Origin: a virus | Reading direction: 5' to 3' (one strand) | IMG/VR virus record: IMGVR_UViG_3300030442_000019 | Length of the DNA: 54,054 nt | Shown: piece after piece, positions 1 through 54,054 of the stretch | Numbering within the stretch: position 1 is the first letter of the stretch | Layout of the letters: each line of letters opens with the position of its first letter | Position numbers and translations under genes: made by a program | Notes under the pieces: model-generated | The model's input: only the letters and a program-made list of their open reading frames with translations | What the model was told of the DNA's origin: nothing | Database searches by the model: none

Positions 1-99
1 ACTTTATTAATGGCCGGAATCAGAATCTTTGCATCTTTTTTCCAATCCATAAGTTGCGGTTTTTTCTTATCTCCCTTAAATCCGCAGTCGATAAACTCT
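1..99. repeat. Terminal overlap: bases 1-99 are identical to 53956-54054
   Basis: Found by direct comparison of the window ends. The repeat lies inside one continuous ORF, so it reads as the assembly overlap of a circular or circularly permuted genome. Confidence 0.9.
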
Positions 100-335
100 T
101 TCGCCGTCTTTAAAGCTTCTTCCCAGTCTTCCATTGGAAGATTATCAAAGTCTTCGTAGAATATAGCCAGAATCGTTGTGTATATCTCTAAGTTTTTCTC
201 TTCTTCGGACATTCCGGCTACTATATCGGGATCATTAATAGCACAAAGAATATCTAACACGGCTCTGTAATCTGAGCGTATTCGATATTCTTTGCCGTTT
301 ACGTTAACGGATTTCGGAAGTTTCCAGACATCCAT
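1..335 (-). CDS. Tail assembly chaperone, Phage_Gp15-like (5' part; continues in frame into 53700-53955; 196 aa in total)
   Basis: The ATG at 335 overlaps the upstream stop (TAATG). My own translation, MDVWKLPKSVNVNGKEYRIRSDYRAVLDIL..., has no stop down to base 1 and joins ORF 53700-54005. The gene lies between the major tail and tape measure genes. Confidence 0.75.
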   Translation of the reverse strand, partial: MDVWKLPKSVNVNGKEYRIRSDYRAVLDILCAINDPDIVAGMSEEEKNLEIYTTILAIFYEDFDNLPMEDWEEALKTAKEFIDCGFKGDKKKPQLMDWKKDAKILIPAINK

Positions 336-778
336 TAGTTATGGTACTTGGCCACGTACTTATTTACACGGCGCTGTACCTTTGTTACGTTTGTGTTCAA
401 TTTTGTTTCAATGACTTTTGCAACACTGTCAATTACAATTTCGAGGAAAATTCTTCCATCATCCATTGGAGAAAACGGTCCGAGAACCTGGAAAAACGCT
501 TTTTCTGCATCTCCATTAATCAGATAAGACATTTTCTCTGCAATTTCCTTTTCTGCTTTTCTGGCAGCTTCAATGCTGTCATCTTCCGGCATCTTGTAAT
601 TTTTCCAAAATCGAACGACTTCTTCGTATCTGTCAACAATGTTAGTGTCAGTCGGTGCGAACACTATACTTCCAAGAGTTTCACCAAACTGGTTTTTGAT
701 CGGAATTTTGACTCGGCCATCATTTATCTTAATAACCAGTTCGCTATCATTTCTTTTTTTTGGTAACTTGTTGCTCAT
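335..778 (-). CDS. Tail assembly chaperone-like protein (by position)
   Basis: 147-aa ORF directly downstream of the major tail gene and coupled to the Gp15-like gene. Confidence 0.6.
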   Translation of the reverse strand: MSNKLPKKRNDSELVIKINDGRVKIPIKNQFGETLGSIVFAPTDTNIVDRYEEVVRFWKNYKMPEDDSIEAARKAEKEIAEKMSYLINGDAEKAFFQVLGPFSPMDDGRIFLEIVIDSVAKVIETKLNTNVTKVQRRVNKYVAKYHN

Positions 779-802
779 ATTATTCCTCCTGTTAATAAAG
801 CG

Positions 803-1339
803 TTACAGTACTTCTTTTCCTGTAGAAAGACTATGTGGAATTGCTCCGGCTGTAAATTCTGGGTTTCCAGAAGCGAGCGAAGTGGCACTTACATATCCCT
901 CTGTTCTCTTACCGTCAGAAGATACTTTAAACGGAATGTTTACGCCAGATGTATCTCCACCATAAGACTGAGGTTTTACCATAACCTCTTCGACATATGC
1001 AAGGTGGTTTTCCGCACTTGTATCTTCCACAAGGACTTCCAACATAAGTGTTTTGCAGTCCGCTCCTTTCAATCGTTTCATTGCAATATCCCTAATCTTC
1101 GGATACAGCTTTTTGTCCGGGTTTGCATAGTATGTATCTGCATCCATAGACGGTTCATATCCATTATCTGTTGTTTTTGTCTGACCAAGAATGTTCTTCT
1201 TCGTCTCTGTATCCGGGTTCAGATCAACCGACATATCGTCAATGTCATCACCAAGAATTTCCCACGTAGCACTTGCTACTGCCTGTTTGAAACTATAGTC
1301 CAGATAATGTGCGAGTGCTTCTCTACTAAGATTTCCCAT
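803..1339 (-). CDS. Major tail protein
   Basis: 178-aa ORF after the head-tail joining genes and before the chaperones and tape measure. Preceded by an RBS and the conserved 5'UTR motif. Confidence 0.7.
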   Translation of the reverse strand: MGNLSREALAHYLDYSFKQAVASATWEILGDDIDDMSVDLNPDTETKKNILGQTKTTDNGYEPSMDADTYYANPDKKLYPKIRDIAMKRLKGADCKTLMLEVLVEDTSAENHLAYVEEVMVKPQSYGGDTSGVNIPFKVSSDGKRTEGYVSATSLASGNPEFTAGAIPHSLSTGKEVL

Positions 1340-1350
1340 ATTATAATCCT

Positions 1351-1405
1351 TTCTACCGTTAGCTTTTTACGGTCAGCGAACATCTCTAATTGATGTCCGG
1401 TTAAT
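1351..1405 (-). promoter_or_regulatory. Two-hairpin 5'UTR motif, copy A (upstream of the major tail gene)
   Basis: About 80 percent identical to 53651-53705. Stems ACCGT/ACGGT and GGACATC/GATGTTC, with conserved linkers AACCGG and CGCTG, followed by AGAAAGGA and the ATG. Confidence 0.6.
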
Positions 1406-1919
1406 TAGTTCTTATGAATACATTTCTGTATTTAAGAGACATACTAATCACCCAGTCTTGCACATTGTTTTCGTAAGTTTTGTCAAGGTATGATGGTGTG
1501 ATTCTTGTAATCTCTTCTATTTTTCGTTCTTCTGTAAGTGTTGGGTAAGATGTAAGCCTATGCTTTTCGCCATCAATCACGACTGTTTGTCGTTCCAGCC
1601 ATTTACCTACACTATCAAGAAATTCCTTGATATCCGCTTTCATATTCGGAGAATCACGGGATGTCCTGTACACGATATAAAATGGGTAGTTGCAAAGCTG
1701 ATTCACCTTGCCTGTTACCGATTTTTTCTCCTGTGCAATCACCGCACCGGATACCGGATAGAACGCCATTCCATCATCTTCTTTCAGAGTGGAGAATTTA
1801 AACACTTCTCCGGTTTCCAATCCAGGATACTTATTCAGCAAATCTTTAAGTGCATTTGTTACAATGTCGTATCCGTCAACATCGTATTTCACTGTTTTTT
1901 TACTATCCACCGCCTGCAC
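1401..1919 (-). CDS. Tail completion / minor capsid-like head-tail joining protein
   Basis: 172-aa ORF in the connector gene run. Confidence 0.5.
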   Translation of the reverse strand: MQAVDSKKTVKYDVDGYDIVTNALKDLLNKYPGLETGEVFKFSTLKEDDGMAFYPVSGAVIAQEKKSVTGKVNQLCNYPFYIVYRTSRDSPNMKADIKEFLDSVGKWLERQTVVIDGEKHRLTSYPTLTEERKIEEITRITPSYLDKTYENNVQDWVISMSLKYRNVFIRTN

Positions 1920-2361
1920 GTTTCTTCACTCCTTTTACCCATGTATCACCAAATTCATCTTTAGCAGCATCAAACCAATGGTCTGTTGCAAAAGGATTTG
2001 GCACTTTCGAAAACTGGATATCACGGTCTGTCACGATCTTTTTTGCTTTTGGTCTCGCCCACGGTGAACCTGTTTCCTGGTCTACCATGACTTTTCCCAT
2101 GTACAAAAATCTTGCGTAAGGGCCATATCCGGCATAAACCTTTCCACTACCTTTCAAGGCTTCGTTCTGCGTATTGGTTGTATCAATCAGCATCCCGTCT
2201 CTTTGTGGAATATACTTTTTTGTGCCTGTCCATACCTGTTCATCTAACCAAAGTTGAGCGTCTTGGAATTGCTTTTCGAATCGGTCAAGATTCACATTCA
2301 CTTTGATGTCAGCTTCAACTATCGAGACGTTCGGAAAATGGAACATTCTACTACGTGCCAT
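1903..2361 (-). CDS. Head-tail joining protein (HK97 gp10-like by position)
   Basis: 152-aa ORF that overlaps its neighbours within the connector run. Confidence 0.5.
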   Translation of the reverse strand: MARSRMFHFPNVSIVEADIKVNVNLDRFEKQFQDAQLWLDEQVWTGTKKYIPQRDGMLIDTTNTQNEALKGSGKVYAGYGPYARFLYMGKVMVDQETGSPWARPKAKKIVTDRDIQFSKVPNPFATDHWFDAAKDEFGDTWVKGVKKRAGGG

Positions 2362-2823
2362 TTACTTTCCCCCTATCTCAAAATGCGGGATAAGTGTGTA
2401 TGTTCCGACATTGGTGATTAAGAATACATTGTCGTGATTTTTATTCATGTAATCATAAAAACCACCGTCTCTCCGGCTCTGATAGTCTTCATCCGATATC
2501 AGTCTTTCGTCATATTCGCCCTCAATGAAAAAGTCACTGCTTGCAAATGTGATGGTATGTCCAAGCGTATCGTTAATTTGTTTCGCCCATTTTTTAGGCT
2601 CAAGATACTTTTTGCCAGATACTACTTTTTCAGCGGATACCATGCGATACAGAACATGGAGCGTTGCCGTGTCAGCCGTATCAAGTCCTGTCTTTTCGAT
2701 GTTTGCGGATTTATCAACAATGAGTTGAACACCTTTAATTACGGTCGGATACCAAAATATTTCATCCTTTTGATTCACATATTTGTTGAATACAGTTATA
2801 GTTTTGTCATACATTGGTATCAC
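2362..2823 (-). CDS. Head closure / head-tail adaptor-like protein
   Basis: 153-aa ORF, contiguous with the next gene. Confidence 0.45.
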   Translation of the reverse strand: MIPMYDKTITVFNKYVNQKDEIFWYPTVIKGVQLIVDKSANIEKTGLDTADTATLHVLYRMVSAEKVVSGKKYLEPKKWAKQINDTLGHTITFASSDFFIEGEYDERLISDEDYQSRRDGGFYDYMNKNHDNVFLITNVGTYTLIPHFEIGGK

Positions 2824-2829
2824 CTCTCG

Positions 2830-2967
2830 TTAATAAAACTTCTTACCGCATTTTTCACACTTCCATATGTGCCTTGTTTCTTTTATCCCGTTTCCGATAT
2901 CTTCCAGATACGTTCCGGCATGGATTTTCTTTTTGTGTTTGCAAAATAATCTTTTAATAATTCTCAT
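2830..2967 (-). CDS. Small Cys-containing protein (45 aa)
   Basis: My own translation is MRIIKRLFCKHKKKIHAGTYLEDIGNGIKETRHIWKCEKCGKKFY. It fills the gap between two connector genes. Confidence 0.45.
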   Translation of the reverse strand: MRIIKRLFCKHKKKIHAGTYLEDIGNGIKETRHIWKCEKCGKKFY

Positions 2968-2970
2968 TGT

Positions 2971-3441
2971 TCAAATCCCTCTATATAGCAAGTACACTCC
3001 GTTATCATCGGTAACGTTAAAAAGATAGCTAACCGCTGCTTCAAGAAGTATTCTTTTCTCTTCTTGCACATTGGTAGCTGCTACGGTATACCGATTGCTC
3101 TGGCTGTTCCCGTTAGCGTAAGATATGCTTTCATTTCCAGAAGAAACAGAAGAGACGGTCTTATTTACGACCGTCCCATCTTCTCTCTGTATGGTTCCTA
3201 TGGCATCCATAGAAGCTTTTTTAGATTGATCTATCTTATACATTTCATCAGCTACTGCACATACAGCTTTTTGAACTTTTGTTTCTGCTCGCTCATTTTC
3301 TGGAAGCCCATCAACAAGGCGATCCATAGTGTAGTTGTCTATGCAGTCACTAGCACGTTCAGCATATTCACGAAATTCGCTTTCTGGAATTGTTTTCCCG
3401 AAAAATTTTTTTGTATAAAACTTATAATCTGTGTACGTCAT
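2971..3441 (-). CDS. Head-tail connector (gp6-like) protein
   Basis: 156-aa ORF downstream of the capsid gene. The N-terminus, YTDYKFY..IPESEF..YAERASDCID, is typical of connector proteins. Confidence 0.55.
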   Translation of the reverse strand: MTYTDYKFYTKKFFGKTIPESEFREYAERASDCIDNYTMDRLVDGLPENERAETKVQKAVCAVADEMYKIDQSKKASMDAIGTIQREDGTVVNKTVSSVSSGNESISYANGNSQSNRYTVAATNVQEEKRILLEAAVSYLFNVTDDNGVYLLYRGI

Positions 3442-3460
3442 AGTGTTTCACCTAATTTTC

Positions 3461-3604
3461 CTACTTTCTTGGATTCGATCTCGTCTTTGGCTTTACGTCA
3501 CTGACTTCTTTATATTTTTGTGGATTGTTTTCCATCAACTGAGCACTCGTTTCATGATCAGTTGATAAGATTCTTCCTGTTTCCAAGTCTTCAAACCGTC
3601 TCAT
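3461..3604 (-). CDS. Small hypothetical protein (47 aa)
   Basis: My own translation starts MRRFEDLETGRILSTDHETSAQLMENNPQKYKEV.... It begins 3 nt after the capsid stop. Confidence 0.4.
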   Translation of the reverse strand: MRRFEDLETGRILSTDHETSAQLMENNPQKYKEVSDVKPKTRSNPRK

Positions 3605-3606
3605 GC

Positions 3607-4458
3607 TTACTCACCTTTCTTGTTCTTGAAGATAAGGTCTGGCATTACAGATTTTGTTCCGTAATGGTAAAAGAGTTCGATGCCATATGCTTCTGAAAGA
3701 GGAATCTTCTCAGCACTGTATGGTGTGGATTTAACAGGCTGTGCGATAGCTCCATCCACCATCACGATCACATCAACGTCTGTCGGCATGTGCACGCATG
3801 AGAATGTTTTTACGCCATGATAAGCGTAGAACTCTTCGTCAGCCACGCCAACACCCGGAACTGTAACCTTGTCCAGATATGTGCGGATTTTTCCGTAGAA
3901 TTTTGGCGTACAGATCATGTTCATCATAGAACGTGGTACTCCGTCCACATATTCATTCTTGGTGGTTTCGCACTGCTGAATCATGGTTTCAGCCTGTTCC
4001 TCAATAGCTGTAATGCCTGTCAGATCAACTTCTGTCGCATCTGTTCCGGCAACTTTGAAGAACTCAGTGTCGAGTTCTGCGATCATTCTAAGTGCATGGT
4101 TTGCTGTTCTTTTTGCGATAAGTCCCTCTACTCCGAGAAGAGATACGTCTTTCTGTTCAACCTCTTCTACGATTTCCTTATCTACATCAATCGGAATCGT
4201 AACCGGCTTTCCTTTTACTCCATCACCTTTAGCTGCACCTCTGGCTGTTCCGTAATTCTTAGATGTCGCATTTGCGAATCGTTTTGCTTCTACGGTTCCG
4301 GCTGACGGATCACCGGAAAGTTCGGTATTCTTCATTTTTCCAGAAATAGTGTTCTTCTGGACGTTTTCAATGACCTTTCCGTACTCTTCTGCAAGAAGCA
4401 TTTTTCCGGTTGGGTCAAGTAACATGTTTAATGATGTAATTCTTGTTGTTTCTGCCAT
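3607..4458 (-). CDS. Major capsid protein
   Basis: 283-aa ORF immediately after the GP20-like scaffold gene, with a strong RBS. Confidence 0.8.
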   Translation of the reverse strand: MAETTRITSLNMLLDPTGKMLLAEEYGKVIENVQKNTISGKMKNTELSGDPSAGTVEAKRFANATSKNYGTARGAAKGDGVKGKPVTIPIDVDKEIVEEVEQKDVSLLGVEGLIAKRTANHALRMIAELDTEFFKVAGTDATEVDLTGITAIEEQAETMIQQCETTKNEYVDGVPRSMMNMICTPKFYGKIRTYLDKVTVPGVGVADEEFYAYHGVKTFSCVHMPTDVDVIVMVDGAIAQPVKSTPYSAEKIPLSEAYGIELFYHYGTKSVMPDLIFKNKKGE

Positions 4459-4465
4459 TTTTGTT

Positions 4466-4516
4466 CTCCTTTAATTCTTTAAGGTCAACGACTATCCTCT
4501 ATCGATAGCCGGTTCA
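4466..4516 (-). promoter_or_regulatory. Two-hairpin 5'UTR motif, copy C (upstream of the major capsid gene)
   Basis: Same architecture as copies A and B, with different stem sequences (CCTT/AAGG and CTATC/GATAG). The 9-nt and 7-nt loops and the linkers GGTCARCG and CCGGTT are conserved. Confidence 0.5.
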
Positions 4517-4526
4517 CAATATGGTT

Positions 4527-5135
4527 TTACCAAACAGTTCCAGGAACAAACGGCTCTGCTTTCTGTTCACTTCCACCTTTTTCTGTAGGTGTTGTGAATA
4601 CCGGTGGTGTCTTACCATCCGTCACGAAAGCATCTTTCTGAGATTCTTTCAGCTCTTTCATGTAATCATCAAGACCGAGAATCTTTTCACCCTCACGTTT
4701 CAGACCCTTGTCTTTAATCATGTTGATGATTCCTGTTTTTGCAAAATCAGAACTGAATTTCTCGCCCGCAAGAGCCTTTGTCAGAACGTCATTGAAGTCT
4801 CTTTCTTCAATCTTCTGGTTGTACTCTTTTTCACTGGCATCAAGCTTGTCTTTCCATTCTTTTTCTGCGTTCTCGGCTTTCGTCTTCCACTCATCACGTT
4901 CTCTTGTGATCGCATCGAAGTCTTTTCCTTCGAACCCGTCCAAAGTCTCTTTCGCTGTTTCATACTGTGTTTTAAAGTTGTCACGTTCCTGTGTCAGAGT
5001 TTCTACTTTTCGTGTCTGCTTATCATAGTCAGATACGCTTTTGTAATTCTCTTTCACTGCATCTTCGATTGTCTTTTTCTGCTCATCTGTAATTTCAAGA
5101 CCAGCATCCTTGATAATCTGAATAATATTTTTCAT
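4527..5135 (-). CDS. Scaffolding protein (Phage_GP20-like)
   Basis: Charged coiled-coil ORF. The start is refined to MKNIIQII, which has the RBS GAGGAGG. It lies upstream of the capsid gene. Confidence 0.75.
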   Translation of the reverse strand: MKNIIQIIKDAGLEITDEQKKTIEDAVKENYKSVSDYDKQTRKVETLTQERDNFKTQYETAKETLDGFEGKDFDAITRERDEWKTKAENAEKEWKDKLDASEKEYNQKIEERDFNDVLTKALAGEKFSSDFAKTGIINMIKDKGLKREGEKILGLDDYMKELKESQKDAFVTDGKTPPVFTTPTEKGGSEQKAEPFVPGTVW

Positions 5136-5216
5136 GTTGCATATCCTCCTCAACGTCTCTTATTAACCGCTTCGTCTGCGGTAGGGATTCAGGCAGATGA
5201 ACCTCTGCCGGGGTAA

Positions 5217-5309
5217 TCGGGATACACGGAATCGAACCGTGGACATAAGTCTTTTTTTTCAAAGAGATGATGGATTGTGACTTTTGTTCTACCATTGAAC
5301 TATATCCCG
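5217..5309 (-). tRNA. tRNA-like element with an expanded (27-nt) anticodon loop; possible pseudo-tRNA or atypical tRNA
   Basis: Acceptor stem CGGGATA/TATCCCG, D arm GTTC-AATGGTA-GAAC and T arm CACGG-TTCGATT-CCGTG. The anticodon stem AAGTC/GACTT encloses 27 nt instead of 7. Confidence 0.5.
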
Positions 5310-5689
5310 TTAGTGGTTGGTGTAAGTGTTCCCTCTATACAGTTCCAACCACTGTTACGGCTATTTGACGGTCAATCTGCATATTGTTCCGTAACTAACT
5401 CTATACAGAAAAAGGATAGCCGGAAATGAATCCATGCACCATACTGTGCACTATCCTTTGCGGAATGAAAATTTATCATATTATATCTTTAGGAGGTAAC
5501 ATAAGATGACGATTCCCCAAGTCCGCAACCTTAGGGGAAAGCCTAACGGGCGTTTGACCGCCCTTTAATCAGCATTCCGCTATTAGGCTTTATTGAAAGG
5601 AGGTGTATCAAGCAAGAAAAGAAAATGTCCTATGTGATTCACCGTATATATCGTAACATTAATATATATAGTACTCCGTACCCATGTTT

Positions 5690-6112
5690 TTACATTTCCG
5701 CAAGCTTCTTGATTTGCCTTTGAATCTCTTTCCGTTCTTCTGCAAAATCTGAATCCATCACCATAGAGGAAAGCATGTCGTACACTTCTACCATAAGTTT
5801 CCCGACACTTTCCATCAGTTTGTCTCTGTGTGCTTGATCTCCGTTCTGCTGATACATCTCTTTCGCCATAATGTACTGGTCGTATAGCGCATCAATGTTT
5901 TTATCGTACTTTCCGTTACTGTATTTCTTGATAAGGTTTTCCGATGCATCCGCAATCATCCCCGGTACGCTTTCGCATTCCAAAGATTTCATATTACACA
6001 ATGTAGATGTAATCATGTACATTGCCTGTAAGTTAGACATATTTAAGTCTTTCTTTGCAGATGCTTTCTCGCGTTCAAGCTGTTCTTCCAAAATCTTTTT
6101 GATCTCGCTCAT
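5690..6112 (-). CDS. Hypothetical helical protein
   Basis: 140-aa ORF with an RBS. It is the last gene of the accessory island. Confidence 0.65.
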   Translation of the reverse strand: MSEIKKILEEQLEREKASAKKDLNMSNLQAMYMITSTLCNMKSLECESVPGMIADASENLIKKYSNGKYDKNIDALYDQYIMAKEMYQQNGDQAHRDKLMESVGKLMVEVYDMLSSMVMDSDFAEERKEIQRQIKKLAEM

Positions 6113-6115
6113 TTA

Positions 6116-6706
6116 TTACACCTCGATTCCTTTCATTTTCTTTTTGTATTTGTCGTGAATCTCCGATTGAATTTCTGTGATGTATACCATGTCGTATCCG
6201 GTAGATATGAGGTCGTTAATCATACATTCTACAGTTTTTAATTCTTCGCTTACATCCTCTACCAAGCATTCCACGAACATAGCATCAGCCACATGACCGT
6301 TTTCTCTTAGCGTGTGTGCGTACTGTTCGTACGCTTCCTTTGTTTCAGATTCCCAATTGTGGTACTCAACAAATCCATCTTCTACGGCTTTCTGCTTTGT
6401 GCTTTTCCCAACGCTTAACCGTTTGGCCGTTCGCCACGCATCCGGGATAACATTCACTTTTCCTTCAAATGCATCATCAATAAGCTGATTGTGATGGCTT
6501 ATAAAATATCTGCACACTTTCCTACGTTCCAAACTTTCCGCAAGGTGCTGGTACTCATGCATCCGATTAAAGCCTTTTAAGCCAAGGAAATCGAAGTAGT
6601 CCGCAAACTGTCCGTGCATCATGACTGCTCCAATAAACCGTTCATTGATTTCGGCAAAGATTTCTTTCGGAGTTTTGACATCTAGGTTGCTTTTAAAATC
6701 AATCAT
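6116..6706 (-). CDS. Ferritin-like / four-helix-bundle protein (tentative)
   Basis: 196-aa ORF. The segment HGQFADYFDFLGLKGFNRMHEYQHLAESLERRK resembles ferritin-like di-iron helices. Confidence 0.4.
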   Translation of the reverse strand: MIDFKSNLDVKTPKEIFAEINERFIGAVMMHGQFADYFDFLGLKGFNRMHEYQHLAESLERRKVCRYFISHHNQLIDDAFEGKVNVIPDAWRTAKRLSVGKSTKQKAVEDGFVEYHNWESETKEAYEQYAHTLRENGHVADAMFVECLVEDVSEELKTVECMINDLISTGYDMVYITEIQSEIHDKYKKKMKGIEV

Positions 6707-6723
6707 AGAAACTCACCCCTTTT

Positions 6724-7152
6724 CTATGAGAGCTTTTTGATGATGATATTCGCATCCTTAACCAATGTGTCAACTGTGCCAACGTTGCCAACCGATATAG
6801 TGACGCTACTTCCGGCCGGAACTGCAATCAATGTAGCTGCACCGACATTCTGATACACATTTGCCGTTGCTACTGTATAGTCCATTTCCGTACCAGAAAC
6901 CGGTTCCCCGTTCTGTTTGATAGATAACGCTACCGCTCCTATTGCAGATGCCGTAACGTTTCCGTTAAACTCAATTTCGACTGCCATCGGCAGATTTCCA
7001 CGGTTTGTGATTTCAAAAAGTCCACTGCCGTTGTCATGTGCAAGCCACCCTGTGTTACAAGCACATCTACGGCTTTTCACTCTTGTTTCCGTAAATAATA
7101 CATTCTGATTTGTTGCTACTGTCTGAGCATTTTTAGCAATAGAATTTAACAT
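6724..7152 (-). CDS. C1q/TNF-like (BclA C-terminal-like) beta-sandwich protein (tentative)
   Basis: The start is refined to MLNSIAKNAQ, which has the RBS AAAGGAGA. The alternating beta pattern ends in ANIIIKKLS. Confidence 0.35.
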   Translation of the reverse strand: MLNSIAKNAQTVATNQNVLFTETRVKSRRCACNTGWLAHDNGSGLFEITNRGNLPMAVEIEFNGNVTASAIGAVALSIKQNGEPVSGTEMDYTVATANVYQNVGAATLIAVPAGSSVTISVGNVGTVDTLVKDANIIIKKLS

Positions 7153-7214
7153 ATTTTTTCTCCTTTCTAAAAAAGAGAGCAAGCGCATGCCTACTCTCTT
7201 TTATGTTCGCAAGA

Positions 7215-7421
7215 CTACTTTTTCGTAGATATGGATTCTTCCAACATGCTTATGATTTTGTTTTGGTTTTCAATTATTTTTAAAAAATACTTACTGTCTT
7301 GCTCATGCAAGTGTTTTTCGATGTCAGAATTGCTCGCCTGTGATAGATCACTGTTAAAATTCGCTATCTGTAAAGCAACTCCGTACACTGTCAGAAAGTC
7401 AAGTAGTGATATATCGTTCAC
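7215..7421 (-). CDS. Small hypothetical protein
   Basis: 68-aa ORF with a GTG start directly after the upstream stop. Confidence 0.45.
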   Translation of the reverse strand: MNDISLLDFLTVYGVALQIANFNSDLSQASNSDIEKHLHEQDSKYFLKIIENQNKIISMLEESISTKK

Positions 7422-8090
7422 TTACATCACATTCCCACTTGCACAGCAACCATTACCAAATGCGTTATACGCAAAGTATGGACTGCAAGACATATAAGCC
7501 GGTTTTGGTGTCGGTCTCACTGCATCAATAATGTTATTGGTCTGTGATACCTGTGAAATCTGCCAATATGCTGTCTGCAAATCTCTGTCACGATCAGCAA
7601 GCTTGTCTCTCAAGTTCTGAATCGTGTTATCCTGGATTAACTGGCGTGTAGCCTGTCCATCTGCTAAGATGCTTTCTTTTATATCACAGCAACACTGTGC
7701 CATCTGTGCCTGCATGTTCTGTGCCTGTAATGCTGCATCATATCTACTCTGTAAGATCTCTTTCTGTGTGTTGCAGCAACACTGAGACTGCTGAGCCTGT
7801 AAGTTCTGCAAGCCGAGCTGTGTGTTATAGCGGTTCTCTAATACGTCTCTCTGTGTCTCGCAAGCTGTGTTAGACACATTCTGATTTGTATTAAAGATAT
7901 CTCTTTTCACGAATTCGTCAGAGACAAAAGCGTCCTGTGCTCCGTTGTTGTTTCCCCATCCGTTACCGCAAAACAGGAAAGCAAGAATGATGATCCAGAA
8001 CCATCCACCGTCACCCCACATATTTCCATCGTTGTTTCTTGTGACTGCTGCTACATCGGCAGCACTAAGTGTGTTTAATCCCTCGTTCAT
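7422..8090 (-). CDS. Membrane-anchored Gln/Asn-rich protein with internal repeats carrying CCC triplets
   Basis: 222-aa ORF. It has a hydrophobic segment GGWFWIIILAFLFCGNGWG and about three 30-aa repeats, two of which end in QCCC. Confidence 0.65.
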   Translation of the reverse strand: MNEGLNTLSAADVAAVTRNNDGNMWGDGGWFWIIILAFLFCGNGWGNNNGAQDAFVSDEFVKRDIFNTNQNVSNTACETQRDVLENRYNTQLGLQNLQAQQSQCCCNTQKEILQSRYDAALQAQNMQAQMAQCCCDIKESILADGQATRQLIQDNTIQNLRDKLADRDRDLQTAYWQISQVSQTNNIIDAVRPTPKPAYMSCSPYFAYNAFGNGCCASGNVM

Positions 8091-8142
8091 GTTGGTTCTC
8101 CTTTTCTTTTATTTATCAAGACGTGTGCACTCCGTCCGGATA

Positions 8143-8397
8143 TCACTTTATTTTATTAATAATATCGTTTGGATTCATGCCATTTTGCTGGCACATCTCC
8201 ATAAATACATCTTTCGGGTTTCTTCCTTGGCACATATCCATAGCCTTTTTGATGTTCGGGTTGCTCTGCGCCATATTCTGCAACATTGCTCCGGGATTCT
8301 GTGTATTTTGCATCATCCCCATCATTCTTTGAATCATTCCGAATGGACCGTTGCCACCCGGCATACCGCCCATCATTCCCATTAACGGATTACTCAT
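8143..8397 (-). CDS. Low-complexity Met/Gly/Asn/Gln-rich small protein
   Basis: 84-aa ORF with RBS GGGAG. It overlaps the upstream gene by 8 nt. Confidence 0.55.
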   Translation of the reverse strand: MSNPLMGMMGGMPGGNGPFGMIQRMMGMMQNTQNPGAMLQNMAQSNPNIKKAMDMCQGRNPKDVFMEMCQQNGMNPNDIINKIK

Positions 8398-8815
8398 GTG
8401 TCAGCTCCCCTTTCTGTTCTTCCGACTGAGGTCTCAATGTATCCAGTAATTTGTTGAATTCTTCTCTTGTTACGTACTTAGCGTCCATGTTTTCCGCTAC
8501 AGGTTGTGGATTGTTCGCCTGTACCTCATGAAATTCAAAAGCTTTAAACGTAACACTTCCCACACCGTCAACAGATTTAACATAGAAATACGGTGCATTG
8601 TTATCCATCATCCAAGCCGTAGTTCCCGGTTGTACGATCTGATTTCTTGCCCCGTCAATTCCGGCCACCTGTATCCAGTTTACATTCGGCTGTGGCTGTG
8701 CCTTGTATTGCTGTTGAGCCTGTGATAAGTTGTCTATCCGTTGTCGTAATGCCATCTGATCTTGCATATAAGCATCCTGTGGCATGTACGGTGTATATGA
8801 CATATATGGATTCAT
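8390..8815 (-). CDS. Hypothetical protein (first gene of the accessory island)
   Basis: ORF track gives 143 aa. The second ATG has better spacing from AGGAGGT. Confidence 0.6.
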   Translation of the reverse strand: MNPYMSYTPYMPQDAYMQDQMALRQRIDNLSQAQQQYKAQPQPNVNWIQVAGIDGARNQIVQPGTTAWMMDNNAPYFYVKSVDGVGSVTFKAFEFHEVQANNPQPVAENMDAKYVTREEFNKLLDTLRPQSEEQKGELTHE

Positions 8816-8870
8816 ACTCATACCTCCTGTAAATTAGTATTTCTTGTTCTCTATGCTTTCATTTTACGCA

Positions 8871-8905
8871 TAAAAAAGAGACCTTAACAGTTCGTTAAAG
8901 TCTCT
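8871..8905 (-). terminator. Rho-independent terminator
   Basis: Stem AGAGACTTTAAC/GTTAAGGTCTCT (11 of 12 bp) followed by T6 on the minus strand. Confidence 0.7.
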
Positions 8906-8939
8906 AAAAAGTATCACTTATTATTTTGTGCTTTCGGTA

Positions 8940-9602
8940 TCATTCTGCAAATACCCAATCTTCCGCAAGCATATCTGTCTGAGACGGTGCCCACGGCACT
9001 TTATTTTTAGGCGAATAAGGATTTTCTGTCTGTAATCCAGTAGTGTTGATATATATGAACGAATGCGTCATATAATTGAATGCTTCAATAGTTGTTCTTG
9101 CTGTAACTCTGTCGTATTCTTTCACTTCTTCACTTAGTTCAGAATACGGAATCATATCCGGGTGATCTGTAACTCCTTGTTTTTTCTTTTCTTCCCACCA
9201 TGCGTTATGCACTGCTTCTGCAATAGTTTCAAGATTGACTTCTGGCGAATACATTTCCAGATAGATTCCTTTACCATTCCAACCTTTACGAGCTACCTTA
9301 AGTCCTCTTTTTAGATAACGGATAGCATCACCGAATCCAAATGTTGACTGACCGCCGAGAATACCGCAATTCTCTTCATCTGCAATCATCCAGTCATCCC
9401 TCTGCGTGTGCATGAAAGTATATTCCACTCTCTGCGTTTCACGAATATCAAGAACATCTCCCTGTCCTTTGTCGGAATCCTTTGGTCTGCAATGAATCAT
9501 AATCGTCTTTTTATCATCATCCCAACACCAGTAACCATTCCATCCAGGCAATTTCACTTTCGCACCTTGTTTCATTAATTCAAACGCTTCTTTAAAAATC
9601 AT
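8940..9602 (-). CDS. Tandem DUF2829 (Tad2-like) protein with an inserted RyR-like segment
   Basis: Two DUF2829-type N-terminal motifs: FKEAFELMKQGAKVKLPGW and FGDAIRYLKRGLKVARKGWNGKG. The C-terminus has WAPSQTDMLAEDW. The inserted segment is AVHNAWWEEKKKQG..IPYSELSEEVKEYDR. Confidence 0.6.
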   Translation of the reverse strand: MIFKEAFELMKQGAKVKLPGWNGYWCWDDDKKTIMIHCRPKDSDKGQGDVLDIRETQRVEYTFMHTQRDDWMIADEENCGILGGQSTFGFGDAIRYLKRGLKVARKGWNGKGIYLEMYSPEVNLETIAEAVHNAWWEEKKKQGVTDHPDMIPYSELSEEVKEYDRVTARTTIEAFNYMTHSFIYINTTGLQTENPYSPKNKVPWAPSQTDMLAEDWVFAE

Positions 9603-9604
9603 AT

Positions 9605-10066
9605 TTATTCCTCCACTAATTCAAATCTGTACTTCTGCTTCACATTCGGGTATTTCTTCCTGTCTACTTTGCTTACGAACATTCCGTAAGGTCTGCACCA
9701 CACGCCATTAGAGCATTCGTAAACTACCTTGAACTGTCCCGGCATTTCGCTATCTTGTGCAATATACAGAACTTTCACTGTTTCGCCCTTGAAGTGCCTG
9801 TACACCTGTCCGGGTTCAACTCTTCTATTGCTCACTGTCGGCGGTTCGCTGTTGAAATACTTCTCACATTCTGCCAAATCGCAATTCTCTTGCATGAGTG
9901 GATGCTTTTCATCCAGCTTCTTAATCTCTGCTTTCTGTACGTGAATATGCTGTCCTACAAGTGGAAATCCACATCCGTAAAGCATTTTCGCCTTAATGTG
10001 GTGTGGCTCAAGTCTTCCTGTCGGGTCTATGAGATATCCACTTATTTTAAAAATCTTAGGTATCAT
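9605..10066 (-). CDS. DUF1653-like protein
   Basis: C-terminal motif YRHFKGETVKVLYIAQDSE..VVYEC..GVWCRPYGMF. Confidence 0.5.
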   Translation of the reverse strand: MIPKIFKISGYLIDPTGRLEPHHIKAKMLYGCGFPLVGQHIHVQKAEIKKLDEKHPLMQENCDLAECEKYFNSEPPTVSNRRVEPGQVYRHFKGETVKVLYIAQDSEMPGQFKVVYECSNGVWCRPYGMFVSKVDRKKYPNVKQKYRFELVEE

Positions 10067-10070
10067 AGAA

Positions 10071-10697
10071 TCACCTCTCCAATCTTATAATTGTGTGAAA
10101 TTCTTTTTCAGATAAGGCACTTTCAGTCACGAGCCAAAGGCTATCGTCAGCAATATTCCTAGAAGCATATACTTTGAATAAAAGTCCAGAAACAATAACA
10201 TTTTGGGATTTATTTATCATTGACAAACCGTCAAGACTTTTTTTAGGGACAGCAAACGACAGAGTATATGTACTTTCTGCACCGGTTAAGAGCTTTTGAT
10301 AGTCCATGTGCTCAGAAATAATTGTTTCCCCAGTTTCATAAAATTTAATATTCCACCCAATACGGTTTTTGAGATCAATCATTTCATCTGCCGTAATGTT
10401 CGGCGTTTCATCGACTACCGTTTCCTCTGCCGGATACATTTCCCAATCCTCAGCAAGCATATCTTCTTGTGTTGGTGTCCAGTTTGGCTGAAAGCTTCCT
10501 TTTCGCGTATAACCCATAATGCAGTCCGAAAAACATTCTTCTTCTGGTAGAATTGCAAGAAACGTTTTTGTTGTTAAACCTTTGTTTTTTCCAATAAAAA
10601 TAAACTGTTTTCTCCCATTAAAAAAGTTTTCTTTCCATACATTACGTGTAACTTTCTTTCCCTTTTTCATGCATTTTATGGCTTCTCCGAAGTTCAT
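10071..10697 (-). CDS. DUF2829 (Tad2-like) N-terminal domain protein with an unknown C-terminal domain
   Basis: Motifs MNFGEAIKCMKKGKKVTRNVW and WTPTQEDMLAEDW. Confidence 0.55.
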   Translation of the reverse strand: MNFGEAIKCMKKGKKVTRNVWKENFFNGRKQFIFIGKNKGLTTKTFLAILPEEECFSDCIMGYTRKGSFQPNWTPTQEDMLAEDWEMYPAEETVVDETPNITADEMIDLKNRIGWNIKFYETGETIISEHMDYQKLLTGAESTYTLSFAVPKKSLDGLSMINKSQNVIVSGLLFKVYASRNIADDSLWLVTESALSEKEFHTIIRLER

Positions 10698-10699
10698 GC

Positions 10700-10900
10700 C
10701 TATACCACCCTTTCAATCTTATCATTCACTCTTCTACTCAATCTCTTGACCGTAGACACACTCACATTCATTTCTTCCGCACAGTCTTCTAAAGGCATAG
10801 CTTTAGCACGGAGCCGGAACAGTTTCAATTCATCCGATGTGAAGTTGCATTCTAACTCAAAATAGTCAAGTTCTGGTCGTGTAAAAGAGTATATTTTCAT
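10700..10900 (-). CDS. Small sigma-70 region-4-like HTH protein
   Basis: 66 aa, with LKLFRLRAKAMPLEDCAEEMNVSVSTVKRLSRRV. Confidence 0.5.
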   Translation of the reverse strand: MKIYSFTRPELDYFELECNFTSDELKLFRLRAKAMPLEDCAEEMNVSVSTVKRLSRRVNDKIERVV

Positions 10901-11262
10901 AATTCCTTTGGTTTCTTGTCCGTCATAGCATTTACAAGCTCTTCCCGAGTTTTTTTTAAACCCTCAATGTTATTCCCTGTGATTTTGTTTTCGATCAAAT
11001 TAAACATACTTCTCATTAATAGATTCATATCATCCCTCGTATTCCTTATGTTCTTATAATCATTATCAAGTTTCTGATTAATCCCTGTGATAGATGTTTC
11101 AATGTTCGTTATTCGCTTTTCAATCTGTTCTATACGGTTGTCCTGTTTTTCTTTTGGTGCTTTCCATGATTTGTACCACCCGGAAAGCACCGCAACAGCA
11201 CCGCCGACAACAGATATAGCACCGCATATAGCAAGTATCTGTGTTATTAGTTCCATATTCAC
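10897..11262 (-). CDS. Membrane-anchored coiled-coil protein
   Basis: 121 aa with an N-terminal TM segment. GTGA overlap with the upstream gene. Confidence 0.55.
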   Translation of the reverse strand: MNMELITQILAICGAISVVGGAVAVLSGWYKSWKAPKEKQDNRIEQIEKRITNIETSITGINQKLDNDYKNIRNTRDDMNLLMRSMFNLIENKITGNNIEGLKKTREELVNAMTDKKPKEL

Positions 11263-12485
11263 TTTTCCTTTGAATTGATATATCTTTGTGCTGCTTTTGC
11301 TGATCTAACAGCTTGTGACCTATCCCACTGTGCTACACGTAGCCGTTCCGAATATTCTTTAAGACCATTATCTTTGCAGTAATCACGATACTGCTTATTC
11401 TGCCGTCTGAGTACCGCTGATTTGCGGTCATACATTTGTTGCAATTCGAATTTAAGCTTATCATCTCCGCTTGCATCTATAGCAGTCTGCAAATTCTGAA
11501 TCTCTCTCTTGCTGTTGCGAATGCGTCTTTCCATAAGCCGTTGCTTTTTCGCACGCTCTTCCGCTTTGATATTGTCTTCGCCAGAAAGGTTGATATCTGC
11601 ATACGGATTGTTTTCACCGTCACCGGATCCGAAAGAGTGCCGACAGTTCACGCCACACAACCCTGTCACTGTTCCGTAGCCTGTTGATGTTCGGAAGTCC
11701 GAGAACCTCTTGTCTTTGCCTGTCCTGGAATAAAATTTGCCTTGCCACCAAAAATGATTCGTCGGATTGTTGCCACCATCACCAATTCGTGCTCCTACAT
11801 GTGCAGATACCAAGATAGTATCCCATTCTAATTCTTCCATTCGTTTTAGTGCAATTGCTCCGGCACACTGGCTTATCCCTGTGCGGACAGTCATCATTGT
11901 GGCTGATTCAATGCTCATTTCTCTACCGGACGGATAGGATACTTTAACACCTTGCTTTACAATCCTGTCAACAGCATCTCTAACAGCCTGTGTGTATGAT
12001 ACAGCACCGCTTGATGCCATGCGGTAAGCTGTGTCGACCTCTTTCAAAAACAACTTCTGCGCTTCATCTGCCGTTGTTCGTGTAAGGTTTCTCCATTCTC
12101 CACACGTAACGTTATAATCTCTTTCCAGTATTCTGAGCAATGTCGGAGATTGCAGCAAGGGCGTAGGTGATAGTCCTACCGCCCTATATATTGCATCGTC
12201 TCTCTCGATAGCTTTTATACCGGCTTCTTCAAATGCGCTTTTCAGCTCGCTCTCTTGCTTCTTCGTTTTGTCAGCGATCTCTTTTTGTATGTCTTCCAGT
12301 AAGTACCCGGATTCTTGTAACACCAGTATCTGCCACCTGTCCGTAGCCGTAAGGAGATAATCTTCTCCACGGCCTATACGCACCATTATACGTTCAACGA
12401 TCATGTCCATGATATTCTTGTGCATATCCGATGTTATCTTTTCCGCACCCTCGGTCACATGAAAGAGATATTCTGGTGTAAGCAT
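11259..12485 (-). CDS. Head morphogenesis protein (SPP1 gp7 / Mu F-like)
   Basis: 408 aa with the MuF-type motif CGVNCRHS and a basic coiled-coil tail. Confidence 0.8.
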   Translation of the reverse strand: MLTPEYLFHVTEGAEKITSDMHKNIMDMIVERIMVRIGRGEDYLLTATDRWQILVLQESGYLLEDIQKEIADKTKKQESELKSAFEEAGIKAIERDDAIYRAVGLSPTPLLQSPTLLRILERDYNVTCGEWRNLTRTTADEAQKLFLKEVDTAYRMASSGAVSYTQAVRDAVDRIVKQGVKVSYPSGREMSIESATMMTVRTGISQCAGAIALKRMEELEWDTILVSAHVGARIGDGGNNPTNHFWWQGKFYSRTGKDKRFSDFRTSTGYGTVTGLCGVNCRHSFGSGDGENNPYADINLSGEDNIKAEERAKKQRLMERRIRNSKREIQNLQTAIDASGDDKLKFELQQMYDRKSAVLRRQNKQYRDYCKDNGLKEYSERLRVAQWDRSQAVRSAKAAQRYINSKEK

Positions 12486-12568
12486 TATTTGTCCTTTCTG
12501 TTTGGAATTATCATCACAAGAAGCAGAAACACACAGATTACAATAATATTAATTGTACTTGTTGCCAT
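12485..12568 (-). CDS. 27-aa hydrophobic peptide
   Basis: My own translation is MATSTINIIVICVFLLLVMIIPNRKDK. TAATG overlap with the MuF-like gene. Confidence 0.35.
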   Translation of the reverse strand: MATSTINIIVICVFLLLVMIIPNRKDK

Positions 12569-12570
12569 GA

Positions 12571-12864
12571 TTATTCATCCTTCCCAATCTGCTTAATAAT
12601 CTGATTAACGTATGTACTCAGTCCGGCTACCATGATGCCTTGTACTATAGACGTGAACAGTGCCATAAAAACGTTTTTCATGCTGTCCAAATCGCAAGTT
12701 GCTGTTACATACATTCCGCAAATAATAATTCCAATACCTCCGAGAGAGAGTGGAATGTCTTTATCCTTAATTCTCTTTGAACTTTTCATCCATTTCCCAA
12801 GAAAATACAAGGCAAAAGAAACCACCATTAACTCCGGCTTTACATAACTAATAATCTGTTCCAT
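12571..12864 (-). CDS. Holin (LL-H / Hol44-like)
   Basis: 97 aa with multiple TM segments and a charged C-terminus. RBS AAAGGAGG. Confidence 0.65.
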   Translation of the reverse strand: MEQIISYVKPELMVVSFALYFLGKWMKSSKRIKDKDIPLSLGGIGIIICGMYVTATCDLDSMKNVFMALFTSIVQGIMVAGLSTYVNQIIKQIGKDE

Positions 12865-12919
12865 TTTTTAGTCCTCCTTTACAGACATTATCATTTATCT
12901 TTCGGATTGACGTGTCCCC

Positions 12920-13312
12920 TTATACCTCTTCCCATCCATACACGCCCGGTTCCCAGACATTCCCGTCTGCCGTGCTAATCCATGTCTTGCCATTGTGTGT
13001 TACCTTGTCTCCTTTGGCGTAAGGGTTGGTGCTGTCTGGCTGTTCCCATTCTGGCACTGTACTACTATCTGGAATAAGTACCTTGGCGAACAAAGACGGC
13101 GCATCCGGCGGTGTCCATGTCTCTTGGCTTGTATGGGCTTGTAATACCTTGTAAATGGTGCCATTATACTCCAACCGCTTTCCAACTACATATTCCTTTC
13201 CAGACTGCCATTTCTCCACAAAGTCTGGATATTCAAGAATCTGTTCATCGGTCATGTTGGCTGTCTGGTTTTCCAACAACTTCCGCAACTGCTCTACTTG
13301 TTCTCTTGTCAC
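12920..13312 (-). CDS. Protein with two CBM5/12-like carbohydrate-binding repeats
   Basis: Start refined to the GTG in a GTGA overlap. Repeats are YVVGKRLEYNGTIYKVLQAHTSQETWTP and YAKGDKVTHNGKTWISTADGNVWEPG. Confidence 0.6.
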   Translation of the reverse strand: MTREQVEQLRKLLENQTANMTDEQILEYPDFVEKWQSGKEYVVGKRLEYNGTIYKVLQAHTSQETWTPPDAPSLFAKVLIPDSSTVPEWEQPDSTNPYAKGDKVTHNGKTWISTADGNVWEPGVYGWEEV

Positions 13313-13602
13313 TGTACCACCCCCATTATGATATTGAGTGCTTCTTCTGCACTTAAATCTGGCTCTGGATAGACTGGGTTGTCTACCAGTGTCCACACCT
13401 GCCTAATCGCATTCTCTTCCTCTTCCCAACTGGATTCCCAGTGCTTACCCTCTGTTACCTCAATAGGCATATCTGTGTACATCACAGGCTTGTAGCCTAA
13501 CTGTTCCAGTTCTTCCGGGAGCGGATTGTTGATTGTCTTGCCATCCAAAGTTATCGTCTTCGGTGCACTGTGCAAGAATCCGTTTTGTAGTTTTGCGTGC
13601 AT
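13309..13602 (-). CDS. Hypothetical protein (tail-fibre-associated, by position)
   Basis: 97-aa ORF with RBS AAAGGAG. Confidence 0.6.
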   Translation of the reverse strand: MHAKLQNGFLHSAPKTITLDGKTINNPLPEELEQLGYKPVMYTDMPIEVTEGKHWESSWEEEENAIRQVWTLVDNPVYPEPDLSAEEALNIIMGVVQ

Positions 13603-13606
13603 TTAA

Positions 13607-14032
13607 TCACTCCTTTCTTATTCGAATATAATCACCATCGAAGCAATTAGCTTTATAACCTCCATGCGCTACATTGGCATTACTTCCAACACCAACATAT
13701 AATGTACCGTCTGCCGGAATGGTAATCTCGATAGTTCCTGACGCATCGGGTATACCATCGTGCCCGCTACCGTATAGCTTATATGTTCCACCGCATCTGC
13801 GCATATCATAGATGTATTTACTCACCGTTCTTACATTGCTCCATTCGATTAAGTACTGTTCTCCTTGCTTAACATTAAATACAATAGCCGGACATCGCTT
13901 GCCGTACCACTCTCCAGTATCGGTTAGGTAAGCTTCATAAAGCCATTCGCTTGTTTCTTCTTGTGCACTTGCAAGCAACCTACGCCTTAAGCTGTGCTGT
14001 GCTGTCGACATTTTAGCATTTCTCTCCATCAT
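13607..14032 (-). CDS. Hypothetical protein
   Basis: Start refined to the ATG in an ATGA overlap with the upstream stop. Confidence 0.55.
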   Translation of the reverse strand: MMERNAKMSTAQHSLRRRLLASAQEETSEWLYEAYLTDTGEWYGKRCPAIVFNVKQGEQYLIEWSNVRTVSKYIYDMRRCGGTYKLYGSGHDGIPDASGTIEITIPADGTLYVGVGSNANVAHGGYKANCFDGDYIRIRKE

Positions 14033-15156
14033 CTCACACTCCAATTCTGGCTCGTCAGCAAGCCCTCTAAGATTGATACCTCATATACCTTGTTGCTCTC
14101 GACCGAAAAGCTACCGATATTGACATTGGATGGATGTACCACCCTTGTGGCTGTAGAGCCAGAACGAAAGATAAAATGCACCTCACCAGTTCCCTCACCG
14201 ATGGTATATGCAAGACTTTCCATCTCTGGGAATACGTATAGCTTATTCGGTTCGAGCGTTACTGTGGTATCTGTGGATAGCTTTTCTATTCTTTCGATGC
14301 CACTTGTTTCTATGGTGATGGCAATGGCTTCTGAACCATCGTAAGTGTACTCTTTACCGCCATATGTGATTGTTAAGGATTGTGGGTTTGGAAGATTGGT
14401 TGGTACTGTGGGGATTGTTGGCTTTCCTTTTAAGTCTTCATAGTTGCCAGAAAAATTACTCTTGTCGTTCCAACTCTGTTTTTCTGCGTCTGTAACAGTA
14501 CGGTGTTCTGAATCATCCTGTAAATCGGACAGATTTTTCGGGATTTCCGTTGTGTCCGGCAGTGCTCCGACTTCTTCTGCGGTATAAGTAGGCTTTTCTT
14601 CCGCTTTTGCCCATGCTGGTACCGTTGGATCCGTCTCTTCTATAGGATTCTTTTCCAGATAGCTTTTTACAGATTTCTCTATCTGTTCCTCGGAAATAGG
14701 CTTTTTCTCCAATGTGTCTACTCTGGATATAAGGTCAAGAATGACATCGGCGTGAGTATCTTCAATCTCTGTATCCGTGTCTATCGTCTCTTTGGCCTTT
14801 CCGGTAGCCGGACTGGTTCTGAACACTTCTACTTTATCTTTGTTTTTCGCTTCTACTGCAAAATATATAGATGTATCCTCGTTTGCGTCAAAGATGTGTT
14901 GCTTTAGCTCCCACGAAAAAGTGATATTCTCCCCGTCTACCTTCACATCTTTTACGGTATATTTCCCCGGCAATCCTTTTGCAGTATAGTAATTTACGAA
15001 AATGTAACAGTCAGACAAGTCGACATTATCTCCTATGATTTTAGGGCATTTAAAATGCTTTCTCTCTATATTGCCCTCTCCGTACACTCCAAAAAGTTGT
15101 TCGCTTTTGGGGATTGTGATTTTTCTAGTTGATGGGTCTATGATAAGATATTCCAT
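14029..15156 (-). CDS. Tail-fibre-like / BppU-N-like protein
   Basis: 375 aa. The N-terminus resembles a baseplate-upper-protein Ig domain. The central motif KPTYTAEEVGALP is typical of fibre proteins. Confidence 0.45.
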   Translation of the reverse strand: MEYLIIDPSTRKITIPKSEQLFGVYGEGNIERKHFKCPKIIGDNVDLSDCYIFVNYYTAKGLPGKYTVKDVKVDGENITFSWELKQHIFDANEDTSIYFAVEAKNKDKVEVFRTSPATGKAKETIDTDTEIEDTHADVILDLISRVDTLEKKPISEEQIEKSVKSYLEKNPIEETDPTVPAWAKAEEKPTYTAEEVGALPDTTEIPKNLSDLQDDSEHRTVTDAEKQSWNDKSNFSGNYEDLKGKPTIPTVPTNLPNPQSLTITYGGKEYTYDGSEAIAITIETSGIERIEKLSTDTTVTLEPNKLYVFPEMESLAYTIGEGTGEVHFIFRSGSTATRVVHPSNVNIGSFSVESNKVYEVSILEGLLTSQNWSVR

Positions 15157-15173
15157 TTTGGTTCACCTCTTTC

Positions 15174-16568
15174 CTATTCTTCGTACAATCCACTGTCCGG
15201 CTTATTCTGTTCCTGTGCTTCTTCAATCATTGCTTTCGCTTCTTGTTCTGTCATTCCCTCGAATTTCACAAAATACATCCATGCCGGAACCTTGCCCTGT
15301 ACCACATAGTTCCACCACCGTGCACGATCATCCTCTAAGTTATATACAAGGTCTTCAAAATCACATGCTGTTTGGTAGTTCGTTGCCGGAATAGTTCCGT
15401 TTGCTGTGCCTACTGCATACAGGATATAGATGATTCTGTGCAATACTCCGTCATGGTTCTTTCCGTCCAAAATGTTTCGGAATGCCTGGATGGTATGCAG
15501 TGTACGCCTATCGTCAGATTCTACCTGTGTTGCTGTCTGTATGCCCTGATTCTGATCGAAAGAGAAATATCCGTTTGAGAATCCACATTTATATCCGATG
15601 ATGGATAGGTAGAAGTTAATAGCACTCACTCTATCTGTTACAAGCAGAGTGGGCACATGTTCATGAATGGTATTGTCTTCATTTATCCCTTGTTCCAATC
15701 CACGTACAAATCTTGGTAGTGCAATCCCCTGTGCGTTTGCGAATTGGATAGCAGACTGTGATACAAATGTCATGTGCTGACTGTCTTCCTGTTCGTCTCC
15801 CATCTTGCTAAGGGCAATATCCAACCATCTCAATTCTTCGATACATTCCGAAAATGCCGGAACAGTCAGTGGAGATTCCTTGTCAATCGCATTTGCGTAA
15901 GGATTTCGCCAGTAGACAAACAGTGGATATTCTAACCCATGTACGTAAACTTCTGGCTCAATGTCTTTCCACTCATCCACCCTGTCAAGCGTAATCTCTG
16001 TACCAATCATATCTTTGTTGTCTGATTTATAGGCCTTGCTGGATATATGGTATACACGTTCCAGTCCGACATCCTCAAATCTGTGGTACTCAGCTTTTGT
16101 ATAGTATTTGTCGTTTTTCTTAAGGTAAGAGAAAAAGATAGCTGCTAACGCATCCCCGTCCGTGTTGGTGTCTGTAATCAAAAAGTAATCTGGGTCTAAA
16201 AATTCCACATCATCACCATTACTCTTTACCATCATTCCACAGGTCGCACAGCTTTCCTCTTGCTTCTCCTGTAACGTGTTCATTACTCTGTCGAATCTCT
16301 TTTGCAGTTCGTTATTCCCTGTAATCTGGATATCCGTATTAAACAGCGTGAGGTTTGCTATTTCACGACAGATTACGTTCGAAAACCTTGTTGGCTTTAT
16401 TTTTCCACTGGTACACCACTTTGGCACACCCGATCTCATGCTTTTATATAATGACAGGGCGGTATCCATATCAGAAGACCGCCCTGTTTCAATTCCGAAT
16501 ATGCTTTTAGCGTCATTTACTTTAACCATTTTATTCCATACCGCCTTAATCTTTTCTATCAGTCTCAT
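15174..16568 (-). CDS. Portal protein (SPP1 gp6-like)
   Basis: 464 aa, directly downstream of terL. Confidence 0.85.
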   Translation of the reverse strand: MRLIEKIKAVWNKMVKVNDAKSIFGIETGRSSDMDTALSLYKSMRSGVPKWCTSGKIKPTRFSNVICREIANLTLFNTDIQITGNNELQKRFDRVMNTLQEKQEESCATCGMMVKSNGDDVEFLDPDYFLITDTNTDGDALAAIFFSYLKKNDKYYTKAEYHRFEDVGLERVYHISSKAYKSDNKDMIGTEITLDRVDEWKDIEPEVYVHGLEYPLFVYWRNPYANAIDKESPLTVPAFSECIEELRWLDIALSKMGDEQEDSQHMTFVSQSAIQFANAQGIALPRFVRGLEQGINEDNTIHEHVPTLLVTDRVSAINFYLSIIGYKCGFSNGYFSFDQNQGIQTATQVESDDRRTLHTIQAFRNILDGKNHDGVLHRIIYILYAVGTANGTIPATNYQTACDFEDLVYNLEDDRARWWNYVVQGKVPAWMYFVKFEGMTEQEAKAMIEEAQEQNKPDSGLYEE

Positions 16569-16580
16569 TGTTTCACTCCA

Positions 16581-17903
16581 TTAATATTGCCATCTTAAGC
16601 GCCTTCTTAAGAATGTGTAGCAGAAATACCTTGTATCATCCATAGCGTGGTCATTTTCTTTAATAACTGCATCCTCACTCTTTTCTTCATCCCATCGGTA
16701 CATACCGAATTCGTTAATACAGTCTTTGCAGTCTTCGTATATCTTAAGCATGCCTTTGTTTAGCATGGTTGTAACCACACGGATACCGTCAAGCACATCA
16801 TTATCTGCTTTCTTTACTGTATATTCTCCGTATTTCTTAATGACTTCGATGAATGATGCAGCAGACGGATCTATGATGATGCAATACACCTTTCTATCAC
16901 CTATCAGCTCTTTCAGCATCTTATAATATGCTTCATCATCCACTCTCTTCCCGGTCTCACGGCTGTTATAATACACTTCTGCTTCTCTCTGTGCCGTGCG
17001 TCCATTGAACGCCCACAGTCCGGCAGAGAACGGATTGACTGTACCGTAGTCAATAGATATGATGTATTCTTTCGCTCCTGTCATGTGTTCGTGTGCTACG
17101 TGCTTTTCTTCATCAAACATCTGATAGACAAGTCCCTCGGCCACACACCACAATCCTAAGATATACCGTTTGAAGAACACACCTACATACATGCTTCGGT
17201 ATCTCTTCTTAATTGTTTCAGACAGAGACAGGTTATCATCCATCGTAAAATGCAGATACAAAATATTCTTCTGATCGCACTTATCAATCCAGTTGACTTT
17301 GAACCAGTGTCGAGGCCCGTCCGGGTTACAGTTGAACCAGTACTTAGAACCTGTCACTGAGCAACGGCCTGTTGCCTGGTTAACAAACGATTCCGGCATC
17401 AATGCCACTTCGTCAAAAAACATTCCGGCAAGGGTGATTCCCTGTATCAAGTCCTGTGAACGTTCATCTTTGCCACCGAATATATAGAAGAAGTTCTGCA
17501 CATTTCCCTTGCTGACCACAATAAGGTTGTCCGACCGATGGTCTACCACCGTATATCCACGGCTTTTTAACATCAGTTTCAACCAGAACAGTACATTACG
17601 CCGAAATGATCCGATAGTCTTTCCGGCCATACCGAAATTCTGTTGATTGAATGTACTCATCGCCCATAGAACATAAGATAGTGACATACACAGTGTCTTA
17701 CCGCTTCGGATAGCTCCGTCAGCTATGATTCCCTCTTTGTTCTTTACAGGACTGGATTCACACCACCAGGTAAGTACTTTCTTCTGTTTAACAGAAAAAG
17801 GCTTGAACTCAAATCCTTGCTTCTTAGCCTTTTCTTTCATGGCAACCGCATGCTTCATAATGCTTTGCCGGATGTTCTGTATTCTGTTCTCAATACTACT
17901 CAT
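16581..17903 (-). CDS. terL: Terminase large subunit (PBSX-like)
   Basis: Walker A motif GAIRSGKT. The track ORF extends to 17930, but the ATG at 17903 has the better RBS. Confidence 0.9.
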   Translation of the reverse strand: MSSIENRIQNIRQSIMKHAVAMKEKAKKQGFEFKPFSVKQKKVLTWWCESSPVKNKEGIIADGAIRSGKTLCMSLSYVLWAMSTFNQQNFGMAGKTIGSFRRNVLFWLKLMLKSRGYTVVDHRSDNLIVVSKGNVQNFFYIFGGKDERSQDLIQGITLAGMFFDEVALMPESFVNQATGRCSVTGSKYWFNCNPDGPRHWFKVNWIDKCDQKNILYLHFTMDDNLSLSETIKKRYRSMYVGVFFKRYILGLWCVAEGLVYQMFDEEKHVAHEHMTGAKEYIISIDYGTVNPFSAGLWAFNGRTAQREAEVYYNSRETGKRVDDEAYYKMLKELIGDRKVYCIIIDPSAASFIEVIKKYGEYTVKKADNDVLDGIRVVTTMLNKGMLKIYEDCKDCINEFGMYRWDEEKSEDAVIKENDHAMDDTRYFCYTFLRRRLRWQY

Positions 17904-18360
17904 CCGTCCATACCTCGCTCGCTGTTGCATTTAGGGCATCCAAGAAGTTATCAGTGCTTTCTTCCTCTGGTGTAGAATCTTTGTATTGTGCTTCTAATTT
18001 GGCAAGTTCGATATCCATTCGTCTATCGTCCATATTGCGCTTGAGTAATTCTTGCGCACACCTTGTGCGTTCGGATAATGGAGCGTCTAAGTCGAATTGA
18101 TCTTTCACTTCTCCGCGCATGACAGATGTAAGATACTGCATAATCTCAGTGATATCTGCGATACGTGCATCATCTATTTGTTTTTGTCGTTTCTGTATAT
18201 ATTCCAAAACGACAGGTTTTTTCATATTCTCCGCTCCGGCTTGTCTCGCCGTCTTCTCACTATATCCGGCTCTCTTTGCAGCTTCTGTCTGATTCCCGCA
18301 CTTTAAGAATTCATCAGCAAACGCTTTCTGCTTCGGAGTAGGTTCTTTCCCTTTCGGCAT
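17896..18360 (-). CDS. terS: Terminase small subunit (Terminase_2 / P27-like)
   Basis: Motif KQKAFADEFLKCGNQTEAAKRAGYSEKTARQAG. Confidence 0.85.
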   Translation of the reverse strand: MPKGKEPTPKQKAFADEFLKCGNQTEAAKRAGYSEKTARQAGAENMKKPVVLEYIQKRQKQIDDARIADITEIMQYLTSVMRGEVKDQFDLDAPLSERTRCAQELLKRNMDDRRMDIELAKLEAQYKDSTPEEESTDNFLDALNATASEVWTDE

Positions 18361-18391
18361 CTACCCACCCTCTTCCATATATCCATCCATG

Positions 18392-18712
18392 CTACTCACC
18401 GCCCTTGCCTGTTCTACACAGTCTCTTTCTGAGGTTACTGTATCTGTCTGTAATAACATCCAGTGCAATGTTAAGTGCTTGTATTGTTCCGTTCTGTCTG
18501 TTGTGTTCTTCTACCAGTCTCTTATTTTTTTCAGTAAGTTCCTGTACTTCGCACAGTGCCCGTTCTCCGACAGCCTTTGCGTCTTCTACCTCTTTTTGCA
18601 GATACTCATTCTTTTCTTTCAGCTTTTCATTCTTTGTAATCATGTCAATGAGTTTCTTCTGCATTTCTTCTTTAATCATGTTTTCTGTTTCTTCCGCATA
18701 AGTCTCAATCAT
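18392..18712 (-). CDS. Coiled-coil hypothetical protein
   Basis: Start refined to the ATGA overlap with the upstream stop. Confidence 0.55.
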   Translation of the reverse strand: MIETYAEETENMIKEEMQKKLIDMITKNEKLKEKNEYLQKEVEDAKAVGERALCEVQELTEKNKRLVEEHNRQNGTIQALNIALDVITDRYSNLRKRLCRTGKGGE

Positions 18713-18966
18713 TCTTTCACCGCCTTCCATATATCGTTTAAACAATTTACAATCTCTATCTGTGATGCTGTTCGGAGAATTTCATAATCATAATATTTCC
18801 ATTCCCCGTTTTTCTTTCGCTCTAGCACTCTAGTAGATAGGATGTGCATGGTGATAAGTCTATTTTGCTCCACGGAATAAAACTGACTTGTCCCCATCTT
18901 TATAACTAATCCTTTTTGCAGTATTGCTTTCTGTAGCTTCTTTGCAATGCTATTTAGATTTGCCAT
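18709..18966 (-). CDS. Hypothetical protein
   Basis: Start refined to MANLNSIAKKL, which has the RBS AGGTGAG. Confidence 0.55.
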   Translation of the reverse strand: MANLNSIAKKLQKAILQKGLVIKMGTSQFYSVEQNRLITMHILSTRVLERKKNGEWKYYDYEILRTASQIEIVNCLNDIWKAVKE

Positions 18967-19107
18967 ACACTCACCTACCTTTTCCGCATACAAAAATAGC
19001 ACCTCCCACGATAATTACATCTTACCGTCAGAAGTGCTATTTCATTGTCCCCGTTATTTAGTTTTGATACTTATATTTTACCATAAAATGTACATTTTTT
19101 CAACTTT

Positions 19108-19902
19108 TTATAAGTTTGGACTATAATTTGTGATCGTATCCATATGCTCTATATATGCCACACCATTTTTTATCCCAAACGCAAGTATTATTCCACCTTT
19201 TATCTTTATATTCGGTGTCTCTCCGTTTCTTAATGGCAAAAATATACCATCTGCCACTACAAGCATGCTGTACCCTCTGCATTTTAATCCCTTTAAAATA
19301 TCATAAAAGAATTTTATTTGCAGCCCCTCTTCTTTTTCCACAAGATACATTCTGCTAAAAGTATAAGGCTTTTTTACATTATATGTGCAGCCAATAGGAT
19401 ATCCCTTTCCTTTTTGTTCTTTTGGTATGTTCTTCTCGCTTATAGATTTTTCCGTCCAATTCTCCAAGCCATATTTCCTGTATAGCTCTGGTTCTTCAAG
19501 CAAGAAAAACTTTACCACGTCTTTCTTTGTCTTCTTTATATTTCTAATATTATCTTTTATGTATTCCTTATACCAGTTGTATTTTTCCGGGAGTCCCGTT
19601 CTTTCGAAATATTCATCAATTTCAGAATTTTTTAATTTTTCGACGTTCCGACAGAAGAACGACATCCAGTTGTTGCTAAGTATAAGTTTGCTTTTTATCG
19701 GTTTCTGCATGGATACCAATCCCGAATAGTAGTCCATCATCTTGTATTTGCTGTTAAATTCTACTCTTTTCTCATTCCTTATTATTTTTGCATCTTTCCC
19801 GTTTGTGTTCACATAGATGTATATAGCTGGTGCCGGGTAATGCTCCTGTACCGCTCTATCTTCCAAGTTATCAATTCCTATGTATTCTATTGCTTCTCTC
19901 AT
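19108..19902 (-). CDS. AT-rich accessory gene of unknown function
   Basis: Start refined to MREAIEYIG, which has the RBS GAGGT. The region is visibly more AT-rich than its surroundings. Confidence 0.6.
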   Translation of the reverse strand: MREAIEYIGIDNLEDRAVQEHYPAPAIYIYVNTNGKDAKIIRNEKRVEFNSKYKMMDYYSGLVSMQKPIKSKLILSNNWMSFFCRNVEKLKNSEIDEYFERTGLPEKYNWYKEYIKDNIRNIKKTKKDVVKFFLLEEPELYRKYGLENWTEKSISEKNIPKEQKGKGYPIGCTYNVKKPYTFSRMYLVEKEEGLQIKFFYDILKGLKCRGYSMLVVADGIFLPLRNGETPNIKIKGGIILAFGIKNGVAYIEHMDTITNYSPNL

Positions 19903-19912
19903 TTTTCTACCT

Positions 19913-20200
19913 CTACAATAATTCAATTTCTGTAATTCTTACAATTGTATCTAATGGGTTCTCTTTCTTCTCCACCACTTCGAAGCTGTAGTTAATCCAT
20001 ACCGGGCAGTTCGACTCTCCGTCTACTCCACAATCCGATATCTTATAGCTTACTGATCCGGCATCAGTTGGATCATCACCATTTCCATCCCATATATCAT
20101 TAATCTCTACTTCTTCCCCGACTTCCACTTCTGGCAAGTACTCAATTTTGCAATCTCCATTTTGATTAATGTCATAACCTTCTTGTATAATACTATTCAT
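19913..20200 (-). CDS. Acidic small protein, paralog of 20289-20519
   Basis: 95 aa. It shares EVGEE...D.W...FE.V....ENP..T.V.IT.I with the 76-aa ORF. Confidence 0.65.
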   Translation of the reverse strand: MNSIIQEGYDINQNGDCKIEYLPEVEVGEEVEINDIWDGNGDDPTDAGSVSYKISDCGVDGESNCPVWINYSFEVVEKKENPLDTIVRITEIELL

Positions 20201-20218
20201 CTTATTGTCCTCCTAAAT

Positions 20219-20260
20219 ATAAAAAGATGTATAGATAGCCTGTCTGTGTATCTATACATC
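20219..20260 (-). terminator. Rho-independent terminator
   Basis: Perfect 12-bp stem GATGTATAGATA/TATCTATACATC with an 11-nt loop, followed by T5 on the minus strand. Confidence 0.75.
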
Positions 20261-20288
20261 TCATGTTACGGTTTATCATATCTTTATA

Positions 20289-20519
20289 TTATCTTATGCC
20301 TGTGATTTTTACAAGTGTGTTAACTGGATTTTCTTCGTCTTCTGCTACGATTTCGAAATCTGCAATGATTGGTTCGTCATCTTCTCCGTTTGCAACGTGT
20401 ACGCATTCGCTTTCGAGAAGTTCCTCTACGTCTCCGTCTTCTGTCTGCCATAAATCTGCAAATCTGATTTCTTCTCCAACCTCTAATTCTGCTCCATTAA
20501 ATATTTCAACTTTCATCAT
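20289..20519 (-). CDS. Very acidic small protein (anti-defence candidate)
   Basis: 76-aa ORF with RBS AGGAGGT, driven by promoter copy 1. Confidence 0.7.
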   Translation of the reverse strand: MMKVEIFNGAELEVGEEIRFADLWQTEDGDVEELLESECVHVANGEDDEPIIADFEIVAEDEENPVNTLVKITGIR

Positions 20520-20552
20520 CTTTCTTTACCTCCTGTAATGTTCTCTGTTTTT

Positions 20553-20593
20553 TTAACTGTCTTTATTATAGCATAGTGGTGTCCACTAGTCAA
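20553..20593 (-). promoter_or_regulatory. Consensus sigma-A-type promoter with an embedded palindromic operator (copy 1)
   Basis: On the minus strand: TTGACT, a 17-nt spacer, then TATAAT. The spacer contains the 15-bp palindrome TAGTGGACACCACTA. The 41-bp block is identical to 21471-21511. Confidence 0.8.
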
Positions 20594-20599
20594 TAGTTT

Positions 20600-20782
20600 T
20601 TATTTATTTTTCTTAATAGTTATCACACCGTCTTTTTCTTCTAAGACAACACTTCTATCCTCTTCCGTAACGCCCAGTGCCTTTATCATTCCTACCGGAA
20701 TAGAAATACGGTAGTTCTTTGTATTCTTGCCAGATGTTCCCCCGGCTTTGTTTATCATGACGTTTCTTTTTGCTTTCTCCAT
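20600..20782 (-). CDS. AbrB/SpoVT (MazE-like) DNA-binding protein
   Basis: 60 aa with YRISIPVGMIKALGVTEEDRSVVLEEKDGVITIKK. Confidence 0.65.
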   Translation of the reverse strand: MEKAKRNVMINKAGGTSGKNTKNYRISIPVGMIKALGVTEEDRSVVLEEKDGVITIKKNK

Positions 20783-20796
20783 TACTATCTCCTTTT

Positions 20797-21015
20797 TTAT
20801 CGCAATATTGCAATCACTTCCGCGTTTCTTATAATGATTTCGTCTTTATCGTTTCCGTATTGCATTACGTTTCCACCGATTAAGTATGTTTTTTCTACGT
20901 AAGATTTTACGGCTTCAATCATTTCTTCGATATTGTTTTCAGATACTTTAAGTGCACATGTGCCGTCAAGTTCTCCACCGTCGTAGAATCCGACATAAGG
21001 ACCGTCTGAAATGCT
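20797..21015 (-). pseudogene. Start-less 72-codon open frame, in frame with the upstream gene after TAATAA
   Basis: My own translation is SISDGPYVGFYDGGELDGTCALKVSENNIEEMIEAV...AILR. There is no ATG, GTG or TTG before codon 32. Confidence 0.35.
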
Positions 21016-21018
21016 TTA

Positions 21019-21441
21019 TTAAATCATTATGCATGTTTCGTTTTCGCCCTCGTAATTGTCTTCCGCTTCTTCCGCTTCTTCCAGGCTTGAGCAGATCGCT
21101 ATTGTTTCATGGCTAGGTATTTCAACGACTTCAATTTTCATCTCTGTGCTTTCTAATGTGTCAATAAAATCTGTCTGTACAAATTTGCTTTCGTCTTCGT
21201 CATATTCAAATTCATTTTCTTCAATTACATACTCTTCAACCTTGTAGAATGTCATTCCGTGGCAAGAAAATTTGCTAACATCTGTTTTACGTTTTGCAAG
21301 TTCCTTTTTCGCTTCCTCCAGTGTATCGAATGTTTTTATATATTCCGGCGAATCGTCAAAAGCCGTGCATCCTTCTTCAATTTCTTTTCTATCTTTATAC
21401 TTAATTTCTGCCGTTCTTTTTACTAAATCATATTTTTTCAT
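21019..21441 (-). CDS. Highly acidic protein (anti-defence / DNA-mimic candidate)
   Basis: 140-aa ORF with RBS AGGAGGAA, driven by promoter copy 2. Confidence 0.7.
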   Translation of the reverse strand: MKKYDLVKRTAEIKYKDRKEIEEGCTAFDDSPEYIKTFDTLEEAKKELAKRKTDVSKFSCHGMTFYKVEEYVIEENEFEYDEDESKFVQTDFIDTLESTEMKIEVVEIPSHETIAICSSLEEAEEAEDNYEGENETCIMI

Positions 21442-21470
21442 TTTTCTTCCTCCTGTGATGTGTTCCTTTC

Positions 21471-21511
21471 TTAACTGTCTTTATTATAGCATAGTGGTGT
21501 CCACTAGTCAA
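21471..21511 (-). promoter_or_regulatory. Consensus sigma-A-type promoter with an embedded palindromic operator (copy 2)
   Basis: Identical 41-bp block. The -35 is at 21506-21511, the -10 at 21483-21488 and the palindrome at 21492-21506. Confidence 0.8.
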
Positions 21512-21512
21512 G

Positions 21513-21551
21513 TAAAAAAATAAAAGATTTCAATTATTTTCAAAATCTTTT
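21513..21551 (-). terminator. AU-rich hairpin plus T-run after the integrase gene
   Basis: 9-bp arms AAAAGATTT/AAATCTTTT with a 12-nt loop, followed by T7 on the minus strand. Confidence 0.4.
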
Positions 21552-21687
21552 TCTCTTAATCTATATATTTATATTTCCGGCTCCCGTCTTTATTTTCTTA
21601 ATCATATAATAGAATCTTGGTCTTTTCTTCCTTTTCTCCACTTCCTACCGCTGTTGGGATGATGGTGGGAACACGAGAAAGTACCTA

Positions 21688-23043
21688 TTAATATATGCTA
21701 AAATGTATGTCTATGTCATCTTCTGTGATAACCACCTTTTCAACACACTCTTTTAGCACCTTGTTTTTCTCGGAATCCGTCAGTGTATCCCACACGTTGG
21801 ACATCTCTTTTATTTTCTCTATTTTTTCTCCCCGTCCAGCTTTCTCCCGGATGTCTTCTGCCTTTAGTTCTTCCTGTAGATTTTTCAGTTTTTTTTCTTC
21901 TGTCTGGATAACATCAAAAAGTGTATCTGTACCGGAACTACCGCTTGCATACAATGTGTATAGGCGTTTCAGTTTTGCTTCGCTTAGTGATATCTCTTTT
22001 TCTATCATCTTCCTGGTGCTTTCGGATTCATTCTCTTTTTCTTCGACATTAACGATGAATCTTTTAAAGCAGTCCTCTACTTCTTTTTCTACCACATCTG
22101 CCCGCACCTTTTTATTCTTGCAAGGGTTCCCTGTCTTAGATATATGCTCTTTTTCCTTGTACTGTGAGTAACATACTATCTTGGTGTACTTTCCCCACTT
22201 TTGCATCCGCATTTTGGTGCCACATTTTCCGCAGTAACACAAACCGGTAAGCATATGCTTGTTGCTTACATAAGCATTTGTGGATCTCTTTTTTATCTCT
22301 TCCTGTACTTCGTAGAATAGTTTTTCGTCTATGATTGGTTCATGCAAGCCTTGGTATGTTTTTCCTTTATATTGTATTTTACCTACATAAGCTATTCGCC
22401 TAATAATGTTCGATACAAGCTTCTCTGAATGCATCCCGAGGATTTTTTGAATCCTATCACACGAATATCCGTCCCGGAACATCTGAAAGATAGCTTTTAC
22501 CTTTTCCGCTTCTTCCGGGATGATATGTAATATCCCATCGTTCCTGTCGTACCTATATCCGTACGGTATCGTACCACCACCCATCCACAGTCCACGCTTT
22601 ACACGCTCCACCATCCCGGCTCTTGTACGCATATAGATAACCTCACGCTCATACTGCCCCATGACCGCATTAACGCCCAGCATCACACGATCCATCGGTG
22701 TCTCATTCCGCAAATCCTCTGTAGCCGATACTACCTCTACATTGTATTTTGGTAAGAGCTTACTCACAAGCGTAAGAGTATCTACAACATCACGGCTCAT
22801 TCTGTCAAGCTTATAGATGTATACTGCCTGTATTTCTCCGGCTTCTGCATCTTCCAGAAGTTTCTGTATGTTCGGTCTTTGGATATTGCTCCCGGAATAT
22901 CCCCCGTCTACATACCATCTGGCTATCTTCACGCCCCTTTTCTTGGCAAGTTCCTTTATCTTGTCTTCTTGGACATCAAGACCATACTTTTCGGCCTGTG
23001 CTTCTGTAGACACTCTCATATAACCTACATTTAATTTTTTCAT
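21688..23043 (-). CDS. int: Large serine recombinase (integrase)
   Basis: The resolvase-type N-terminus is GYMRVSTEAQ...YKLDRMSRD. It also has a recombinase domain, a Cys-rich zinc ribbon and a coiled coil. Start refined to MKKLNVGY. Confidence 0.9.
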   Translation of the reverse strand: MKKLNVGYMRVSTEAQAEKYGLDVQEDKIKELAKKRGVKIARWYVDGGYSGSNIQRPNIQKLLEDAEAGEIQAVYIYKLDRMSRDVVDTLTLVSKLLPKYNVEVVSATEDLRNETPMDRVMLGVNAVMGQYEREVIYMRTRAGMVERVKRGLWMGGGTIPYGYRYDRNDGILHIIPEEAEKVKAIFQMFRDGYSCDRIQKILGMHSEKLVSNIIRRIAYVGKIQYKGKTYQGLHEPIIDEKLFYEVQEEIKKRSTNAYVSNKHMLTGLCYCGKCGTKMRMQKWGKYTKIVCYSQYKEKEHISKTGNPCKNKKVRADVVEKEVEDCFKRFIVNVEEKENESESTRKMIEKEISLSEAKLKRLYTLYASGSSGTDTLFDVIQTEEKKLKNLQEELKAEDIREKAGRGEKIEKIKEMSNVWDTLTDSEKNKVLKECVEKVVITEDDIDIHFSIY

Positions 23044-23106
23044 GTCAATTCTCCTTTCAATTAAAAAAGAATTGACCAAGATTCTATCAAGGTCAATTCT
23101 AAAATA

Positions 23107-23229
23107 TCACTTATTTTTTGTCAACTTTTCTGAAAGAATCCTTTTTACCGCCTTGTTATGGATTTCATATTTGGAAAGTTCTTCTTTTGTCACCTGTTTT
23201 CCGTTCACATAGATTCTTACCATCCGCAT
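23107..23229 (-). CDS. 40-aa basic protein upstream of int
   Basis: My own translation is MRMVRIYVNGKQVTKEELSKYEIHNKAVKRILSEKLTKNK. TGATG overlap. Confidence 0.35.
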   Translation of the reverse strand: MRMVRIYVNGKQVTKEELSKYEIHNKAVKRILSEKLTKNK

Positions 23230-23612
23230 CACTCCTTTTCGGTAGTATTCCCGTGTTTGTGTCTTTTTATTCCGAATAGCCTTTCTGCCATCTTTCCATC
23301 GTCATGTTCTCCCCAAAGTATCCACCTATACATTTCATCTAAGACTTTCCTCCGATATCCTTGGAAGTCTTTTCTTGCAATCGGTATCCAGTAACGCTTA
23401 CTTATATAGTCGTATCCGATTCCCGTGATAAGTGAAAAGAACAATATCCCCGATAAGTCATTATTCGCATTTTGACACCATTTCAGTAATTCAAGCTGAT
23501 CGTTTCCACGCATCCTATGACATTCGTTCAACATCTTTTTTTCATCTTCTTCGCTTATGTAGTAGATGTCTTTATGTGCCCCTCTCAGATATTTGTCTCT
23601 TACTCCGGCCAT
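23229..23612 (-). CDS. Hypothetical protein
   Basis: 127-aa ORF with RBS AAGGAAGG. Confidence 0.6.
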   Translation of the reverse strand: MAGVRDKYLRGAHKDIYYISEEDEKKMLNECHRMRGNDQLELLKWCQNANNDLSGILFFSLITGIGYDYISKRYWIPIARKDFQGYRRKVLDEMYRWILWGEHDDGKMAERLFGIKRHKHGNTTEKE

Positions 23613-23751
23613 TAATCAATCCCTTCCTTTTCGCATATCCTAATACATCACTTTTGACCAAATAGTAGTTTTTCTTTCTTTTTACCGTCTTCTCCTTTGT
23701 TTTTTCTTCCAATGCATTCATCATTAAGTTCATCCTTTAATATCATATTCT

Positions 23752-24213
23752 TTACTCATAGCTGTCCACTACCTCCAACTTCTTCAAGTCCTCGATAAGC
23801 CACGGTGAATCATCCGACCACTTGACCGTTGGGAAGTCTACGGAAAACCCACAGAGATTTTTAAAAACGCCAGAATCATATACCCAGCCATACTTTCCTT
23901 TTTCGATTGCACGTTCATAGGCAAACAAAGCTCCGCTTTTATCTCTCGAAATGTATTTCAAATCTTTTCCAAGATACTCCAAAAACGTTCTATCTTTCTT
24001 GCTTATCACTGGCTTTTCGATGTATTCAGATTCAAGCCATGCTTTCATTTTTTCTTTGCATCTACTTATGCCCCTTTTTCTGAACAAACAATGTTCACAA
24101 ATTATTTCACTGCAACCCTTTAACTCTCCTGTTCGTTCATTAACAGCACCATATTTGCAAGCAATCTCAATAATCTCGCTTGCGTACTTCTCTTTATTCT
24201 TCATCTCTTCCAC
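23752..24213 (-). CDS. Hypothetical Cys-containing protein
   Basis: 153-aa ORF with an RBS. Confidence 0.6.
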   Translation of the reverse strand: MEEMKNKEKYASEIIEIACKYGAVNERTGELKGCSEIICEHCLFRKRGISRCKEKMKAWLESEYIEKPVISKKDRTFLEYLGKDLKYISRDKSGALFAYERAIEKGKYGWVYDSGVFKNLCGFSVDFPTVKWSDDSPWLIEDLKKLEVVDSYE

Positions 24214-24327
24214 CTCGTTTCACAATTTCAATTGCTCTATCCCGTTCCACCACCTAATGTTATTGGGTACTCTCTGGAAAGGATATATCCTTTCGCTCCG
24301 CAGAATGGACACAGCTTTAATCTTTTG

Positions 24328-24789
24328 TTATTCTGCATCTTTCCCTTCTCCTTTGTATGGTTCCGGCAACGGCATCCAAGCGATTACATCCAAAATTCTC
24401 CATCCATCCGTGAAATTAATTCCATTCCAAAAAGCTCTAAATGGATATACTTTGTCTTGGTCACTACTTCCGTATTTTGTTGTTACCAGATACAATTCAA
24501 GACTCTTTCCATCAAACACCGGATTTTCTTTTGGCTCTTCCGGTATCCGTTCACTGCATGGAATCCAGTCGCTTTCTCTTTCTACTACCTCAAAATATTT
24601 CTCTTTATATTCAAGAGCAACGTCCAAATAATAAGAGCTATATCCAATGTGATAGCATTTATCACCCACTTCTCTATACTTATTTTCGTAATATGGCTTG
24701 TCTCCGTGCATAGTCACTATGGTATCAATGCTCTCTACCTTTATTTTTTCCTGTTCTTCATTTTCCGTTGGTGCATATGTATTATCCAT
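24328..24789 (-). CDS. DUF551-like protein
   Basis: Motif WIPCSERIPEE...IAWMPLPEPY. Start refined to MDNTYAP. Confidence 0.55.
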   Translation of the reverse strand: MDNTYAPTENEEQEKIKVESIDTIVTMHGDKPYYENKYREVGDKCYHIGYSSYYLDVALEYKEKYFEVVERESDWIPCSERIPEEPKENPVFDGKSLELYLVTTKYGSSDQDKVYPFRAFWNGINFTDGWRILDVIAWMPLPEPYKGEGKDAE

Positions 24790-24790
24790 G

Positions 24791-25102
24791 CTATTCTCCT
24801 TTCTCACTCAGTTCTTTTATCTTCTCGTCATATTCTTTAGCTGGAACGGTTATGGCGCACAATCTAACATTGTTTCTATCCACGCCGTGATTTTTGAAAT
24901 GGCAATCTCTTTTTAGGTTTACATACTTATCGCCGACACAATATGCAAAATCTATCAAGCAGAGCGGGTTCTCTCCTATTATGTAACTCTCTATAATAAC
25001 TCCGTCCCCATAACCCCTTAAATATTCATAATATGCCCATAGAGGTTTATTTTTGTCTCTTTCATATACGATCTCGCCAGTGTTTCTGTCTACCCAGTAC
25101 AT
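24791..25102 (-). CDS. Hypothetical protein
   Basis: 103-aa ORF. Confidence 0.6.
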   Translation of the reverse strand: MYWVDRNTGEIVYERDKNKPLWAYYEYLRGYGDGVIIESYIIGENPLCLIDFAYCVGDKYVNLKRDCHFKNHGVDRNNVRLCAITVPAKEYDEKIKELSEKGE

Positions 25103-25420
25103 TTATTCCACCTCTTCATCTGCCGGGAATTGAAAAATGTTTTTCTCCGCAAACGTTTCTAAAAGTTGTTCTATTTCATCTGTTCTCCGAAAACTCATAG
25201 CCATAGTGAGTGAGTTCATTCCGTTGTTTCTCATTTTGCACCACGCATACCTGTTTCTACACATTTCCATAGCCTTTTCAGCTTTCGCTTCAGTGGAATA
25301 TTTAGCGAACTGTAATTCTTTAACCGCTAAGTTATCTGCGTATATTTTAGTTCCTATGTTCGTCAACATCGTTTGTTCATAAGGCATATCATAACATCCA
25401 TCTTGACTAATTATTCTCAT
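25103..25420 (-). CDS. Hypothetical protein
   Basis: 105-aa ORF. Confidence 0.6.
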   Translation of the reverse strand: MRIISQDGCYDMPYEQTMLTNIGTKIYADNLAVKELQFAKYSTEAKAEKAMEMCRNRYAWCKMRNNGMNSLTMAMSFRRTDEIEQLLETFAEKNIFQFPADEEVE

Positions 25421-25584
25421 ATTTTCTTACCTCTCTTCCGAAAATCTTTCTTGCAATATCCGGCTGAGCATTGTCCACTCATTCCGTAACCGAATCTTAT
25501 TTTTCCTGCTTGCTTCCAATATTTGCAATTCATACATTTTGCATCTGGCTGTGTAATATTTGCTCCGATTCCGATTCTACTCAT
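25417..25584 (-). CDS. Small Cys-rich protein (55 aa)
   Basis: My own translation is MSRIGIGANITQPDAKCMNCKYWKQAGKIRFGYGMSGQCSAGYCKKDFRKRGKKI. ATGA overlap. Confidence 0.4.
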   Translation of the reverse strand: MSRIGIGANITQPDAKCMNCKYWKQAGKIRFGYGMSGQCSAGYCKKDFRKRGKKI

Positions 25585-25774
25585 CTTCATTCTCCTTTAC
25601 ATAATCCGGGCATTCTTCCATATATTCGTAGCTGTCCAGAGAATCGCACACCATATCACAATGTTCATATTCTTCACATTTCAGACAACAACAGGTGTTC
25701 TCCTTATCTACTACACACCAAATTCTGCATCCCATGTACCGCCTCATCCCAATCAATATATCTTCCGCATTCAC
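25577..25774 (-). CDS. Small Cys-rich acidic protein
   Basis: 65-aa ORF. The start is uncertain because the ORF overlaps its upstream neighbour. Confidence 0.4.
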   Translation of the reverse strand: MNAEDILIGMRRYMGCRIWCVVDKENTCCCLKCEEYEHCDMVCDSLDSYEYMEECPDYVKENEDE

Positions 25775-26021
25775 TACAGTATTTCGGTTTATTATCTTTC
25801 GACACTATGTATTCCTTTCCACAGTGCGAGCATTTATAATCAATATCTTCCGTAGAATCGTCCAAGATAATCGGTCGTGTCGGAAGTTTTCCGTATTCTA
25901 TTAGTGCTTTTCGAAATCCTTCCAAATATGATTCTTCCTTTGTTACTTTTATCTCTCTTTCTTTCACTGCTATATAGACGCATAACATAATAATCACGCA
26001 AATAGTAAATACCGTTTTCAC
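25704..26021 (-). CDS. Membrane-anchored zinc-ribbon protein
   Basis: GTG start with RBS AAAGGAG. It has an N-terminal TM segment and CSHCG...CSECG. Confidence 0.55.
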   Translation of the reverse strand: MKTVFTICVIIMLCVYIAVKEREIKVTKEESYLEGFRKALIEYGKLPTRPIILDDSTEDIDYKCSHCGKEYIVSKDNKPKYCSECGRYIDWDEAVHGMQNLVCSR

Positions 26022-26035
26022 AATTTACTCCTTTC

Positions 26036-26464
26036 TTAATACCATTCAATCCCAGTTCCTGTATCCGCACCATCTTTTATCAACTGTTTAACATTTTTGA
26101 ATAGTACAGCTTCTATACCGCTACGATATCCATAGATAATATCATCATCATATCCTTTTATAATTTCGTATACAGATTTGCAGTGTTCTGCATCAGCTTC
26201 TCCGTGACTGTCGCTCGTGTATAAGAATTCAAGGACCTGTGTATATTTTCCATCGTACTTTTCATCAAGTTCCACGATTTTCTTGTCATACTCTGTGGAA
26301 AAGTTCTCTCCTTTGCTAACCAGTACATATCTCCAATCATTAAGTTTTTTATAATGTTCATAGATATCTGGTGCAGTTAACTCCGCTACTTTTACACGAA
26401 GTCGGTAGAATCCAGAATAGCTCAAGTCAATGCTGTGATTTTTGCTGTTTATTGTTAATCCCAT
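26036..26464 (-). CDS. Hypothetical protein
   Basis: 142-aa ORF. Confidence 0.6.
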   Translation of the reverse strand: MGLTINSKNHSIDLSYSGFYRLRVKVAELTAPDIYEHYKKLNDWRYVLVSKGENFSTEYDKKIVELDEKYDGKYTQVLEFLYTSDSHGEADAEHCKSVYEIIKGYDDDIIYGYRSGIEAVLFKNVKQLIKDGADTGTGIEWY

Positions 26465-26476
26465 AACACTCCTCCA

Positions 26477-27061
26477 TCAATCATGTATATCCAGTACAGT
26501 AAGGAATCCATCCATGTTATCAGCTACCGCTTTCTTATATTTCTCTTCGAATTTATCATCTTCGACAAATCCATTACCAGTCCACGATTCTCGGGCAATC
26601 GCTGATCCGTCTGGCAAAACGCATCCAAAGCATCCGAGATCGTCCAGATTCAAGATGTCTTTCTGTCTTGCTCCGTCAACAAGAATGTATCCATCACGGT
26701 ATCCCATATTCGGGAAATATGATTCTTCTGTATACGCAAATGGTACTTTTGCATTTCTTTTTAATTCGCTTAACAGTGCAGAATGGAACAGTCTTTCGTT
26801 TCTTGGATTGTTTTCCAAATACCCCCAGTTATAATGCTCTCTGTTTTCTGAATCTTCTCCATCTACTTTCAGTTTGAGATAAGCACTGTATCTTCCACCA
26901 ATCTGATACCAATCCCACGTAAACACCGGATATTCTATTTTTTTCTTCTCATCGTCCGTATCTTCATCGTCTATCGAATCCCAACTATATGGTTCCATAA
27001 TCTTTTCAATTTCCTTTTCTGTAGGTAATTGTTTAGTTAATAAATGTATACAGTAATGCAT
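26477..27061 (-). CDS. Hypothetical protein (WDWYQIGGRY motif family)
   Basis: Start refined to MHYCIHLL, which has an RBS. Confidence 0.55.
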   Translation of the reverse strand: MHYCIHLLTKQLPTEKEIEKIMEPYSWDSIDDEDTDDEKKKIEYPVFTWDWYQIGGRYSAYLKLKVDGEDSENREHYNWGYLENNPRNERLFHSALLSELKRNAKVPFAYTEESYFPNMGYRDGYILVDGARQKDILNLDDLGCFGCVLPDGSAIARESWTGNGFVEDDKFEEKYKKAVADNMDGFLTVLDIHD

Positions 27062-27153
27062 AATTTTCTTCCTTTCTCCCGGCAATTGAATACTGACTTT
27101 TACATCAATATTCAATTGTCAAGGTACGATAGCTGCTATTTTTAGCTGCTACT

Positions 27154-27555
27154 CTATTTCTCTTTGTACTTCTGCAAAATCTCTGTAATTGCTTTCATGT
27201 GTTCCGCTACTTCCGGCAAATCTTCATCACTGATCCTGTCTAAGCCTTTTCTTTTGAACTCATAAAGGTCATATACTCCGTCTCTTATCTGGCAAAATTC
27301 CTCTGCCAGCCCATTCTCTTTCTCGGCATTATAGTTATATTCATAGAATTTTTCATGCCTGTCATGGTCGCCGAATTTATCTGTCGTAATTTTTGTTCTC
27401 TTCGGTGTGATTCTGGTAATTGTTGCTGGAATGATGCGATCATGCCTAAAACTTGATATATATCCAGCTCCGACCTTTCTTGCAACACCAACCACATCCC
27501 CAACTTTCAATGTGTCTTTGTCTATCTCTTTTAATTCAATATTCATTCCTCTCAC
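27154..27555 (-). CDS. Hypothetical protein
   Basis: 133-aa ORF, contiguous with the radical SAM gene. Confidence 0.6.
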   Translation of the reverse strand: MRGMNIELKEIDKDTLKVGDVVGVARKVGAGYISSFRHDRIIPATITRITPKRTKITTDKFGDHDRHEKFYEYNYNAEKENGLAEEFCQIRDGVYDLYEFKRKGLDRISDEDLPEVAEHMKAITEILQKYKEK

Positions 27556-28464
27556 CTACCCTGTATAATCTTCAAACCGTTCACACGCCATAAATGCGTA
27601 TCTGGAATTTACCCATCTCTGCATTCTTTTCAGCTGATCACGCTTCTTCAATTTGTATTTGTCATAAATCATCACATATGGGGCATATCCTAAATCCCTT
27701 AGTGTGTATATCCGGTCAAGGTCTTGTTCCAATGTTGTGTTAAATCCGCATAAGACATACACCGTCATCTTCCCTCTGTTCCATCCAGTTAACTTTTGAA
27801 ACATCTTAAATTTTGGCACTATATTGTCTTTATCCTGGTATCTATCCCACGCAAAATGTATCTGCTTAATCTTCATCTGCTTGATATATTCCGCTTTTTC
27901 TTTGGTCATAATCCGAATGTCGCAACCTTGCGAAAAATCTATCCAAGCCTTGCTATCAATAAGTTGTTGGCTCAGATTTTCCCAGTCCTTGCAAGCGAAC
28001 ATATTTGGATCCAGCAAAACGATATTCTTCTGACCATTCCAGAATTCAGACAAATCAGCTACCTTACGGCTTTTCTGTCCCTCTTTTTCTTTCACGATGC
28101 AGAAATCGCAACCTCTTGGACATCCTCTTGTCAAGAATCCATATGCCATATTTCTGCATAATTCTGGATACAGGCTGTAATCTGGATAGATGTGTTCAAT
28201 TTTGTCCGGCAATGACTTGCCACCGGATGGATATTCGTATCCTGTACCGCCCTTAATTATTTCTCCAGCACACACTGGATGAGGATAATCCGGTGTAAAG
28301 GTAAATACCTTGCTCATATATACCCTGTCTGGTGGATTTAGCCATGCAGTCAGCGGATCATACCACTCTACTTGATCTCCGTTCTGCTTATGCCATGCCG
28401 ACAGCTTCATAAGTGGCAGATTTGGAAAATTGTGTCCGTCTACGTCAATTAGTGCTATTCTCAT
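27556..28464 (-). CDS. Radical SAM enzyme
   Basis: CxxxCxxC motif in GFLTRGCPRGCDFCIV. The N-terminal region is Rossmann/B12-like. Confidence 0.75.
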   Translation of the reverse strand: MRIALIDVDGHNFPNLPLMKLSAWHKQNGDQVEWYDPLTAWLNPPDRVYMSKVFTFTPDYPHPVCAGEIIKGGTGYEYPSGGKSLPDKIEHIYPDYSLYPELCRNMAYGFLTRGCPRGCDFCIVKEKEGQKSRKVADLSEFWNGQKNIVLLDPNMFACKDWENLSQQLIDSKAWIDFSQGCDIRIMTKEKAEYIKQMKIKQIHFAWDRYQDKDNIVPKFKMFQKLTGWNRGKMTVYVLCGFNTTLEQDLDRIYTLRDLGYAPYVMIYDKYKLKKRDQLKRMQRWVNSRYAFMACERFEDYTG

Positions 28465-28617
28465 TTCTTCACCTACGCAAATCTTAATTGTTCCTGTGTA
28501 TCATCTATAATCAAGTTCGGTACTCTCTCGCCGACCTTAAGATACGGACAGTTCGCTTCTCGAAAGGAGCCGATATATCTTTGCCCGGCCGGAGCTCCGT
28601 ACTCCTTTCTGTTTGTT

Positions 28618-28776
28618 TTAATCCAACTCTGTATTTTCATCTACAAGATCAATTAAGCCAAGTGGTGAAATATCTTCCAGTTTGTATTGCAGTCCATCAC
28701 ACAGTTCTTTGTGCTCACATTTGTCACAGTCAATTTCTATTGAATTGCAATATTCGGCTAACTCTCTGATTTTCAT
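28618..28776 (-). CDS. 52-aa acidic four-Cys peptide
   Basis: My own translation is MKIRELAEYCNSIEIDCDKCEHKELCDGLQYKLEDISPLGLIDLVDENTELD. RBS GAGGTGA. Confidence 0.45.
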   Translation of the reverse strand: MKIRELAEYCNSIEIDCDKCEHKELCDGLQYKLEDISPLGLIDLVDENTELD

Positions 28777-28809
28777 GTCACTTCACCTCATTTTCTCCTG
28801 TGTTCATAG

Positions 28810-29406
28810 TTACTCCTTTACTACACATCTTCTCTCAGTTAATTCATAGAATTTACCGTTATGTTCGGAACAGTATTTTGCAAGAATCTCTTTATTATTT
28901 TCCGAATATTCTTTGTTTGAACCTAATGGGGATTCAATGCGTTCTTCATGTACTATACTTCCTTTTTCATCCTTGATTACTGCATACCACGCAAACTCAA
29001 CCTCAACTTCTTTTTTCTCATGGTCTGCTTTCCACTGTTTGAGGATTTCAAGTACTTCTCCTTCTTTATCTCTTCGGAAGTTTTGACACGGCATTTTCCC
29101 TTTTGCTTCACTAATAGGACATTCAGCACAGACTTCGCTTTCACAACAAATTTTACCTAAAATCTTAGTTGCTTCTTCCGCACTCATTTCTTCTACTGGT
29201 TCAAGCATATCTTCATACCAATCGTAAAAGCCGTTATCCTCTTCAATTTTGTATTGATCTTTTTTCACTTCACTAACCGTAACTATCATTCCGTTATACT
29301 TCAATGTTTCTGGACTAAAAGTAGATACACAGTGAGCTTTCATATACAAAGGTAAGTTTTCTTTTACTCTTACCTTGTCTCCAACCTTATATTTCATCTT
29401 CCTCAC
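28810..29406 (-). CDS. Hypothetical protein
   Basis: 198-aa ORF. Confidence 0.6.
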   Translation of the reverse strand: MRKMKYKVGDKVRVKENLPLYMKAHCVSTFSPETLKYNGMIVTVSEVKKDQYKIEEDNGFYDWYEDMLEPVEEMSAEEATKILGKICCESEVCAECPISEAKGKMPCQNFRRDKEGEVLEILKQWKADHEKKEVEVEFAWYAVIKDEKGSIVHEERIESPLGSNKEYSENNKEILAKYCSEHNGKFYELTERRCVVKE

Positions 29407-30534
29407 CTACGCTTTCGTTGAAATTCCGTTAACTTCTACATAATCTACTGGCAGTACCATGCATTTTCTTCCGTCAACTTCCTTGATTTCTAAATTGCTG
29501 ATGGAATCTGCATCGATAGTTATCTTCCCCTCTGGAACCTGGATATTAACCACCTTGTTGTCGCAAATGTTACTTGCCATAACAGGCACATTCCCGATGT
29601 TCTCCCGGTAAGCACCCTCGAACATTTCCATCTTTTCATCCGGTACACTGCTGTTACAGAATATCTTTTTCAGTTCGTTCCTATCAATTTTGTACGGCTC
29701 CGGGTCTTCTGCATGGCGTTCCATCTCTTCGCTAATGCCCTCATAGATGTCTTTCACAATCTTACAGTCTGCATCTTCTCCAAATACATCCCTTAACAAC
29801 TTACCGAATTTATCTTTCTCTTCATCTGCAGATACCACCAAATCAATTCCAAGTAGCTCACGAACCATTTCTTCTTGTACCTCGGCAGACTTCCGGGTGT
29901 AATAGAGTACACTATGTACATCCGTCTGTCTGTCGTTAAATGCCGGGAATAGAAATCCTTTGTCCGGCATATCTACTACCCAATCACGGGTTCTCTCTTC
30001 CATCCGTTCATCTTTCCCATTGTAAGTAAGACCGGCTTTTGAAAGCTTCACTGGGCAGATGCAACAAAGAATGAAATCGTATACTTCCTCAGATGCATCT
30101 TCCAACATTTCTCCGTCCGATGTCTTTCCCGGTACGTCATATACTGCATGGATAAGTATGATGTAGTAATTCTCAGCACAGTCATAAGACGTAAGAATCT
30201 TTTCATAGAATTCGTCCAGTAATGCCGGGTCTCTCAGTTTGCTTTCTCTCAGATTCATTAACAGTTCATGTTCTTCGCCCTCTGGGTCACTGCTCCTACT
30301 TTCTTTCGGCTTGTATTCCAGGTTCAACAAGTTCTTTCCGATTTTCCCAGATAAGGTCTTCTTGAAAATATCAAAATACTTAAATGCCTGTTCTTCCGGC
30401 AGTGAAAGAAACGCTTCTTCTCTTTCCATGCGTTTCTCTTTTTCTCCATCCACGTAGCATCCGGCTATACGGGTGATCGCACAATTCTCCGGTGTGAACT
30501 GTTTTCTGATTTCCAATACTTCTTTTTTATTCAC
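29407..30534 (-). CDS. DUF4317-like protein
   Basis: The N-terminus MNKKEVLEIRKQFTPENCAITRIAGCYVDGEK...FKKTLSGKIGKNLLNLEY matches my memory of that family. GTG start with RBS AGGAGGGA. Confidence 0.55.
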   Translation of the reverse strand: MNKKEVLEIRKQFTPENCAITRIAGCYVDGEKEKRMEREEAFLSLPEEQAFKYFDIFKKTLSGKIGKNLLNLEYKPKESRSSDPEGEEHELLMNLRESKLRDPALLDEFYEKILTSYDCAENYYIILIHAVYDVPGKTSDGEMLEDASEEVYDFILCCICPVKLSKAGLTYNGKDERMEERTRDWVVDMPDKGFLFPAFNDRQTDVHSVLYYTRKSAEVQEEMVRELLGIDLVVSADEEKDKFGKLLRDVFGEDADCKIVKDIYEGISEEMERHAEDPEPYKIDRNELKKIFCNSSVPDEKMEMFEGAYRENIGNVPVMASNICDNKVVNIQVPEGKITIDADSISNLEIKEVDGRKCMVLPVDYVEVNGISTKA

Positions 30535-30653
30535 TTTCTATCCCTCCTAAACCAAAACTTTCGTTTCTTCTTTTCTCGTTTCTCTTTCTGCTTTTTAGAC
30601 CACTCTGCAAGATATTGTTCCTGTTCCTGATCTTCCTGTTCCTGTCGTGTCAC
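30531..30653 (-). CDS. 40-aa micro-ORF (MTRQEQ...) linking RT and the DUF4317-like gene
   Basis: The GTG overlaps the RT stop (TAGTG) and its stop overlaps the next GTG (GTGA). The N-terminus is duplicated at 33557. Confidence 0.35.
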   Translation of the reverse strand: MTRQEQEDQEQEQYLAEWSKKQKEKREKKKRKFWFRRDRK

Positions 30654-30664
30654 TATGTCACCTC
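30635..30664. repeat. 30-bp direct repeat, copy A (28 of 30 identical to 33539-33568)
   Basis: CCTGTTCCTGTCGTGTCACTATGTCACCTC against ...CACAAAGTCACCTC. Confidence 0.85.
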
Positions 30665-31681
30665 TTTCATCAATTCCTCTATATACAGATCCATACTATG
30701 AACCAACTTAATACAATTTCCATGCAATGCATGGTTCTTCCATGAATTATATTTCTCATAGAATTTTTCTTCCGTGAGTTTCCAAGCTTTCACGTCTTTC
30801 ACCAATTTTCGGAATTTCTTTTTGTTCTTCCGCTTATTCTCTCCTGTCAGCTTCCGAATATATTTCCCATCGGCCGTCATATAATGATGGAACCCTAAAT
30901 ATCGCATTCCTTTTCTAAACGGTATGATCTGTGTCTTTCCGTTCAATTCAAGTCCAAGTGTTTTTAGCATTTCTTTGATGCATTCCAAACACCATTTCAA
31001 ATATTCCTTATCTTGATGAATCAAGTAGAAATCGTCCATATATCTTCCATATTCAGTAATTCCAAGCTCGCCGGTTGCCATACAATCTACTGCATGGACC
31101 ATAAGCAGTGCATATACCTGTCCGGCTTGATTGCCAAGTGGTAAACCTGGATTCTTGCTACTATCAATCAGTGTATGATTCAGCCATGTTGTGTACGGGT
31201 CTGGGAAGAAATAATCTACAATATCTTTCAGTATTTCATGGTCAATTTCGTAAAAGAAATGTCTTATATCGCATTTCAATATCCATCCGTCTACGCCATG
31301 TCTCTGATAGAATGATTCCATGTGGTCCCTTAATCCATCTAATGCATACAGTGTTCCTTTTCCTATTTGTCCGGCAGAATTGTATTTTATAAATACATTC
31401 TTCAATTTTGGATGCAGAATGTTGTCACAGAGTATGTGTTGCACTACCTTATCTTTAAATGAACATGATTCAATTACTCTTTGTTTCGGCTCATATATTT
31501 CGAACCGGTTATACGGAGCAACTGTATATGTCTGATTCTCTAACTGCTCTTTTAGGATATTGATTCCGTCTAAAGCGACATTAGAAAATCTTGCAGTGCT
31601 GCTATTAAATTTCTTGCCAGACTTAGCTTTTCGATAAGCGTAATACAGATTCCCATAATCCGTGACAATTTCTCTATCCAT
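30653..31681 (-). CDS. DGR-type reverse transcriptase
   Basis: Motifs YMDDF and LPLGNQAGQ (the DGR form of the IGNxxSQ motif). It sits next to TR and avd. Confidence 0.9.
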   Translation of the reverse strand: MDREIVTDYGNLYYAYRKAKSGKKFNSSTARFSNVALDGINILKEQLENQTYTVAPYNRFEIYEPKQRVIESCSFKDKVVQHILCDNILHPKLKNVFIKYNSAGQIGKGTLYALDGLRDHMESFYQRHGVDGWILKCDIRHFFYEIDHEILKDIVDYFFPDPYTTWLNHTLIDSSKNPGLPLGNQAGQVYALLMVHAVDCMATGELGITEYGRYMDDFYLIHQDKEYLKWCLECIKEMLKTLGLELNGKTQIIPFRKGMRYLGFHHYMTADGKYIRKLTGENKRKNKKKFRKLVKDVKAWKLTEEKFYEKYNSWKNHALHGNCIKLVHSMDLYIEELMKEVT

Positions 31682-31774
31682 TGGTACTCCTTTATATTTA
31701 CCTCTATGAGGACGGTCCGTTTCCTTTTTGTATCTTTCCCGATTTCGGCTTGATGCCTACTCTGACTCCCTGTT

Positions 31775-31848
31775 ATACAGAATGGGCGCACCCCGTTACT
31801 GTTGTTGTAGTTATTGTTGTTGATGTTACCGGACGGAGAAACAACCGC
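31775..31848 (-). repeat. DGR template repeat (TR), non-coding
   Basis: The minus-strand sequence is GGTTGTTTCTCCGTCCGGTAACATCAACAACAATAACTACAACAACAGTAACGGGGTGCGCCC. The core has 19 adenines, mostly in AAC codons. Confidence 0.9.
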
Positions 31849-31874
31849 TTAACGGAAACGAACCTAAAGTGTAT

Positions 31875-32246
31875 TTATCTTTGCCGGTCTTTAGTTCTCC
31901 ATGCAATAGCCATATGTTTTACATCAGATACCAACTTTGACCAATATTCCACGCTTTTTTCACTGATGATATTTAGCTCATAGGACATCTCTATGTAGAA
32001 AAGTAGTTCATCGCAATACGTAATTGCTTTCGTCTGCATTTCAAGTCGATCTCTTTTATAATTCTTGATATCCGTTCTATTCGCTTCAAAGAGCATTTCA
32101 TAGATTTCCATTGACTTATTCTGCATTTTATCAACAAGTGAAAATCTATATTTTTTTGGATATCGGTTGGCATTGCTAGTCACTTTCAATGTATGTGTGG
32201 CCAGTTCCTTCGCCTTTTGAATTACTTTCAGATCATTCTCTGCCAT
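31875..32246 (-). CDS. avd: DGR accessory variability determinant (Avd)
   Basis: 123-aa basic helical protein between the target gene and TR. TAATG overlap with target 2. Confidence 0.8.
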   Translation of the reverse strand: MAENDLKVIQKAKELATHTLKVTSNANRYPKKYRFSLVDKMQNKSMEIYEMLFEANRTDIKNYKRDRLEMQTKAITYCDELLFYIEMSYELNIISEKSVEYWSKLVSDVKHMAIAWRTKDRQR

Positions 32247-32842
32247 TAATCATCATCTTCCTCACAAGATTCAAAGATTGAAGAGGAAAAGATACAAACT
32301 GGGCGCACCCCGCCACTGTAGTAGTAGCGACCGTAGCTGATGCTACCGGACGGAGAAACAACCCGAACAAAGGTGTCATCATTATTACAAGCCGTGCTGT
32401 CTGGTGTAAGTGTCCACCACCATTTACCCCTATTCGGCAGGAACTCTCTATACTTCCGGTATTCATCCACGGAAATAAGCGAAACATAATCTCTGCAAGT
32501 TCCATATTCCGTCTGACCATCTAACGAAAGTAAATTGCGTTCAAACTCGACCAGTGAATCTGCCCCTAATTCACTTTCAATCTTTTTGCGGAGATCAGTG
32601 TTTAACTCATTTCTCAAATCACTGGATTTCCAATCGTTGCAATTATCATCAAACTCTCTGTCTCCTCCGTAAAAATCTTCCGAAATTGCAAAATATCCTT
32701 TTTCAAGCTTGTCCAACACCAGCCACTTAATACCGGCAACCTCAATTGTCTTTCCGATTTCCGGCTGATATTTTTTTCTTAACTGTTCAAAAACTTCATT
32801 AAGATTTTTAAGGTTTTCTCCGAATTCTTTTAACGTCATCAT
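32246..32842 (-). CDS. DGR target protein 2 (DUF6273-like / C-type-lectin-fold C-terminus)
   Basis: 198 aa. The C-terminus WWWTLTPDS...VVSPSGSISYGRYYYSGGVRPVCIF contains VR1. Confidence 0.85.
   Translation of the reverse strand: MMTLKEFGENLKNLNEVFEQLRKKYQPEIGKTIEVAGIKWLVLDKLEKGYFAISEDFYGGDREFDDNCNDWKSSDLRNELNTDLRKKIESELGADSLVEFERNLLSLDGQTEYGTCRDYVSLISVDEYRKYREFLPNRGKWWWTLTPDSTACNNDDTFVRVVSPSGSISYGRYYYSGGVRPVCIFSSSIFESCEEDDD
32292..32363 (-). repeat. DGR variable repeat VR1
   Basis: 11 differences from TR, all at TR adenines. The flanks GGTTGTTTCTCCGTCCGGT and GGGGTGCGCCC are identical. Confidence 0.9.
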
Positions 32843-32845
32843 GTT

Positions 32846-33457
32846 TTACTCCTCCTCAACTTTGGATACAAAGATATTAGATTTTAATATACAAAATGGG
32901 CGCACCCCGAGACCGTCGTTGCAGTTAACGTAGTCGATGCTACCGGACGGAGAAACAACCGCTACTGAACACTTCCATCCTCTTTCTTTCGTACTCCAAG
33001 ATGTGCAAGTCCAGTACCAATCCGGGAGGTCTTTGTTTACAAGCAGATCATTGTATTCACGTGCTTCGTCAAATGTCAGAGGTCTTACTTTTGTCAAGAG
33101 TTTTCCAAATACTTCCTGTCCATCAACTGTTACTAATCCGGCTTCATTTGTACAAATATTTTCTTCTCCGAATTCATCAGAAAACTCATTGAGAATTTCG
33201 CCTTCGCACAGTTCTCTTAATAATGATTTCCTGTATTCCGTACAATCATCATCAAATTTCACATTTTCGCGATATAAGCCTTCTGTAATAACTACAGTGG
33301 AATCTTCTTTCTGTTCCAGTACAATGAATCTTCCGATGCCTGTAGCAAACTTCCCACCAATCGGAATATCTTTCAGCATCACTTTGTTTTTCTGGTCTTC
33401 TTTCTCGATAGCTGCTACTAATTTCTTTGCTAATTCCAATACATTACTTTTGCTCAT
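32846..33457 (-). CDS. DGR target protein 1 (paralog of target 2)
   Basis: 203 aa. The C-terminus WYWTCTSWS...VVSPSGSIDYVNCNDGLGVRPFCIL contains VR2. Confidence 0.85.
   Translation of the reverse strand: MSKSNVLELAKKLVAAIEKEDQKNKVMLKDIPIGGKFATGIGRFIVLEQKEDSTVVITEGLYRENVKFDDDCTEYRKSLLRELCEGEILNEFSDEFGEENICTNEAGLVTVDGQEVFGKLLTKVRPLTFDEAREYNDLLVNKDLPDWYWTCTSWSTKERGWKCSVAVVSPSGSIDYVNCNDGLGVRPFCILKSNIFVSKVEEE
32889..32962 (-). repeat. DGR variable repeat VR2
   Basis: 10 differences from TR, all at TR adenines. Confidence 0.9.
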
Positions 33458-33557
33458 TTTTACTTTCCTCCTGTTTCTTCTGCTTTAAGTATTCAAACGG
33501 ATCCGCATAATGTGACTTCCGTTTAAAATTCTCAATAGCCTGTTCCTGTCGTGTCAC
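33444..33557 (-). CDS. 37-aa micro-ORF (MTRQEQ...), paralog of 30531-30653
   Basis: GTG start 5 nt after GGAGGTG. My own translation is VTRQEQAIENFKRKSHYADPFEYLKQKKQEESKNEQK. Confidence 0.3.
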   Translation of the reverse strand: MTRQEQAIENFKRKSHYADPFEYLKQKKQEESKNEQK

Positions 33558-33568
33558 AAAGTCACCTC
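33539..33568. repeat. 30-bp direct repeat, copy B
   Basis: Matches 30635-30664 at 28 of 30 positions. Confidence 0.85.
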
Positions 33569-33714
33569 CGAACATCGTTCTTTTTGCTACGTCTTACTAT
33601 TCTCCGCTTTTTCTTTGTTTCTCCAGGTAATTCAGCTTTAGCACTCGCCCAACTACAGTCTGCCAAAGGACAGATAAAACAGTTTGGATAAGTGCATCCA
33701 TCCGGTTTTGCCAT
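33562..33714 (-). CDS. 50-aa Cys-containing basic protein
   Basis: My own translation starts MAKPDGCTYPNCFICPLADCSWASAKAELPGETKKKRRIV.... RBS AGGAGGAA. Confidence 0.45.
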   Translation of the reverse strand: MAKPDGCTYPNCFICPLADCSWASAKAELPGETKKKRRIVRRSKKNDVRR

Positions 33715-33724
33715 ATTCTTCCTC

Positions 33725-34447
33725 CTATGTAATAAGCTTTCTTTCTAAATCATTCATGTCATAGTTCCGTCCATCGAAATTATTGAATCCTTTTTTCTCC
33801 TGTCCGCTGTCTTCATATTGTCCCTCAGACACTTTTGTGAAGTTGTTCGGTAACACAAACCAGTCGAATGTTATCTTCCAGTTTTTCACTTTCCCTTGTA
33901 AGTACTTGCTTTTCTTCACGTTATCCACAGCTTGCAAGACATTTTCCAAACCGTTGCTTTCTAACCTCGCTTGCAAGTTCTGGTATCTCTTAGAAGTCTT
34001 CTCTATCTTCTTTACGGGTTTTATCCCGTAGTTTTCCAAATCGTTCCAGGCTTTTATGACAGCTTCAACAGATCCATTGTCTCTTTCCGGCTTTTCTTCC
34101 TGTCTGGTCGGCTTATCTTTTTTTTCATTCTTCTGTTCGGTCTGGTATCTTGCGTAGTTATTCACCGTGTATACGGTATATCGGTTTGTGGTTTTGCATG
34201 TAACCTCACCTGTTTTTCTAAGATGTGAAAGTGCTGTCCTTAATTCGCTCTCAGACAGCCCTGTTTCTTTCGAAAGAACGGATATCGAAGAGACAAATGA
34301 TCCTCTTTTAATCTCTTCTCCTCTGAAGCTTGCATCTTTCCAGTTGGCTTTTAATAACATGTGTAAGAATAACCGACACGTCTTTATATCTGGATACCAG
34401 TCCCATTCCAGTATTTTTCTGCTAAGTTTTATGTAATTCTCGCTCAC
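33725..34447 (-). CDS. Phage replisome organizer / DnaD-like replication protein
   Basis: The N-terminus YIKLSRKILEWDWY...RLFLHMLLKANW is typical of replisome organizers. Confidence 0.75.
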   Translation of the reverse strand: MSENYIKLSRKILEWDWYPDIKTCRLFLHMLLKANWKDASFRGEEIKRGSFVSSISVLSKETGLSESELRTALSHLRKTGEVTCKTTNRYTVYTVNNYARYQTEQKNEKKDKPTRQEEKPERDNGSVEAVIKAWNDLENYGIKPVKKIEKTSKRYQNLQARLESNGLENVLQAVDNVKKSKYLQGKVKNWKITFDWFVLPNNFTKVSEGQYEDSGQEKKGFNNFDGRNYDMNDLERKLIT

Positions 34448-34815
34448 ACCTCTTCAATATCCACCTCAATTCTCGGATTTTTCTTATCAACATAGAATTC
34501 ATCCGTGAATCCCACTATGTTTTTCCATCCATCGTCCTGTAAGACTTTGGTATATACTAATGCATCTTGGATACACTTTCGCCCAAATGCGCTCACATTA
34601 TCCAAATCACGTCTCTTATCCGGTTCATACCATCGGTAATGCATCCGTACCTTTCTTGTTATTCGCAATCTTCCAAATTGCTCATATATAGCTTGTATGA
34701 CACGGGATTCATTATCTTTCTTCATATCCGCACCCTTGTACCTGTTAGTATTCAGTGCCCGGATATAATCATTCATGTTGTTCAGTTTCCCTTTTATGAT
34801 TAGTATGTAATGCAT
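34444..34815 (-). CDS. rusA: RusA-like Holliday junction resolvase
   Basis: Start refined to MHYILIIKGKL, which has the RBS GGGGGA. Motif RRDLDNVSAFGRKCIQDALV. Confidence 0.7.
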   Translation of the reverse strand: MHYILIIKGKLNNMNDYIRALNTNRYKGADMKKDNESRVIQAIYEQFGRLRITRKVRMHYRWYEPDKRRDLDNVSAFGRKCIQDALVYTKVLQDDGWKNIVGFTDEFYVDKKNPRIEVDIEEV

Positions 34816-35176
34816 TGTATTCCCCCGCATCTTTCCAACTTTTGAATGTCTGTGACATACATTTTCTTTTTTTAAGTGTCGCCCTCGCCCTTGATAAATC
34901 TTTATTGACATATTCGTGATACATACTTGTGTCTATTGGGTCACTCGGTATTGGTCTGAATATCCCCTTTCCTGTATTTACGATGCAATCGCCATCACAG
35001 TTTGCTTTTTCTATCATTCTCCGTAAAATTCTATCCACATTTGGGTCTGCTGGTCTTTGTATTGCATTCCTATGCCCATCTGATATTCGGATAAAATAGC
35101 TTTCTGCCGTCTCTCTATTCTTTCCCACCGCTTTTCTCCTTTCTGCCGGAGTGTGGCTTCTCCGGCCGTGATACAA
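34769..35176 (-). CDS. Hypothetical protein
   Basis: 135-aa ORF whose 3' end overlaps rusA. Confidence 0.45.
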   Translation of the reverse strand: MYHGRRSHTPAERRKAVGKNRETAESYFIRISDGHRNAIQRPADPNVDRILRRMIEKANCDGDCIVNTGKGIFRPIPSDPIDTSMYHEYVNKDLSRARATLKKRKCMSQTFKSWKDAGEYNALHTNHKRETEQHE

Positions 35177-35267
35177 TATCTTGTGCTGTGCATATCGAAT
35201 GGATGAGATGATATGCGTTAGAACCTGTTAATAGTTCCTTTTGCCACATGAATCTATATTTATTTAG

Positions 35268-35564
35268 TTACAACCTGTTCTTTCCGAACACCTGTATGAA
35301 CTCTTCTCTTGTTCCGTAGTGTTCTTCAAAATATCTCTGTGCCATCTGCTTAAGTTCTAAGTCCAATCCCTTGTTTGGGTTCCCGTGTACGCTTTCTGGT
35401 GTAAATTCATGTAAATGTGGTGCTAACGGAATCACAAATCCGTATTCTTCCGATTTTTTTCTGTACGGACCATAGAAAATGTGGTGTCTGTGACAGTTTG
35501 GACTTCCCGTAAAGTAGCAGTGCTCCATATCGTCAGTGAATACACTTTTAAGTCTTTTCGCCAA
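35268..35564 (-). CDS. Small His/Cys-motif protein (possible HNH/His-Me-like)
   Basis: 98 aa with CYFTGSPNCHRHHIFYG...HLHEF..ESVHGNPN. Confidence 0.35.
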   Translation of the reverse strand: MAKRLKSVFTDDMEHCYFTGSPNCHRHHIFYGPYRKKSEEYGFVIPLAPHLHEFTPESVHGNPNKGLDLELKQMAQRYFEEHYGTREEFIQVFGKNRL

Positions 35565-36108
35565 TCTTCACACCCCACCTTTCTTTCATTTCGCTGATTT
35601 GGTTCGGTGTCATAGTCTCTATGCCAAGTTCTTTCGCTTCGTACACAGTCCCGTCAATCAGTTTTGCCATTTCATCGGTATCGTAAGTATGCGAACCTCG
35701 CATTACCAAGTTTACCCGGAATACTTTTCCTTTCTGATTGGTGGTTGTCCTAGATGTAGGTTGCAGATGAACAAATTTCACATCGTATGCGTCTATATCA
35801 TCGTCCAATATGAATGGAACTAATGCACCGTTAATGGTTTCGTACTGTCCGTATTCCGCTATTAGCTTATTCTTTATGTACACATTGCTATTCCCGGTCG
35901 CATCTGCAATCTTTCCAACCAGTACATGAAAGTAAGAGTTTGCATCGCGACTTCTTTTTTTCTTGTATGCCTTAATCGTTATTGCAATCTGCTTACCTCT
36001 AAGGTTCTCAAATGCCTGCCTAGCGTCTTCATTTAGCGTCAGACTGGCTTTTTGCTTATTGGTGGCAAAATCCACCGCTAAGCTATCAAAAGTCCCTGTA
36101 TAGTCCAT
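35548..36108 (-). CDS. NinB/Orf-like recombination mediator (tentative)
   Basis: The motif KKRSRDANSYFHVLVGKIA resembles RSLDQNRKLWACLGDVS of lambda NinB. The gene is adjacent to ERF. Confidence 0.35.
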   Translation of the reverse strand: MDYTGTFDSLAVDFATNKQKASLTLNEDARQAFENLRGKQIAITIKAYKKKRSRDANSYFHVLVGKIADATGNSNVYIKNKLIAEYGQYETINGALVPFILDDDIDAYDVKFVHLQPTSRTTTNQKGKVFRVNLVMRGSHTYDTDEMAKLIDGTVYEAKELGIETMTPNQISEMKERWGVKIGEKT

Positions 36109-36783
36109 TTACAAGCTGAACCCCGCTTTCACTTCTTTCTTGTTGTCAAAAATCCATTTATACTGGATTACGGTCAACTCTTCTATCTTTTTGATTTGAT
36201 ATCCGGCAAGAAGTTTGTTCTCGTCAATTCCTTCTTTTTCGAACATCTTTCTAAGCGAATTGATATGATACTGATTAACAAAAGTATCTTGTGTAGCCTG
36301 TTCTTTCTTTCCACCGTTCTTTTGGTCGGCTCCCGTCTGCTTTTTATATTCATCTGTATCCGGGTCCCTCACATCATCCAAGAGGAACAGTGCATTCATA
36401 GCGTATTTTCTTGCATAGCTTGATGATGATCCCGTAACCTGTGATTCATCCATCTTCGGCTTGCTCTCTGGCTCTCTCGCATATCCCGTAGTAGATATTT
36501 CCTCTCCGTTTTCGCAATCGATGAAAGTTGCTACTGACTTCACGTATACTCTCCCGGCTATTTCTACAACTTCATCTCTCAGTAAAAGTGATGAATTGTA
36601 TTCTCTGGCGTATTTTTTGAATTCGTTCAGAATACTTTCAGCGCTCCGATAGTCATAGCCACCGTAATTGCTGTGCTTGTCTTTCGGGACATTCATTTTC
36701 GTCTGAATCTCAGAAAGTTTTTCCCTTATGCCAAGTTTGCACTTATCCTGTTCTGTCTTCTGCTCTTTCTTTTCTTCTGCCAT
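36109..36783 (-). CDS. erf: ERF-family single-strand annealing protein
   Basis: Motifs YGGYDYRSAESILNEF and GSSSSYARKYAMNALFLLDD. Confidence 0.75.
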   Translation of the reverse strand: MAEEKKEQKTEQDKCKLGIREKLSEIQTKMNVPKDKHSNYGGYDYRSAESILNEFKKYAREYNSSLLLRDEVVEIAGRVYVKSVATFIDCENGEEISTTGYAREPESKPKMDESQVTGSSSSYARKYAMNALFLLDDVRDPDTDEYKKQTGADQKNGGKKEQATQDTFVNQYHINSLRKMFEKEGIDENKLLAGYQIKKIEELTVIQYKWIFDNKKEVKAGFSL

Positions 36784-37700
36784 TACACATCTTTCCTTTC
36801 AAAGTAAACGCCTAGAGAAGTTAATGCCATTTCAATCTCTTCCAGTTCTGCATCCGTAGCCTTAACCGTAAATACTACCGTCTTCGAATCTTCCGTGGTG
36901 AATTCCGCTGCTTTCACTTCGTCCACCGTCTTAATCTGGTCGATGGCTTTCTGTTCCGCTTCTGCCTTAAGTCTTTCCTCTTCACGGATTCTGGCACGTT
37001 CTTCTTCTCTTACACGCTCACGCTCTCTTTCGAGTTCACGATCACGTCTTTCCTGTTCCTCTTTCTCTTTTCTCCGTAAGATTTCCGCTTTTTCCTGTTC
37101 GTAGCGGTTAATAATCTGGATAGCAAGAGCAAGGTTGTTGTTCTCCATGTACAGGTTCAACGCCTGTTCCTCTTTTTCAGACTTCATAGCCTTAATGGTT
37201 GCAATATCCTGTCTGGTCTGCATAACCTTTAGGTTTATCTCTTCCCGGATAGATTTCATTGTGGTGGATGCATTTGTCCACTTCTCACCGTAGATTTTTT
37301 CCAACGGCATGTAATCATGCAGTTCTTCTTCCACCAGTTCGTTGTACAGGTTCTGGATTTCTGCTTTTTTCTCTTCTACACGTTTTGCTTCGAACTCTTT
37401 CACCTGTCCGTCAATCAGCGCGATAGGTCTATCAATCACTCCGATCAGCTCTTTCACCTTGCCCTCGAACACTTCATAAGGCTTCATGTACTCTTTCTTC
37501 ACTTCAACCTTGCGGTCGTTCACTGCCTTTCTCAGCTTTCTAAGGTCTGCCAGATCTCCTTTGGCTTTCTGCTTGTCCTCTTCTGCAAACTGCTTTGTCT
37601 CATACACTGCCATCTCTGTTTCAAGAGATTTCTTAATGTCCTCAAAGTTTCCGGTGATAACCCCCATCGTCTGATTTATGGTCAATTCCAATTTTTGCAT
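36783..37700 (-). CDS. DUF1351-like protein
   Basis: 305 aa with a charged coiled coil, in the conserved position upstream of the recombinase. Confidence 0.6.
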   Translation of the reverse strand: MQKLELTINQTMGVITGNFEDIKKSLETEMAVYETKQFAEEDKQKAKGDLADLRKLRKAVNDRKVEVKKEYMKPYEVFEGKVKELIGVIDRPIALIDGQVKEFEAKRVEEKKAEIQNLYNELVEEELHDYMPLEKIYGEKWTNASTTMKSIREEINLKVMQTRQDIATIKAMKSEKEEQALNLYMENNNLALAIQIINRYEQEKAEILRRKEKEEQERRDRELERERERVREEERARIREEERLKAEAEQKAIDQIKTVDEVKAAEFTTEDSKTVVFTVKATDAELEEIEMALTSLGVYFERKDV

Positions 37701-37800
37701 TTCGTTTACCTCCTAAAGTTCTTTCACGATTGTTTTACACTTGTTTTTTTCTGCTACCTTGTCGGCAAGCTTATGCACATAAGCCTTGTCCATATCTGTT

Positions 37801-38049
37801 TCATAGGCATATGCCCCGATACGGTATTCTAAGTCCGGTTTGCAGATCATCCATATCTCTGCCATCTTCTTTCCCTCCTGTGATCTCTTTCACGCATTCT
37901 TCACATAGTGTCTGTCCGTCAAATGTGTATAAGCTGTCACCACTGTATACAGGTCTTCCACAGCATGTGCAGTATTCCTGTTTTTCTTCTTCCGGCTCCG
38001 GCGGTATGGTCTTCCAATGGTCATAGCCTTTAATGCTTTCCATCTTCAT
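37801..38049 (-). CDS. Small zinc-ribbon protein
   Basis: 82 aa with CTCCG...CEEC. Confidence 0.5.
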   Translation of the reverse strand: MKMESIKGYDHWKTIPPEPEEEKQEYCTCCGRPVYSGDSLYTFDGQTLCEECVKEITGGKEDGRDMDDLQTGLRIPYRGICL

Positions 38050-38251
38050 CCCACCCCATCAGTTTTAAAATCATGTCTCGCTCAATATAGATGTTTTTGC
38101 AGACATATCTTTTCAGTGTGTCCAGTTGCGCTTTCAGGTAGGCATATTCCTCAACAACTTCTACGTAATCTTCAATAACGTCTGCTACCGCATCCATCAC
38201 GCTCTGTAAGCTATCTTTTTTCTCTTCTCCCATGTTCAAATCTCCTTTCAT
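38030..38251 (-). CDS. Small acidic hypothetical protein
   Basis: 73-aa ORF. Confidence 0.5.
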   Translation of the reverse strand: MKGDLNMGEEKKDSLQSVMDAVADVIEDYVEVVEEYAYLKAQLDTLKRYVCKNIYIERDMILKLMGWDEDGKH

Positions 38252-38318
38252 GTGTTATAATTTTCTTGAATGTTTTTCTGAGTGCTTGATTGGATTTTAT
38301 CCATCGGCACTCTTTTTT

Positions 38319-38402
38319 TTATACACATCCGGCTATCATAACCGCCAATGCGTATAGTGTTACCACAAGTGCTATTCTGTAGTAGTTAAGCTTGTCTTCC
38401 AT
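38319..38402 (-). CDS. 27-aa membrane peptide
   Basis: RBS AGGAGGT. My own translation is MEDKLNYYRIALVVTLYALAVMIAGCV. Confidence 0.4.
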   Translation of the reverse strand: MEDKLNYYRIALVVTLYALAVMIAGCV

Positions 38403-38414
38403 GCTCTCTACCTC

Positions 38415-38522
38415 CTACCCGATCATAAGTATCAGCATTGCGATGAATGTGACAAACCATAAGCAACGCCAAAAGATTATTTTTCTTTTCAGCTTACGGA
38501 TAATCTCTGTTGCCATTGTCAT
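38415..38522 (-). CDS. 35-aa membrane peptide
   Basis: RBS AGGAGGAA. My own translation is MTMATEIIRKLKRKIIFWRCLWFVTFIAMLILMIG. Confidence 0.4.
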   Translation of the reverse strand: MTMATEIIRKLKRKIIFWRCLWFVTFIAMLILMIG

Positions 38523-38668
38523 GTGTGCTTTTCCTCCTGTTCCTCAGATTTGCGAATTACAGGAGAATGTGTTATAATTAACCTGTATTCGCTAAGTGTT
38601 CTTTAGCGGTACACCGCCCTGTCTGGTATGTCGGTACCAGCGGGGCACTTTTTATGTCCCTTTTATCG

Positions 38669-39010
38669 TCAGACCGATTGTGTCTGACATATATATATAT
38701 TCTTTTTATTCTTATTCTTCTTTATATTCTTCTATTGTTGTCAACTGGCTTGCGAATTGATTGTTAATTGATTGTTATGTGGCTTGCTAACCGTTTTCAC
38801 TTGACAAGCAGTTTTGCCTTATTTTTCAAGGGTTTTAGCTTGTCATTTGCTTGTCAACTGGCTTGTCAAAATTTTCGATTTTTTGAAAATTTCTTTAATT
38901 TTGGCTTGTCAATTGATTGTTATCTGAGTGTCATTTGGCTTGCGACCAGTTTCCGTTTTCCCCTTATTTTTCAAGGGTTGTGGCTTGCTAAGTGGCTTGC
39001 GATTTGACCA
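38669..39010. repeat. Candidate replication origin / iteron array
   Basis: The ORF-free region contains, in order: hairpin GTCAGAC-N7-GTCTGAC, an (AT)6 tract, a T-rich tract, about 9 direct GGCTTG(C/T) motifs plus one inverted copy, three copies of ATTGATTGTTA, and two copies of CCTTATTTTTCAAGGGTT. Confidence 0.55.
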
Positions 39011-39075
39011 AAAATCAACTACCATTTTCACGTTTACCGCAACAATAATTTGAATACATTGAAAAATAAATATTT

Positions 39076-39747
39076 TTAGGCTTTTTTACTGCCTTTCGTA
39101 CCTGTTTTTTTCACCTTTTTATGTACGTTATTACCGCCAATGATGTTCCTGTTTTTGTCCAGTTCGTCCCAAACATAGCGCCCTTTACCTGAGTTTCGCC
39201 ACTGTGAAAAACCTCTCAATTCTCCGTAGTCAAGCCATTCTTTTATGAGTTTTACATGGCTATCTAACATGCACTGAACGGTAAATTCCATTGTTGTGCC
39301 AACCGGAACGGTCTCTGAACATGCAAGGGATATTCTTTCTCCCTGTGGCGTGTTTGCCCGGAGCGGTCTCTGACACGTTCCCATATCCCCGTCAAAAATC
39401 AGTGGAATTTTGCGCTCTTTCACAAAAATAAGACCGTCAATCTCTTTTTTGTACGCTTTGATTTTTGATGATTCGCTACCCTTGACTTTGCGAAGCATTC
39501 CGCATGAATCTTTGAACATTCCTTTTACCTGGTAGTCATATACGAACGGTTTTCCATCTTCGCTTTTGTGAAAAATCGTCATTGATTTCTCTTCTACTGC
39601 ATCTACACCTAGTGTTGCTACTTCGTCCTCACGGGACGGTGCGTCCGGTGCCTTTGATGCGATATACGTCCGGTGAATCTCCTTATCCGCACACTGAGAA
39701 CCTAATACTTCCTCAGTGAACGTAATTCTTACTTTCAGTTCTTTCAT
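39076..39747 (-). CDS. Hypothetical protein (first long gene of the leftward early operon)
   Basis: 223-aa ORF with RBS AAAGGAGAA. Confidence 0.65.
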   Translation of the reverse strand: MKELKVRITFTEEVLGSQCADKEIHRTYIASKAPDAPSREDEVATLGVDAVEEKSMTIFHKSEDGKPFVYDYQVKGMFKDSCGMLRKVKGSESSKIKAYKKEIDGLIFVKERKIPLIFDGDMGTCQRPLRANTPQGERISLACSETVPVGTTMEFTVQCMLDSHVKLIKEWLDYGELRGFSQWRNSGKGRYVWDELDKNRNIIGGNNVHKKVKKTGTKGSKKA

Positions 39748-40160
39748 GATACTGTTTTCTCCTTTTCAATTTGTTCTGGTTGCTTTACCACTCTACGCTC
39801 TTCGTTTCCTTGTCAAAACTGTGCTCAGCTTTTCCGATTCAAAGCATCTCCTTTCCTTTTCAAGGCTATTCCATGCTATTCCGTTTCAGAGCTTCTCTCT
39901 TCAATTCCTTATCTTTTCGTGTCTGTTCATGCTGATCTGATACTTTTCTTATCCGTGCTAAGCGTCACAAAGCCATATCATTTCTTTTCTAGTCTCTGCC
40001 ATTCATTTCCATCTCAGTTACATTCAGTGCTTAACATTTCAGCTCCATAGCCTATCATCTCTTGGCTCTTCCATTGCATGTTGTCTTTTCTTCTGGATTC
40101 TCCTATACTGTTTATACAGGCACTGCCATGCCGAGTAATTCAGAAAAGTGAAAAGGAAAA

Positions 40161-40325
40161 CTAATTAAACTTTGCTCTGGCAGACATCAGCTCAGCCAGA
40201 GCTTTTGTCATTTCGACCAATTCCTGACTTTCATAAATAGATGCAACACATTCTGTTTCTCTCTGCAAAAAGTCACACAGTTTTTCAATGGTGTTATCTA
40301 CTTTTAAAAGTTTGTCCTGTTCCAT
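40161..40325 (-). CDS. 54-aa hypothetical protein
   Basis: RBS GGGAGGTGA. My own translation starts MEQDKLLKVDNTIEKLCDFLQRETECVASIYESQELVEMTKALAELMSARAKFN. Confidence 0.5.
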   Translation of the reverse strand: MEQDKLLKVDNTIEKLCDFLQRETECVASIYESQELVEMTKALAELMSARAKFN

Positions 40326-40369
40326 GTTGTCACCTCCCTGTATTTAATTGTTATGTACTCCGGCATCCC

Positions 40370-40518
40370 TTATGTTTTCTTCGCCGGAGTGTCCGGCTTC
40401 TTTTCTGCTTCATCTGCCAGACTTTCTACTTTGCCGAGAAAATAACCTTTGTCAAATTCTGATAAGTTCGGCATTGCCTTTTTAATCTTCTCAACTATCT
40501 TTTTTTCTTTCTCACTCA
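40370..40518 (-). pseudogene. Small ORF interrupted at an A6 run
   Basis: An ATG with RBS AAAGGAAGTGAG reaches TAG after 7 codons. One extra A would give the 49-aa protein MSEKEKKIVEKIKKAMPNLSEFDKGYFLGKVESLADEAEKKPDTPAKKT. Confidence 0.35.
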
Positions 40519-40547
40519 TGCACTCACTTCCTTTCTGTGCTATACTC

Positions 40548-40563
40548 CTTGTATCAATACAAA
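40548..40563. promoter_or_regulatory. 16-bp perfect palindrome CTTGTATCAATACAAG (operator candidate)
   Basis: It lies between divergent small genes. Confidence 0.4.
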
Positions 40564-40578
40564 GGAGGTGCTCTTATA

Positions 40579-40776
40579 ATGGAAATCGATTCTAAAAAAC
40601 TTGCACAAATGATATCAGATTCGGCAATCAAGCTTTACAAAAAATCTTATTCTGATTGCTACGAAAAATATCTGGATAAATACGGTGCTGATATTGCAAT
40701 GTCAAGAGCAATAAACGAATCAATCCCGATTCTTGTTGAGTATTTAGTAAAAGAAATTATTGAACTTAATAAGTAA
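40579..40776 (+). CDS. 65-aa hypothetical protein
   Basis: Start refined to MEIDSKK, which has the RBS AAAGGAGGTG. Confidence 0.55.
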   Translation: MEIDSKKLAQMISDSAIKLYKKSYSDCYEKYLDKYGADIAMSRAINESIPILVEYLVKEIIELNK

Positions 40777-40903
40777 GCTTTTTCCCAGTAATGTTGTAAC
40801 TTTCTTTAATCTGCATAAGCTTTTTATCTATATCGTCAAATTTCCTTGAAATAACGATAATGAATACCGCCATTACTGATAATTCAATAATTTTATTTTT
40901 CAT
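40766..40903 (-). CDS. 45-aa membrane protein
   Basis: Start refined to MKNKIIELSVMAVFIIVI, which has the RBS GGGGGGGTGA. Confidence 0.45.
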   Translation of the reverse strand: MKNKIIELSVMAVFIIVISRKFDDIDKKLMQIKESYNITGKKLTY

Positions 40904-40942
40904 TTTTGCTATCACCCCCCCCTGTATTTCGTTTGCAATATC

Positions 40943-40971
40943 ATAATATATCATTTGCAATTATTTGTCAA
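40943..40971 (-). promoter_or_regulatory. Leftward promoter: TTGACA, 17-nt spacer, TATTAT
   Basis: Read on the minus strand. It is flanked by TTTGCAAT-type repeats. Confidence 0.6.
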
Positions 40972-40981
40972 TAGAAAAATA

Positions 40982-41010
40982 TTGCATTTGCGATATTTTT
41001 ATGTTATCAT
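40982..41010 (+). promoter_or_regulatory. Rightward promoter: TTGCAT, 17-nt spacer, TATCAT
   Basis: It is upstream of the XRE-type gene and back to back with the leftward promoter. Confidence 0.55.
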
Positions 41011-41034
41011 TTATATACAGAAAGGAGGTGCGAC

Positions 41035-41421
41035 ATGGAGTCAATAAACCAAAGAGTAAAAGAATTGAGATTAGCTCTTGAAATGAATCAGAAAACTTTT
41101 GGAGAACGGATCGGCGTTGCGCAAGCGTATTTATCTCAGATAGAAAAAGGAGACCGTGATGTTACAGACAAAATTTTCAGAATAATTTGTTTGGAAAATT
41201 GGAATGGGAAAACAGTTAGAGAAGAATGGTTCAGAAGCGGAAAGAAACCAATGTTTACCACTCAAACAAAAGACGAACAAATCACAGCGATGTTGGCAGA
41301 TATTCAAAGTATGGATGAATCTAATTTCAAATATAGATTAGTAGCTGCTCTATCAAAATTAGATTCTGACGGGTGGGATAATCTAGAAAAACTGATTGAT
41401 ATGATTTCAGAAGACAAGTAA
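41035..41421 (+). CDS. XRE-family HTH regulator
   Basis: Motif QRVKELRLALEMNQKTFGERIGVAQAYLSQIEKGDR. Confidence 0.8.
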   Translation: MESINQRVKELRLALEMNQKTFGERIGVAQAYLSQIEKGDRDVTDKIFRIICLENWNGKTVREEWFRSGKKPMFTTQTKDEQITAMLADIQSMDESNFKYRLVAALSKLDSDGWDNLEKLIDMISEDK

Positions 41422-41424
41422 AAG

Positions 41425-41465
41425 AAAAGTCAAGGGTAATGCGCAAACCCTTGACTTTTCTTTTA
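41425..41465. terminator. Bidirectional rho-independent terminator
   Basis: 12-bp stem AAAAGTCAAGGG/CCCTTGACTTTT, flanked by A-runs and T-runs on both sides. Confidence 0.8.
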
Positions 41466-41466
41466 C

Positions 41467-41577
41467 TTATTTTTTTAATCGACTTACGTATATATATACC
41501 AGCTTTAACCACGTAAGATTCGTTTGACCGTTTACAAGTTTCGTTATTTCTTCTTGATACCATTTAATTTCGTCCAC
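41467..41577 (-). CDS. 36-aa protein, paralogous to the C-terminus of 41646-41804
   Basis: GTG start 5 nt after GGAGGGA. My own translation is VDEIKWYQEEITKLVNGQTNLTWLKLVYIYVSRLKK. Confidence 0.35.
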   Translation of the reverse strand: MDEIKWYQEEITKLVNGQTNLTWLKLVYIYVSRLKK

Positions 41578-41645
41578 ATAAATCCCTCCAATATCCCGAC
41601 ACGTCATTCCAGTAGCGATTACTTGCATTATAGAACATATGTTTG

Positions 41646-41804
41646 TTATCTGTCAATGTTTTCACTGATAGCATCTTTTACAATAAGATAGATGTACCGC
41701 ATTAAGCGAGGGTCACGGATTCCTTTTATCATCCGCTTGATTTCGTTTTCGTAGGTATCAGTCCATGTTTTGTTGCTCTTGCTGTTCATTTCGTCCTTTC
41801 CCAT
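41646..41804 (-). CDS. 52-aa protein divergent from the repressor gene
   Basis: Start refined to MGKDEMNSK, which has the RBS AGGAGGT. Confidence 0.5.
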   Translation of the reverse strand: MGKDEMNSKSNKTWTDTYENEIKRMIKGIRDPRLMRYIYLIVKDAISENIDR

Positions 41805-41985
41805 TAGATTACCTCCTATCAATGGCTTGACAAGTGCCATTTTTGTTTTATAATGATACATTGTAATACTTAAATAAATTATAACTCGAAACTATAGTCA
41901 AGATGTTGGCTAAAATATCATATTTTTCTTATAAAAATAATGAAAAATAGCCAAGATATTAGCCTTTTCGACAGGATGTGACATA

Positions 41986-42720
41986 ATGCTAACGAAAAAT
42001 GAAATGCTGGATAACTTTGCACATAACATCGAAGAAGAGCGGAAAAGCCTTGATTTTACGCAAGTTCTCTTTTCTAAGATGCTGGGTGTGTCCGTGTCCA
42101 CATACAAAAACATCGTTTCACGGAAGACTAATAATCTTGACGTTTTCTTAGCACTAAGGTTGTCGGAACTAACTCATAAATCTATCCCTGATCTCTTAGG
42201 GTATTCTTCTAAGGAATACGAGGTATTGGGAAAGTACAGGCAATTGACTGACAGACAACGTGCGTATATTCTTGGTAAGATGGACTATGAAATCTCTATG
42301 AAAGTGTTGGAAACAGATCCCGAAAACATGTTGGATGTTCTATGCCCCACTGGTGAGATGGCTGACGGTATGATATTGGATTCTTCACACGAAGAACGGA
42401 TATACTGCCCGGAATACATAAAAAAGTACGGTGAGACATTACATTGTGGCATAAAGATAACGAGCAACCACTTGCTCCCTGTATATGTAAAGGGTGATAT
42501 CATCTGCATATCCAAAAGAGTGCCAAGAAACGGTGATACCGTGATTATTATACACAAAGAAACAGGACGTGCGTATATAAGGCGGTATGTGCAGAGAGGT
42601 AAGATAAAGTTAGTCCCGATCAACGGCTTCGGTGATGTCATAGAAGTTGATCCAAATAGTTTTGAAGACATGGAACAATGGGTAAGGTTTGGAGTTGTGA
42701 TTGCGGTATTAAGAAGATAG
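41986..42720 (+). CDS. CI-like repressor (XRE HTH plus S24/LexA-like C-terminal domain)
   Basis: The HTH is LDFTQVLFSKMLGVSVSTYKNIV. The C-terminal part, VKGDIICISK..PRNGDTVIIIH...YIRRY, is S24-like. Confidence 0.7.
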   Translation: MLTKNEMLDNFAHNIEEERKSLDFTQVLFSKMLGVSVSTYKNIVSRKTNNLDVFLALRLSELTHKSIPDLLGYSSKEYEVLGKYRQLTDRQRAYILGKMDYEISMKVLETDPENMLDVLCPTGEMADGMILDSSHEERIYCPEYIKKYGETLHCGIKITSNHLLPVYVKGDIICISKRVPRNGDTVIIIHKETGRAYIRRYVQRGKIKLVPINGFGDVIEVDPNSFEDMEQWVRFGVVIAVLRR

Positions 42721-42746
42721 CATACTATGTATGCGGAGGTACTTAT

Positions 42747-43232
42747 ATGCAGAATAAAAAGGTCTTGGAATTAGATAGCTTTTTCGGGAAACTTGTTGCT
42801 TGTGATGAATATGTAGAAATTATTCCTATGTATGTAACAGATTCTCGAAAACAAGGGAGAAAATTCTATTATCAAAACATTAGCGGTATAACATGCAAGG
42901 AACCAAGTGTTTGGTGGGGACCTGGATATATACAATTTATAATTCCGGGAGAACAGGCTAAGCAAATAAAATGGATGGATAAAGGCTGGAAGAAGACGGT
43001 TAAAAATGATCCAAATTCTTTACTTCTTTCGGTTGTAGGAAAAGATTACAAAAAAAGATATAAAGAATTTATGGATTTTCTAAACAAAAAGATAAGTGAA
43101 AAACCAGAATCTACCGCTGAAATTGTAAATGATCTAAATCAGTTAAAAGCATTGAAAGAACTTCTTGACTGTGGAGCAATCAATAAGCAAGAATTCGAAG
43201 AAAAGAAAAGAAAAATACTTAATAGAATATAA
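42747..43232 (+). CDS. Bacterial PH-like (YokE/DUF4429-like) plus SHOCT domain protein
   Basis: Start refined to MQNKKVLELD. The C-terminus is LNQLKALKELLDCGAINKQEFEEKKRKIL. Confidence 0.55.
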   Translation: MQNKKVLELDSFFGKLVACDEYVEIIPMYVTDSRKQGRKFYYQNISGITCKEPSVWWGPGYIQFIIPGEQAKQIKWMDKGWKKTVKNDPNSLLLSVVGKDYKKRYKEFMDFLNKKISEKPESTAEIVNDLNQLKALKELLDCGAINKQEFEEKKRKILNRI

Positions 43233-43280
43233 TCATAGCATACTATATACTTCTTAAAAAGATAATAAGGAGCTGTTAAA

Positions 43281-44345
43281 ATGCGTCCGAGCCAATACCA
43301 TTACATAAAACGTGCTGTAACAAGAACTGCGTACAACCGAAAAATGCAGAAGAAACGTGCTAAAAAGCGCAAGAAAGAACTCAGAAAGAAAAACAGGCGA
43401 AAAAAGCTCTATACTTTTCAAAAGAATTTAGAGAAATCTTCTGGCCAACATGATTCTCCTGGTTTTAAAATTACATTGCTTGTATTGGCGGAAATTTTAT
43501 TTGGAATATTAACGCTCTTTCAGACGATTAATTTTTTTGCAAACTGGACAAAGTATGTGAAAGAAAATGGTATAATTGGTACTATATTCTTATTCATAAT
43601 AAATATAGCATTTTTTGGCGGGTTAACATATCTATTCTCATATTTGATAAAAAAAGACAAGAAAAAAGACACTGACACTTTGCAATTTGATAATTGTATA
43701 TATCATCTTGCAAAAGAAAAATCTCTAACCGATCGTGCCAATGCTGTTCTTGAACATGAGTGCAAAACTCTTGTCGAAGACTTAAACAAATTGGATGTCG
43801 AAAGAAAAACTGTTTCAGAAAAAGAAATTAAGATAGATAATATAGAGATTCCATCTGAACATATTAACACAAGTGAGAAGCGTGATAATGAACATATAAA
43901 GGATTTTTCTACTGCTTTTGCTTCTCTGTGTGTTGCAAATTGTGAACTGGACAAAGAGCAAAATTATACAGACGATGTCACTGGAGGAAACGTAAAATAT
44001 AACGAAAAACGATTTGATAATCTTACAAACGATTCTGTCATAAGTCAAATAGTATCAGATAAAAAAATCAAAGAAGTTTCTGATAAAATATTGCATGTGT
44101 ATAGCGAAATTGGATTAATGGTTATGATAGATGGTTCATTATGCACGAATCAATATGTTGTTCTAAAATTAAAACCGATGCATGGGACCAGGATAAATGA
44201 CGTAATTTCCATTCAAAGCTCTATCGAAAGCGTAATTGGAATGAAATCACTAATGAATGTCATGTACAAAAAAGGATATATCGGAATTCTGCTTCCAATC
44301 TATCATTTTATAGAAAAAGAAAAAAATCCCACTACTGGCAAGTAA
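43281..44345 (+). CDS. Membrane protein with an FtsK-alpha-like C-terminal domain (superinfection-exclusion candidate)
   Basis: Basic N-terminus and about 3 TM segments. The C-terminus, GLMVMIDGSLCTNQYVVLKLKPMHGTRINDVISIQSSIESVIG...KKGYIGILLP, resembles the FtsK alpha domain. No ATPase motifs are present. Confidence 0.45.
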   Translation: MRPSQYHYIKRAVTRTAYNRKMQKKRAKKRKKELRKKNRRKKLYTFQKNLEKSSGQHDSPGFKITLLVLAEILFGILTLFQTINFFANWTKYVKENGIIGTIFLFIINIAFFGGLTYLFSYLIKKDKKKDTDTLQFDNCIYHLAKEKSLTDRANAVLEHECKTLVEDLNKLDVERKTVSEKEIKIDNIEIPSEHINTSEKRDNEHIKDFSTAFASLCVANCELDKEQNYTDDVTGGNVKYNEKRFDNLTNDSVISQIVSDKKIKEVSDKILHVYSEIGLMVMIDGSLCTNQYVVLKLKPMHGTRINDVISIQSSIESVIGMKSLMNVMYKKGYIGILLPIYHFIEKEKNPTTGK

Positions 44346-44393
44346 TCAGTAGTGGGATCTTTAGTATTGTATGCAAAGTGTAATGTTCTTATA

Positions 44394-45383
44394 TTATTTT
44401 ACAACGCCGGATAAGAGCCAGTAGGTTGTGACAAGTCCTACTTTTCTATCCGGTGTAAGTCCTCTGTTCCTCTGGAATACTTCTACGCACTTTCCGAGAT
44501 AATCCGTCCATCCCTCATTGTAAGACAGCTTCGTAAAGCCATATACGTCTCTGAGGGTACGTCTAAGCCATCTGATAGCCGTGATACAGTTGTGCGTCTG
44601 CCCTGCCCATAAGATATGCGTTTTAGCAAAATTCTGTGAGCCGACACCGAATTTGTCATCAACAGACAGTGCGTTGGTATCAAACCCTTTGTTCATGGCT
44701 TTCTGCCATTCTCCAACACGGGAATTATTGAGATAATACCGACTGTCACCTTTCCAAGATTCATCTACCGGTTTAGGTGCCGGTGCTACAGTCGGTTTCT
44801 GTACAGGCTTTGCAGTACCACCAAGATTCTTATACACATAGTTCACATCCACATAACCTGGAATGCCTGGAATAGAACCCTTTGACGTGTACTGCCACAT
44901 GTCGATTCCGTCTACTCCGGCAGATTTAGAGCCGTAAGATGCAATCCACAGAGAATACCCCCATGTCTGACCGATATAGTTCTTGTACCAAGATGTAGAT
45001 GCATAGATTCCGGCTTTGTAGCCATGTGACACCATTGCGTCACAGAATGCTTTTGCATTGGCTTTTGCAACGCCTTGTGTTCCCGGCTGTTCGCTGTCGA
45101 AATATACAGGCCATGCCGGAGAATGTCCTTTTAGAAGTCTTAATGCGTGGTTAATTTCTCCACGTACCGCACCTGTAGTCTTTGCGTAAGAATACAGATA
45201 TACACCGTAAGGGATGCCAAGACGCTCACATTCAGATACATTTCTCAGCCATTTTTTATCATCCTGTCCGGTCTGATCTTGTCCATATCCGCATCTAAGG
45301 ATAGCACCTACAATGCCGGATGCTTTTACTTTCGCCCAGTCGATGTTCCTGTTATGTTCAGAAACATCGACTATCCTATTCAA
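44394..45383 (-). CDS. Endolysin: GH25 muramidase plus two PG_binding_1-like repeats
   Basis: Motifs VDVSEHNRNIDWAKVKASGI and IDMWQYTS.G.IPGI.GYVDVN. The C-terminal repeats resemble PG-binding repeats. Confidence 0.85.
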   Translation of the reverse strand: MNRIVDVSEHNRNIDWAKVKASGIVGAILRCGYGQDQTGQDDKKWLRNVSECERLGIPYGVYLYSYAKTTGAVRGEINHALRLLKGHSPAWPVYFDSEQPGTQGVAKANAKAFCDAMVSHGYKAGIYASTSWYKNYIGQTWGYSLWIASYGSKSAGVDGIDMWQYTSKGSIPGIPGYVDVNYVYKNLGGTAKPVQKPTVAPAPKPVDESWKGDSRYYLNNSRVGEWQKAMNKGFDTNALSVDDKFGVGSQNFAKTHILWAGQTHNCITAIRWLRRTLRDVYGFTKLSYNEGWTDYLGKCVEVFQRNRGLTPDRKVGLVTTYWLLSGVVK

Positions 45384-45561
45384 TATATCCCTCCTGTTTT
45401 AAGTGTTCTTTCGTTTCCGTAATCTCTGATGCATGATCTTTCACAAACTTTTCTGCATCTGCTTTTTCCATTCCGTAGTGTTCTGCCAATTCGTCTACGG
45501 TGTATCCGTAGGCACAGCTTTTGACTACTTCGCAAATGGTTTCTTCGCTCAATTTTTCCAT
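45376..45561 (-). CDS. 61-aa acidic, non-membrane protein upstream of the endolysin
   Basis: ORF track. It has no TM segment, so it is not a holin. Confidence 0.5.
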   Translation of the reverse strand: MEKLSEETICEVVKSCAYGYTVDELAEHYGMEKADAEKFVKDHASEITETKEHLKQEGYIE

Positions 45562-45596
45562 AATTACTTAATTTCCTTTCTATAAAGATACTATAA

Positions 45597-46013
45597 TTAT
45601 GGAGAAAGTTCAGAAAAATATCGTCCCCGTATTTTTCTGAGTTAAATAAAAATATAACTGATAGGTATGTATACTCATATACTACTTATCTTGATGCCGA
45701 AAAAAGTACAAAAACATCACTGACACTTAAAAGCATCAAGGCGACTGAACATGGAAGAAAATGTATCCTAATGTGCTGTGGTGCTATCAAGGCAACAACT
45801 TTAACAGCAAGGCTGAGCGTATACGTCAACGGTAAGAATAGTTGTTCCGGAATAGCATCATCCGCAAGCTATGTGTCGGTATTCGACAGTAATATTATAA
45901 CCCTTCTGGAGGGCGAAAACGCGATTGAGATAAGACTGTCAGCACAAGCAAATACGACTACAGCATATCTTGGACGCTACCACAAACTCGGCTTCATTGT
46001 CGCAGAATTATAA
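45597..46013 (+). CDS. Silent alternative tail-fibre C-terminal cassette (start-less open frame)
   Basis: The frame is open from 45597 but its first ATG is at 45771. It is in codon phase with the left inverted repeat and lies tail-to-tail with gene 46018-46530. Confidence 0.55.
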   Translation, partial: LWRKFRKISSPYFSELNKNITDRYVYSYTTYLDAEKSTKTSLTLKSIKATEHGRKCILMCCGAIKATTLTARLSVYVNGKNSCSGIASSASYVSVFDSNIITLLEGENAIEIRLSAQANTTTAYLGRYHKLGFIVAEL

Positions 46014-46306
46014 CTAATTATCCGAAATAGAATATTGCATAATTTATTCTAAAACTACCAACACTAGTGTTTTGATTAAGTACTGCGTACCATATGCCTT
46101 TTAAGTAGGAACTACCTTCTACATGTGCTTTTTGAGCCTCTGCATCTCCGTTAGCAAATAATACTACCGTATTTGCATTAGAAGAATTAGTTACGCCGAG
46201 CATTTTATTTATCTCTGAATTAGTAAATACTTGTATAGATGTGATAGCACTTGCGGTTACAACTTTTGATCCAAATTTCATTTTAGCTATATTTTTATTT
46301 AACTCA
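45638..46306. other. Putative invertible DNA segment bounded by 19-bp perfect inverted repeats
   Basis: TGAGTTAAATAAAAATATA at 45638-45656, and its reverse complement at 46288-46306. Confidence 0.6.
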
Positions 46307-46530
46307 CTAGCATATTCCACGATAGTTTTGTTGTTTAGTTCTGCAAATCTCCAAGTAGATGCAATTCTTTTTTTAATGGAATCAAACAGCACTCCTATCT
46401 TCGCTCTGCTTGTTATTGGAGTAGAATCTTCTATGATAATATCATCCGTATCGTTCACTTCTGTGACTTGTGGAAGATCTTTTATGTATTTTCCATATAT
46501 TTTCTGCAATTTTAAATTTTCATTAGCCAT
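46018..46530 (-). CDS. Tail fibre / receptor-binding protein with a switchable C-terminus
   Basis: Last gene of the fibre run. The right inverted repeat encodes SELNKNI at residues 78-84 of the track ORF. Start refined to MANENLK. Confidence 0.65.
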   Translation of the reverse strand: MANENLKLQKIYGKYIKDLPQVTEVNDTDDIIIEDSTPITSRAKIGVLFDSIKKRIASTWRFAELNNKTIVEYASELNKNIAKMKFGSKVVTASAITSIQVFTNSEINKMLGVTNSSNANTVVLFANGDAEAQKAHVEGSSYLKGIWYAVLNQNTSVGSFRINYAIFYFG

Positions 46531-47257
46531 TTGCATCATCCTCCTTTGCTACTGCTAATGTTTGTGTGGCCATGCTTTCAAGTTCTGAAATTCTTCGTTC
46601 AAGTTCATAGATATCGTCTTCTGTAAGTATTTTTTTTAAATTTACTCCATTATGCCAATAAGGTTGTGAAAGGCTTTGAATAACAGTATTTGCATTAATA
46701 TCACCAACTTTTAATTTTACTGAAACGCCAGATTCTTCACTTTCTGTAGTTGCTTCAAACAAATTATAAATTGATCCATTTATTTCCCTTTTTAGGTTTC
46801 CTGTCATATTCCCTCCGGCTGTCGGGACATAAGGTTGTCCGGATCCGGAGAAAACTTCATTTGCCGGAAAATTAACATCTGTTTCTCCGTTTACTTTTCT
46901 TTCACATCCACCGATCGTTACAGTTCTTTCTGCTCCCCATCGTTCTGTAGTGATTCCCTCTGTTCCGTCAAATGCCGTTCCATTAATTTTAATACTATTC
47001 TTCAAACTTGAAGCTTTTATGTTCGATAATTCAATCAAGAGTGCCTCTCTACCATCTGTAGTTCCACTCCCGGTCGCATCTCCTGTTATAGATACCAAAA
47101 ACGGAGTAGCAAGCTTTATGGCTTTTTCTACTATCATTAAAGTTTTCAGCATTCCGATAGTTAGTTGTAAATCTTCGGTTTTGGTGTGAAGCAAGACAGT
47201 ATCGTCATCCGAAAGGCTATCCGCTTTATTTAATTCTTCTATATATACATCTGCCAT
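46523..47257 (-). CDS. Tail fibre protein
   Basis: 244-aa ORF, beta-rich with a C-terminal coiled coil. Confidence 0.6.
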   Translation of the reverse strand: MADVYIEELNKADSLSDDDTVLLHTKTEDLQLTIGMLKTLMIVEKAIKLATPFLVSITGDATGSGTTDGREALLIELSNIKASSLKNSIKINGTAFDGTEGITTERWGAERTVTIGGCERKVNGETDVNFPANEVFSGSGQPYVPTAGGNMTGNLKREINGSIYNLFEATTESEESGVSVKLKVGDINANTVIQSLSQPYWHNGVNLKKILTEDDIYELERRISELESMATQTLAVAKEDDANG

Positions 47258-47261
47258 TTTA

Positions 47262-47681
47262 TCACCTACTTACTATTGCGTCCGACAAATCATCTACCAG
47301 CGCCTCTACTTTTTTCACAAGTTTATCATACTCTGTTTTCTTTACATATATTTCATCACTTTTCTGTGAAGAATATACAGTTGACGTACTGGTCTGTGTA
47401 TCATCGATTCCGACCTTTCCGGCTATGATTTGGTTAGCCTTGTCGATAGCTTCATTCGCTGTCTTTGACGCTTCTCTTGCGTCTTCGATAGCCTGTTGAA
47501 TATTCGCCAAGTCTTGCTCAAAATCTTCTCTTGTAGCCAACGTCTTAAATGTTCCGGCCGAAAAACAGATAAATACTTTTTGGTTTTCTGGCGCTTCGTC
47601 TATAGTAACTGCAAATTCTCCGGGGAGCATCTTGTTTGCATCAAAATCTTTTAATTGCCCCCTACGCATTTGAATTGCCAT
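47262..47681 (-). CDS. Tail fibre N-terminal-type protein (IQMRRG motif)
   Basis: Start refined to MAIQMRRGQLKDFDANKMLPGEFAV. This resembles the N-terminal motif of HylP/Mtd-type fibres. Confidence 0.55.
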   Translation of the reverse strand: MAIQMRRGQLKDFDANKMLPGEFAVTIDEAPENQKVFICFSAGTFKTLATREDFEQDLANIQQAIEDAREASKTANEAIDKANQIIAGKVGIDDTQTSTSTVYSSQKSDEIYVKKTEYDKLVKKVEALVDDLSDAIVSR

Positions 47682-47695
47682 ATATATTCTCCTTT

Positions 47696-48220
47696 CTATC
47701 CAGGAATCCACTGTACAAGCGAAACTCCGGATGGCGGTTGTATTGGTTCCTGTCCTCCACTGCTACCCGAATCTCCACCGGCAGTATAACGTAGTACATA
47801 ATTCCATCCTCTCGAATAATTATAATATCTGCATACCCATATCTCTGTTCCCGTCTGATCCCCGGCTTCTGGATGTCCTCTTGTGGATGATGCTTGCACC
47901 ATCTGACCACCACCGATGTACATTGCAGTGTGATATTTAACATTTAGCAGTACATCCCCTCTTTGCATTCCAGCACCAGTGGCTCTGTTGCAGCTTGCCG
48001 TTACATCCGTGAATCCGCAAGCACGAAAAACATTGTACATATTTCCCGTATAAGTAGCTCCATTTGATTTTACTGGAACTCCGGCTTGCTGCCATGCAGA
48101 TATTACGAGTGATGAGCAATCATAGTCTGGATTCCCCCAACGGTTCGCTTGGCTGTAGCCATGCCTGTTGTCGTTGGCTATTCCGATAGCCCATTGAACC
48201 GCACTTTCTGTTTTTGTCAT
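47696..48220 (-). CDS. NlpC/P60-family cell-wall hydrolase (virion-associated)
   Basis: DYDCSSLV carries the catalytic Cys and a downstream His lies in KYHTAMYIG. The gene sits in the tail module. Confidence 0.75.
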   Translation of the reverse strand: MTKTESAVQWAIGIANDNRHGYSQANRWGNPDYDCSSLVISAWQQAGVPVKSNGATYTGNMYNVFRACGFTDVTASCNRATGAGMQRGDVLLNVKYHTAMYIGGGQMVQASSTRGHPEAGDQTGTEIWVCRYYNYSRGWNYVLRYTAGGDSGSSGGQEPIQPPSGVSLVQWIPG

Positions 48221-48232
48221 ATATCATTCTCC

Positions 48233-50506
48233 TTAAAATATCGTACCGCTTGCTGTTCTTCCAGCGACCAATTTCCCGTTTTTGTAATCTAAGTAACTTC
48301 CGTCTGAGAATACTGCACGTCCAGTTTTTGTTTGTCTTCCTCCGGTTATAAGCTTGTCTGTATTAATGCTAATTGAATTGCCCCATATCGCGGTAGTTCC
48401 ATTATTTTTAAGAATTACAGAAGAATGTCCACTACCGCCATATGCATACATACTCAGTCCTTCTGAACCATCGCTTGCATCTTTTACATAGCTTACTATT
48501 CCGACCAGTGTACCTTTGGCACCATATATTTCAACGAGTCCATTATTTATCCTAATGGCATATTTGTCACTCGGATCATTTGAGTAATATCCGTTTACCC
48601 CTAATGTTCCGACAACTTTTCCACTCGCATTTTCGATAGCGCAATGCCCGTTTGTGTTGTTGTAACCACCAAGCGTCAGAGTTCCAGAATGTATCCAGTC
48701 ACAGTTAATACCTACAGCGGAAAGTACATTAACTACTGCATTGCCATTAGAATCCAACCCGGCGTTCCATGTCTTACCACCATCTGTAGACACTGCAAAT
48801 GCATCACCAACCATTTTCCAGATAATGTTCGAATCTTCCAACCGTTCTTTGTTATGGAGATAAAATATAACTGATTTATCTTCTTTGATTTCTTCGGTCT
48901 TAAAAAATCCCATTCCCTGTGTCATTAAGGCTGTAAGGGACTGAACGGCTTCATCATATTTACTGATTTTTTTTTCGGTAATTTCCGAAGATTTTTGAAT
49001 AGCTTTGGTTTCTGCGCTTACATATTTACTACTGTTTCTCACAGAATTTTCAGCCGAGCATTTAAGTTGAGTAAATCCAAGGAAGTTAAATGTAATGTCT
49101 GTAAGAATCGTCCTGTTCGTCTTTCCGGCACGATCAATCACATAGGCAAGATCCATAAACTCTGCCAAAGGATAAGATAAATGTTCACCAGAAAAATTCA
49201 TAAATGTTAATCCTACAAGCTTTGCCCCCACTGTATTTACGAGAAGATTTTTATCTTTAATAAGTGAATTTTCTATTGACAAAATGTACCCATCAGTGCC
49301 GTAAGTATATGTGTTTTCATTATCCGTTGTTTGCACGCCTGTAATCTTTATGTTTTCAACTCCGGTTGTTAACCCGATCTTCCACTGTGTTAAAAAGTGG
49401 AAATTATCAGCCAGCTCAAATGTTCCATCATCGGCATTGTTTCCACTTGCGTAGTAAGTAGTGGCATCGGAAAGAATATATCCGCTTGCCTCTTCCGTAT
49501 CTACCGAATGAACGCCTAATGTACGTCCGTCTCTAAGCCGGAATCCATCATGTTGCTTTGATATTAAGTGATAAGGATTTCTCTGTTTGCGTTCTACCGA
49601 ACGATACATAATCCCGTAAGAATCATCCGTTAAAAGTTCTAATCCATTGTCAAAATAACCACCGTCCATGTTGGAACCGCTTGTGTACAATTCTTTGTTC
49701 CAGTCAAGATCATCATAAAAAAATTCATTAATATCATCGCCAAAACTTCCACCAGACATATCGGAATATGTCACATACTTTTCCGTGATGACATCTGTCT
49801 CAAATTGACCGCCGTCATAGTTTTGCCTTGGATCATCGAACCACCCACCATCAAGATCGGTCATTCCATCAAAAAGTGTCATGTCGTAATCTGTAATCTG
49901 TAAATGGTTGTCCGCATTCATCCATGCATTTCCGCAAGCGATCATGGCTATTAATCCAACAACCTGTCTGTGAGTAGTGTTTGTCGGTGCTTCTTTTACG
50001 GTTATATCTTCTCCGTTAAAATGCACTGTGTCTAACTGTACTCCGCACGTTCTGCAAGAATCTATCAATATTTCAGACAGTTTGAGGGGATATTTTAAAT
50101 GTGTCGTGTAATCACGATCAAGCTTATATGCATCATCGTAAGCAGAAAAGCTTACGGTATCCCCATAGCTTTCCGGGTCAATTACGGTATAAGTGCCACT
50201 TTTTATAGTCAGATCACCTATATCCGTGCTAATTGACTTATACAATGTTATCTTTGCGCCGAGAAAGCTATGAACTCTATATCTGTCATCTGCGTTGTAC
50301 AGTTTTACTGTAATTTTTCTGGACACAACATTACCGAGTGGCAAGCTTTGTGTACCAGCTCCATCAACAATGTTGTTGCCAGATATTAAAAATTCAGATC
50401 GGCCAAGATTTAGCACTGTGCCATCCAAGAAAGTAACCCTTGCAGATGGATACCAGTCACTACGTCCGTATATAGCTTTCTTATATGCATTGCTAATGTG
50501 TATCAT
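48233..50506 (-). CDS. Tail tip / prophage tail endopeptidase-like protein (Tal)
   Basis: 757 aa, directly after the Dit-position gene. Confidence 0.7.
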   Translation of the reverse strand: MIHISNAYKKAIYGRSDWYPSARVTFLDGTVLNLGRSEFLISGNNIVDGAGTQSLPLGNVVSRKITVKLYNADDRYRVHSFLGAKITLYKSISTDIGDLTIKSGTYTVIDPESYGDTVSFSAYDDAYKLDRDYTTHLKYPLKLSEILIDSCRTCGVQLDTVHFNGEDITVKEAPTNTTHRQVVGLIAMIACGNAWMNADNHLQITDYDMTLFDGMTDLDGGWFDDPRQNYDGGQFETDVITEKYVTYSDMSGGSFGDDINEFFYDDLDWNKELYTSGSNMDGGYFDNGLELLTDDSYGIMYRSVERKQRNPYHLISKQHDGFRLRDGRTLGVHSVDTEEASGYILSDATTYYASGNNADDGTFELADNFHFLTQWKIGLTTGVENIKITGVQTTDNENTYTYGTDGYILSIENSLIKDKNLLVNTVGAKLVGLTFMNFSGEHLSYPLAEFMDLAYVIDRAGKTNRTILTDITFNFLGFTQLKCSAENSVRNSSKYVSAETKAIQKSSEITEKKISKYDEAVQSLTALMTQGMGFFKTEEIKEDKSVIFYLHNKERLEDSNIIWKMVGDAFAVSTDGGKTWNAGLDSNGNAVVNVLSAVGINCDWIHSGTLTLGGYNNTNGHCAIENASGKVVGTLGVNGYYSNDPSDKYAIRINNGLVEIYGAKGTLVGIVSYVKDASDGSEGLSMYAYGGSGHSSVILKNNGTTAIWGNSISINTDKLITGGRQTKTGRAVFSDGSYLDYKNGKLVAGRTASGTIF

Positions 50507-50877
50507 AGTGGATTCACCCCGATTATGTTAAAACTAAGGGATTTGTACTTTTCTTCTCCCTCTTTTAATGTTCCGATATCTACACTTCCTTGTGTGACGT
50601 AAAACGGTGCTTCTCTCCATCTTCCGTAATACACAGAAAAATAATATAGTTGCACCTGCCTTTGATTTACAATCATCTGCAAAAGGCTTGCCATTTCTGA
50701 TATACTTATGTCACTTCCCTCATAAGCGTAAGATTCTACCGTGAACATCGGTTCATTGCACATAACGCCACTCATTAATCGCTCTGTTCCCTCTGTAGAG
50801 GTAGTGGCAAAACTGAATTTGAATGTGTCTGGCTGATGAATAGTCCGACCATTAATCTTAATCACTTGCTGTGCCAT
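50503..50877 (-). CDS. Distal tail protein-like (short)
   Basis: 124 aa, located between the tape measure and Tal genes. Confidence 0.5.
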   Translation of the reverse strand: MAQQVIKINGRTIHQPDTFKFSFATTSTEGTERLMSGVMCNEPMFTVESYAYEGSDISISEMASLLQMIVNQRQVQLYYFSVYYGRWREAPFYVTQGSVDIGTLKEGEEKYKSLSFNIIGVNPL

Positions 50878-50882
50878 TTTAC

Positions 50883-53639
50883 CTACCTCCCGAGTTCGAA
50901 TACATTCTGTCCATTTGACATCTGCATCTCTTTTGCTGTATCAATAAGCTGTTCAAGTACCGTTCTGCTGTCCAGATTTACCACAAGTTTTATCATTCCT
51001 GTACCTTTACCGCTTTCTTCACTTACGATTTTCCTCAACAGATTTTCCGGCATCTCTAAGTTGTTTCCTTTTGTCTGGTCACCAAGTACTGCCAAGAACG
51101 GATTTCCGGCCGGAATAACTGCCCCTTGTGCAAGATATGGAATTCTGGTGTAATTTGCATGGGAAAGATTAATTCCTTTACCGCCGATACCTGGAACCCA
51201 ATCCGGTACTTTAATGTGATTCAGTCCGTCTACCAACCCGTTAATTGCATTAATAATTGCTCGATTCAATCCGTTAAAAAGGGCAATAACCATATTTACA
51301 GGTGCTTTAAAAATTGAGTAGATTAAGTTAGCAGCTCCACGGAGTATGTTTAGTATTCCTTTTAGCGCCATATCTACATTCCCCGTAAATACTCCTTTTA
51401 AAAATGTGACAAACCCAGAGCATATCTGCTTAATGCTGTTAAAAATCCCTTTAAAGCTGTTAAGAAAAACTTCCACTACATCTCCAAATACTCCGAATTG
51501 AGCGTGCCAGTCAGTGGCAAATACTCCTTTTATCCAGTCCATAAGTTTCGACATTGCAGCTTTAAGCTGATCCCAGTGAGTAATTATTAATACAATAGCT
51601 GCAACAGCTAACGCAATGGCAATAGGTATTACATTTGAAGCAACTGCAAATCTATCGAAAGCCGCAACGATCATAGAAATTGCTCCAGATAATCCCCCGG
51701 CACCAGTGAATACGCCTATAAGACTTGTAATGGCACTTCTTATTCCAAGTACAAGAGGTGATATCTTCGATGATACAAAGGCTCCAAGCAGTGCAGCTCC
51801 AATGGCATCTATAATCCATTGATGCTCTCCGAGAAAATCAAACAAATCCGCAAGTAGATTAATAAGGAACGGAAGACCGCTCTCTATCAGCCATGTAAGC
51901 ATCGGTAATATAATGTTCGTATACAATCTTTCTAAGAAACTTCCAATAGCTTCTATCAGCGGTGACATAGATTCAAACAAATTCTTAATCGAATTAAGTA
52001 ACGGGTAAAAGTTCAATGATCCCGCCCACTGAGCCGTATCCCACACAAGACGATTGATGATATCAAGCACCTTTTGGAAAGCATCTGCTATAGCCTGTAT
52101 AATGGCCGTTCCTACGGCGTTTTTATTCCAAGCTATATCTAATTGCCTTGCGATGTTTCCGATCGTTGTAAGCAGTCCCTGTGCGATCTGTAACATGGTA
52201 GACAGTATCTGTGTGCCTGTACCATTCGTCCAGACTTCCAACATACTACTGCCGACACTCTTTGCCAGTGCTCCAAGCTCCGACAATGCATACTTAGCAG
52301 CATCAATTGTGTTCTTTCCCTCACGTTCCCACGCTTCTTTAAATGGTTGGAATATCTGCCCCAGTACATCCTTGATTTTTTCAAAAATCGGCGGTGCATC
52401 TATTGGAACTTCTTCAAACATTTTGCTGGTCGGTGTTCCGTTTGCACCGGATCCAGACGGTGTTGTGTCGGTATCCTTATTTGTCGTATACCGATTAATT
52501 TCATCCAATGGTGACAGGTAGTCTTTAGCTGCTTTTGTGGCTTTCTTCGTAGACTTGGCGGTCTTGTCCAGACTGGCAGCATAATCTTTTTGCACTGCCA
52601 ATGCCTTTGTGTACGTCTTATTCCCGGCAAGGTAACTGAAAAACATTCCTACGTAAGTTATGGCTGTGCTGATAAGGTCAATGAATCGCGACAGTATCGG
52701 TGTCACAACTGTCAGAATCGGACTGAAAGCTGTAGCAAATGCATTTTGCAATCTTATAAGGCTTCCCCACAAAGTAGATATATTTGCGTTTGTGGTTTTG
52801 GAGTATTGAGCGAGATTATTGAATCCACCTATTATTCCTTGTGTAAGAGCACTAAGAATTCGAAAAACACCGCTAAACAATAGAGACATCGTAAGCATTC
52901 TTCCGATACTCATTCTTGCTGATCCGGCTGATTTACTAGCGTCTTTAAATGACCTACTCAGTTTTGAATTGGAATTTGCAGTTTTGTTATTCGCACTGTT
53001 TACTCCAAAAAGTTTTTCTTTCAAGGAAACCAAACCAGTACCGTAACTTGCAAGTTTACTTTTAATGCCAGAATACGATGTGTTTAATCGGTTCTGCATA
53101 TCAGCAAGTCTTCTTTCTGCACTCGCAAGTCTTTCCATGTCTGCCTGCGCTTCTTTGGTGTTCACACCAGTCGAAAAGGCTTTTCCAGAAACTTCCAGGT
53201 CAATAAGCTCCGACCGTGCGTATTTAATAGTGTTCGCAAGTTCATCTATGTCATACTGCATTTTTTTATAAGTCGAAGTGTTCTTTTTCCCTCCGTTTGC
53301 TATAAAACGTTCCTGTGATGACGTAAGCTGATTGAGTTTTGCTTCTGCTTTTGAAATTTGGTCGGATATTTCCTTGTATTCCGTGGTTGGGATGCGCTGA
53401 TTTGCATAGGATGCTACCTTTTGCCGTAACGATTCTACCTTTTGTTCTTGTGCGCTGTATTCGTTATTCAGTTTTGCAAAAGCATCTATTTGCTTGTTGA
53501 TGGCGTTTTTTGCAGACACTCCCAAATTATTTACCCTATCTGCTGCTCTTCGCAATCCAGCTTCAATTTCTTGTGAACCCGCCTTTATGCCATCAGTTCT
53601 GATTTTTGTGTTAATAACAATACTTCCATCTTCTGTCAT
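50883..53639 (-). CDS. Tape measure protein
   Basis: 918 aa with a coiled-coil N-terminus and hydrophobic central segments. Confidence 0.9.
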   Translation of the reverse strand: MTEDGSIVINTKIRTDGIKAGSQEIEAGLRRAADRVNNLGVSAKNAINKQIDAFAKLNNEYSAQEQKVESLRQKVASYANQRIPTTEYKEISDQISKAEAKLNQLTSSQERFIANGGKKNTSTYKKMQYDIDELANTIKYARSELIDLEVSGKAFSTGVNTKEAQADMERLASAERRLADMQNRLNTSYSGIKSKLASYGTGLVSLKEKLFGVNSANNKTANSNSKLSRSFKDASKSAGSARMSIGRMLTMSLLFSGVFRILSALTQGIIGGFNNLAQYSKTTNANISTLWGSLIRLQNAFATAFSPILTVVTPILSRFIDLISTAITYVGMFFSYLAGNKTYTKALAVQKDYAASLDKTAKSTKKATKAAKDYLSPLDEINRYTTNKDTDTTPSGSGANGTPTSKMFEEVPIDAPPIFEKIKDVLGQIFQPFKEAWEREGKNTIDAAKYALSELGALAKSVGSSMLEVWTNGTGTQILSTMLQIAQGLLTTIGNIARQLDIAWNKNAVGTAIIQAIADAFQKVLDIINRLVWDTAQWAGSLNFYPLLNSIKNLFESMSPLIEAIGSFLERLYTNIILPMLTWLIESGLPFLINLLADLFDFLGEHQWIIDAIGAALLGAFVSSKISPLVLGIRSAITSLIGVFTGAGGLSGAISMIVAAFDRFAVASNVIPIAIALAVAAIVLIITHWDQLKAAMSKLMDWIKGVFATDWHAQFGVFGDVVEVFLNSFKGIFNSIKQICSGFVTFLKGVFTGNVDMALKGILNILRGAANLIYSIFKAPVNMVIALFNGLNRAIINAINGLVDGLNHIKVPDWVPGIGGKGINLSHANYTRIPYLAQGAVIPAGNPFLAVLGDQTKGNNLEMPENLLRKIVSEESGKGTGMIKLVVNLDSRTVLEQLIDTAKEMQMSNGQNVFELGR

Positions 53640-53650
53640 GTATTGTCCTT

Positions 53651-53705
53651 TCTACCGCTAAATATTTGCGGTCAGCGGGCATCTCCACATGATGCCCGGT
53701 TAATT
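53651..53705 (-). promoter_or_regulatory. Two-hairpin 5'UTR motif, copy B (upstream of the tape measure gene)
   Basis: Stems ACCGC/GCGGT and GGGCATC/GATGCCC. It shows compensatory changes relative to copy A. Confidence 0.6.
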
Positions 53706-54054
53706 ATTTACGAGTCCGAATACTCTTCTTAATTCTTCTTTTTCTTCTTCGCTTCGCTCTGGTGTCGCTTTAAGGTCAACAAGTTCTTTGTTGCTAGAAT
53801 AGAATTCTTTTTCCCAACTATCCAATTTCTTCCCTTTCGAGACTTTTTCACGAATGTTAGTGATAGTGCTGAACAGAGATTCTCCAATCTCCATAAAAAG
53901 TCCCATGAATGTCCACCAATGTAAGTACTCTTTCTCACGAATATCCTCATGTGCCACTTTATTAATGGCCGGAATCAGAATCTTTGCATCTTTTTTCCAA
54001 TCCATAAGTTGCGGTTTTTTCTTATCTCCCTTAAATCCGCAGTCGATAAACTCT
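53700..54054 (-). CDS. Tail assembly chaperone, Phage_Gp15-like (3' part of the gene that starts at 335)
   Basis: Same reading frame as 1-335 across the junction. The track ORF 53700-54005 is the portion from an internal Met. Confidence 0.75.
   Translation of the reverse strand, partial: EFIDCGFKGDKKKPQLMDWKKDAKILIPAINKVAHEDIREKEYLHWWTFMGLFMEIGESLFSTITNIREKVSKGKKLDSWEKEFYSSNKELVDLKATPERSEEEKEELRRVFGLVNN
53956..54054. repeat. Terminal overlap copy (identical to 1-99)
   Basis: Direct comparison of the window ends. Confidence 0.9.

Follow-up and report, generated by a model that had tools for sequence, protein, structure and literature searches.

We examined a small two-hairpin element that repeatedly precedes phage structural genes. 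To our knowledge, almost nothing is known about how the temperate phages that infect the dominant gut Firmicutes (Lachnospiraceae and their relatives) set the widely differing amounts of head, tail and tape-measure proteins from one late operon, and an element of ~55 nt found across unrelated structural genes offers a concrete handle on this dosage problem. The original prediction concerned a stretch of viral DNA of 54,054 nt, analysed here as a whole and called the window, and held that three intergenic elements on its minus strand share one architecture. Pattern matching and covariance models both confirm this. A single 32-nt pattern, AACCGGNNATCN7GATNNYCGYTGACC, matched at 1371-1402, 4483-4514 and 53670-53701, returned the same three sites with 3 mismatches allowed, and had 0 matches in 100 dinucleotide shuffles, none being expected by chance. 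Two covariance models, R1 and R2, run on the window with filters off, each recovered exactly these copies, which we call A, B and C. R1 scored them at 84.0, 81.7 and 68.9 bits (copy A, 81.7) and R2 at 75.0, 71.9 and 52.2 bits (copy A, 75.0), while the next-best matches in the window reached 10.7 and 14.6 bits. The copies and their parts are laid out as follows.

1345-1404, minus strand: copy A, the whole motif including the Shine-Dalgarno sequence (SD), from the pattern match, R1 and R2, and PHROG.
803-1339, minus strand: the ORF 3′ of copy A, with a PHROG match (phrog_3099), in the major-tail position.
1377-1399, minus strand: hairpin 1 (H1) of copy A, CGGACAUC / GAUGUUCG, 8 bp with one G·U.
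1385-1391, minus strand: loop 1 of copy A, AAUUAGA, 7 nt, from the sequence and the RNAfold MFE structure.
1353-1376, minus strand: hairpin 2 (H2) of copy A, from the sequence and RNAfold.
1369-1373 with 1355-1359, minus strand: H2 core of copy A, ACCGU / ACGGU, with the 9-nt loop AAAAAGCUA.
1347-1354, minus strand: SD of copy A, AGAAAGGA, directly adjoining H2; ATG at 1337-1339.
53644-53703, minus strand: copy B, the whole motif, 5′ of the tape-measure gene at 50883-53639.
53676-53698, minus strand: H1 of copy B, CGGGCAUC / GAUGCCCG.
53654-53672, minus strand: H2 core of copy B, ACCGC / GCGGU.
53646-53653, minus strand: SD of copy B; ATG at 53637-53639.
4457-4516, minus strand: copy C, the whole motif, 5′ of a 283-aa ORF at 3607-4458.
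4489-4511, minus strand: H1 of copy C, CGGCUAUC / GAUAGUCG.
4481-4484 with 4468-4471, minus strand: H2 of copy C, CCUU with AAGG.
4466-4471, minus strand: SD of copy C, AAGGAG, the 3′ arm of H2 being itself the SD; ATG at 4456-4458.

The SD closes each of the three window copies, 6-7 nt 5′ of the ATG. At their other ends, the 5′ AAC of copy A overlaps the TAA stop (1401-1403) of the upstream tail-completion gene, and the 5′ end of copy B overlaps an upstream TAA stop (53700-53702). The ORF that follows copy C occupies the capsid position, after the scaffold gene; a PHROG or Pfam match of its own was not found.

Both stems had been predicted to be paired, and the sequences together with RNAfold refine this to an 8-bp H1 and an extended H2. 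H1 has 8 bp in all three window copies (CGGNNAUC / GAUNNYCG), with G·U as the third pair in copies A and C. RNAfold lengthens H2 outward by C29-G52 and U30-A51 with a bulged purine, an extension predicted for copy A as well. H1 and H2 therefore abut without a linker, and the modelled hairpins probably stack on each other. Folding z-scores of the sense strand were -2.5, -3.5 and -3.3 for the three copies, and the sense fold was at least as stable as the antisense fold in two of them.

With homologues added, the proposed covariation held up. Pairing is kept in 97.3% of pair cells, compared with 71.9% in shuffles, and falls to 24-53% when the partner columns are slid; compensatory double changes occur at 12 of 13 pairs. 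RNAalifold, applied to an independent MAFFT alignment, recovered both hairpins with compensatory changes in 12/12 pairs. The H2 extension positions pair in 93% and 90% of homologues, with little covariation there. G·U or U·G fills 68 of the 971 pair cells, and as each of them would turn into an A·C mismatch on the opposite strand, the structure belongs to the mRNA-sense strand, as had been argued from copy A. Both hairpins are strongly supported by covariation and, judged from the aligned sequences, the structure is under selection on the mRNA strand. The refined layout read from these alignments is AC, H1 (8 bp), CU(R)ACC-NN, an A-rich loop ending in AGUUA, NN-GGUAG, and then the SD.

These data also bear on whether the motif acts as DNA, serving as a late promoter or operator or providing a recombination ‘linker’ where modules meet. 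A -35-like TTGACC or CTGACC is present, and the motif sits between non-homologous gene modules, where linkers could promote mosaicism. However, the stems covary with pairing kept, including through G·U pairs, whose counterparts on the opposite strand are mismatched; no -10 element lies at a workable spacing and the ATG is too close; and the motif, which is always intergenic, is always oriented with the downstream gene. We regard a role as DNA as barely credible. A sigma-70-type promoter was likewise rejected, with no promoter-like site at copies A or C and a gap between TGACC and ATG too short for a -10 and a leader.

While the upper stems covary freely, the junction and loop 2 are conserved, and ~15 unpaired or basal nucleotides are invariant (AC, CUGA, loop-2 AAAAAGUUA and UAG). 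So many fixed junction and loop positions in an RNA of ~50 nt might indicate a small ribozyme, or the aptamer of a ligand-binding riboswitch, of a new class. Self-cleaving ribozymes are also known to occur in tandem and in phages, CUGA...GAAA bears a superficial likeness to the hammerhead core, and the A-rich tail resembles that of preQ1-I. Such an identity is nonetheless very improbable, given that no Rfam ribozyme or riboswitch matched at E<=10, that inspection revealed no pseudoknot or loop-loop covariation, and that metabolite control of virion genes has no obvious rationale. The hammerhead in particular was rejected, as CUGA-CC[stem]GG-UAGAAA lacks G8 and A9 and no Rfam hammerhead matched. 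Three pseudoknot or kissing-loop pairings were rejected by eye, the partners showing no covariation across diverse copies: the 5′ UAAC with the loop-2 GUUA, loop 1 with loop 2, and the 5′ ACCG with the 3′ arm of H2. Nor is the motif an all-frame stop-codon trap, as the conserved UAA, UGA and UAG do not fall in three different frames.

The motif is present in more than 190 IMG/VR viral contigs and in ~33 Clostridia prophages, mostly of Lachnospiraceae, with up to several copies per genome in addition to tandem arrays; cultured carriers include Blautia producta DSM 2950, Lachnotalea glycerini DSM 28816 and Butyrivibrio sp. AE3009. The true matches found all lie in Clostridia mobile elements, with none upstream of host genes. 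Megablast of window positions 1-6000 against cultured and GenBank phages gave no match, and blastn with the consensus 60-mer found only uncultured faecal “Bacteriophage sp.” records; therefore no studied model phage carries the motif.

The genes 3′ of the motif belong to three different major-tail PHROGs and at least three different major-head PHROGs, and further include tape-measure, tail, lysin-like and unknown-function genes. The virion genes so preceded are non-homologous between carriers, whose structural modules are unrelated, and the motif goes with function rather than with protein family. Its predicted placement in 5′ leaders of late structural genes thus holds across homologues. The further description of these as the most highly expressed late cistrons is apt only in part, as the tape measure is made in few copies, and in relatives the motif also stands before lysin, tail and unknown-function genes. 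One copy lies in a conjugative element, flanked by a VirD4/TraG-like gene and a Maff2 gene; the motif occurs at only 1 of 80 Maff2 loci, and we rejected the idea that it is a general leader of these genes in conjugative elements.

Among 85 unique instances, 30 have the end of the upstream ORF no more than 5 nt from H1, and 14 have a terminator-like hairpin with a U-run directly 5′ of the motif; where there is a long upstream ORF, it stops before H1 in 61 of 62 cases, which also argues against a stop-codon trap. The motif therefore stands at cistron or transcript boundaries. It is not itself an intrinsic terminator, as neither hairpin is followed by a T-run and a terminator scan was empty at the three sites. 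A put-like processive antiterminator, acting on RNA polymerase through the long late operon, would share the two-hairpin cis-acting architecture of HK022 put, and several carriers do have intrinsic terminators inside their structural modules. The two stem-loops that put forms in the nascent transcript have their counterpart in two covariation-supported hairpins. However, put is promoter-proximal and 5′ of terminators, whereas these copies are intercistronic and adjoin the SD, the observed terminators lie immediately upstream rather than downstream, and there are no convincing terminators 3′ of the three copies in the late region of the window. A role in transcription also fails to account for the strict SD/ATG register, and we consider antitermination highly unlikely.

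A boundary element might instead be an endonucleolytic processing signal that splits the late polycistron, of the RNase III type, as in T7 and SP82, or of the RNase Y type. By analogy, a host or phage RNase would cut the stacked hairpins and leave segments that differ in stability. Like the T7 R-sites and the SP82 sites, the motif is a multi-copy conserved intercistronic element of a late operon, and it occupies a cistron boundary beside A/U-rich single strands and 3′ terminator-like hairpins. A tRNA-like element in the scaffold leader, described below, also hints at processing, and a possibly identical 64-nt candidate RNA of Blautia and Ruminococcus phages is reported to be highly abundant in small-RNA-seq (PMC10690425). 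Yet the helices fall below the ~20 bp usual for RNase III, since H1 has 8 bp and H2 5-7 bp, and 8 and ~7 bp coaxially stacked would come to ~15 bp. RNases Y, E/G and J need less sequence conservation than is seen, and a cut inside H2 would part the SD from the structure that protects it. Processing as the primary function is, in our assessment, unlikely.

The tRNA-like element lies in the leader of the scaffold gene, where a looser fourth copy of the motif had been proposed.

5168-5215, minus strand: fourth two-hairpin leader, GGCAGA / UCUGCC and ACCGC / GCGGU.

This leader begins 5 nt after the tRNA-like element and runs between it and the SD of the scaffold gene (phrog_194). The two hairpins are present as described, but neither R1 nor R2 detected the element at E<10. 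Its fold is no better than shuffles (z -0.98), and its relatives carry compensatory changes, A-U replacing G-C in stem 1 and U-A replacing C-G in stem 2. On comparison of these relatives, it is a real conserved two-hairpin leader that stands outside the detectable motif family, and by position it is an analogue of Rfam GP20-b. GP20-a (RF02991) and GP20-b (RF03003) are candidate cis-regulatory two-hairpin leaders of Firmicutes phages (Weinberg et al. 2017, PMC5737381). The GP20-b model scores 40.2 bits in a relative (L020), just after its tRNA-like element, and the test is therefore able to detect the family; positions 5125-5225 of the window had no GP20-b or other Rfam match at E<=10. Copy A stands before the gene in the major-tail position, copy B before the tape-measure gene and copy C before the gene in the capsid position; none precedes the scaffold gene, unlike the GP20 position. 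The tRNA-like element cannot decode, its anticodon loop being 4 or ~29 nt, and suggests that this phage group processes its late mRNAs where cistrons begin.

The other end of the motif is tied to translation initiation. All terminal copies have the SD either immediately next to H2, without a gap (GGU-AGAAAGGA), or within it, as its 3′ arm, and the ATG follows 5-9 nt 3′ of the SD. When 44 unique copies were retrieved with a pattern lacking the 3′ half of the motif, 36 had GGU(A/G)GAAAGGA and 8 had AAGGAG within H2. Long leaders of major-tail genes can carry 2-3 copies in tandem, one example being a triple array before the major-tail gene at a locus in Blautia producta DSM 2950 (NZ_CP039126). 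Some of these leaders open with a near-perfect, STAB-SD-like complement of the 16S 3′ end, AGAAAGG(C/UU)GGUG(A/G)UCC, and the upstream copies in the arrays have no SD or ATG. A conserved AGAAAGG..GGTGATCC..ATCTCCC block lies upstream of some arrays; it was considered as a sigma-54-like promoter and as a leader ORF, neither of which fits consistently.

In Bacillus, 5′-proximal hairpins and bound ribosomes shield mRNAs from RNase J1, and Firmicute 16S rRNA has the 3′ end ...CCUCCUUUCU-3′. With somewhat less than even confidence, we favour a reading of the motif as a cis-acting structured leader in the late polycistronic mRNA, one that would protect the mRNA downstream and present the ribosome-binding site. 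More generally, the motif probably boosts or stabilises expression of virion-protein mRNAs. The motif would mark the start of an independently expressed cistron, whose leader is cut, or starts, just 5′ of H1, so that the new 5′ end would follow an upstream stop codon, a terminator hairpin or, in the scaffold leader, the tRNA-like processing signal. Near this end, the compact stacked fold would block 5′-to-3′ decay of the RNase J type and keep the abutting AGAAAGGA, which is complementary to the very 3′ terminus of Firmicute 16S rRNA, available to the 30S subunit. Whatever reads the motif, be it a protein or the 30S platform, would most likely dock on the invariant nucleotides of the junction and loop 2. 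Efficient synthesis of head, tail-tube, tape-measure and similar proteins would then be possible whatever the fate of the upstream cistron. We infer every functional step of this leader model, whereas the existence, structure, position, spread and gene associations of the motif are observed.

Several features of the copies bear on this leader model. Tandem arrays, some with the STAB-SD-like start, make the leader look built for high expression or stability, and the copy in a conjugative element argues that a phage-specific partner is not strictly needed. Other features count against it. In copies such as C, whose SD doubles as the 3′ arm of H2, folding would hide the SD, and the function must extend beyond SD presentation, since the upstream tandem copies lack both an SD and an ATG. 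That the tape-measure protein is not high-copy also counts against the model, and copies directly 3′ of terminators imply read-through or an unseen promoter. Predicted SD accessibility rose slightly, in favour of the model, from 0.553 for a shuffled motif to 0.595 for the native one, although this is a small effect between sequences that are not independent, and an insulator that keeps the SD open was rejected on the weakness of this effect. Finally, ~15 invariant nucleotides exceed the need of a simple stabiliser or insulator, and this points to a specific partner that the leader model leaves unnamed.

Such a partner is central to a rather less probable alternative, in which the motif is an operator for a dedicated phage- or host-encoded RNA-binding regulator that recognises the junction and loop 2. 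As the SD abuts H2 or lies within it, a bound regulator would turn translation of virion genes down or up, and might thereby keep late genes silent in the lysogen or set their timing in the lytic cycle. Dense invariant unpaired and basal nucleotides beneath freely covarying upper stems are typical of N-boxB and coat-protein operators, the multi-copy, tandem arrangement suits cooperative binding, and the restriction of true matches to Clostridia mobile elements, with none before host genes, is likewise consistent with an operator. On the other side, no RNA-binding or regulator match was found among the window genes near terminase or in the accessory block, the carriers’ structural modules are unrelated, and the conjugative-element copy is awkward for a phage-specific protein. 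Among known regulators we considered CsrA/RsmA: GGA lies in the SD of most copies, but in loop 1 (plus 2 nt) of only 32/85 unique instances, and this lack of conservation in the loop makes a CsrA site less likely.

At a broader level, it is possible, though doubtful, that the motif is the cis site of an unrecognised post-transcriptional control of virion proteins, either as an exonuclease-resistant 30S-docking fold or as the operator of a late regulator; under this same tentative reading, gut Clostridia phages, and occasionally conjugative elements, would share the control system by horizontal transfer. The 30S-docking version would be a bacterial counterpart of viral xrRNA or IRES-like elements, while in the operator version the conserved junction and loop would define a new mode of RNA recognition. 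Should it turn out to be a portable module for expression or stability, the motif could be put to direct use in engineering gene expression in gut Clostridia; were it to bind a specific factor, it would reveal a new phage regulatory circuit.

The original prediction did not recognise the element as a described motif, and comparison with Rfam agrees. A scan of the window with Rfam 15 at gathering thresholds found tRNA only, and scans to E=10 or E=5 of copy A and of six carrier loci, one of them with a triple tandem array, yielded nothing relevant. Literature searches with motif sequence strings found nothing relevant, as was also the case in 200/408 supplementary files of PMC8040213. By these comparisons the motif would be a new RNA motif class of siphovirus-type phages and prophages of Clostridia, mainly Lachnospiraceae, and it is a well-supported candidate family for Rfam.

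How does the motif compare with systems already described? T7 R0.3-R18.5 and the SP82 RNase III sites are also repeated, conserved intercistronic stem-loop elements, including 5′ of the capsid gene, and shape mRNA stability and translation. They are single long irregular hairpins of at least ~20 bp, whereas the motif has two short hairpins and a conserved junction and belongs to another host clade. The STAB-SD of cryIIIA, the SP82 polypurine stabiliser and the ermC and aprE leader hairpins combine 5′-proximal structure and/or a strong, 16S-complementary SD. Such Firmicute 5′ stabilisers protect downstream mRNA from 5′-to-3′ decay, a logic that the motif’s AGAAAGGA and hairpins would fit on their sequence features alone; unlike the motif, the known stabilisers have no conserved junction or loop and form no homologous family, and in the motif the SD belongs to a genuine start codon. 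Plastid intercistronic expression elements, the PPR10- and HCF107-type sites, are likewise short intercistronic RNA sites, which set the 5′ ends left by processing, stop the 5′-to-3′ exonuclease RNase J and keep the downstream ribosome-binding site free; they are single-stranded protein footprints in organelles, and the motif is a structured bacterial-phage element. HK022 put and lambda nut (boxA/boxB) resemble it as cis-acting phage hairpins with conserved single strands, in few copies per genome, but are promoter-proximal, lie 5′ of terminators, have no fixed SD/ATG register and come from enterobacterial phages.

Two further comparisons are with candidate RNAs. From IMG/VR, the viral-contig resource that also supplied the motif’s carriers, Fremin et al. 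2023 catalogued 10,006 viral candidate structured RNAs (csRNAs) without assigning a function or mechanism to them (PMC10690425). One of them, DNAVirus_6425, is described there as a 64-nt RNA of Caudovirales of Blautia and Ruminococcus that is highly abundant in gut small-RNA-seq, and the motif may already be listed, uncharacterised, under this or another entry. Lastly, like GP20-a and GP20-b, whose function is unknown, the motif is a two-hairpin leader immediately 5′ of a late structural gene, which in their case is the scaffold gene (GP20). Its consensus differs from theirs, and the Rfam models miss the three copies and the fourth element at E<=10. Moreover, the GP20 motifs are tied to one gene family, whereas the motif described here is multi-copy, sometimes tandem, and precedes many non-homologous genes.

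The window carries an exact 99-bp terminal repeat (1-99 = 53956-54054), indicating a circular assembly in which the tail-chaperone ORF ending at 53700 runs on across the window ends. Nearly all genes lie on the minus strand, and the three copies of the motif, a two-hairpin leader RNA of ~55 nt, all fall within the virion-gene module, in short gaps between genes:

4457-4516, minus strand: copy C, separating the scaffold gene (phrog_194) from the capsid-position ORF of 283 aa
1345-1404, minus strand: copy A, flanked by a tail-completion gene and, at the major-tail position, the gene for a phrog_3099 protein of 178 aa
53644-53703, minus strand: copy B, following the second tail-chaperone ORF and preceding the tape-measure gene (918 aa)

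The first bases of both copies A and B overlap the upstream gene's TAA stop. A 32-nt degenerate pattern built from the three copies matched the window at those sites alone, even with up to three mismatches, and found no match in 100 dinucleotide shuffles. With filters off, two covariance models, a type of model that the original prediction had proposed, recovered the same sites (84.0/81.7/68.9 and 75.0/71.9/52.2 bits) and scored nothing else in the window above ~15 bits, bearing out the three elements as they had been located. Sense-strand folding of the three copies produced the hairpins as proposed (z = -2.5, -3.5 and -3.3).

The motif is very probably a functional structured RNA in the mRNA. 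Among 44 close copies, 98.1% of cells are paired, with double changes in four pairs. Across 78 distinct diverse copies, in an alignment that was itself model-fitted, 97.3% are paired, compared with 71.9% in shuffles and 24-53% for slid partners, and compensatory double changes occur at 12 of 13 pairs. Given that model fitting, 35 diverse copies were also aligned with plain MAFFT and passed to RNAalifold, which recovered both hairpins with compensatory changes in all 12 predicted pairs, in agreement with the two covarying hairpins first described. G·U or U·G pairs fill 68 of 971 cells in the 78 copies; at the third pair of hairpin 1, 41 of the 78 sequences have G·U, and many capsid copies have A·C. 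As G·U and U·G would mismatch on the opposite strand, the structure is that of an mRNA-sense RNA, as had been argued from the window. RNAfold adds C29-G52 and U30-A51 to hairpin 2, around a bulged purine, which would remove the linker so that the two hairpins abut. This predicted extension is plausible: its positions are paired in 93% and 90% of homologues, almost without covariation and in a sample biased by the search pattern.

An Rfam search returned no family for the motif. A terminator was rejected because the U-run is absent; a sigma-70 promoter, a consistent CsrA site and an all-frame stop trap were likewise rejected, as were, from sequence and Rfam, the hammerhead and preQ1-I riboswitch.

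Scanning IMG/VR with an exact pattern yielded 152 instances in 103 stretches, representing 44 distinct sequences. A second scan, with the anchor TGACC...GGTAGAAAGGA only, found at least 120 stretches and added contigs whose hairpin-1 sequences are wholly different with pairing retained. In GTDB, sampled as one genome for each species, 48 stretches matched, of which ~33 have the complete two-hairpin architecture. These are assigned to Clostridia (including Blautia producta DSM 2950, Lachnotalea glycerini, Butyrivibrio, Lactonifactor, Bilifractor, Acetatifactor, Roseburia, Ruminococcus, Faecousia and Acutalibacteraceae), except three MAGs labelled "bacterium" or "Bacillota bacterium" and one labelled Muribaculaceae. 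The other ~15 lack the hairpins, come mostly from other phyla with a few Clostridia MAGs, and are the chance matches expected of the pattern. A GenBank phage search gave uncultured faecal records only.

Downstream of the motif lie three non-homologous major-tail families (phrog_158, phrog_3099 and phrog_88), at least three major-head families (phrog_247, phrog_422 and phrog_29), tape-measure genes, phrog_1194 (DUF6711), phrog_16490, a large tail protein and a lysin-like gene, tying it to late structural cistrons rather than to one protein. Its location is intergenic in every case: of 85 unique instances, 30 have the end of the long upstream ORF within 5 nt of hairpin 1, 31 have it farther upstream and one has it inside the motif, and in 14 a terminator-like hairpin with a U-run stands directly 5'. 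At four loci (L212, L237, L119 and L243, a Blautia producta DSM 2950 prophage), the major-tail gene is preceded by a long leader holding a tandem array of two to three copies spaced ~20 nt apart. Only the last copy retains a Shine-Dalgarno (SD) sequence and ATG; earlier copies keep the core, with apparent decayed SD and start remnants, so the core is selected independently of a neighbouring start codon. One copy, at 7405-7437 of L216 (Butyrivibrio sp. AE3009) and in L244, has a VirD4/TraG-like coupling-protein gene on one side and a Maff2 gene on the other and so belongs to a conjugative element, not a phage; the remaining 79 of 80 Maff2 loci examined lack the motif.

Several leaders (L243, minus-strand offset 2279; L212, L226, L237, L105 and L133) begin, after a terminator, with AGAAAGG(C/TT)GGTG(A/G)TCC, a near-perfect, STAB-SD-like complement of the Firmicute 16S rRNA 3' end, followed by a conserved ATCTCCC..GGG block.

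Any account of the motif has to explain why an RNA-sense two-hairpin fold, predicted to stack, keeps the nucleotides of its junction and loop invariant, holds strict register with an SD complementary to the very 3' terminus of Firmicute 16S rRNA, sits where one cistron or transcript gives way to the next, occurs in multiple and tandem copies, and accompanies abundant or large virion proteins. Near-invariant are three basal pairs per helix, the 5' AC, the CU(R)A junction, the UAG after hairpin 2 and the A-rich loop 2 ending (G/A)UUA; the upper stems vary freely. Sequence conservation this strong favours recognition by a specific partner, and two rivals accordingly stay serious: an operator for a dedicated protein, which we consider unlikely, and a processing signal, which appears less likely still. 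Our tentative reading, the likeliest of those weighed though held only as possible, is of a cis-acting leader that would define the 5' side of a cistron expressed on its own, protect that side, and hand the cistron's SD to the ribosome. SD presentation alone would be insufficient for this leader, since the predicted gain in SD accessibility is marginal, the SD of copy C lies within hairpin 2, and the upstream copies of tandem arrays lack an SD.

A looser fourth version of the motif had been proposed at 5168-5215, before the scaffold gene. Neither covariance model nor Rfam matches this element and its fold is unexceptional (z = -0.98), so it falls away as a motif copy; it stands as a two-hairpin element, conserved among relatives with compensatory changes in both stems. 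It starts 5 nt after a tRNA-like element, and a relative, L020, offers a parallel:

5217-5309, minus strand: tRNA-like element, 52.6 bits against the Rfam tRNA model
6894-6957 of L020, minus strand: GP20-b motif in Rfam, 40.2 bits against a gathering score of 36.2

In L020 a tRNA-like element (6962-7030) is directly followed by GP20-b and then the scaffold gene. The fourth element is thus best viewed as a leader in the GP20-b position, and the coupling of a tRNA-like element to a GP20-type leader appears to be conserved. ARAGORN found no tRNA at 5217-5309; the acceptor, D and T arms are normal, and the anticodon loop is ~29 nt (4 nt in L020, with variable inserts in the relatives L101 and L040). 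The element probably does not decode and, within the scaffold-capsid leader, may act as punctuation for RNase P/Z; its non-decoding character points to processing by RNase P or RNase Z as the origin of the 5' end of the fourth-element leader. Upstream of the scaffold gene, a non-coding stretch of ~540 nt (5154-5689, minus strand) probably provides the head genes with a promoter and leader of their own; it includes the two-hairpin leader, the tRNA-like element and, near 5485, a TATAAT-like sequence.

The minor-capsid gene (11259-12485) and the scaffold gene are separated by an inserted accessory block with two Tad2-like proteins, and other features were recorded in the window:

8940-9602 and 10071-10697, minus strand: proteins with Tad2-like (Thoeris anti-defence 2) domains
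9605-10066: DUF1653, listed in this block
6724-7188: BclA_C-like protein, listed in this block
12571-12864: holin, listed in this block
12920-13396: CBM5/12 protein, listed in this block
8905-8877, minus strand: strong terminator
20549-20593 and 21467-21511: 45-bp direct repeats, 98% identical, either side of ORF 21019-21441
31751-31846, 32268-32363 and 32865-32960: three copies of a 96-nt repeat, 65-78% identity

The direct repeats adjoin a large serine recombinase or integrase (21688-23079). Three neighbouring minus-strand ORFs, probably paralogous genes, carry the 96-nt repeats at their ends.

Structured candidate leaders before phage structural genes are a known kind, exemplified by GP20-a and GP20-b, of unknown function. 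Unlike these, the new motif is multi-copy, sometimes tandem, and spread across several gene families. We found no description of it in Rfam 15 or the literature searched, and within that scope the original view that it is not a described motif holds. A 2023 catalogue lists 10,006 unnamed viral candidate RNAs, among them an RNA of 64 nt from phages of Blautia and Ruminococcus, reported as abundant in small-RNA-seq (PMC10690425), and the motif may be one of its candidates.

Follow-up and report, generated by a model that had tools for sequence, protein, structure and literature searches.

A widespread, uncharacterised gene cassette of conserved order in phages of gut and rumen Firmicutes

Introduction

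Several loci of Firmicutes combine a regulator with a holin-like gene, such as PBSX xpf/xhlA-xhlB and clostridial TcdR/UviA with TcdE/UviB, and control and release proteins devoid of signal sequences. They derive from phages and are situated near lysis genes. In Bacillus, the BclA/collagen-like exosporium and Ena-tip fibres carry a C1q/TNF-like jelly roll (BclA C-terminal domain, PF18573), while the prokaryotic ferritins Ftn of A. fulgidus (1S3Q/3KX9) and T. maritima (1VLG) are built of four helices.

We analysed a 54,054-nucleotide stretch of viral DNA (IMG/VR record IMGVR_UViG_3300030442_000019; hereafter the window), a prophage of Coprococcus comes, in which seven genes (P1 to P7) interrupt the head module. 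They recall each of these systems. As in the PBSX, Tcd and Uvi loci, a small, presumably sigma-type regulator gene (g66) and an XhlA/holin-like gene for a TM/coiled-coil protein (g121) precede genes for signal-less proteins, and the setting is likewise of phage origin and close to lysis genes. P5 shares the jelly roll of BclA, and P6 can be aligned with Ftn over the four helices. We report here that the window carries, in these seven genes, one copy of a widespread, uncharacterised cassette whose gene order is preserved.

Results

Seven conserved genes inserted in the head module

The seven ORFs that the preliminary description had placed at 5690-8821 are all present there on the minus strand, with a MuF-type gene on one side and a scaffold gene on the other (Table 1). 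These flanks and the tRNA-like element agree with that description, and its view that non-standard genes form a unit of their own, inserted in the head module, is supported. A 143-aa form of P1 was rejected, since its start would be too close to the ribosome-binding site; public gene calls also give 141 aa. P5 has 142 aa in every homologue. All seven genes are retained as ORFs in diverged relatives (50-78% identity). Across 60-71 near-identical contigs their pN/pS values are 0.008-0.136, where the scaffold gene has 0.03 and the capsid gene 0.02. P1 to P7 are thus more than chance ORFs, and all are under purifying selection.

Table 1. Features of the locus in the window, with occurrence among ~90 loci and pN/pS
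Feature	Position	Strand	Loci	pN/pS	Remarks
Phage_min_cap2 (MuF-type gene)	11259-12485				Pfam E 2.5e-74
g121	10897..11262	-			N-terminal TM helix and coiled coil, XhlA/holin-like
g66	10700..10900	-	49	0.015	66 aa, sigma-70 region-4-like HTH
Insert, g66 to cassette terminator	8940..10697	-			three genes
Tad2-like	10071-10697	-			in insert
DUF1653	9605-10066	-			in insert; Pfam E 8e-14
Tad2-like+RyR	8940-9602	-			in insert
Tandem direct repeat GATACTTTT..GAGACTTT	8897..8915	-			5' of the terminator, overlapping its 5' arm
Intrinsic terminator	8871..8905	-			stem 8877-8905 and U-run, -15.0 kcal/mol, z -4.3
-10-like element TGCGTAAAAT	8861..8870	-			directly after the terminator; conserved in window clade
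P1	8390..8815	-	78	0.079	141 aa; ATG at 8815, 7 nt after AGGAGG
P2	8143..8397	-	57	0.088	84 aa
P3	7422..8090	-	90	0.066	222 aa
P4	7215..7421	-	28		68 aa, GTG start; pN/pS 0.008
Internal terminator-like hairpin	7171..7202	-			between P4 and P5; U-run, -19.3 kcal/mol, z -5.2
P5	6724..7152	-	41		142 aa; true start at ATG 7152, behind AAAGGAG
P6	6116..6706	-	23		196 aa
P7	5690..6112	-	22	0.018	140 aa
tRNA-like element	5217-5309
Phage_scaffold (scaffold gene)	4527-5153				Pfam E 4e-19

A mobile cassette with an invariant gene order

Cassette members were collected by HMM iteration over ~90 loci. The survey of related phages advised in the preliminary description found one invariant gene order: (g121-type gene), g66, terminator, P1, P2, P3, (P4), a beta-protein slot and a 3' slot, with optional members in brackets; g66 usually leads the series. 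The core consists of P1-P2-P3, followed by one Cys-bearing beta-protein, either P5 or the unrelated U2/U4. The 3' slot holds one or two genes, encoding P6, P7, DUF7841 or papain-like or HExxH peptidase-like proteins.

The genomic context of the cassette varies. In the window clade, as in L127, L124 and L176, it separates the MuF gene from the scaffold gene; in L001, L090 and numerous further loci it follows tail or RBP genes; and in L091, L092, L099, L100, L159, L173 and L174 it lies beside holin/endolysin genes. We also found it in the Butyrivibrio fibrisolvens phage Ceridwen, in C. perfringens phages such as 17DYC, in a Dialister isolate genome and in other Negativicutes; the hosts identified are without exception anaerobes of the gut or rumen. 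Butyrivibrio fibrisolvens, Dialister and the other Negativicutes are not known to sporulate. The cassette is horizontally mobile among phages of gut and rumen Firmicutes. Ceridwen has no integrase and has been observed in the lytic cycle only (PMC7372960). In the Blautia phage Montmirail, a homologous MuF gene (55% identity) is followed by a 40-aa ORF and then by the scaffold gene, with no cassette. The homologous head module therefore has no need of it, and the cassette is dispensable for capsid building.

Upstream genes and the variable insert

The C-terminal part of g66 alone matches the PHROG RNA polymerase sigma factor profile (E 3.6e-7), and its match to Pfam Sigma70_r4_2 is sub-threshold (E 1.5e-4); homologues bear the public names 'ECF sigma factor' and 'UPF0251 DNA-binding'. 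Gene maps put g66 5' of P1, and no g66 was found within reach at 27 of the 76 P1 loci. From these sequence matches and this position, g66 is presumed to be the dedicated regulator of the cassette. Its neighbour g121, which reaches a Kyte-Doolittle value of 2.36 over 19 aa, matches the PHROG holin profile (E 1.5e-5) and, below threshold, Pfam XhlA (E 8.9e-4). It adjoins g66 in 14 loci and is an optional first cassette gene in relatives.

Between g66 and the terminator, the window carries an insert that is missing in L093, L086 and L087, where g66 leads directly to the terminator and P1. Its two Tad2-like genes match Pfam at E 1.8e-17 and 1.2e-20. Among 80 near-identical contigs, full-length copies number 23 for the Tad2-like gene, 47 for DUF1653 and 4 for Tad2-like+RyR. 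These three genes are context and not cassette members.

Terminators, repeats and a candidate promoter

The terminator upstream of P1, which had been proposed as the boundary of the unit, is real and would insulate the cassette from upstream transcription; as a boundary it does not hold, because the cassette of relatives includes g66, and sometimes g121, beyond it. A terminator-like hairpin lies within 150 nt 5' of P1 at 34 of 76 loci, against 75 of 787 other ORFs. Such a hairpin is also found 5' of P5 at 19 of 41 loci (same comparison), and in the window it divides the seven genes into P1-P4 and P5-P7. The preliminary description had noticed neither the presumed regulator gene nor the internal terminator, nor the wider family to which the genes belong.

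The GATACTTTT..GAGACTTT pair is also present in L093, L096 and L004, and other loci have different short direct repeats at the equivalent place; we consider it a candidate operator for g66. The TGCGTAAAAT element occurs once in the window, and TGCG(A/T)AAAT-like words are found in the window, L093, L096, L004, L115, L095 and L127. This element could be the cassette promoter. We infer both this promoter and an activator role of g66 from position alone.

P3, the signature protein

In P3, a short hydrophobic segment flanked by Gly/Trp is combined with a helical region that is rich in Gln and contains CCC motifs, with the motif PxPAYxxCSPY and with a C-terminus rich in Cys. Of the features described earlier, GGWFWIIILAFLFCGNGWG, two QCCC and the C-terminal GCCASG are present, but the TM segment is borderline: its hydrophobic core of ~15 residues (Kyte-Doolittle) may not span a membrane. 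We found 1404 homologues, all unnamed, and 1352 clusters at 50% identity. CCC occurs in 83 of 85 full-length members, a Cys within the last 25 aa in 80 of 85, and eight Cys columns are conserved. The AF2 model of P3 is poor (pLDDT 43).

P5 and the exchangeable beta-protein slot

P5 is a jelly roll of the BclA-CTD/C1q-TNF-like type that stands alone and has CxC at its N-terminus. The BclA/C1q-type assignment made earlier gains support from the BclA_C profile score, which at 27.8 bits is under the 38-bit Pfam cut-off, and from Foldseek; PF18573 is present in some P5 homologues. The AF2 model (pLDDT 71.8) matched the BclA CTD at 27-28% identity, C1q, cerebellin, Pgp3 and the lambda gpJ tip, as well as viral collagen-like, C1q, minor tail and tail fibre proteins; the match to Ena3A was weak (probability 0.35). 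By hhalign (98%), the alternative slot proteins U2 and U4 are homologues of one another; they have no detectable relationship to P5. The slot protein has an N-terminal Cys at 69 of 73 loci.

P6, a ferritin-like protein

The ferritin-like nature proposed for P6 was borne out, its CotJC-style affiliation was not. The best 20 PDB matches of the P6 family profile are all prokaryotic ferritins of Ftn type, in register over the full length (best E 1e-4), with neither CotJC nor Mn-catalase among the matches; no Pfam ferritin family was matched. H31, E119 and E155 are invariant and H50 and E57 near-invariant, while the equivalents of the E17 and H53 ligands are lost. P6 is a divergent ferritin-family four-helix protein whose ferroxidase site is incomplete. 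Its place is in the variable 3' slot, and its presence in just 23 loci indicates that it is not core.

P1, P2, P4 and P7

P1 is rich in Tyr/Met/Pro/Gln at its N-terminus, contains a small conserved domain and has a coiled coil at its C-terminal end; it matches PHROG 21718 (unknown function; E 1e-16), and a profile search of the PDB gave no match. P2 is indeed the Met/Gly/Asn/Gln-rich protein described before, with a family composition of 12.9% Met, 14.9% Gln and 11.9% Asn. P4, an optional member, combines a coiled coil with a hydrophobic N-terminal helix (borderline, Kyte-Doolittle 1.67 over 15 aa). P7, also in the variable 3' slot, matches PHROG 28802 (unknown function; E 6e-7) and has no match in the PDB.

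Discussion

Proposed function

Our best guess, which we put forward tentatively, is a regulator-gated late operon for an assembly that has a hydrophobic anchor, is linked through Cys and bears an exchangeable head. The HTH protein of g66 would be made from the upstream late transcript, bind the short direct repeats by the terminator and turn on the promoter just downstream of it, so that P1-P7 would form a gated, very late transcription unit. Because of the second hairpin, P5-P7 would be expressed at a lower level than P1-P4. Beyond P3 and the borderline P4 helix, the products have no signal-like or clearly hydrophobic segment (Kyte-Doolittle), and we therefore propose assembly in the cytoplasm of the infected cell or at the inner membrane face. 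P3 would be the scaffold, with its hydrophobic segment as anchor and its Gln-rich helical region as stalk. Its Cys triplets and Cys-rich tail would capture the N-terminal Cys motif of a trimeric C1q-like P5 head, bridged by disulfide or metal; disulfides are unlikely in the cytoplasm of anaerobes, which counts against the former. P3 and P5 together would make up a BclA-like anchor-stalk-knob that is split over two proteins and has an exchangeable knob. The low-complexity P1 and P2 may be abundant partners or assembly factors, and P6 and P7 lineage-specific accessories; the anchor-stalk-head assembly leaves a ferritin-like P6 unaccounted for. We favour a function in the lytic cycle at the cell membrane or lysis debris, over capsid building or spore modification; it might concern release, exclusion or adsorption control.

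Alternative explanations

A dispensable virion appendage is possible, if on the unlikely side. P3 would then be the shaft and P5 the C1q-like knob of a fibre or decoration on the head or tail, with P1, P2, P4, P6 and P7 as minor parts or assembly chaperones, and the swapped beta-slot would diversify an adhesin. The cassette is co-oriented with the late genes, nearly always inside or ending the late region; its products mostly lack signal-like or hydrophobic segments, as noted above, and are conserved on par with structural genes. The P5 fold resembles the lambda gpJ tip and several kinds of viral protein (collagen-like, C1q, minor tail, tail fibre); C1q-like knobs of viruses are usually virion fibre tips and suit an appendage too. 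Since decoration proteins are typically dispensable, Montmirail is compatible with this explanation. However, the cassette moves among head, tail and lysis contexts and differing structural modules, which leaves it no fixed docking partner. It also often has its own HTH gene and terminator, encodes a hydrophobic anchor-like segment, and carries in its variable slot ferritin-like, DUF7841 and peptidase-like genes, which are rare in virions. The unusual capsid decoration system envisaged in the preliminary description is weakened by Montmirail, which lacks the cassette, and by other phages in which the cassette follows tail or lysis genes. An intracellular host-takeover or counter-defence module, for instance a condensate-forming or sequestering complex, seems improbable: the hotspot also takes in Tad2-like anti-Thoeris genes, low-complexity stretches of Y/G/Q/N/M and RG/RS-like type abound in P1, P2 and some P7 homologues, and the peptidase-like genes of the 3' slot are 'effector-like', but the late rather than early placement would be atypical, and no cassette gene matched a defence or anti-defence family in PADLOC or Pfam.

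We give little credit to a role in metal or redox handling, in which the Met-rich P2 and P1, the Cys clusters of P3 and the ferritin-like P6 would bind iron, copper or other metals in strict anaerobes. The conserved acidic and His residues of P6, the Met content of P2, the Cys columns of P3 and the anaerobic hosts would fit; against this, P6 is not core and has lost two canonical ferroxidase ligands, Met/Gln/Asn richness is also typical of low-complexity regions, and the C1q-like P5 would have no part. The lysogenic-conversion set altering the host's spore coat, exosporium or surface layer, as first suggested, is very unlikely. The coat- or exosporium-like Cys-rich and Tyr/Gly/Gln-rich compositions, the BclA-CTD-like P5 and the window phage being a Coprococcus comes prophage speak for it. 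A cassette found in the lytic-only Ceridwen and in non-sporulating hosts makes a spore-surface role unlikely; moreover, P5 has no collagen-like repeats, P6 is of Ftn and not CotJC type, P1-P7 matched no spore-coat family in Pfam or NCBIfam, and g66, together with the cassette, lies within the late lytic operon. As for a chance accumulation of unrelated ORFan genes at a permissive junction, the MuF-scaffold and g66-P1 intervals are indeed insertion hotspots, but this explanation is hardly conceivable, being refuted by the same families in the same order at ~90 loci, in unrelated phage backbones and genome positions.

Comparison with known systems

Like L-BclA and Ena parts, P5 has N-terminal cysteines that could attach covalently. 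Unlike BclA, it has neither a collagen-like GXX stalk nor an exosporium-targeting N-terminus and stands alone at 142 aa; any stalk here would be the separate Gln-rich protein P3, and the gene is phage-borne and also present in non-sporulating hosts. P6 keeps the GLKGF motif and three acidic ligand positions (E57, E119, E155) of Ftn, but has an invariant His31 in place of the conserved Tyr and a Lys-rich C-terminal extension. Compared with the regulators of the PBSX, Tcd and Uvi loci, the g66 proteins are a region-4-sized HTH alone (66-110 aa) with sub-threshold matches. Unlike the Tcd and Uvi loci, the cassette has no toxin or bacteriocin domain, and release through g121, by analogy with them, would be pure conjecture. 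Finally, the cassette resembles phage morons in being an insulated unit (terminator and putative promoter) at a late-region junction, mobile and absent from a close relative. It differs from typical morons by its 6-9 genes, its far more conserved content and order and the regulator gene that frequently comes along, and its presence in apparently virulent phages indicates that it is not simply a lysogenic-conversion locus.

Cassette genes and flanks in the window

The island of seven genes announced in the preliminary description is borne out by the ORF list, in which P1 to P7 (numbered in transcription order) lie back to back on the minus strand. The sequence features that it gives were recovered as well: a Tyr/Met/Pro/Gln-rich start of P1, a Met/Gly/Asn/Gln-rich P2 and, in P3, the hydrophobic segment GGWFWIIILAFLFCGNGWG, two QCCC motifs about 30 residues apart and a C-terminal GCCASG. 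The length of 141 aa given for P1 corresponds to a start at the second ATG (8815), 7 nt after AGGAGG. P5 starts at the ATG at 7152 behind AAAGGAG, resulting in a protein of 142 aa, the same length as in every homologue. The flanks are also as described, with a MuF gene (Phage_min_cap2), a scaffold gene and an upstream terminator.

Features of the window, with the number of loci in which each cassette-associated gene was found
Feature	Position	Strand	Loci (~90 examined)	Remark
Presumed major capsid protein	3607-4458	-		283 aa
Scaffold gene	4527-5153			capsid gene next
tRNA-like element	5217-5309	-		downstream of cassette, between cassette and scaffold gene
Cassette, P1-P7	8821-5690	-		
P1			78	
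P2			57	
P3			90	
P4			28	
P5			41	
P6			23	
P7			22	
Hairpin between P4 and P5	7171-7202	-		
Intrinsic terminator, strong	8877-8905 + U-run			flank of cassette
Inserted Tad2-like and DUF1653 genes	8940-10697	-		
g66, 66-aa HTH gene	10700-10900		49	
g121, TM/coiled-coil gene	10897-11262		14	
Phage_min_cap2 (MuF/SPP1 gp7-type)	11259-12485			flank of cassette
Hol44-family holin	12571-12864	-		
Second set of extra genes	12920-15156	-		
Presumed portal gene	15174-16568			assigned by position
Probable lysogeny/regulation module	41000-44400			
354-aa ORF	43281-44345			no Pfam match
GH25 endolysin	44394-45383	-		

All seven genes are kept in diverged relatives, at 50-78% identity. From 60-71 near-identical phage contigs, their pN/pS values (0.008-0.136) are in the range of those of the scaffold (0.03), capsid (0.02) and MuF (0.07) genes. 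By their conservation and pN/pS, P1 to P7 are real genes. Near-DNA comparison of the window with known phages gave no match. Exact copies of single cassette proteins are found on about 1000 or more contigs, and phages of this type abound in human gut data.

Two neighbouring features can be noted. The tRNA-like element matches the Rfam tRNA model (52.6 bits, E = 1.8e-10). Its acceptor, D and T arms are normal, its anticodon loop has 28 nt against 6 consensus positions in the model, and ARAGORN called no tRNA in the entire window. It could be intron-containing, disrupted or only tRNA-like; a T-arm-like hairpin lies at the equivalent place in a relative, the Coprococcus comes MSK.16.63 prophage L093. 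The presumed capsid protein fits a capsid gene by its position and its conservation in relatives, and is without a Pfam or PHROG match at the thresholds used.

Composition and gene order across phages

Using tblastn, we found P3, P5 and P6 together in unrelated deposited phages, and a scan of bacterial genomes with a P3 alignment provided 80 further loci. The window's seven genes represent a single copy of a mobile cassette. In the resulting set of about 90 loci, genes were assigned with our own simple ORF calls and with HMMs iterated family by family. A large part of the genome loci comes from MAG contigs, where taxonomic labels may reflect binning errors; arguments on host and lifestyle rest on isolates (C. 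comes, Dialister, Ceridwen, the C. perfringens phages and Montmirail).

The gene order is invariant: g121, g66, P1, P2, P3, P4, a beta-protein and then variable genes, g121, g66 and P4 being optional. The beta-protein slot is occupied by P5 or by one of two Cys-rich families, U2 and U4; by hhalign these two share homology (98%), and neither shows a detectable relationship to P5. In the variable 3' slot there is P6, P7, a DUF7841 protein, a small papain-like protein (U3) or a SprT/ImmA-like protein with an HExxH motif (U8). Among the cassette families, hhalign identified U2-U4 as the sole related pair, P6, P7 and DUF7841 being mutually unrelated, and Pfam searches with the alternative families returned just DUF7841 and weak metallopeptidase matches. 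Cysteines are a recurring feature: CCC is present in 83 of the 85 full-length P3 proteins, a Cys within the last 25 residues in 80 of the 85, and the slot protein has an N-terminal Cys at 69 of 73 loci.

The 3' ends of the relatives deserve a separate mention. DUF7841 proteins often end the cassette (29 loci), followed by the small Cys/His papain-like U3 (13 loci); alternatively, a P7-like protein is followed by U8 (7 loci). Loci with such ends include L139, L142, L146, L151, L152, L158, L160, L169 and L176. The window has no DUF7841, U3 or U8.

Genomic position of the cassette

The cassette lies between the MuF and scaffold genes in the window clade, Dulem virus 35 and two other loci (L124 and L127). 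Dulem virus 36 and Clostridium phage CS266P1 carry it after genes for tail or receptor-binding proteins. Holin and endolysin genes are its neighbours in several MAG contigs as well as in bajarodcaudo virus 5 and Butyrivibrio phage Ceridwen. The Clostridium perfringens phages have it downstream of amidase, holin and g66, after a block of small genes, and in Dulem virus 39 it comes after an annotated integrase gene. With few exceptions, the cassette is thus found inside the late region or at its end, and it is tied to no one structural module. Adjacency to holin and endolysin genes is frequent and not constant, so that an accessory function in lysis was kept as a sub-possibility only.

The isolated Blautia phage Montmirail has a MuF protein 55% identical to that of the window, about as close as those of cassette-bearing relatives. 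Its MuF-scaffold interval contains one 40-aa ORF and no cassette genes. A homologous head module thus works without the cassette, which is not required for capsid assembly. The fixed linkage to the head module implied by a capsid decoration system does not hold, since the same cassette follows tail or lysis genes elsewhere and is missing from Montmirail.

The region upstream of MuF in the window has its own additions. A Hol44-family holin (Pfam E = 3.7e-25) lies directly upstream of MuF, far from the GH25 endolysin; in the gene maps of related loci, a portal-like gene directly precedes MuF and no holin is found there. Between MuF and the presumed portal gene, which has no Pfam match, the second set of extra genes comprises ORFs of 375, 145 and 97 aa, all without Pfam matches, and a fourth ORF of 158 aa whose product contains two CBM_5_12 carbohydrate-binding modules (E = 1.2e-19). 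Further along, GC and AT skews change sign and ORFs switch to the plus strand over what is probably a lysogeny/regulation module.

Putative regulation of the cassette

The small HTH protein g66 scores 21.7 bits against Pfam Sigma70_r4_2, under the 25.7-bit cut-off, and matches a PHROG sigma factor (E = 3.6e-7) over model positions 107-157 of 167 only. Its public names are 'ECF sigma factor' or 'UPF0251 DNA-binding protein'. g121 has a clear TM helix, a PHROG holin match (E = 1.5e-5) and a score of 19.8 bits against XhlA (cut-off 34.7).

In many loci, a terminator hairpin separates g66 from P1. Among 76 loci, 34 have a terminator-like hairpin in the 150 nt before P1; the corresponding counts are 75 of 787 for other same-strand ORFs and 0 of 57 before P2. 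The window's hairpin lies directly 3' of g66 in the C. comes prophage; in the window itself, the two are separated by an insert of two Tad2-like genes and one DUF1653 gene. The hairpin is flanked or overlapped by short direct repeats, which read GATACTTTT/GAGACTTT in the window clade and differ elsewhere, and a conserved TGCGTAAAAT word follows the U-run in the window clade. The candidate promoter word of the cassette has one copy in the window, and the GATACTTTT word shows no specific enrichment near the cassette. Judging by position, the cassette would be an insulated unit switched on by g66, with a candidate promoter and operator.

P4 and P5 are separated by a second, strong hairpin of 14 bp with a U-run behind it (-19.3 kcal/mol, z = -5.2). 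It is absent from the output of the consensus terminator scan. A similar hairpin precedes P5 at 19 of the 41 loci, pointing to attenuation within the cassette.

The Montmirail genome (L175) encodes at 430-882 a 150-aa 'transcriptional regulator', upstream of tRNA and terminase genes, that matches the g66 family HMM (E = 7.8e-10). On this match, the cassette regulator may derive from a general family of late-gene regulators.

In the window, the genes inserted between g66 and P1 are the DUF1653 gene and a pair related to Thoeris anti-defence 2 (Tad2-like), one member of which has a RyR domain. Full-length copies of the three are present in 23, 47 and 4 of 80 near-identical contigs; this variation makes the interval a fast-changing accessory hotspot. 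Different inserts occupy it in unrelated lineages (L002, L003, L082, L095, L145, L154, L173 and L174), among them an antirepressor, a methyltransferase, a gene of 465 aa annotated as integrase-like, and small ORFs. Such diversity points to the g66-P1 interval as a recurrent landing site for accessory genes, Tad2 being one example, and it would be useful for mining counter-defence genes.

Predicted properties of the cassette proteins

P5 matches Pfam BclA_C (PF18573) with 27.8 bits (E = 2.5e-6), under the 38-bit gathering cut-off. Several homologues at 68-95% identity carry a precomputed PF18573 match, and one is named after the domain. An AlphaFold (AF2) model built from 26 homologues (pLDDT 71.8) retrieved with Foldseek the BclA C-terminal domains 3tyj, 2r6q and 1wck (E = 4e-4 to 9e-4, 27-28% identity, TM about 0.44), as well as C1q, cerebellin, the TNF-like domain of Pgp3 and the lambda gpJ tip. 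The viral models matched are collagen-like, C1q-domain, minor-tail and tail-fibre proteins. With moderate confidence, this model indicates that P5 is a jelly roll superposable on the BclA C-terminal domain or on C1q. A Cys-x-Cys motif lies at its N-terminus.

As a single sequence, P6 has weak ferritin matches and no Pfam match. The profile of its 12-member family is much more informative: the best 20 PDB matches are all prokaryotic ferritins (best E = 9.9e-5), aligned in register along four helices, helices C and D included. Three acidic ligand positions are kept (E57, E119 and E155, equivalents of ferritin E50, E94 and E130), the equivalents of E17 and H53 vary, and an invariant His31 stands where ferritins have a conserved Tyr. 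The profile thus shows homology with the ferritin four-helix bundle, and P6 is a ferritin relative whose ferroxidase site is incomplete. Metal or redox handling as the role of the whole cassette appears very unlikely. No CotJC or Mn-catalase kinship of P6 was found among the Pfam, NCBIfam and PDB matches, and a CotJ-like trio was dropped as it gave no matches.

The other proteins are poor in recognisable relatives. P3, the signature protein, has 1404 homologues in one database, all unnamed; in another, its large and diverse family falls into 1352 clusters at 50% identity and shows no domain fusions. Its AF2 model is poor (pLDDT 43.5) and its hydrophobic core spans only about 15 residues. Its Cys-rich tail was considered as a RiPP precursor, a reading dropped because modifying enzymes are absent from the cassette. 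P1, P2, P4 and P7 gave no informative match in Pfam, PHROGs, NCBIfam, PADLOC or the PDB, PDB profile searches with P1, P7 and U2/U4 returned coiled-coil noise or nothing, and over all seven proteins the family libraries contributed just the sub-threshold BclA_C match and PHROGs of unknown function. An N-terminal signal-like segment is absent from P1, P2, P5, P6 and P7; the N-terminal helix of P4 is borderline in hydrophobicity.

Proposed function and alternatives

The conserved order, the travelling regulator, the insulating terminators and the strong purifying selection make it likely that the cassette serves one coherent function in lytic growth in Clostridia, Lachnospiraceae, Oscillospiraceae and Negativicutes. 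We tentatively propose a gated, very late operon, the products of which would form a Cys-linked complex inside the infected cell. P3 would be the hydrophobically anchored stalk and the trimeric C1q-like P5 an exchangeable head attached via cysteines. P1 and P2 would serve as abundant low-complexity partners, P6 and P7 as lineage-specific accessories; the complex would have its site of action at the membrane or on debris from lysis.

The main rival, that the cassette encodes a dispensable virion fibre or decoration with its chaperones, is itself rather unlikely. A virion appendage would agree just as well with the late position, with the fibre-tip fold of P5 and with signal peptides being generally absent. 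Against it speak the cassette's changing place in the genome, its dedicated regulator, its hydrophobic segment and the oddness of its variable genes. We found no virion proteomics for any cassette-bearing phage. A role in intracellular takeover or counter-defence is improbable: P1 to P7 have no PADLOC match, the Tad2-like matches belonging to the neighbouring inserted genes, and by these comparisons the cassette is not a recognised defence or anti-defence system. That the seven are a chance run of unrelated ORFan genes has a negligible probability and is refuted by the synteny data.

The spore-coat or exosporium set suggested in the preliminary description fares little better, as restriction to spore-formers fails: Ceridwen carries the cassette, as do contigs of Dialister, Megasphaera and Phascolarctobacterium. 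Dialister and the other Negativicutes taxa concerned are not known to sporulate, and the cassette was found in a Dialister isolate genome as well as in other Negativicutes contigs. Ceridwen infects Butyrivibrio fibrisolvens, has no integrase and has been seen only lytically (PMC7372960). No cassette protein matched a spore-coat family in Pfam or NCBIfam. Spore or exosporium modification is thus unlikely as a general role, and we consider the spore-surface idea highly improbable.

The proposed Cys-linked complex can be extended to the whole collection. It is possible, if doubtful, that the loci form a widespread, hitherto unrecognised class of self-regulated phage operons building a modular supramolecular structure in infected gut Firmicutes, in which an anchored, Gln-rich Cys-cluster stalk protein (P3) would carry exchangeable beta-sandwich heads, C1q-like or U2/U4, together with low-complexity partners and lineage-specific accessories such as a degenerate ferritin. 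If so, phages would make a new type of appendage, cellular or particle-borne, that has a gate of its own. Solving the cassette could reveal a new way for phages to build or modify a surface, and would annotate thousands of 'hypothetical' genes and explain why phages carry stand-alone C1q-like and ferritin-like proteins.

Comparison with known systems

The core proteins P1, P2 and P3 have no Pfam, PHROG-function, NCBIfam or PADLOC assignment and no PDB relative. Their families have no characterised member, and no described system with the composition or layout of the cassette was found in the family libraries and literature searched.

Its parts differ from the systems that they recall. BclA-type collagen-like glycoproteins have a GXX stalk N-terminal to their globular domain, whereas the 142-aa P5 sequence contains no collagen-like GXX repeats. 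Compared with endospore appendages (Ena, DUF3992), the P5 model matches Ena3A (8pdz) only at probability 0.35 and TM 0.19, and P5, U2 and U4 have no Pfam match to DUF3992; Ena kinship was dropped, this weak Foldseek match being its sole support. Sigma-70 and ECF sigma factors have regions 2 and 4, whereas g66 is a region-4-like HTH of 66 aa only. The Ftn ferroxidase centre (Glu, Glu-x-x-His, Glu, Glu/Gln-x-x-Glu) is incomplete in P6. The folds of P5 and P6 are individually ordinary.

Follow-up and report, generated by a model that had tools for sequence, protein, structure and literature searches.

Aca proteins repress anti-CRISPR operons via inverted repeats in the promoter, and Aca14, an RHH protein, is the first Aca that does not belong to the HTH type (PMC13551039). 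The same paper from 2026 asks whether further DNA-binding folds serve in this role, and it makes no mention of AbrB or SpoVT (PMC13551039). Some anti-CRISPRs are themselves derived from Cas proteins, as AcrIB3 is a homologue of Cas5 and AcrIB4 corresponds to the last 90 residues of Cas8b (10.1101/2023.06.24.545427; reviewed in PMC13131331). In that work 358 orphan viral cas genes have been described, and its Table S3 includes ‘cas8 CAS-I-B’ matches of ~620–830 nt (roughly 200–275 codons) from phages of Clostridia (10.1101/2023.06.24.545427). In archaeal viruses a repeated strong-promoter sequence has been found to be a predictor of anti-defence genes (PMC11065993).

The locus described here is part of a virus sequence of 54,054 nt (IMG/VR record IMGVR_UViG_3300030442_000019), and this whole stretch is called the window in the following. 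With its 99-bp terminal repeat the window is a circular genome. The phage is temperate and comes from Lachnospiraceae (gut Clostridia), the hosts being identified via the sigG flank of integrated relatives. A megablast search of GenBank phages with the locus and an exact-pattern scan of GTDB genomes for its promoter gave no match. We read the locus as a modular array for the expression of accessory genes, organised in the manner of an anti-CRISPR/aca operon, and, with a function that we infer, as probably being an anti-defence locus of the acr-aca type whose regulator has an AbrB fold. The quality of the promoters, the dyad and its conservation, the shuffling of cassettes, the co-occurrence and covariation of regulator and dyad, the homology to Cas8b and the att site are all apparent at the level of sequence.

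As originally noticed, a 41-bp block is present twice and identically in the window (20553–20593 and 21471–21511). It extends to 45 bp with one mismatch, and the only other repeat pair of this kind is the 99-bp assembly overlap. Both copies, read along the minus strand, consist of TTGACT, 17 nt and TATAAT, which agrees with the consensus at 11 of 12 positions and is joined by an extended −10 TG. The resulting promoter cassettes, both on the minus strand, are P1 (21467..21511, with the −35 at 21506–21511 and the −10 at 21483–21488) and P2 (20549..20593, with the −35 at 20588–20593 and the −10 at 20565–20570). Their spacer had been described as a perfect 15-bp palindrome, TAGTGGACACCACTA. An inverted repeat does fill the space between −35 and −10 (putative operator at 21492–21506 in P1 and at 20574–20588 in P2), but it is a 6-3-6 dyad, TAGTGG-ACA-CCACTA, in which 6-bp arms surround a non-symmetric ACA, and its reverse complement differs from it at 3 positions. 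After the −10 of P1 the conserved leader starts with AAAGACAGTTAA. From there to the ATG the leaders of P1 and P2 are alike, as had been noticed, and the leaders of the promoter copies are purine-rich. A structured leader RNA of the Aca2 type was ruled out as both leaders are unstructured.

Such a repeat might be the mere scar of a recent duplication or recombination, with a fortuitous inverted repeat and no regulatory role, and the identity of both copies in the window would fit. As close relatives are very similar overall, the identity of copies alone is also weak evidence of selection. The 29-bp core is found exactly in 24 IMG/VR contigs with one to three copies per contig, and in 46 copies from 25 related genomes, representing 28 distinct contexts, the part from TTGAC to AAAGACAGTTAA is nearly invariant with both flanks differing. 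A core conserved between unrelated flanks speaks against a scar. The same holds for divergent phages, which keep the symmetry of the dyad through paired arm changes (AGTGG/CCACT to ATTGG/CCAAT) and an inverted centre (ACA to TGT), and for the ~38-fold enrichment of the dyad around the regulator gene described below. By these comparative data the scar explanation appears already contradicted, and we give it next to no credence. Among 91 distinct promoter cores 53% contain a perfect inverted repeat of 5 bp or more, compared to 11% in shuffles, and the other dyad classes come with a small HTH_26 or RHH-like gene of their own, the end of which lies 0–30 bp before the −35.

The last gene of the P1 operon (20600..20782, minus strand) encodes the 60-aa AbrB/SpoVT/MazE-like DNA-binding protein that had been proposed from its sequence, and this protein is the putative repressor of P1 and P2. 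It scores just under the cut-off of PF04014 (23.9 bits with a cut-off of 24.7, E 4.2e-5; 20.4 bits for a divergent homologue) and matches phrog_2329 in PHROGs (E 3e-14), with no match in NCBIfam. Sequence matches in the PDB are 7xi6 ‘C56’ (E 2.3e-4) as well as 3o27, 2l66, 1yfb, 1z0r and 2k1n (E 0.08–1.3), and hhalign aligned residues 15–60 with residues 5–49 of the AbrB N-domain (probability 73%, E 3.1e-5). The best of these PDB entries are AbrB-like proteins, and the matches, weak but consistent, suggest that the regulator resembles proteins for which a swapped-hairpin fold has been solved.

Using the 60-aa protein alone we retrieved 80 viral loci, 76 of which contain the dyad [AT][GT]TGG-N3-CCA[AC][AT] with 121 sites against 3.2 expected (~38-fold). 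The dyad is located inside a promoter on the gene strand in 72 of these 80 loci. When 139 loci were retrieved by the promoter skeleton instead, an AbrB-like homologue was present in 28, all of them (28/28) with the TGG-N3-CCA dyad, and was absent from all 107 loci that have a different dyad. Moreover, the loop residues of the protein follow the half-site, with GGTSGK.TKNYR going along with AGTGG and GGNAGK.S..Y, GGNASKNAY or GGSAGKNSVNY with ATTGG, although this covariation comprises only two half-site classes and may thus reflect few independent events in related phages. In the most distant regulator subfamily a dyad promoter is located immediately before the regulator gene and has an unrelated leader, and in the relatives the regulator always follows the slot-1 cargo. 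With a nearly perfect co-occurrence of dyad and regulator and their covariation, the predicted set of strong promoter, embedded operator and small autoregulator is well supported, and from it we infer the repression of P1 and P2 by the 60-aa protein. The CI-like repressors of the phage (41035–42720) are unlikely to bind the dyad, since it has no further copy in the window and travels with the AbrB-like gene.

The top Pfam match of the 60-aa protein, the MazE_antitoxin/SpoVT-AbrB family, would also be expected for the antitoxin of a toxin–antitoxin pair, with the dyad as its autoregulatory operator and the acidic proteins as unrelated passengers. Self-repressing antitoxins with an AbrB fold are common. 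AbrB-fold antitoxins that repress their own promoter have also been noted in the work on archaeal viruses (PMC11065993). However, the gene upstream of the regulator belongs to any of four unrelated families and the one downstream to any of several or is absent, the neighbours show no match to a toxin family in Pfam, PHROGs or PADLOC, and the second and third promoters drive unrelated cargo from the same operator. As no partner gene is conserved, we reject the toxin–antitoxin explanation as very improbable.

The first of the cargo proteins has 140 aa (21019..21441, minus strand) and is indeed very rich in Asp and Glu (29% D+E, net charge −22, pI 4.35). Its family consists of proteins of ~140 aa that occur on their own, and its AlphaFold model (pLDDT 93.9) matches only uncharacterised phage proteins in BFVD. 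In frame after its TAA TAA stop lies what had been called a start-less ORF (20797..21012, minus strand). This ORF exists, and it is the 3' remnant (residues ~58–128) of a 127–128-aa acidic gene, an intact version of which is found elsewhere (P0084, 94% identity). The remnant also matches a 126-aa cargo family (c4, BLASTP E 7e-10). The identical remnant scar is found in 8/8 relatives with the 140-aa gene. Read-through or recoding of TAA TAA was ruled out, as all of the ~80 homologue clusters of the 140-aa protein stop at about this length and what follows in frame is the end of another gene, one of 128 aa. The predicted 76-aa acidic protein (20289..20519, minus strand; net charge −19, AlphaFold pLDDT 88.3) belongs to a family that occupies slot 1 in other phages. 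The terminator suspected 3' of its gene is present as an intrinsic-terminator-like hairpin (20218..20262, minus strand) with a 14-bp stem followed by UUUUU, a dG of −18.6 kcal/mol and a z of −4.05, and 0/200 shuffles were as stable. The 95-aa acidic protein (19913..20200, minus strand), a conserved partner of the Cas8b-like gene described below, is a paralogue of the 76-aa protein as had been assumed (BLASTP E 2e-5).

None of the acidic proteins had been assigned to a family from the sequence alone, and in agreement with this Pfam, PHROGs, NCBIfam and PADLOC gave no significant match and, as general libraries, revealed no known anti-defence family. A weak match to DUF7336 is found in some homologues of the acidic proteins only. 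A likeness to DNA mimics had also been suggested, and the structures were predicted as proposed and compared with Ocr, ArdA and Acr proteins. The models are confident and match no solved structure: a Foldseek search of the PDB with the 140-aa and 76-aa models gave no match at E<=1e-3 (best E 0.06, TM below 0.33). As neither Ocr and ArdA nor solved Acrs were matched, a likeness to known DNA mimics is not supported. Across related phages the cargo families recur in varying slots and combinations. The 98 distinct first ORFs behind such promoters show a median of 82 aa and a median pI of 4.67, and 60% of them have a pI<5 compared to 22–24% of background ORFs.

Just outside the region first flagged, another gene (19108..19902, minus strand) starts 10 nt beyond the stop codon of the 95-aa gene. 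Its product is an orphan protein of 264 aa that is homologous to the N-terminal half of Cas8b. Cas8b is the large subunit of type I-B Cascade. The 264-aa protein matches the PADLOC Cas8b model (E 1.2e-13), and a profile search with it found dozens of 570–620-aa proteins matching over their first ~320 residues. The best of them (P0287) is encoded between cas6 and cas7, and two others contain TIGR02591 Cas8b/Csh1 in their C-terminal part. Using hhalign, residues 1–262 could be aligned with residues 2–317 of a 589-aa Cas8b encoded between cas6 and cas7 (probability 99.55%, E 1.8e-23), and a search of the PDB sequences with the protein and its family profile gave nothing useful. Judged by these alignments, the gene is a truncated homologue of Cas8b that is missing the C-terminal half. 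Neither a CRISPR array (array-like tandem repeat) in the window nor cas genes among the neighbours of the gene (Pfam, PHROGs, PADLOC) were found. The Cas8b-like gene is always paired with the 95-aa family, and even in the distant locus L141 a homologue of 92 aa is encoded directly upstream of it (BLASTP 3.5e-30), as is one of 83 aa in L144, which is likewise distant (BLASTP 3.8e-22). Relatives carry a Cas8c-like fragment (c46) in the slot of the Cas8b-like gene, with a match that covers only ~50 residues, and a Cas8b-like or Cas8c-like gene is present within 2.5 kb in 18/80 regulator-anchored loci.

The truncated Cas8b homologue and the Cas8c-like fragments give independent support to the anti-defence reading, and most likely the pair of 95-aa and 264-aa proteins would act as a Cas-derived anti-CRISPR against the type I-B Cascade of the host. 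No promoter of its own was found for the Cas8b-like gene and a terminator-like hairpin separates it from P2, so that its control by the regulator is an assumption. The cargo could also consist of prophage genes for defence or superinfection exclusion that shield the lysogen instead of counteracting host defence. Variable islands at prophage ends often hold defence systems, a DUF4417/nuclease-like protein is one cargo in the relatives, and the PADLOC matches are solely Cas proteins. Against this explanation, a PADLOC search of 84 cargo representatives revealed no proteins of defence systems except truncated Cas8 fragments, the Cas8b homologue lacks its C-terminal half, partner cas genes and an array, and proteins of 60–140 aa with a net charge of −11 to −30 would be atypical as defence effectors. 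We therefore regard a protective role of this type as improbable.

By aligning the window with the prophage junctions of three integrated relatives (L009, L011 and L018) as well as with a sigG that carries no insertion (L147) we located the attP crossover region at 21650..21660 (about 21655; no strand assigned), the point at which phage and host sequences diverge in integrated relatives. It lies between the first promoter and the stop of a large serine recombinase (21688..23043, minus strand; Pfam Resolvase, Recombinase and Zn_ribbon_recom; phrog_95 integrase, E 8e-112), the gene of which is directly upstream of attP in the circular form. A location at the end of a prophage, beside the integrase, had been predicted. 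The adjacency applies to the circular form only: as attP lies between them and the recombinase is adjacent only in the excised form, the locus of a lysogen is found at the prophage end opposite to the integrase. The locus adjoins attP and the terminase genes, outside the obvious early region, which we counted against an anti-defence reading.

This position, at the extreme end of the prophage and beside a host gene, is typical for ‘moron’ genes, and the cargo might be accessory or host-takeover genes unrelated to defence which act on host transcription, sporulation or metabolism in spore-forming lysogens, with the same regulatory architecture. The phage integrates into sigG, the gene for the forespore sigma factor, proteins of the AbrB/SpoVT family are known above all as regulators of the transition state and of sporulation, and the acidic proteins match no anti-defence family in the general libraries. 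However, an orphan Cas8b half and the Cas8c-like fragment of the relatives are hard to explain outside of a CRISPR conflict, fast cassette turnover and a surplus of small acidic proteins are what arms-race genes typically show, and the dyad tracks a phage regulator and no host site. Thus, cargo of the moron type is unlikely but has to be taken seriously. Of the original proposal of an anti-CRISPR/aca architecture, the promoter, the operator and the terminal regulator gene are well supported and an anti-defence role of the cargo is plausible, whereas the likeness to known DNA mimics is not supported and the adjacency to the integrase applies to the circular form only.

In the anti-defence reading, each copy of the near-consensus promoter (two here, one to three in relatives) would fire strongly on its own with the housekeeping sigma factor. 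The 60-aa protein would then bind the dyad as a symmetric dimer and exclude RNA polymerase at both promoters, so that a burst of expression would be followed by shut-off through negative autoregulation, as with Aca proteins. Cassettes would be swapped between phages by recombination with the conserved promoter and leader as one boundary, and the truncated gene remnant would be the scar of one such swap. The Cas8b half and the 95-aa protein, probably transcribed when RNA polymerase reads through the hairpin behind the 76-aa gene, might provide a faulty or competing subunit of the host type I-B Cascade, and the other acidic proteins may be inhibitors of host defence or of other host factors. Taken together, it is possible, and put forward here only tentatively, that the 60-aa protein founds an Aca-type family with AbrB/SpoVT fold, the third fold after HTH and RHH, in which a single loop sets the specificity for AGTGG or ATTGG, and that it controls a plug-and-play array in which an 83–95-aa acidic protein and a Cas8b N-terminal half form a two-component anti-CRISPR poisoning type I-B Cascade. 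About a hundred anti-defence candidates in phages of gut Lachnospiraceae would then be marked by one promoter chassis, in which operator and regulator (AbrB-like, HTH_26 or RHH-like) can be exchanged.

We know of almost no anti-defence genes in Lachnospiraceae, which are abundant gut bacteria. As the promoter–operator cassette can be found by sequence it might serve as a search handle, and in Lachnospiraceae phages this search has yielded the 98 first-cargo ORFs, which are small and mostly acidic, and 228 clusters of downstream ORFs. An AbrB-type regulator looks as yet undescribed in the role it would have in an anti-CRISPR operon; if the 60-aa protein binds as proposed, the set of folds controlling phage counter-defence operons would be wider, and the pairing of loop residues and half-sites would represent a simple specificity code. 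The homologue of the Cas8b N-terminal half together with its acidic partner would be a candidate inhibitor of type I-B CRISPR-Cas that complements the C-terminal mimic AcrIB4.

With acr-aca operons (PMC6765145, PMC9410906, PMC13551039) the locus shares a strong promoter with an internal inverted repeat, small and fast-evolving cargo in the first and a small conserved DNA-binding gene in the last position, an operator that is repeated at the adjacent operon and a cas-derived gene within the cargo array, here the Cas8b-like gene. It is set apart by the fold family of its regulator, as Aca1–14 are HTH or RHH proteins and the one found here is AbrB/SpoVT-like, and the general libraries reveal no homology of any cargo to a validated Acr. 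As with the orphan viral cas genes, a phage homologue of a type I-B Cascade subunit is located among small unknown genes of a Firmicute phage with no array or cas operon nearby. Six related IMG/VR contigs, five of them with Cas8c-like or Cas8b-like cargo, are absent from Table S3 (10.1101/2023.06.24.545427). In contrast to the 90 C-terminal residues of AcrIB4 the protein described here covers the N-terminal half of Cas8b (~2–317 of 589), and a further difference is its consistent pairing with an acidic protein of 83–95 aa. The archaeal-virus system (PMC11065993) is similar in having a nearly identical strong promoter before several small unrelated genes in a variable region and a small regulator that presumably turns these genes off, but there the promoter is of the BRE/TATA type and the regulator is the wHTH protein Aca8, whereas here a sigma-70-type promoter with an operator in its spacer is combined with an AbrB-like regulator.

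With AbrB/SpoVT/MazE proteins (PF04014; 1yfb, 1z0r, 2k1n, 3o27, 7xi6) the regulator shares the size of ~60 aa as well as an R-[IV]-S/V-[IV]-P strand and an ALG[IV]T motif, which align with AbrB residues 5–49. It differs from AbrB in the loop that precedes the conserved Arg (KAGGTSGKNTKNY), which is longer and rich in Gly, in the missing C-terminal multimerisation domain and in its association with a defined 6-3-6 dyad; for AbrB of B. subtilis we know of no clear consensus site. The acidic proteins are as small and extremely negatively charged (net −19 to −30, from composition) as the DNA mimics Ocr and ArdA and acidic Acrs but show no similarity to Ocr and ArdA in sequence or fold (Pfam, PHROGs, Foldseek against the PDB). 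For T4-type phages, Arbiol et al. reportedly described in 2010 PeSL ‘mobile regulatory cassettes’, in which small variable ORFs are bordered by copies of an early-promoter element that is said to provide the homology for their shuffling. The cassettes described here belong to another phage group, and their repeat also contains a putative operator with a predicted cognate repressor.

All genes between 18.3 and 23.1 kb lie on the minus strand, and the promoter repeat, the genes and their architecture could be confirmed as first described, with small corrections. The two promoter copies, P1 (21467–21511) and P2 (20549–20593), contain identical blocks at 21471–21511 and 20553–20593 within a 45-bp match with one mismatch, and on the minus strand both read TTGACT, a 17-nt spacer and TATAAT, with 11 of 12 consensus positions and a TG extended -10. 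Their leaders of 41 and 45 nt are also alike, being purine-rich and unstructured. The proposed perfect palindrome had to be revised, as TAGTGGACACCACTA, which takes up 14 nt of the spacer together with the final -35 base, has inverted 6-bp arms flanking a non-symmetric ACA centre; no further site of this kind was found in the window with up to three mismatches allowed. The exact 29-bp core is present in 24 IMG/VR contigs of 30–55 kb with one to three copies each, and these are relatives of the window showing the order recombinase, variable region, phrog_33130 gene, coiled-coil gene and terminase. There are three fixed promoter slots, which follow attP, the AbrB-like gene and the slot-2 cargo, respectively. 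Comparison of 46 copies, which stand in 28 distinct contexts, shows TTGAC...TATAATAAAGACAGTTAA to be nearly invariant, with upstream flanks varying by slot and downstream flanks by cargo; the promoter is a conserved, portable cassette. Another promoter-like site (TTGAAA-17-TAAAAT with TG) is located at 18985–19103 (minus strand), just upstream of the phrog_33130 and terminase genes; it is followed by a highly stable hairpin (dG -31 kcal/mol, z -7) and a U-run, and could be a leader terminator or antitermination point for the late genes.

The last gene of the P1 operon (20600–20782, minus strand) encodes the 60-aa AbrB-like protein, which scores just under the cut-off of PF04014 (E 4.2e-5, 23.9 bits, cut-off 24.7) and matches phrog_2329 (E 3e-14). 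Its top PDB sequence matches are AbrB-like proteins and hhalign aligns it with the AbrB N-domain (73% probability, E 3e-5). Its connection to the dyad was analyzed in two ways. Searching by promoter, we scanned for TTGAC-N18-TATAATAAAGACAG with an unconstrained spacer and obtained at least 119 viral loci. Their cores comprise 91 distinct sequences, 53% of which contain perfect inverted repeats of 5 bp or more vs 11% in shuffles, and these spacer repeats vary from one phage lineage to another. AbrB-like homologues are encoded in 28 of 139 loci, all 28 of which possess the TGG-N3-CCA dyad; the four loci having this dyad without the homologue are all truncated, and an AbrB-like homologue is absent from all 107 loci whose dyad is of another type. 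The other dyad classes carry a small HTH_26 or RHH-like gene of their own that ends 0–30 bp before the -35, each with its own dyad. As a side observation, at least 119 viral loci (IMG/VR, L025–L139) share the skeleton TTGAC-N18-TATAAT-AAAGACAG, with a wide variety of dyads in the spacer; small acidic ORFs lie downstream of such promoters, and in L083 the 140-aa family is under an RHH-type operator.

In the protein-based search the AbrB-like alignment was the sole query, and it yielded 80 viral loci (50–100% identity). The dyad is present in 76 of them, with 121 sites vs 3.2 expected, and in 72 of the 80 it lies inside a gene-strand TTGAC...TAnAAT promoter. Proteins with the motif GGTSGK.TKNYR go along with AGTGG/CCACT half-sites around an ACA or TGT centre, and those with GGNAGK.S..Y, GGNASKNAY or GGSAGKNSVNY with ATTGG/CCAAT half-sites. 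The covarying residues are located in the loop before a conserved Arg, which in the hhalign alignment corresponds to the region before Arg15 of AbrB, a DNA-contact residue. In the most distant regulator subfamily an ATTGG promoter with an unrelated leader directly precedes the regulator gene, and therefore the dyad tracks the protein and not the leader. Taken as sequence comparisons, these results strongly support a link between the AbrB-like protein and the dyad. We infer that a regulator sitting across this spacer should repress the promoter, which is already optimal, and the 60-aa protein probably binds the dyad and acts as a repressor.

The cargo families combine freely across the slots: the 140-aa, 86-aa, 78-aa or 76-aa family is found in slot 1, the 62-aa or 126-aa family, the 76+95+264-aa set or no gene at all in slot 2, and the 126-aa family with or without more genes in slot 3. 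The ORF without a start at 20797–21012 (minus strand) shows 94% identity to residues ~58–128 of intact 127–128-aa proteins, which are kin of the 126-aa cargo; it is the tail of such a gene, and therefore the 140-aa cassette took the place of an older gene's promoter and 5' half. As originally predicted, the 140-aa protein (21019–21441) is very acidic (D+E 29%, net charge -22), the 76-aa protein (20289–20519) is acidic as well (net charge -19), and the 95-aa protein (19913–20200) is its paralogue (E 2e-5), with a terminator-like hairpin of a 14-bp stem and U-tract (20218–20262) between the latter two genes. Both families are annotated as 'hypothetical' on phage and prophage contigs, with ~80 clusters for the 140-aa family, all of ~140 aa, and ~108 for the 76/95-aa family. 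AlphaFold models of the 140-aa and 76-aa proteins are confident (pLDDT 93.9 and 88.3), and Foldseek gave no match of either to a solved structure at E ≤ 1e-3 and only uncharacterised phage proteins in BFVD. Without a solved-structure match, the suggested DNA-mimic likeness and a kinship with Ocr, ArdA or solved Acrs are unsupported. The first ORFs behind such promoters (98 distinct) form a short and acidic class, with a median length of 82 aa and a median pI of 4.67, and a pI below 5 applies to 60% of them vs 22–24% of the remaining ORFs of these loci.

The 264-aa basic protein, whose gene (19108–19902) begins 10 nt downstream of the 95-aa gene, matches a PADLOC Cas8b model (E 1.2e-13). Searching 1.84 billion representatives with a profile of its family identified dozens of proteins of 570–620 aa matching over their first ~320 residues; the gene of the best one is located between cas6 and cas7, and in two others the C-terminal part matches TIGR02591 Cas8b/Csh1. 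Residues 1–262 align with 2–317 of a 589-residue Cas8b (hhalign 99.55% probability, E 1.8e-23, 31% identity), and thus the phage protein corresponds to the N-terminal half, lacking the C-terminal domain. No CRISPR array is present in the window. In two distant relatives (45–50% identity) a member of the 95-aa family is encoded directly upstream (E 3.5e-30 and 3.8e-22), so that the two genes form a conserved pair. Related phages encode at the equivalent position a 144–186-aa protein (c46; L012, L014, L020, L196 and 11 more loci) that matches three Cas8c (type I-C) models over a stretch of only ~50 residues (best E 8.8e-8), and therefore different phages may carry fragments fitted to different CRISPR subtypes. 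A Cas8b-like or Cas8c-like gene lies within 2.5 kb in 18 of the 80 regulator-anchored loci. A defence island is disfavoured, since no PADLOC model matched any other cargo representative. From these arguments we consider an anti-defence function of the Cas8b-like pair slightly favoured, and reason that it is less probable for the acidic proteins individually. One Cas8b-like homologue (P0252, 330 aa) has a C-terminal RstR-like HTH (E 1.3e-9), making it a candidate inhibitor fused to a regulator domain, a fusion also seen in some bifunctional Acrs.

The window carries a 99-bp exact terminal direct repeat (1–99 and 53956–54054) and so is a circular assembly of ~53,955 bp. It encodes small and large terminase (16581–18360, from ORF translations without a family-library scan), a large serine recombinase (21688–23043), an endolysin, DnaD-like replication proteins, CI-type repressors and a reverse transcriptase. 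In three related contigs (L009, L011 and L018, positions 1–345) the first 96 codons of sigG, and not the recombinase, precede the first promoter, this flank being assigned to SigG (NCBIfam, E 1.3e-43). An uninterrupted sigG from a metagenome-assembled genome (L147) is 99.3% identical over the host flank and supplies attB; other exact matches of a 26-nt flank piece are from Lachnospiraceae (Dorea, Acetatifactor, Lachnobacterium). The junctions and the intact gene therefore place the crossover at ~21655 (21650–21660), between the recombinase stop and P1. Hence the locus comes after the integrase in the circular phage, and in the prophage it is the outermost block at the opposite end. The relatives are integrated in a Lachnospiraceae host inside sigG, the forespore sigma-factor gene, after codon ~96. 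Such a split is unusual because the sporulation genes known to be interrupted by intervening elements are mostly mother-cell genes, and a literature search found no published case of a split forespore gene.

Several further features were observed. Upstream of the recombinase gene, at 23044–23124, there is a third near-consensus promoter (TTGACA-17-TAGAAT, 11/12). Short inverted repeats (AGAATTGACCAAGAT / ATCAAGGTCAATTCT) overlap it and may serve integrase expression as a regulatory site of their own. A 33-nt tandem repeat (40932–40998, 2.1 copies, TTTGCAATA three times) just upstream of a plus-strand repressor-like gene at 41035 probably represents lysogeny-switch operators and is not related to the TGG-N3-CCA dyad. 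The reverse-transcriptase gene (30653–31681, phrog_1423) lies beside three imperfect ~96-nt repeat copies (31751–31846, 32268–32363 and 32865–32960; 65–78% identity to the reference copy), two of which lie at the 3' ends of adjoining 198- and 203-aa genes, a layout matching a diversity-generating retroelement with one template and two variable regions. The early/replication region encodes a radical-SAM domain protein (27556–28464, phrog_9298, E 5e-114), and a 93-nt tRNA at 5217–5309 (minus strand; Rfam 52.6 bits, E 1.6e-8), absent from the ARAGORN output, may contain an insertion or else a long variable arm.

Aca proteins act on inverted repeats to repress acr promoters, and operons next to these can also come under their control; all named families were HTH proteins until 2026, with Aca14 (RHH) as the first reported exception (PMC13551039); AbrB or SpoVT is not mentioned in that paper. 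Cas-derived Acrs are established, AcrIB3 being a Cas5 homologue and AcrIB4 resembling the last 90 residues of Cas8b (10.1101/2023.06.24.545427). The same work catalogued 358 orphan viral cas genes, including 'cas8 CAS-I-B' matches of ~620–830 nt (~200–275 codons) in Clostridia phages; six related contigs that we checked are absent from this catalogue. For archaeal viruses, anti-defence genes have been predicted from a strong-promoter sequence that recurs in front of them (PMC11065993). The locus described here lacks two features of acr-aca systems, a cargo homologous to a validated Acr and a regulator of a named Aca family, but it would work alike, and we regard an acr-aca-like anti-defence locus with an AbrB-like regulator as more probable than not.

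Follow-up and report, generated by a model that had tools for sequence, protein, structure and literature searches.

The targets of phage DGRs are usually interpreted as receptor-binding proteins. In the DGR of Bordetella phage BPP-1 (mtd-avd-TR-brt), the template repeat (TR) is 134 nt long. Published DGR targets already include stand-alone DUF6273 proteins of 200-300 aa (PMC10743442; PMC11792537; bioRxiv 10.1101/2024.10.15.618418), among them the small DUF6273-only targets nd4_tgt2 and nd12_tgt2 (PMC10743442), the "small targets" of the Faecalibacterium phages Lelie and CP11 (PMC11792537), and the second target of Toutatisvirus, gp24 (10.1101/2024.10.15.618418). For Quimbyvirus, whose DGR also has a structural target, a non-structural second target in a conflict-gene island has been proposed (PMC8008677), and bacterial STAND/NLR-like conflict systems employ DGR-diversified intracellular C-type-lectin sensors (PMC10907252). 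Here we explored a DGR in the window (the whole stretch analysed, 54,054 nt), which is the circular genome, of about 54 kb, of a temperate gut siphovirus. Its host family is Lachnospiraceae. Related phages reside as prophages in MAGs of Dorea and Mediterraneibacter, and a cultured lysogen was not identified for this phage family. Our findings make it probable that an active, canonical DGR in this Lachnospiraceae siphovirus diversifies two ligand-binding modules.

The minus strand carries, in order, target A with variable repeat VR2, target B with VR1, avd, TR, and the reverse transcriptase (RT) gene (table 1). A preliminary description of this DNA had proposed a complete DGR in which a single TR is paired with a VR in each of two tandem paralogues, and its sequence statements were reproduced; the order target, target, avd, TR, RT also stood, but it is the VR2 gene that leads, and the one adjoining avd carries VR1. 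The early/replication-region location far from the tail genes, likewise claimed, agrees with the PHROG map, in which the cassette directly follows the Erf/NinB/RusA/DnaD genes of an early minus-strand operon. The target genes are co-oriented with this lytic early operon, and the repressor genes occupy the opposite strand. The position of the cassette, at the end of the early operon, is a variable accessory-gene hotspot. A 30-nt direct repeat, consisting of a ribosome-binding site and the start of a small ORF (VTRQEQ...), brackets the cassette and is conserved in relatives. A promoter/terminator scan of 26-40.5 kb yielded fewer promoter-like sites than shuffled sequence, no signal delimiting the cassette, and no internal or target-specific promoter. 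Megablast of the cassette against GenBank phages gave no match, relatives being found there at the protein level only.

Table 1. Features of the DGR cassette and its surroundings (positions in the window).
Feature	Position	Strand	Basis or remark
RT, DGR reverse transcriptase, 342 aa	30653..31681	-	phrog_1423, Pfam RVT_1
TR-to-RT-start-codon spacer	31682..31774	-	position only
TR, template repeat	31775..31848	-	repeat alignment with VR1 and VR2
avd, accessory variability determinant, 123 aa	31875..32246	-	phrog_3206
Target gene B, 198 aa, VR1	32246..32842	-	ORF; paralogue of target A
Small DNA hairpin downstream of VR1	32258..32288	-	-7.6 kcal/mol, z = -2.9; candidate homing-enhancing structure only
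VR1, variable repeat	32300..32363	-	11 A-site mismatches vs TR
Target gene A, 203 aa, VR2	32846..33457	-	ORF; N-terminal helix + DUF6273 / C-type-lectin-like domain
Small DNA hairpin (CTTTG-TATC-CAAAG) downstream of VR2	32860..32873	-	z = -2.2; tentative
VR2, variable repeat	32889..32962	-	10 A-site mismatches vs TR
30-nt direct repeat, upstream copy	33539..33568		D2, 28/30 identical
30-nt direct repeat, downstream copy	30635..30664		overlaps RT stop codon

This cassette shares with the BPP-1 DGR its parts and their order (target, avd, TR, RT), the adenine specificity of TR-to-VR differences, the C-terminal VR in a C-type-lectin-type fold, and a GC-rich block at the repeat 3' end. It differs in having two tandem targets rather than one, each of about 200 aa and devoid of the β-prism and β-sandwich domains of Mtd, in its short TR (66-74 nt), and in lying in the early region instead of adjoining tail-fibre genes. 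The closest solved relative of the RT is the BPP-1 bRT (8ub7_A, identified as BPP-1 brt by tblastn; 106 bits, E 2.1e-29, phmmer vs PDB), whereas a group II maturase scored 31.8 bits (E 7.5e-7) and Cas6-RT-Cas1 22 bits in the same search. The RT matches phrog_1423 at 2e-96 as well as Pfam RVT_1, and carries the motifs YMDD (residue 214) and LGNQAGQ (residue 182), the latter aligned by phmmer with IGSLTSQ in bRT. NCBIfam holds no DGR-RT model, and RT matches there were sub-threshold only (group II and Drt models). A group II intron origin was rejected, the best NCBIfam match of the RT, to the group II RT/maturase model, reaching 93 bits against a 300-bit cut-off and BPP-1 bRT being far closer; a retron origin was rejected on the same best solved match. 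Sequence comparisons therewith place the RT in the DGR type, and not with retrons or group II introns, as its two motifs had first suggested. The identification of the 123-aa protein (pI 9.2) as Avd is also upheld by profile matches: phrog_3206, "Avd protein of DGR" (7.4e-25), and, under their curated cut-offs, the best NCBIfam (DivGenRetAVD, 9e-13) and Pfam (bAvd, 5.6e-7) matches. Among solved structures Avd had no sequence match.

The TR block, GCGGTTGTTTCTCCGTCCGGT-AAC ATC AAC AAC AAT AAC TAC AAC AAC AGT AAC-GGGGTGCGCCCA, spans 31848-31783 on the minus strand; homology past 31783 is weaker and extends to 31775. All 20 adenines of this 66-nt block fall between 31827 and 31783, and its GC block, GGGGTGCGCCC, lies at 31794-31784. 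On re-alignment of the block, the 11 mismatches of VR1 and the 10 of VR2 reported earlier were all recovered at TR adenines (21/21), and the flanks GGTTGTTTCTCCGTCCGGT and GGGGTGCGCCC were indeed identical in TR, VR1, and VR2. Since the block holds 20 A, the probability of such A-only mismatches by chance is (20/66)^21, or ~1e-11, and a chance arrangement of repeats was rejected. The earliest non-adenine differences occur immediately 3' of GGGGTGCGCCCA (T>G and C>T in VR1; C>T in VR2) and set the 3' boundary of the transferred tract. Past the GC block the copies diverge after 1-4 nt, into ATTCTGTAT in TR and A/G-T/G-TTTGTAT in the VRs, a putative IMH/IMH* distinction of only 1-2 nt. The hairpins downstream of both VRs are small and weak, and the spacer downstream of TR, as RNA or DNA, has no significant predicted structure (z = -0.87).

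How far this machinery is in use can be judged from its relatives. Across 119 and 120 homologues of the two targets (~240 in total, 84-96% identity), entropy is by far highest at the TR-adenine codons, with 10-13 different residues per site at AAY codons and 3-5 at ATC/TAC/AGT codons; outside the VR, a few positions are moderately variable. Variation peaks at residues 173-183 of the 203 of target A and 167-177 of the 198 of target B, that is, over the VR codons. In 50 related loci, TR is the identical canonical sequence in 37 of 53 copies, and in every locus that has a TR, all differences between it and the VR copies are at A sites. GC-block variants and non-adenine substitutions of a TR are found again in the two VRs of its genome. 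It is scarcely credible that diversification has ended and left a decayed or fortuitous set of repeats: Avd/RT have been lost in some relatives (L021, L024, and L057) and TR is adenine-depleted in others (L012 and L015), yet this phage keeps the full canonical 20 TR adenines with intact RT and Avd ORFs, and near-identical phages differ at the VRs only, L009 and L011 having the same VR1 but unlike VR2 copies. The sequences point firmly to a canonical DGR that is currently active. Close relatives without RT, without one target, or without the entire cassette also exist. Since one target or the whole cassette can be missing, the targets are dispensable; they are accessory, not core, genes. The related genomes form a natural decay series (eroded TR adenines, RT loss, and target loss), which bears on DGR maintenance.

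If BPP-1 is a guide, a TR-containing transcript would be reverse-transcribed by an RT-Avd complex with misincorporation opposite adenines, and the cDNA would then replace VR1 or VR2. The transferred tract would run from GGTTGTTTC through the GC block GGGGTGCGCCC plus the next A, and the spacer that separates TR from the RT start codon would presumably belong to the TR-containing RNA and serve in priming, as in BPP-1. Eleven codons per target are rewritten, eight AAY and three single-A, and the computed number of possible peptides per target is about 15^8 x 4^3 (~1.6e11). The rewritten residues would sit in the C-terminal β-hairpin of two stand-alone paralogues, which may be oligomeric via the N-terminal helix.

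Targets A and B are ~30% identical and acidic (pI 4.6-4.7). Both match phrog_9958 (target A, 6.5e-30; target B, 1.8e-50). With Pfam DUF6273 (PF19789; cut-off 23.5 bits), target B scores above the threshold (26.6 bits) and target A below (21.3 bits); many close homologues of target A have a precomputed PF19789 match, and in alignments with ~120 PF19789 proteins both targets are covered along their length. NCBIfam has no model for them. In the AF2 models (pLDDT 91 for target A and 85 for target B), an N-terminal helix of ~20 residues with a heptad pattern precedes a DUF6273 / C-type-lectin-like domain, and the VR codons fall in a β-hairpin region (in target B, E168-171 and E176-178). With Foldseek, target B matched the DUF6273 N-terminal domain of 9qa6 (E 3.9e-6), and viral DUF6273 and DUF1566 models (DUF1566, 3.4e-4), while target A matched 9qa6, the Lcl C-terminal domain, and C-type lectin domains; another DUF6273 N-terminal-domain match had E 3.1e-5, the Lcl C-terminal domain reached a probability of 0.97, and matches to classical C-type lectins were individually not significant (E ~0.1-3). 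The predicted fold of the targets is DUF6273 / C-type-lectin-like with the VR in the C-terminal hairpin, as had been anticipated from the C-terminal sequence. A tentaclin class was rejected for these single-domain proteins of 198 and 203 aa without an Ig domain, and their match to phrog_10993, "Hoc-like", is weak and limited to the lectin-like C-terminus. Equally, an Mtd-type receptor-binding protein class was rejected, the models showing only the N-terminal helix before the lectin-like domain; no Mtd structure was among the listed best Foldseek matches of either search. The small stand-alone DUF6273 family comprises >3000 clusters at 50% identity and recurs in early-gene hotspots. A secreted IgA peptidase also carries a member of the family as its N-terminal domain (9qa6; PMC12402451), and a further member, of 6979 aa, has 19 repeats; larger same-fold relatives among BFVD matches are annotated as receptor-binding, tail-fibre, or lectin-type. 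The N-terminal extensions of longer family members contain, by Pfam, DUF6273 only and give no localisation clue; some of them resemble gene-calling read-through.

The published small DUF6273 targets are homologous to those described here (31-33% identity to nd4 and nd12, ~30% to Lelie and Toutatis). Both have a single C-type-lectin-like DUF6273 domain with short helices at its flanks and a C-terminal VR hairpin, and in both one TR serves two VRs; the homologues of nd4, Lelie, and FP_Toutatis, too, lie among early or replication genes. In those phages, however, the second target either is a large Ig-domain protein (tentaclin / Hoc-like) or is located at a distance of 17 kb, whereas the present two are small paralogues in tandem, and a large or structural target is lacking. 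Hosts differ as well, Oscillospiraceae for the small-DUF6273-target phages and Lachnospiraceae here. Quimbyvirus also has two VRs and one target outside the structural module, among conflict-type genes, which prompted the same non-structural-binder hypothesis; as a Bacteroidetes phage whose RT is frameshifted and which retains a structural target, it is a conceptual parallel. Thus, the DGR machinery is ordinary and the target type has been described before; to call the targets "unusual", as was done initially, was an overstatement given the published small DUF6273 targets, their homologues in early regions, and the Quimbyvirus precedent.

We lean towards viewing the two proteins as diversified ligand-binding modules. 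No signal peptide or lipobox and no hydrophobic segment was found in them (maximum Kyte-Doolittle 19-residue mean <1.0), in line with the preliminary description; the cytoplasmic location it attached to this absence does not follow, since virion proteins also lack signal peptides, and cytoplasmic and virion proteins are not separable in this way. Our tentative reading, which may well hold although we give it slightly less than even weight, is that the targets function extracellularly, as optional adhesins that are attached to the virion or released by lysis and bind variable ligands on host or gut surfaces. We favour it because of the annotations of the larger BFVD relatives, because the family includes the secreted IgA peptidase domain and the 19-repeat protein, and because published hypotheses for homologous small targets agree, an extracellular role having been proposed for "tgt2" and small targets (PMC10743442). 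Against this reading, a virion-anchoring domain is not recognisable in the targets, their genes belong to an early operon in which neither an internal promoter nor a terminator signal was found, and in about five phage lineages (nd4, Lelie, Toutatis, the L116 prophage, and SPbeta-like elements) small DUF6273 homologues have early or non-structural locations. No virion proteomics for a phage with a small DUF6273 target, and no proteomic or expression data for any family member, turned up in the literature searched.

The place of the cassette in the early operon and in an accessory hotspot, its dispensability, the early-placed homologues, the lack of a virion-docking domain, and the acidity of the targets would suit intracellular "intrabodies", early-expressed, diversified cytoplasmic binders directed against variable host defence or sensor proteins or, in the lysogen, those of competing or superinfecting phages, and not parts of the virion. 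For this idea the second target of Quimbyvirus is a precedent (PMC8008677), and STAND/NLR-like sensors are a conceptual analogue that shares the fold class; they are cellular, large, and multidomain, with NTPase and effector domains, whereas the phage proteins have a single domain of 200 aa. We nonetheless consider it rather unlikely. The targets lack an effector or partner domain, PADLOC found no defence-family match for them or for the neighbouring DUF4317, p198, and radical-SAM genes, and every family member with an inferred role is an extracellular binding module. Since the absence of signal peptide and TM segment is uninformative for phage proteins, the idea is left with gene position, by itself weak evidence, and dispensability. 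It is very unlikely that the targets instead benefit the lysogen, being expressed by the prophage, released via vesicles or lysis of a subpopulation, and used by the bacterial host as variable adhesins or lectins. A 2026 preprint reports that DGR-targeted DUF6273 tentaclins of Mushu-like prophages occur in the bacterial secretome without phage particles (10.64898/2026.05.08.723808), and the target genes lie in an accessory hotspot; yet the targets are without signal peptide or lipobox, share the orientation of the lytic early operon, which is opposite to that of the repressor genes, and have no promoter of their own in the 26-40.5 kb scanned.

Overall, we favour optional extracellular adhesins, with the reservation stated above. 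Both targets of this DGR are small, dispensable, and early-encoded, and the same is true of homologues in several unrelated gut phage lineages. Were the targets intrabodies after all, the small stand-alone DUF6273 family would constitute an adaptive counter-defence or defence layer of gut phages. The phage family is abundant, with thousands of variants in public metagenomes, and this abundance, along with the Dorea and Mediterraneibacter prophages, would make it a practical system for asking where DUF6273 targets reside, in the virion, the gut lumen, or the cell.

The window, from a gut Firmicutes phage, carries a DGR whose targets are small DUF6273 proteins. Its minus-strand cassette holds two tandem paralogous targets, A (203 aa, with VR2) and B (198 aa, with VR1), then avd, the TR and the RT; in the preliminary description the VR1 gene came first, but the VR2 gene is actually upstream and the VR1 gene abuts avd. 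Reading of the minus strand at 30400-33700 and alignment of the three repeat copies exactly reproduced the TR, the two VRs and the mismatch counts reported from sequence: 21 of 21 differences fall on TR adenines, a pattern with a chance of ~1e-11 given 20 A in the 66-nt block, and the adenine-free flanks are, as described, identical in the three copies. Directly 3' of GGGGTGCGCCCA there is non-adenine divergence (TR, ATTCTGTAT; VR1, AGTTTGTAT; VR2, ATTTTGTAT), which marks the 3' limit of information transfer. Since the TR/VR homology at 31775-31848 spans only 64-74 nt, this DGR family would be missed by pipelines that demand an alignment of at least 90 nt, the criterion quoted in PMC11792537 being one example. 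Among solved structures, chain 8ub7_A (E 2.1e-29, 106 bits), which tblastn confirmed as encoded by brt of Bordetella phage BPP-1, is much the best relative of the RT, against 7.5e-7 for a group II maturase and 6e-4 for Cas6-RT-Cas1, so the RT is of DGR and not of group II type; it also matches phrog_1423 (2e-96) and RVT_1, and carries both motifs described (YMDD and LGNQAGQ). In the latter (residues 176-187, about 31120-31155, minus strand), aligned with IGSLTSQ of bRT, a glycine replaces the bRT serine; the element is clearly active despite this motif. The 123-aa protein (pI 9.2) proposed as Avd matches phrog_3206 "Avd protein of DGR" (7.4e-25), and DivGenRetAVD and bAvd are its best NCBIfam/Pfam matches, though both under curated cut-offs.

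Features of the DGR cassette and its genomic surroundings
Feature	Coordinates	Strand	Basis or remark
RT	30653-31681	minus	sequence reading; YMDD at residue 214, LGNQAGQ at residue 182
TR block, GCGGTTGTTTCTCCGTCCGGT AAC ATC AAC AAC AAT AAC TAC AAC AAC AGT AAC GGGGTGCGCCCA	31848-31783	minus	three-copy alignment
VR1, inside ORF 32246-32842	32363-32300	minus	11 positions differ from TR
VR2, inside ORF 32846-33457	32962-32889	minus	10 positions differ from TR
30-nt direct repeat, upstream copy	33539-33568		brackets cassette
30-nt direct repeat, downstream copy	30635-30664		brackets cassette
cI-like repressors	41.0-42.7 kb	plus	PHROG
Erf, in long early operon	36109-36783	minus	PHROG
NinB, RusA, in early operon after Erf		minus	PHROG
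DnaD-like loader, then small ORF	33725-34447	minus	PHROG
DGR cassette	33457-30653	minus	follows small ORF
DUF4317, full-length, directly downstream of RT	29407-30534	minus	Pfam, 2e-136
198-aa protein, between DUF4317 and radical-SAM gene		minus	map
Radical-SAM protein, conserved in phages	27556-28464	minus	phrog_9298, 5e-114
Large serine recombinase	21688-23079	minus	phrog_95 integrase, 8e-112
TerS, TerL, portal, head genes	after recombinase on map	minus	PHROG
Tail-completion protein	1401-1919		PHROG
Tape measure, across origin	50883-53639		PHROG
Tail protein	48233-50506		PHROG
Endolysin	44394-45383		PHROG

Three independent lines (population variation, related loci and concerted change) establish that the DGR is active in this phage family. 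Among the best 120 homologues per target (84-96% identical, out of 4150 and 3909), entropy is by far highest at the TR-adenine codons (residues 167-177 in target B, 173-183 in target A), with 10-13 different residues per AAY codon and 3-5 at the ATC, TAC and AGT codons, as a single adenine per codon predicts; outside the VR a few positions are moderately variable. Of 50 related loci, 47 are IMG/VR contigs and three are prophages in MAGs; across them the canonical TR is unchanged in 37 of 53 TR copies, and wherever a TR exists the VR copies depart from it at A sites only; L009 and L011 have VR1 in common and differ in VR2. Non-adenine repeat variants are common to TR and VRs within one genome (e.g., GGCGTTCGCCC vs GGGGTGCGCCC), the 5' flank variant TCG vs TCT recurs likewise, and in L010 and L013 bases newly fixed in the TR show up again in both VRs; such shared changes are direct evidence of TR-to-VR flow. 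In theory, about 15^8 x 4^3, roughly 1.6e11, peptides are possible for each target.

The TR of the window is intact at 31783-31827; adenine loss in the TR itself is found in 7 of roughly 30 related contigs (L012/L103, L015/L101, L010, L013/L083, L032/L079, L007/L077/L049, L025). All 41 of the 41 substitutions in eroded TRs lie at A sites, the most eroded retaining 6/19 and 3/19 adenines, and the sole non-A change among TR copies is an AAC>AAT lineage variant (L038, L039, L041). The pattern suggests occasional mutagenic self-homing into the TR, perhaps because no more than 1-2 nt immediately 3' of the GC block distinguish TR from VRs. Both VRs of L010 and L013 already show the new TR bases, so erosion did not end DGR activity there; the VRs of L012 and L015 do not fit the eroded TR, which leaves the element effectively dead.

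Both targets fall in phrog_9958, of unknown function (1.8e-50 for B, 6.5e-30 for A); target B clears the Pfam DUF6273 cut-off of 23.5 bits with a score of 26.6, and target A, at 21.3, falls short of it. AlphaFold2 models built from a 133-sequence alignment are confident (pLDDT 85 and pTM 0.79 for B; 91 and 0.81 for A), each opening with an N-terminal helix (about residues 3-24) and continuing into a single globular alpha/beta, lectin-like domain in which the VR codons map to a C-terminal beta-hairpin region. In PDB both have a single significant fold match, the IgA peptidase 9qa6 of Thomasclavelia ramosa (3.9e-6 for B, 3.1e-5 for A), whose N-terminal domain is DUF6273 (PMC12402451); for target A the C-terminal domain of Legionella Lcl ranks next (probability 0.97), along with many C-type lectin-like domains (E 0.1-0.8). 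BFVD adds viral DUF6273 proteins at 1e-8 to 1e-4, as well as one DUF1566 protein at 3.4e-4. On Pfam, models and fold matches, the predicted DUF6273/C-type-lectin-like assignment holds, with classical lectin likeness remote only. The family comprises 3131 clusters at 50% identity (E <= 1e-3), and stand-alone ~200-aa proteins make up most of the best 150.

The window ends in an exact 99-nt overlap (1-99 = 53956-54054), which makes it the circular assembly of a whole phage genome, about 53,955 bp long, in which the tail module at 44-54 kb therefore runs on from genes at 0.3-2 kb. The PHROG map agrees that the cassette sits in the early/replication region, far from the tail genes, and supports a non-structural location of the targets; a scan of 26-40.5 kb found no promoter or terminator signal delimiting the cassette. 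The serine recombinase lies mid minus-strand gene train, between accessory/early genes and TerS and away from the repressors at 41-43 kb. Between it and TerS, a 272-aa ORF (19108-19926, minus) without Pfam or PHROG match is picked up by PADLOC's Cas8b model (large subunit of type I-B; E 1.2e-13, two stretches) and could be a Cas8b-derived fragment or a spurious match. An Rfam tRNA call (5217-5309, minus; 93 nt, 52.6 bits), absent from ARAGORN output, adjoins ORF 4521-5216, the sole sizeable plus-strand ORF in an otherwise minus-strand structural module.

The non-structural placing ascribed to the targets is real as a positional fact, yet neither unique nor first noted here, and calling it unusual overstates the case. 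Bare C-type-lectin folds are the smallest known DGR targets, and 13% of a reference DGR set is multi-target (PMC5758913). The gut phages nd4 and nd12 have stand-alone DUF6273 targets of 234 and 294 aa, with a C-terminal VR hairpin and short helices either side (PMC10743442), such "small targets" occur in Faecalibacterium phages Lelie and CP11 (PMC11792537), Toutatisvirus has a stand-alone DUF6273 target as well (10.1101/2024.10.15.618418), and for Quimbyvirus it was proposed that a phage DGR can act on a non-structural protein encoded among conflict genes (PMC8008677). By tblastn, the nd4, nd12, Lelie, FP_Toutatis and FP_Brigit homologues are 27-33% identical to target B; like the window's targets, those of nd4 (between amidase and SSB/DnaC), Lelie and FP_Toutatis (methyltransferases or prohibitin on one side, replication initiator and antiterminator Q on the other) lie among early/replication genes. 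A more distant prophage lineage (L116) likewise has two small DUF6273 genes, then bAvd and RT, between MazG and HNH/portal; SPbeta-like elements have one lone DUF6273 copy.

In 63 related IMG/VR loci anchored on the DnaD-like gene (88-98% identical in the relatives), the variable interval runs from the small ORF to the 198-aa gene. In some relatives the cassette is complete, whether or not DUF4317 accompanies it; others have both targets and no Avd/RT (L021/L074; L024/L070), target A alone (L057, L061, L093), diverged, non-DGR versions (L086/L089, L072, L085) or no target (L095/L096, L055, L062, L090), and some target-free sites encode an unrelated protein in which the number of GASSATG(N/Y/K) repeats varies. 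With one or no target in such relatives, the targets are dispensable and the site is an accessory-gene hotspot. Alternative occupants in loci L054-L109 are DUF4317, itself variably present downstream of the RT, lone or diverged DUF6273 genes and the GASSATG-repeat protein, some sites being empty. The 30-nt direct repeat (28/30 identical, copies 2904 nt apart) flanks the cassette in all close relatives too; it is made up of a ribosome-binding site and the opening codons of a small ORF (VTRQEQ...), and at the empty site of L095 there is one such ORF only. Modules seem to be exchanged here through recombination at a conserved junction.

Judging from sequence, the targets are probably diversified accessory binding modules. 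We lean, tentatively and at slightly below even chances, towards their acting extracellularly or as virion-optional parts, because larger BFVD matches of the same fold bear receptor-binding, tail-fibre or lectin-type annotations, because the secreted IgA peptidase and a 19-repeat protein of 6979 aa have the fold too, and because the N-terminal helix a/d heptads of both targets (in target B, by direct reading, L4, F7, L11, L14, F18, L21 and Y25) are compatible with an oligomeric neck-plus-lectin arrangement. An intracellular role, such as the cytoplasmic binder of the preliminary description, is somewhat less likely; in its favour are the early-operon/hotspot placement, consistent in about five lineages, the dispensability of the targets, their acidic pI (4.6-4.7) and the absence of a docking domain. 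A sequence scan found no signal peptide or TM segment in the targets, which does not discriminate between cytoplasm and virion, as the same is expected for virion proteins. A benefit to the lysogen seems improbable. PADLOC recognised nothing for the targets, and the surveyed literature yielded no proteomics on the small DUF6273 target family. The window's phage family is a tractable, abundant system for localising the DUF6273 protein family, and across its relatives DGR decay can be followed as a natural series.
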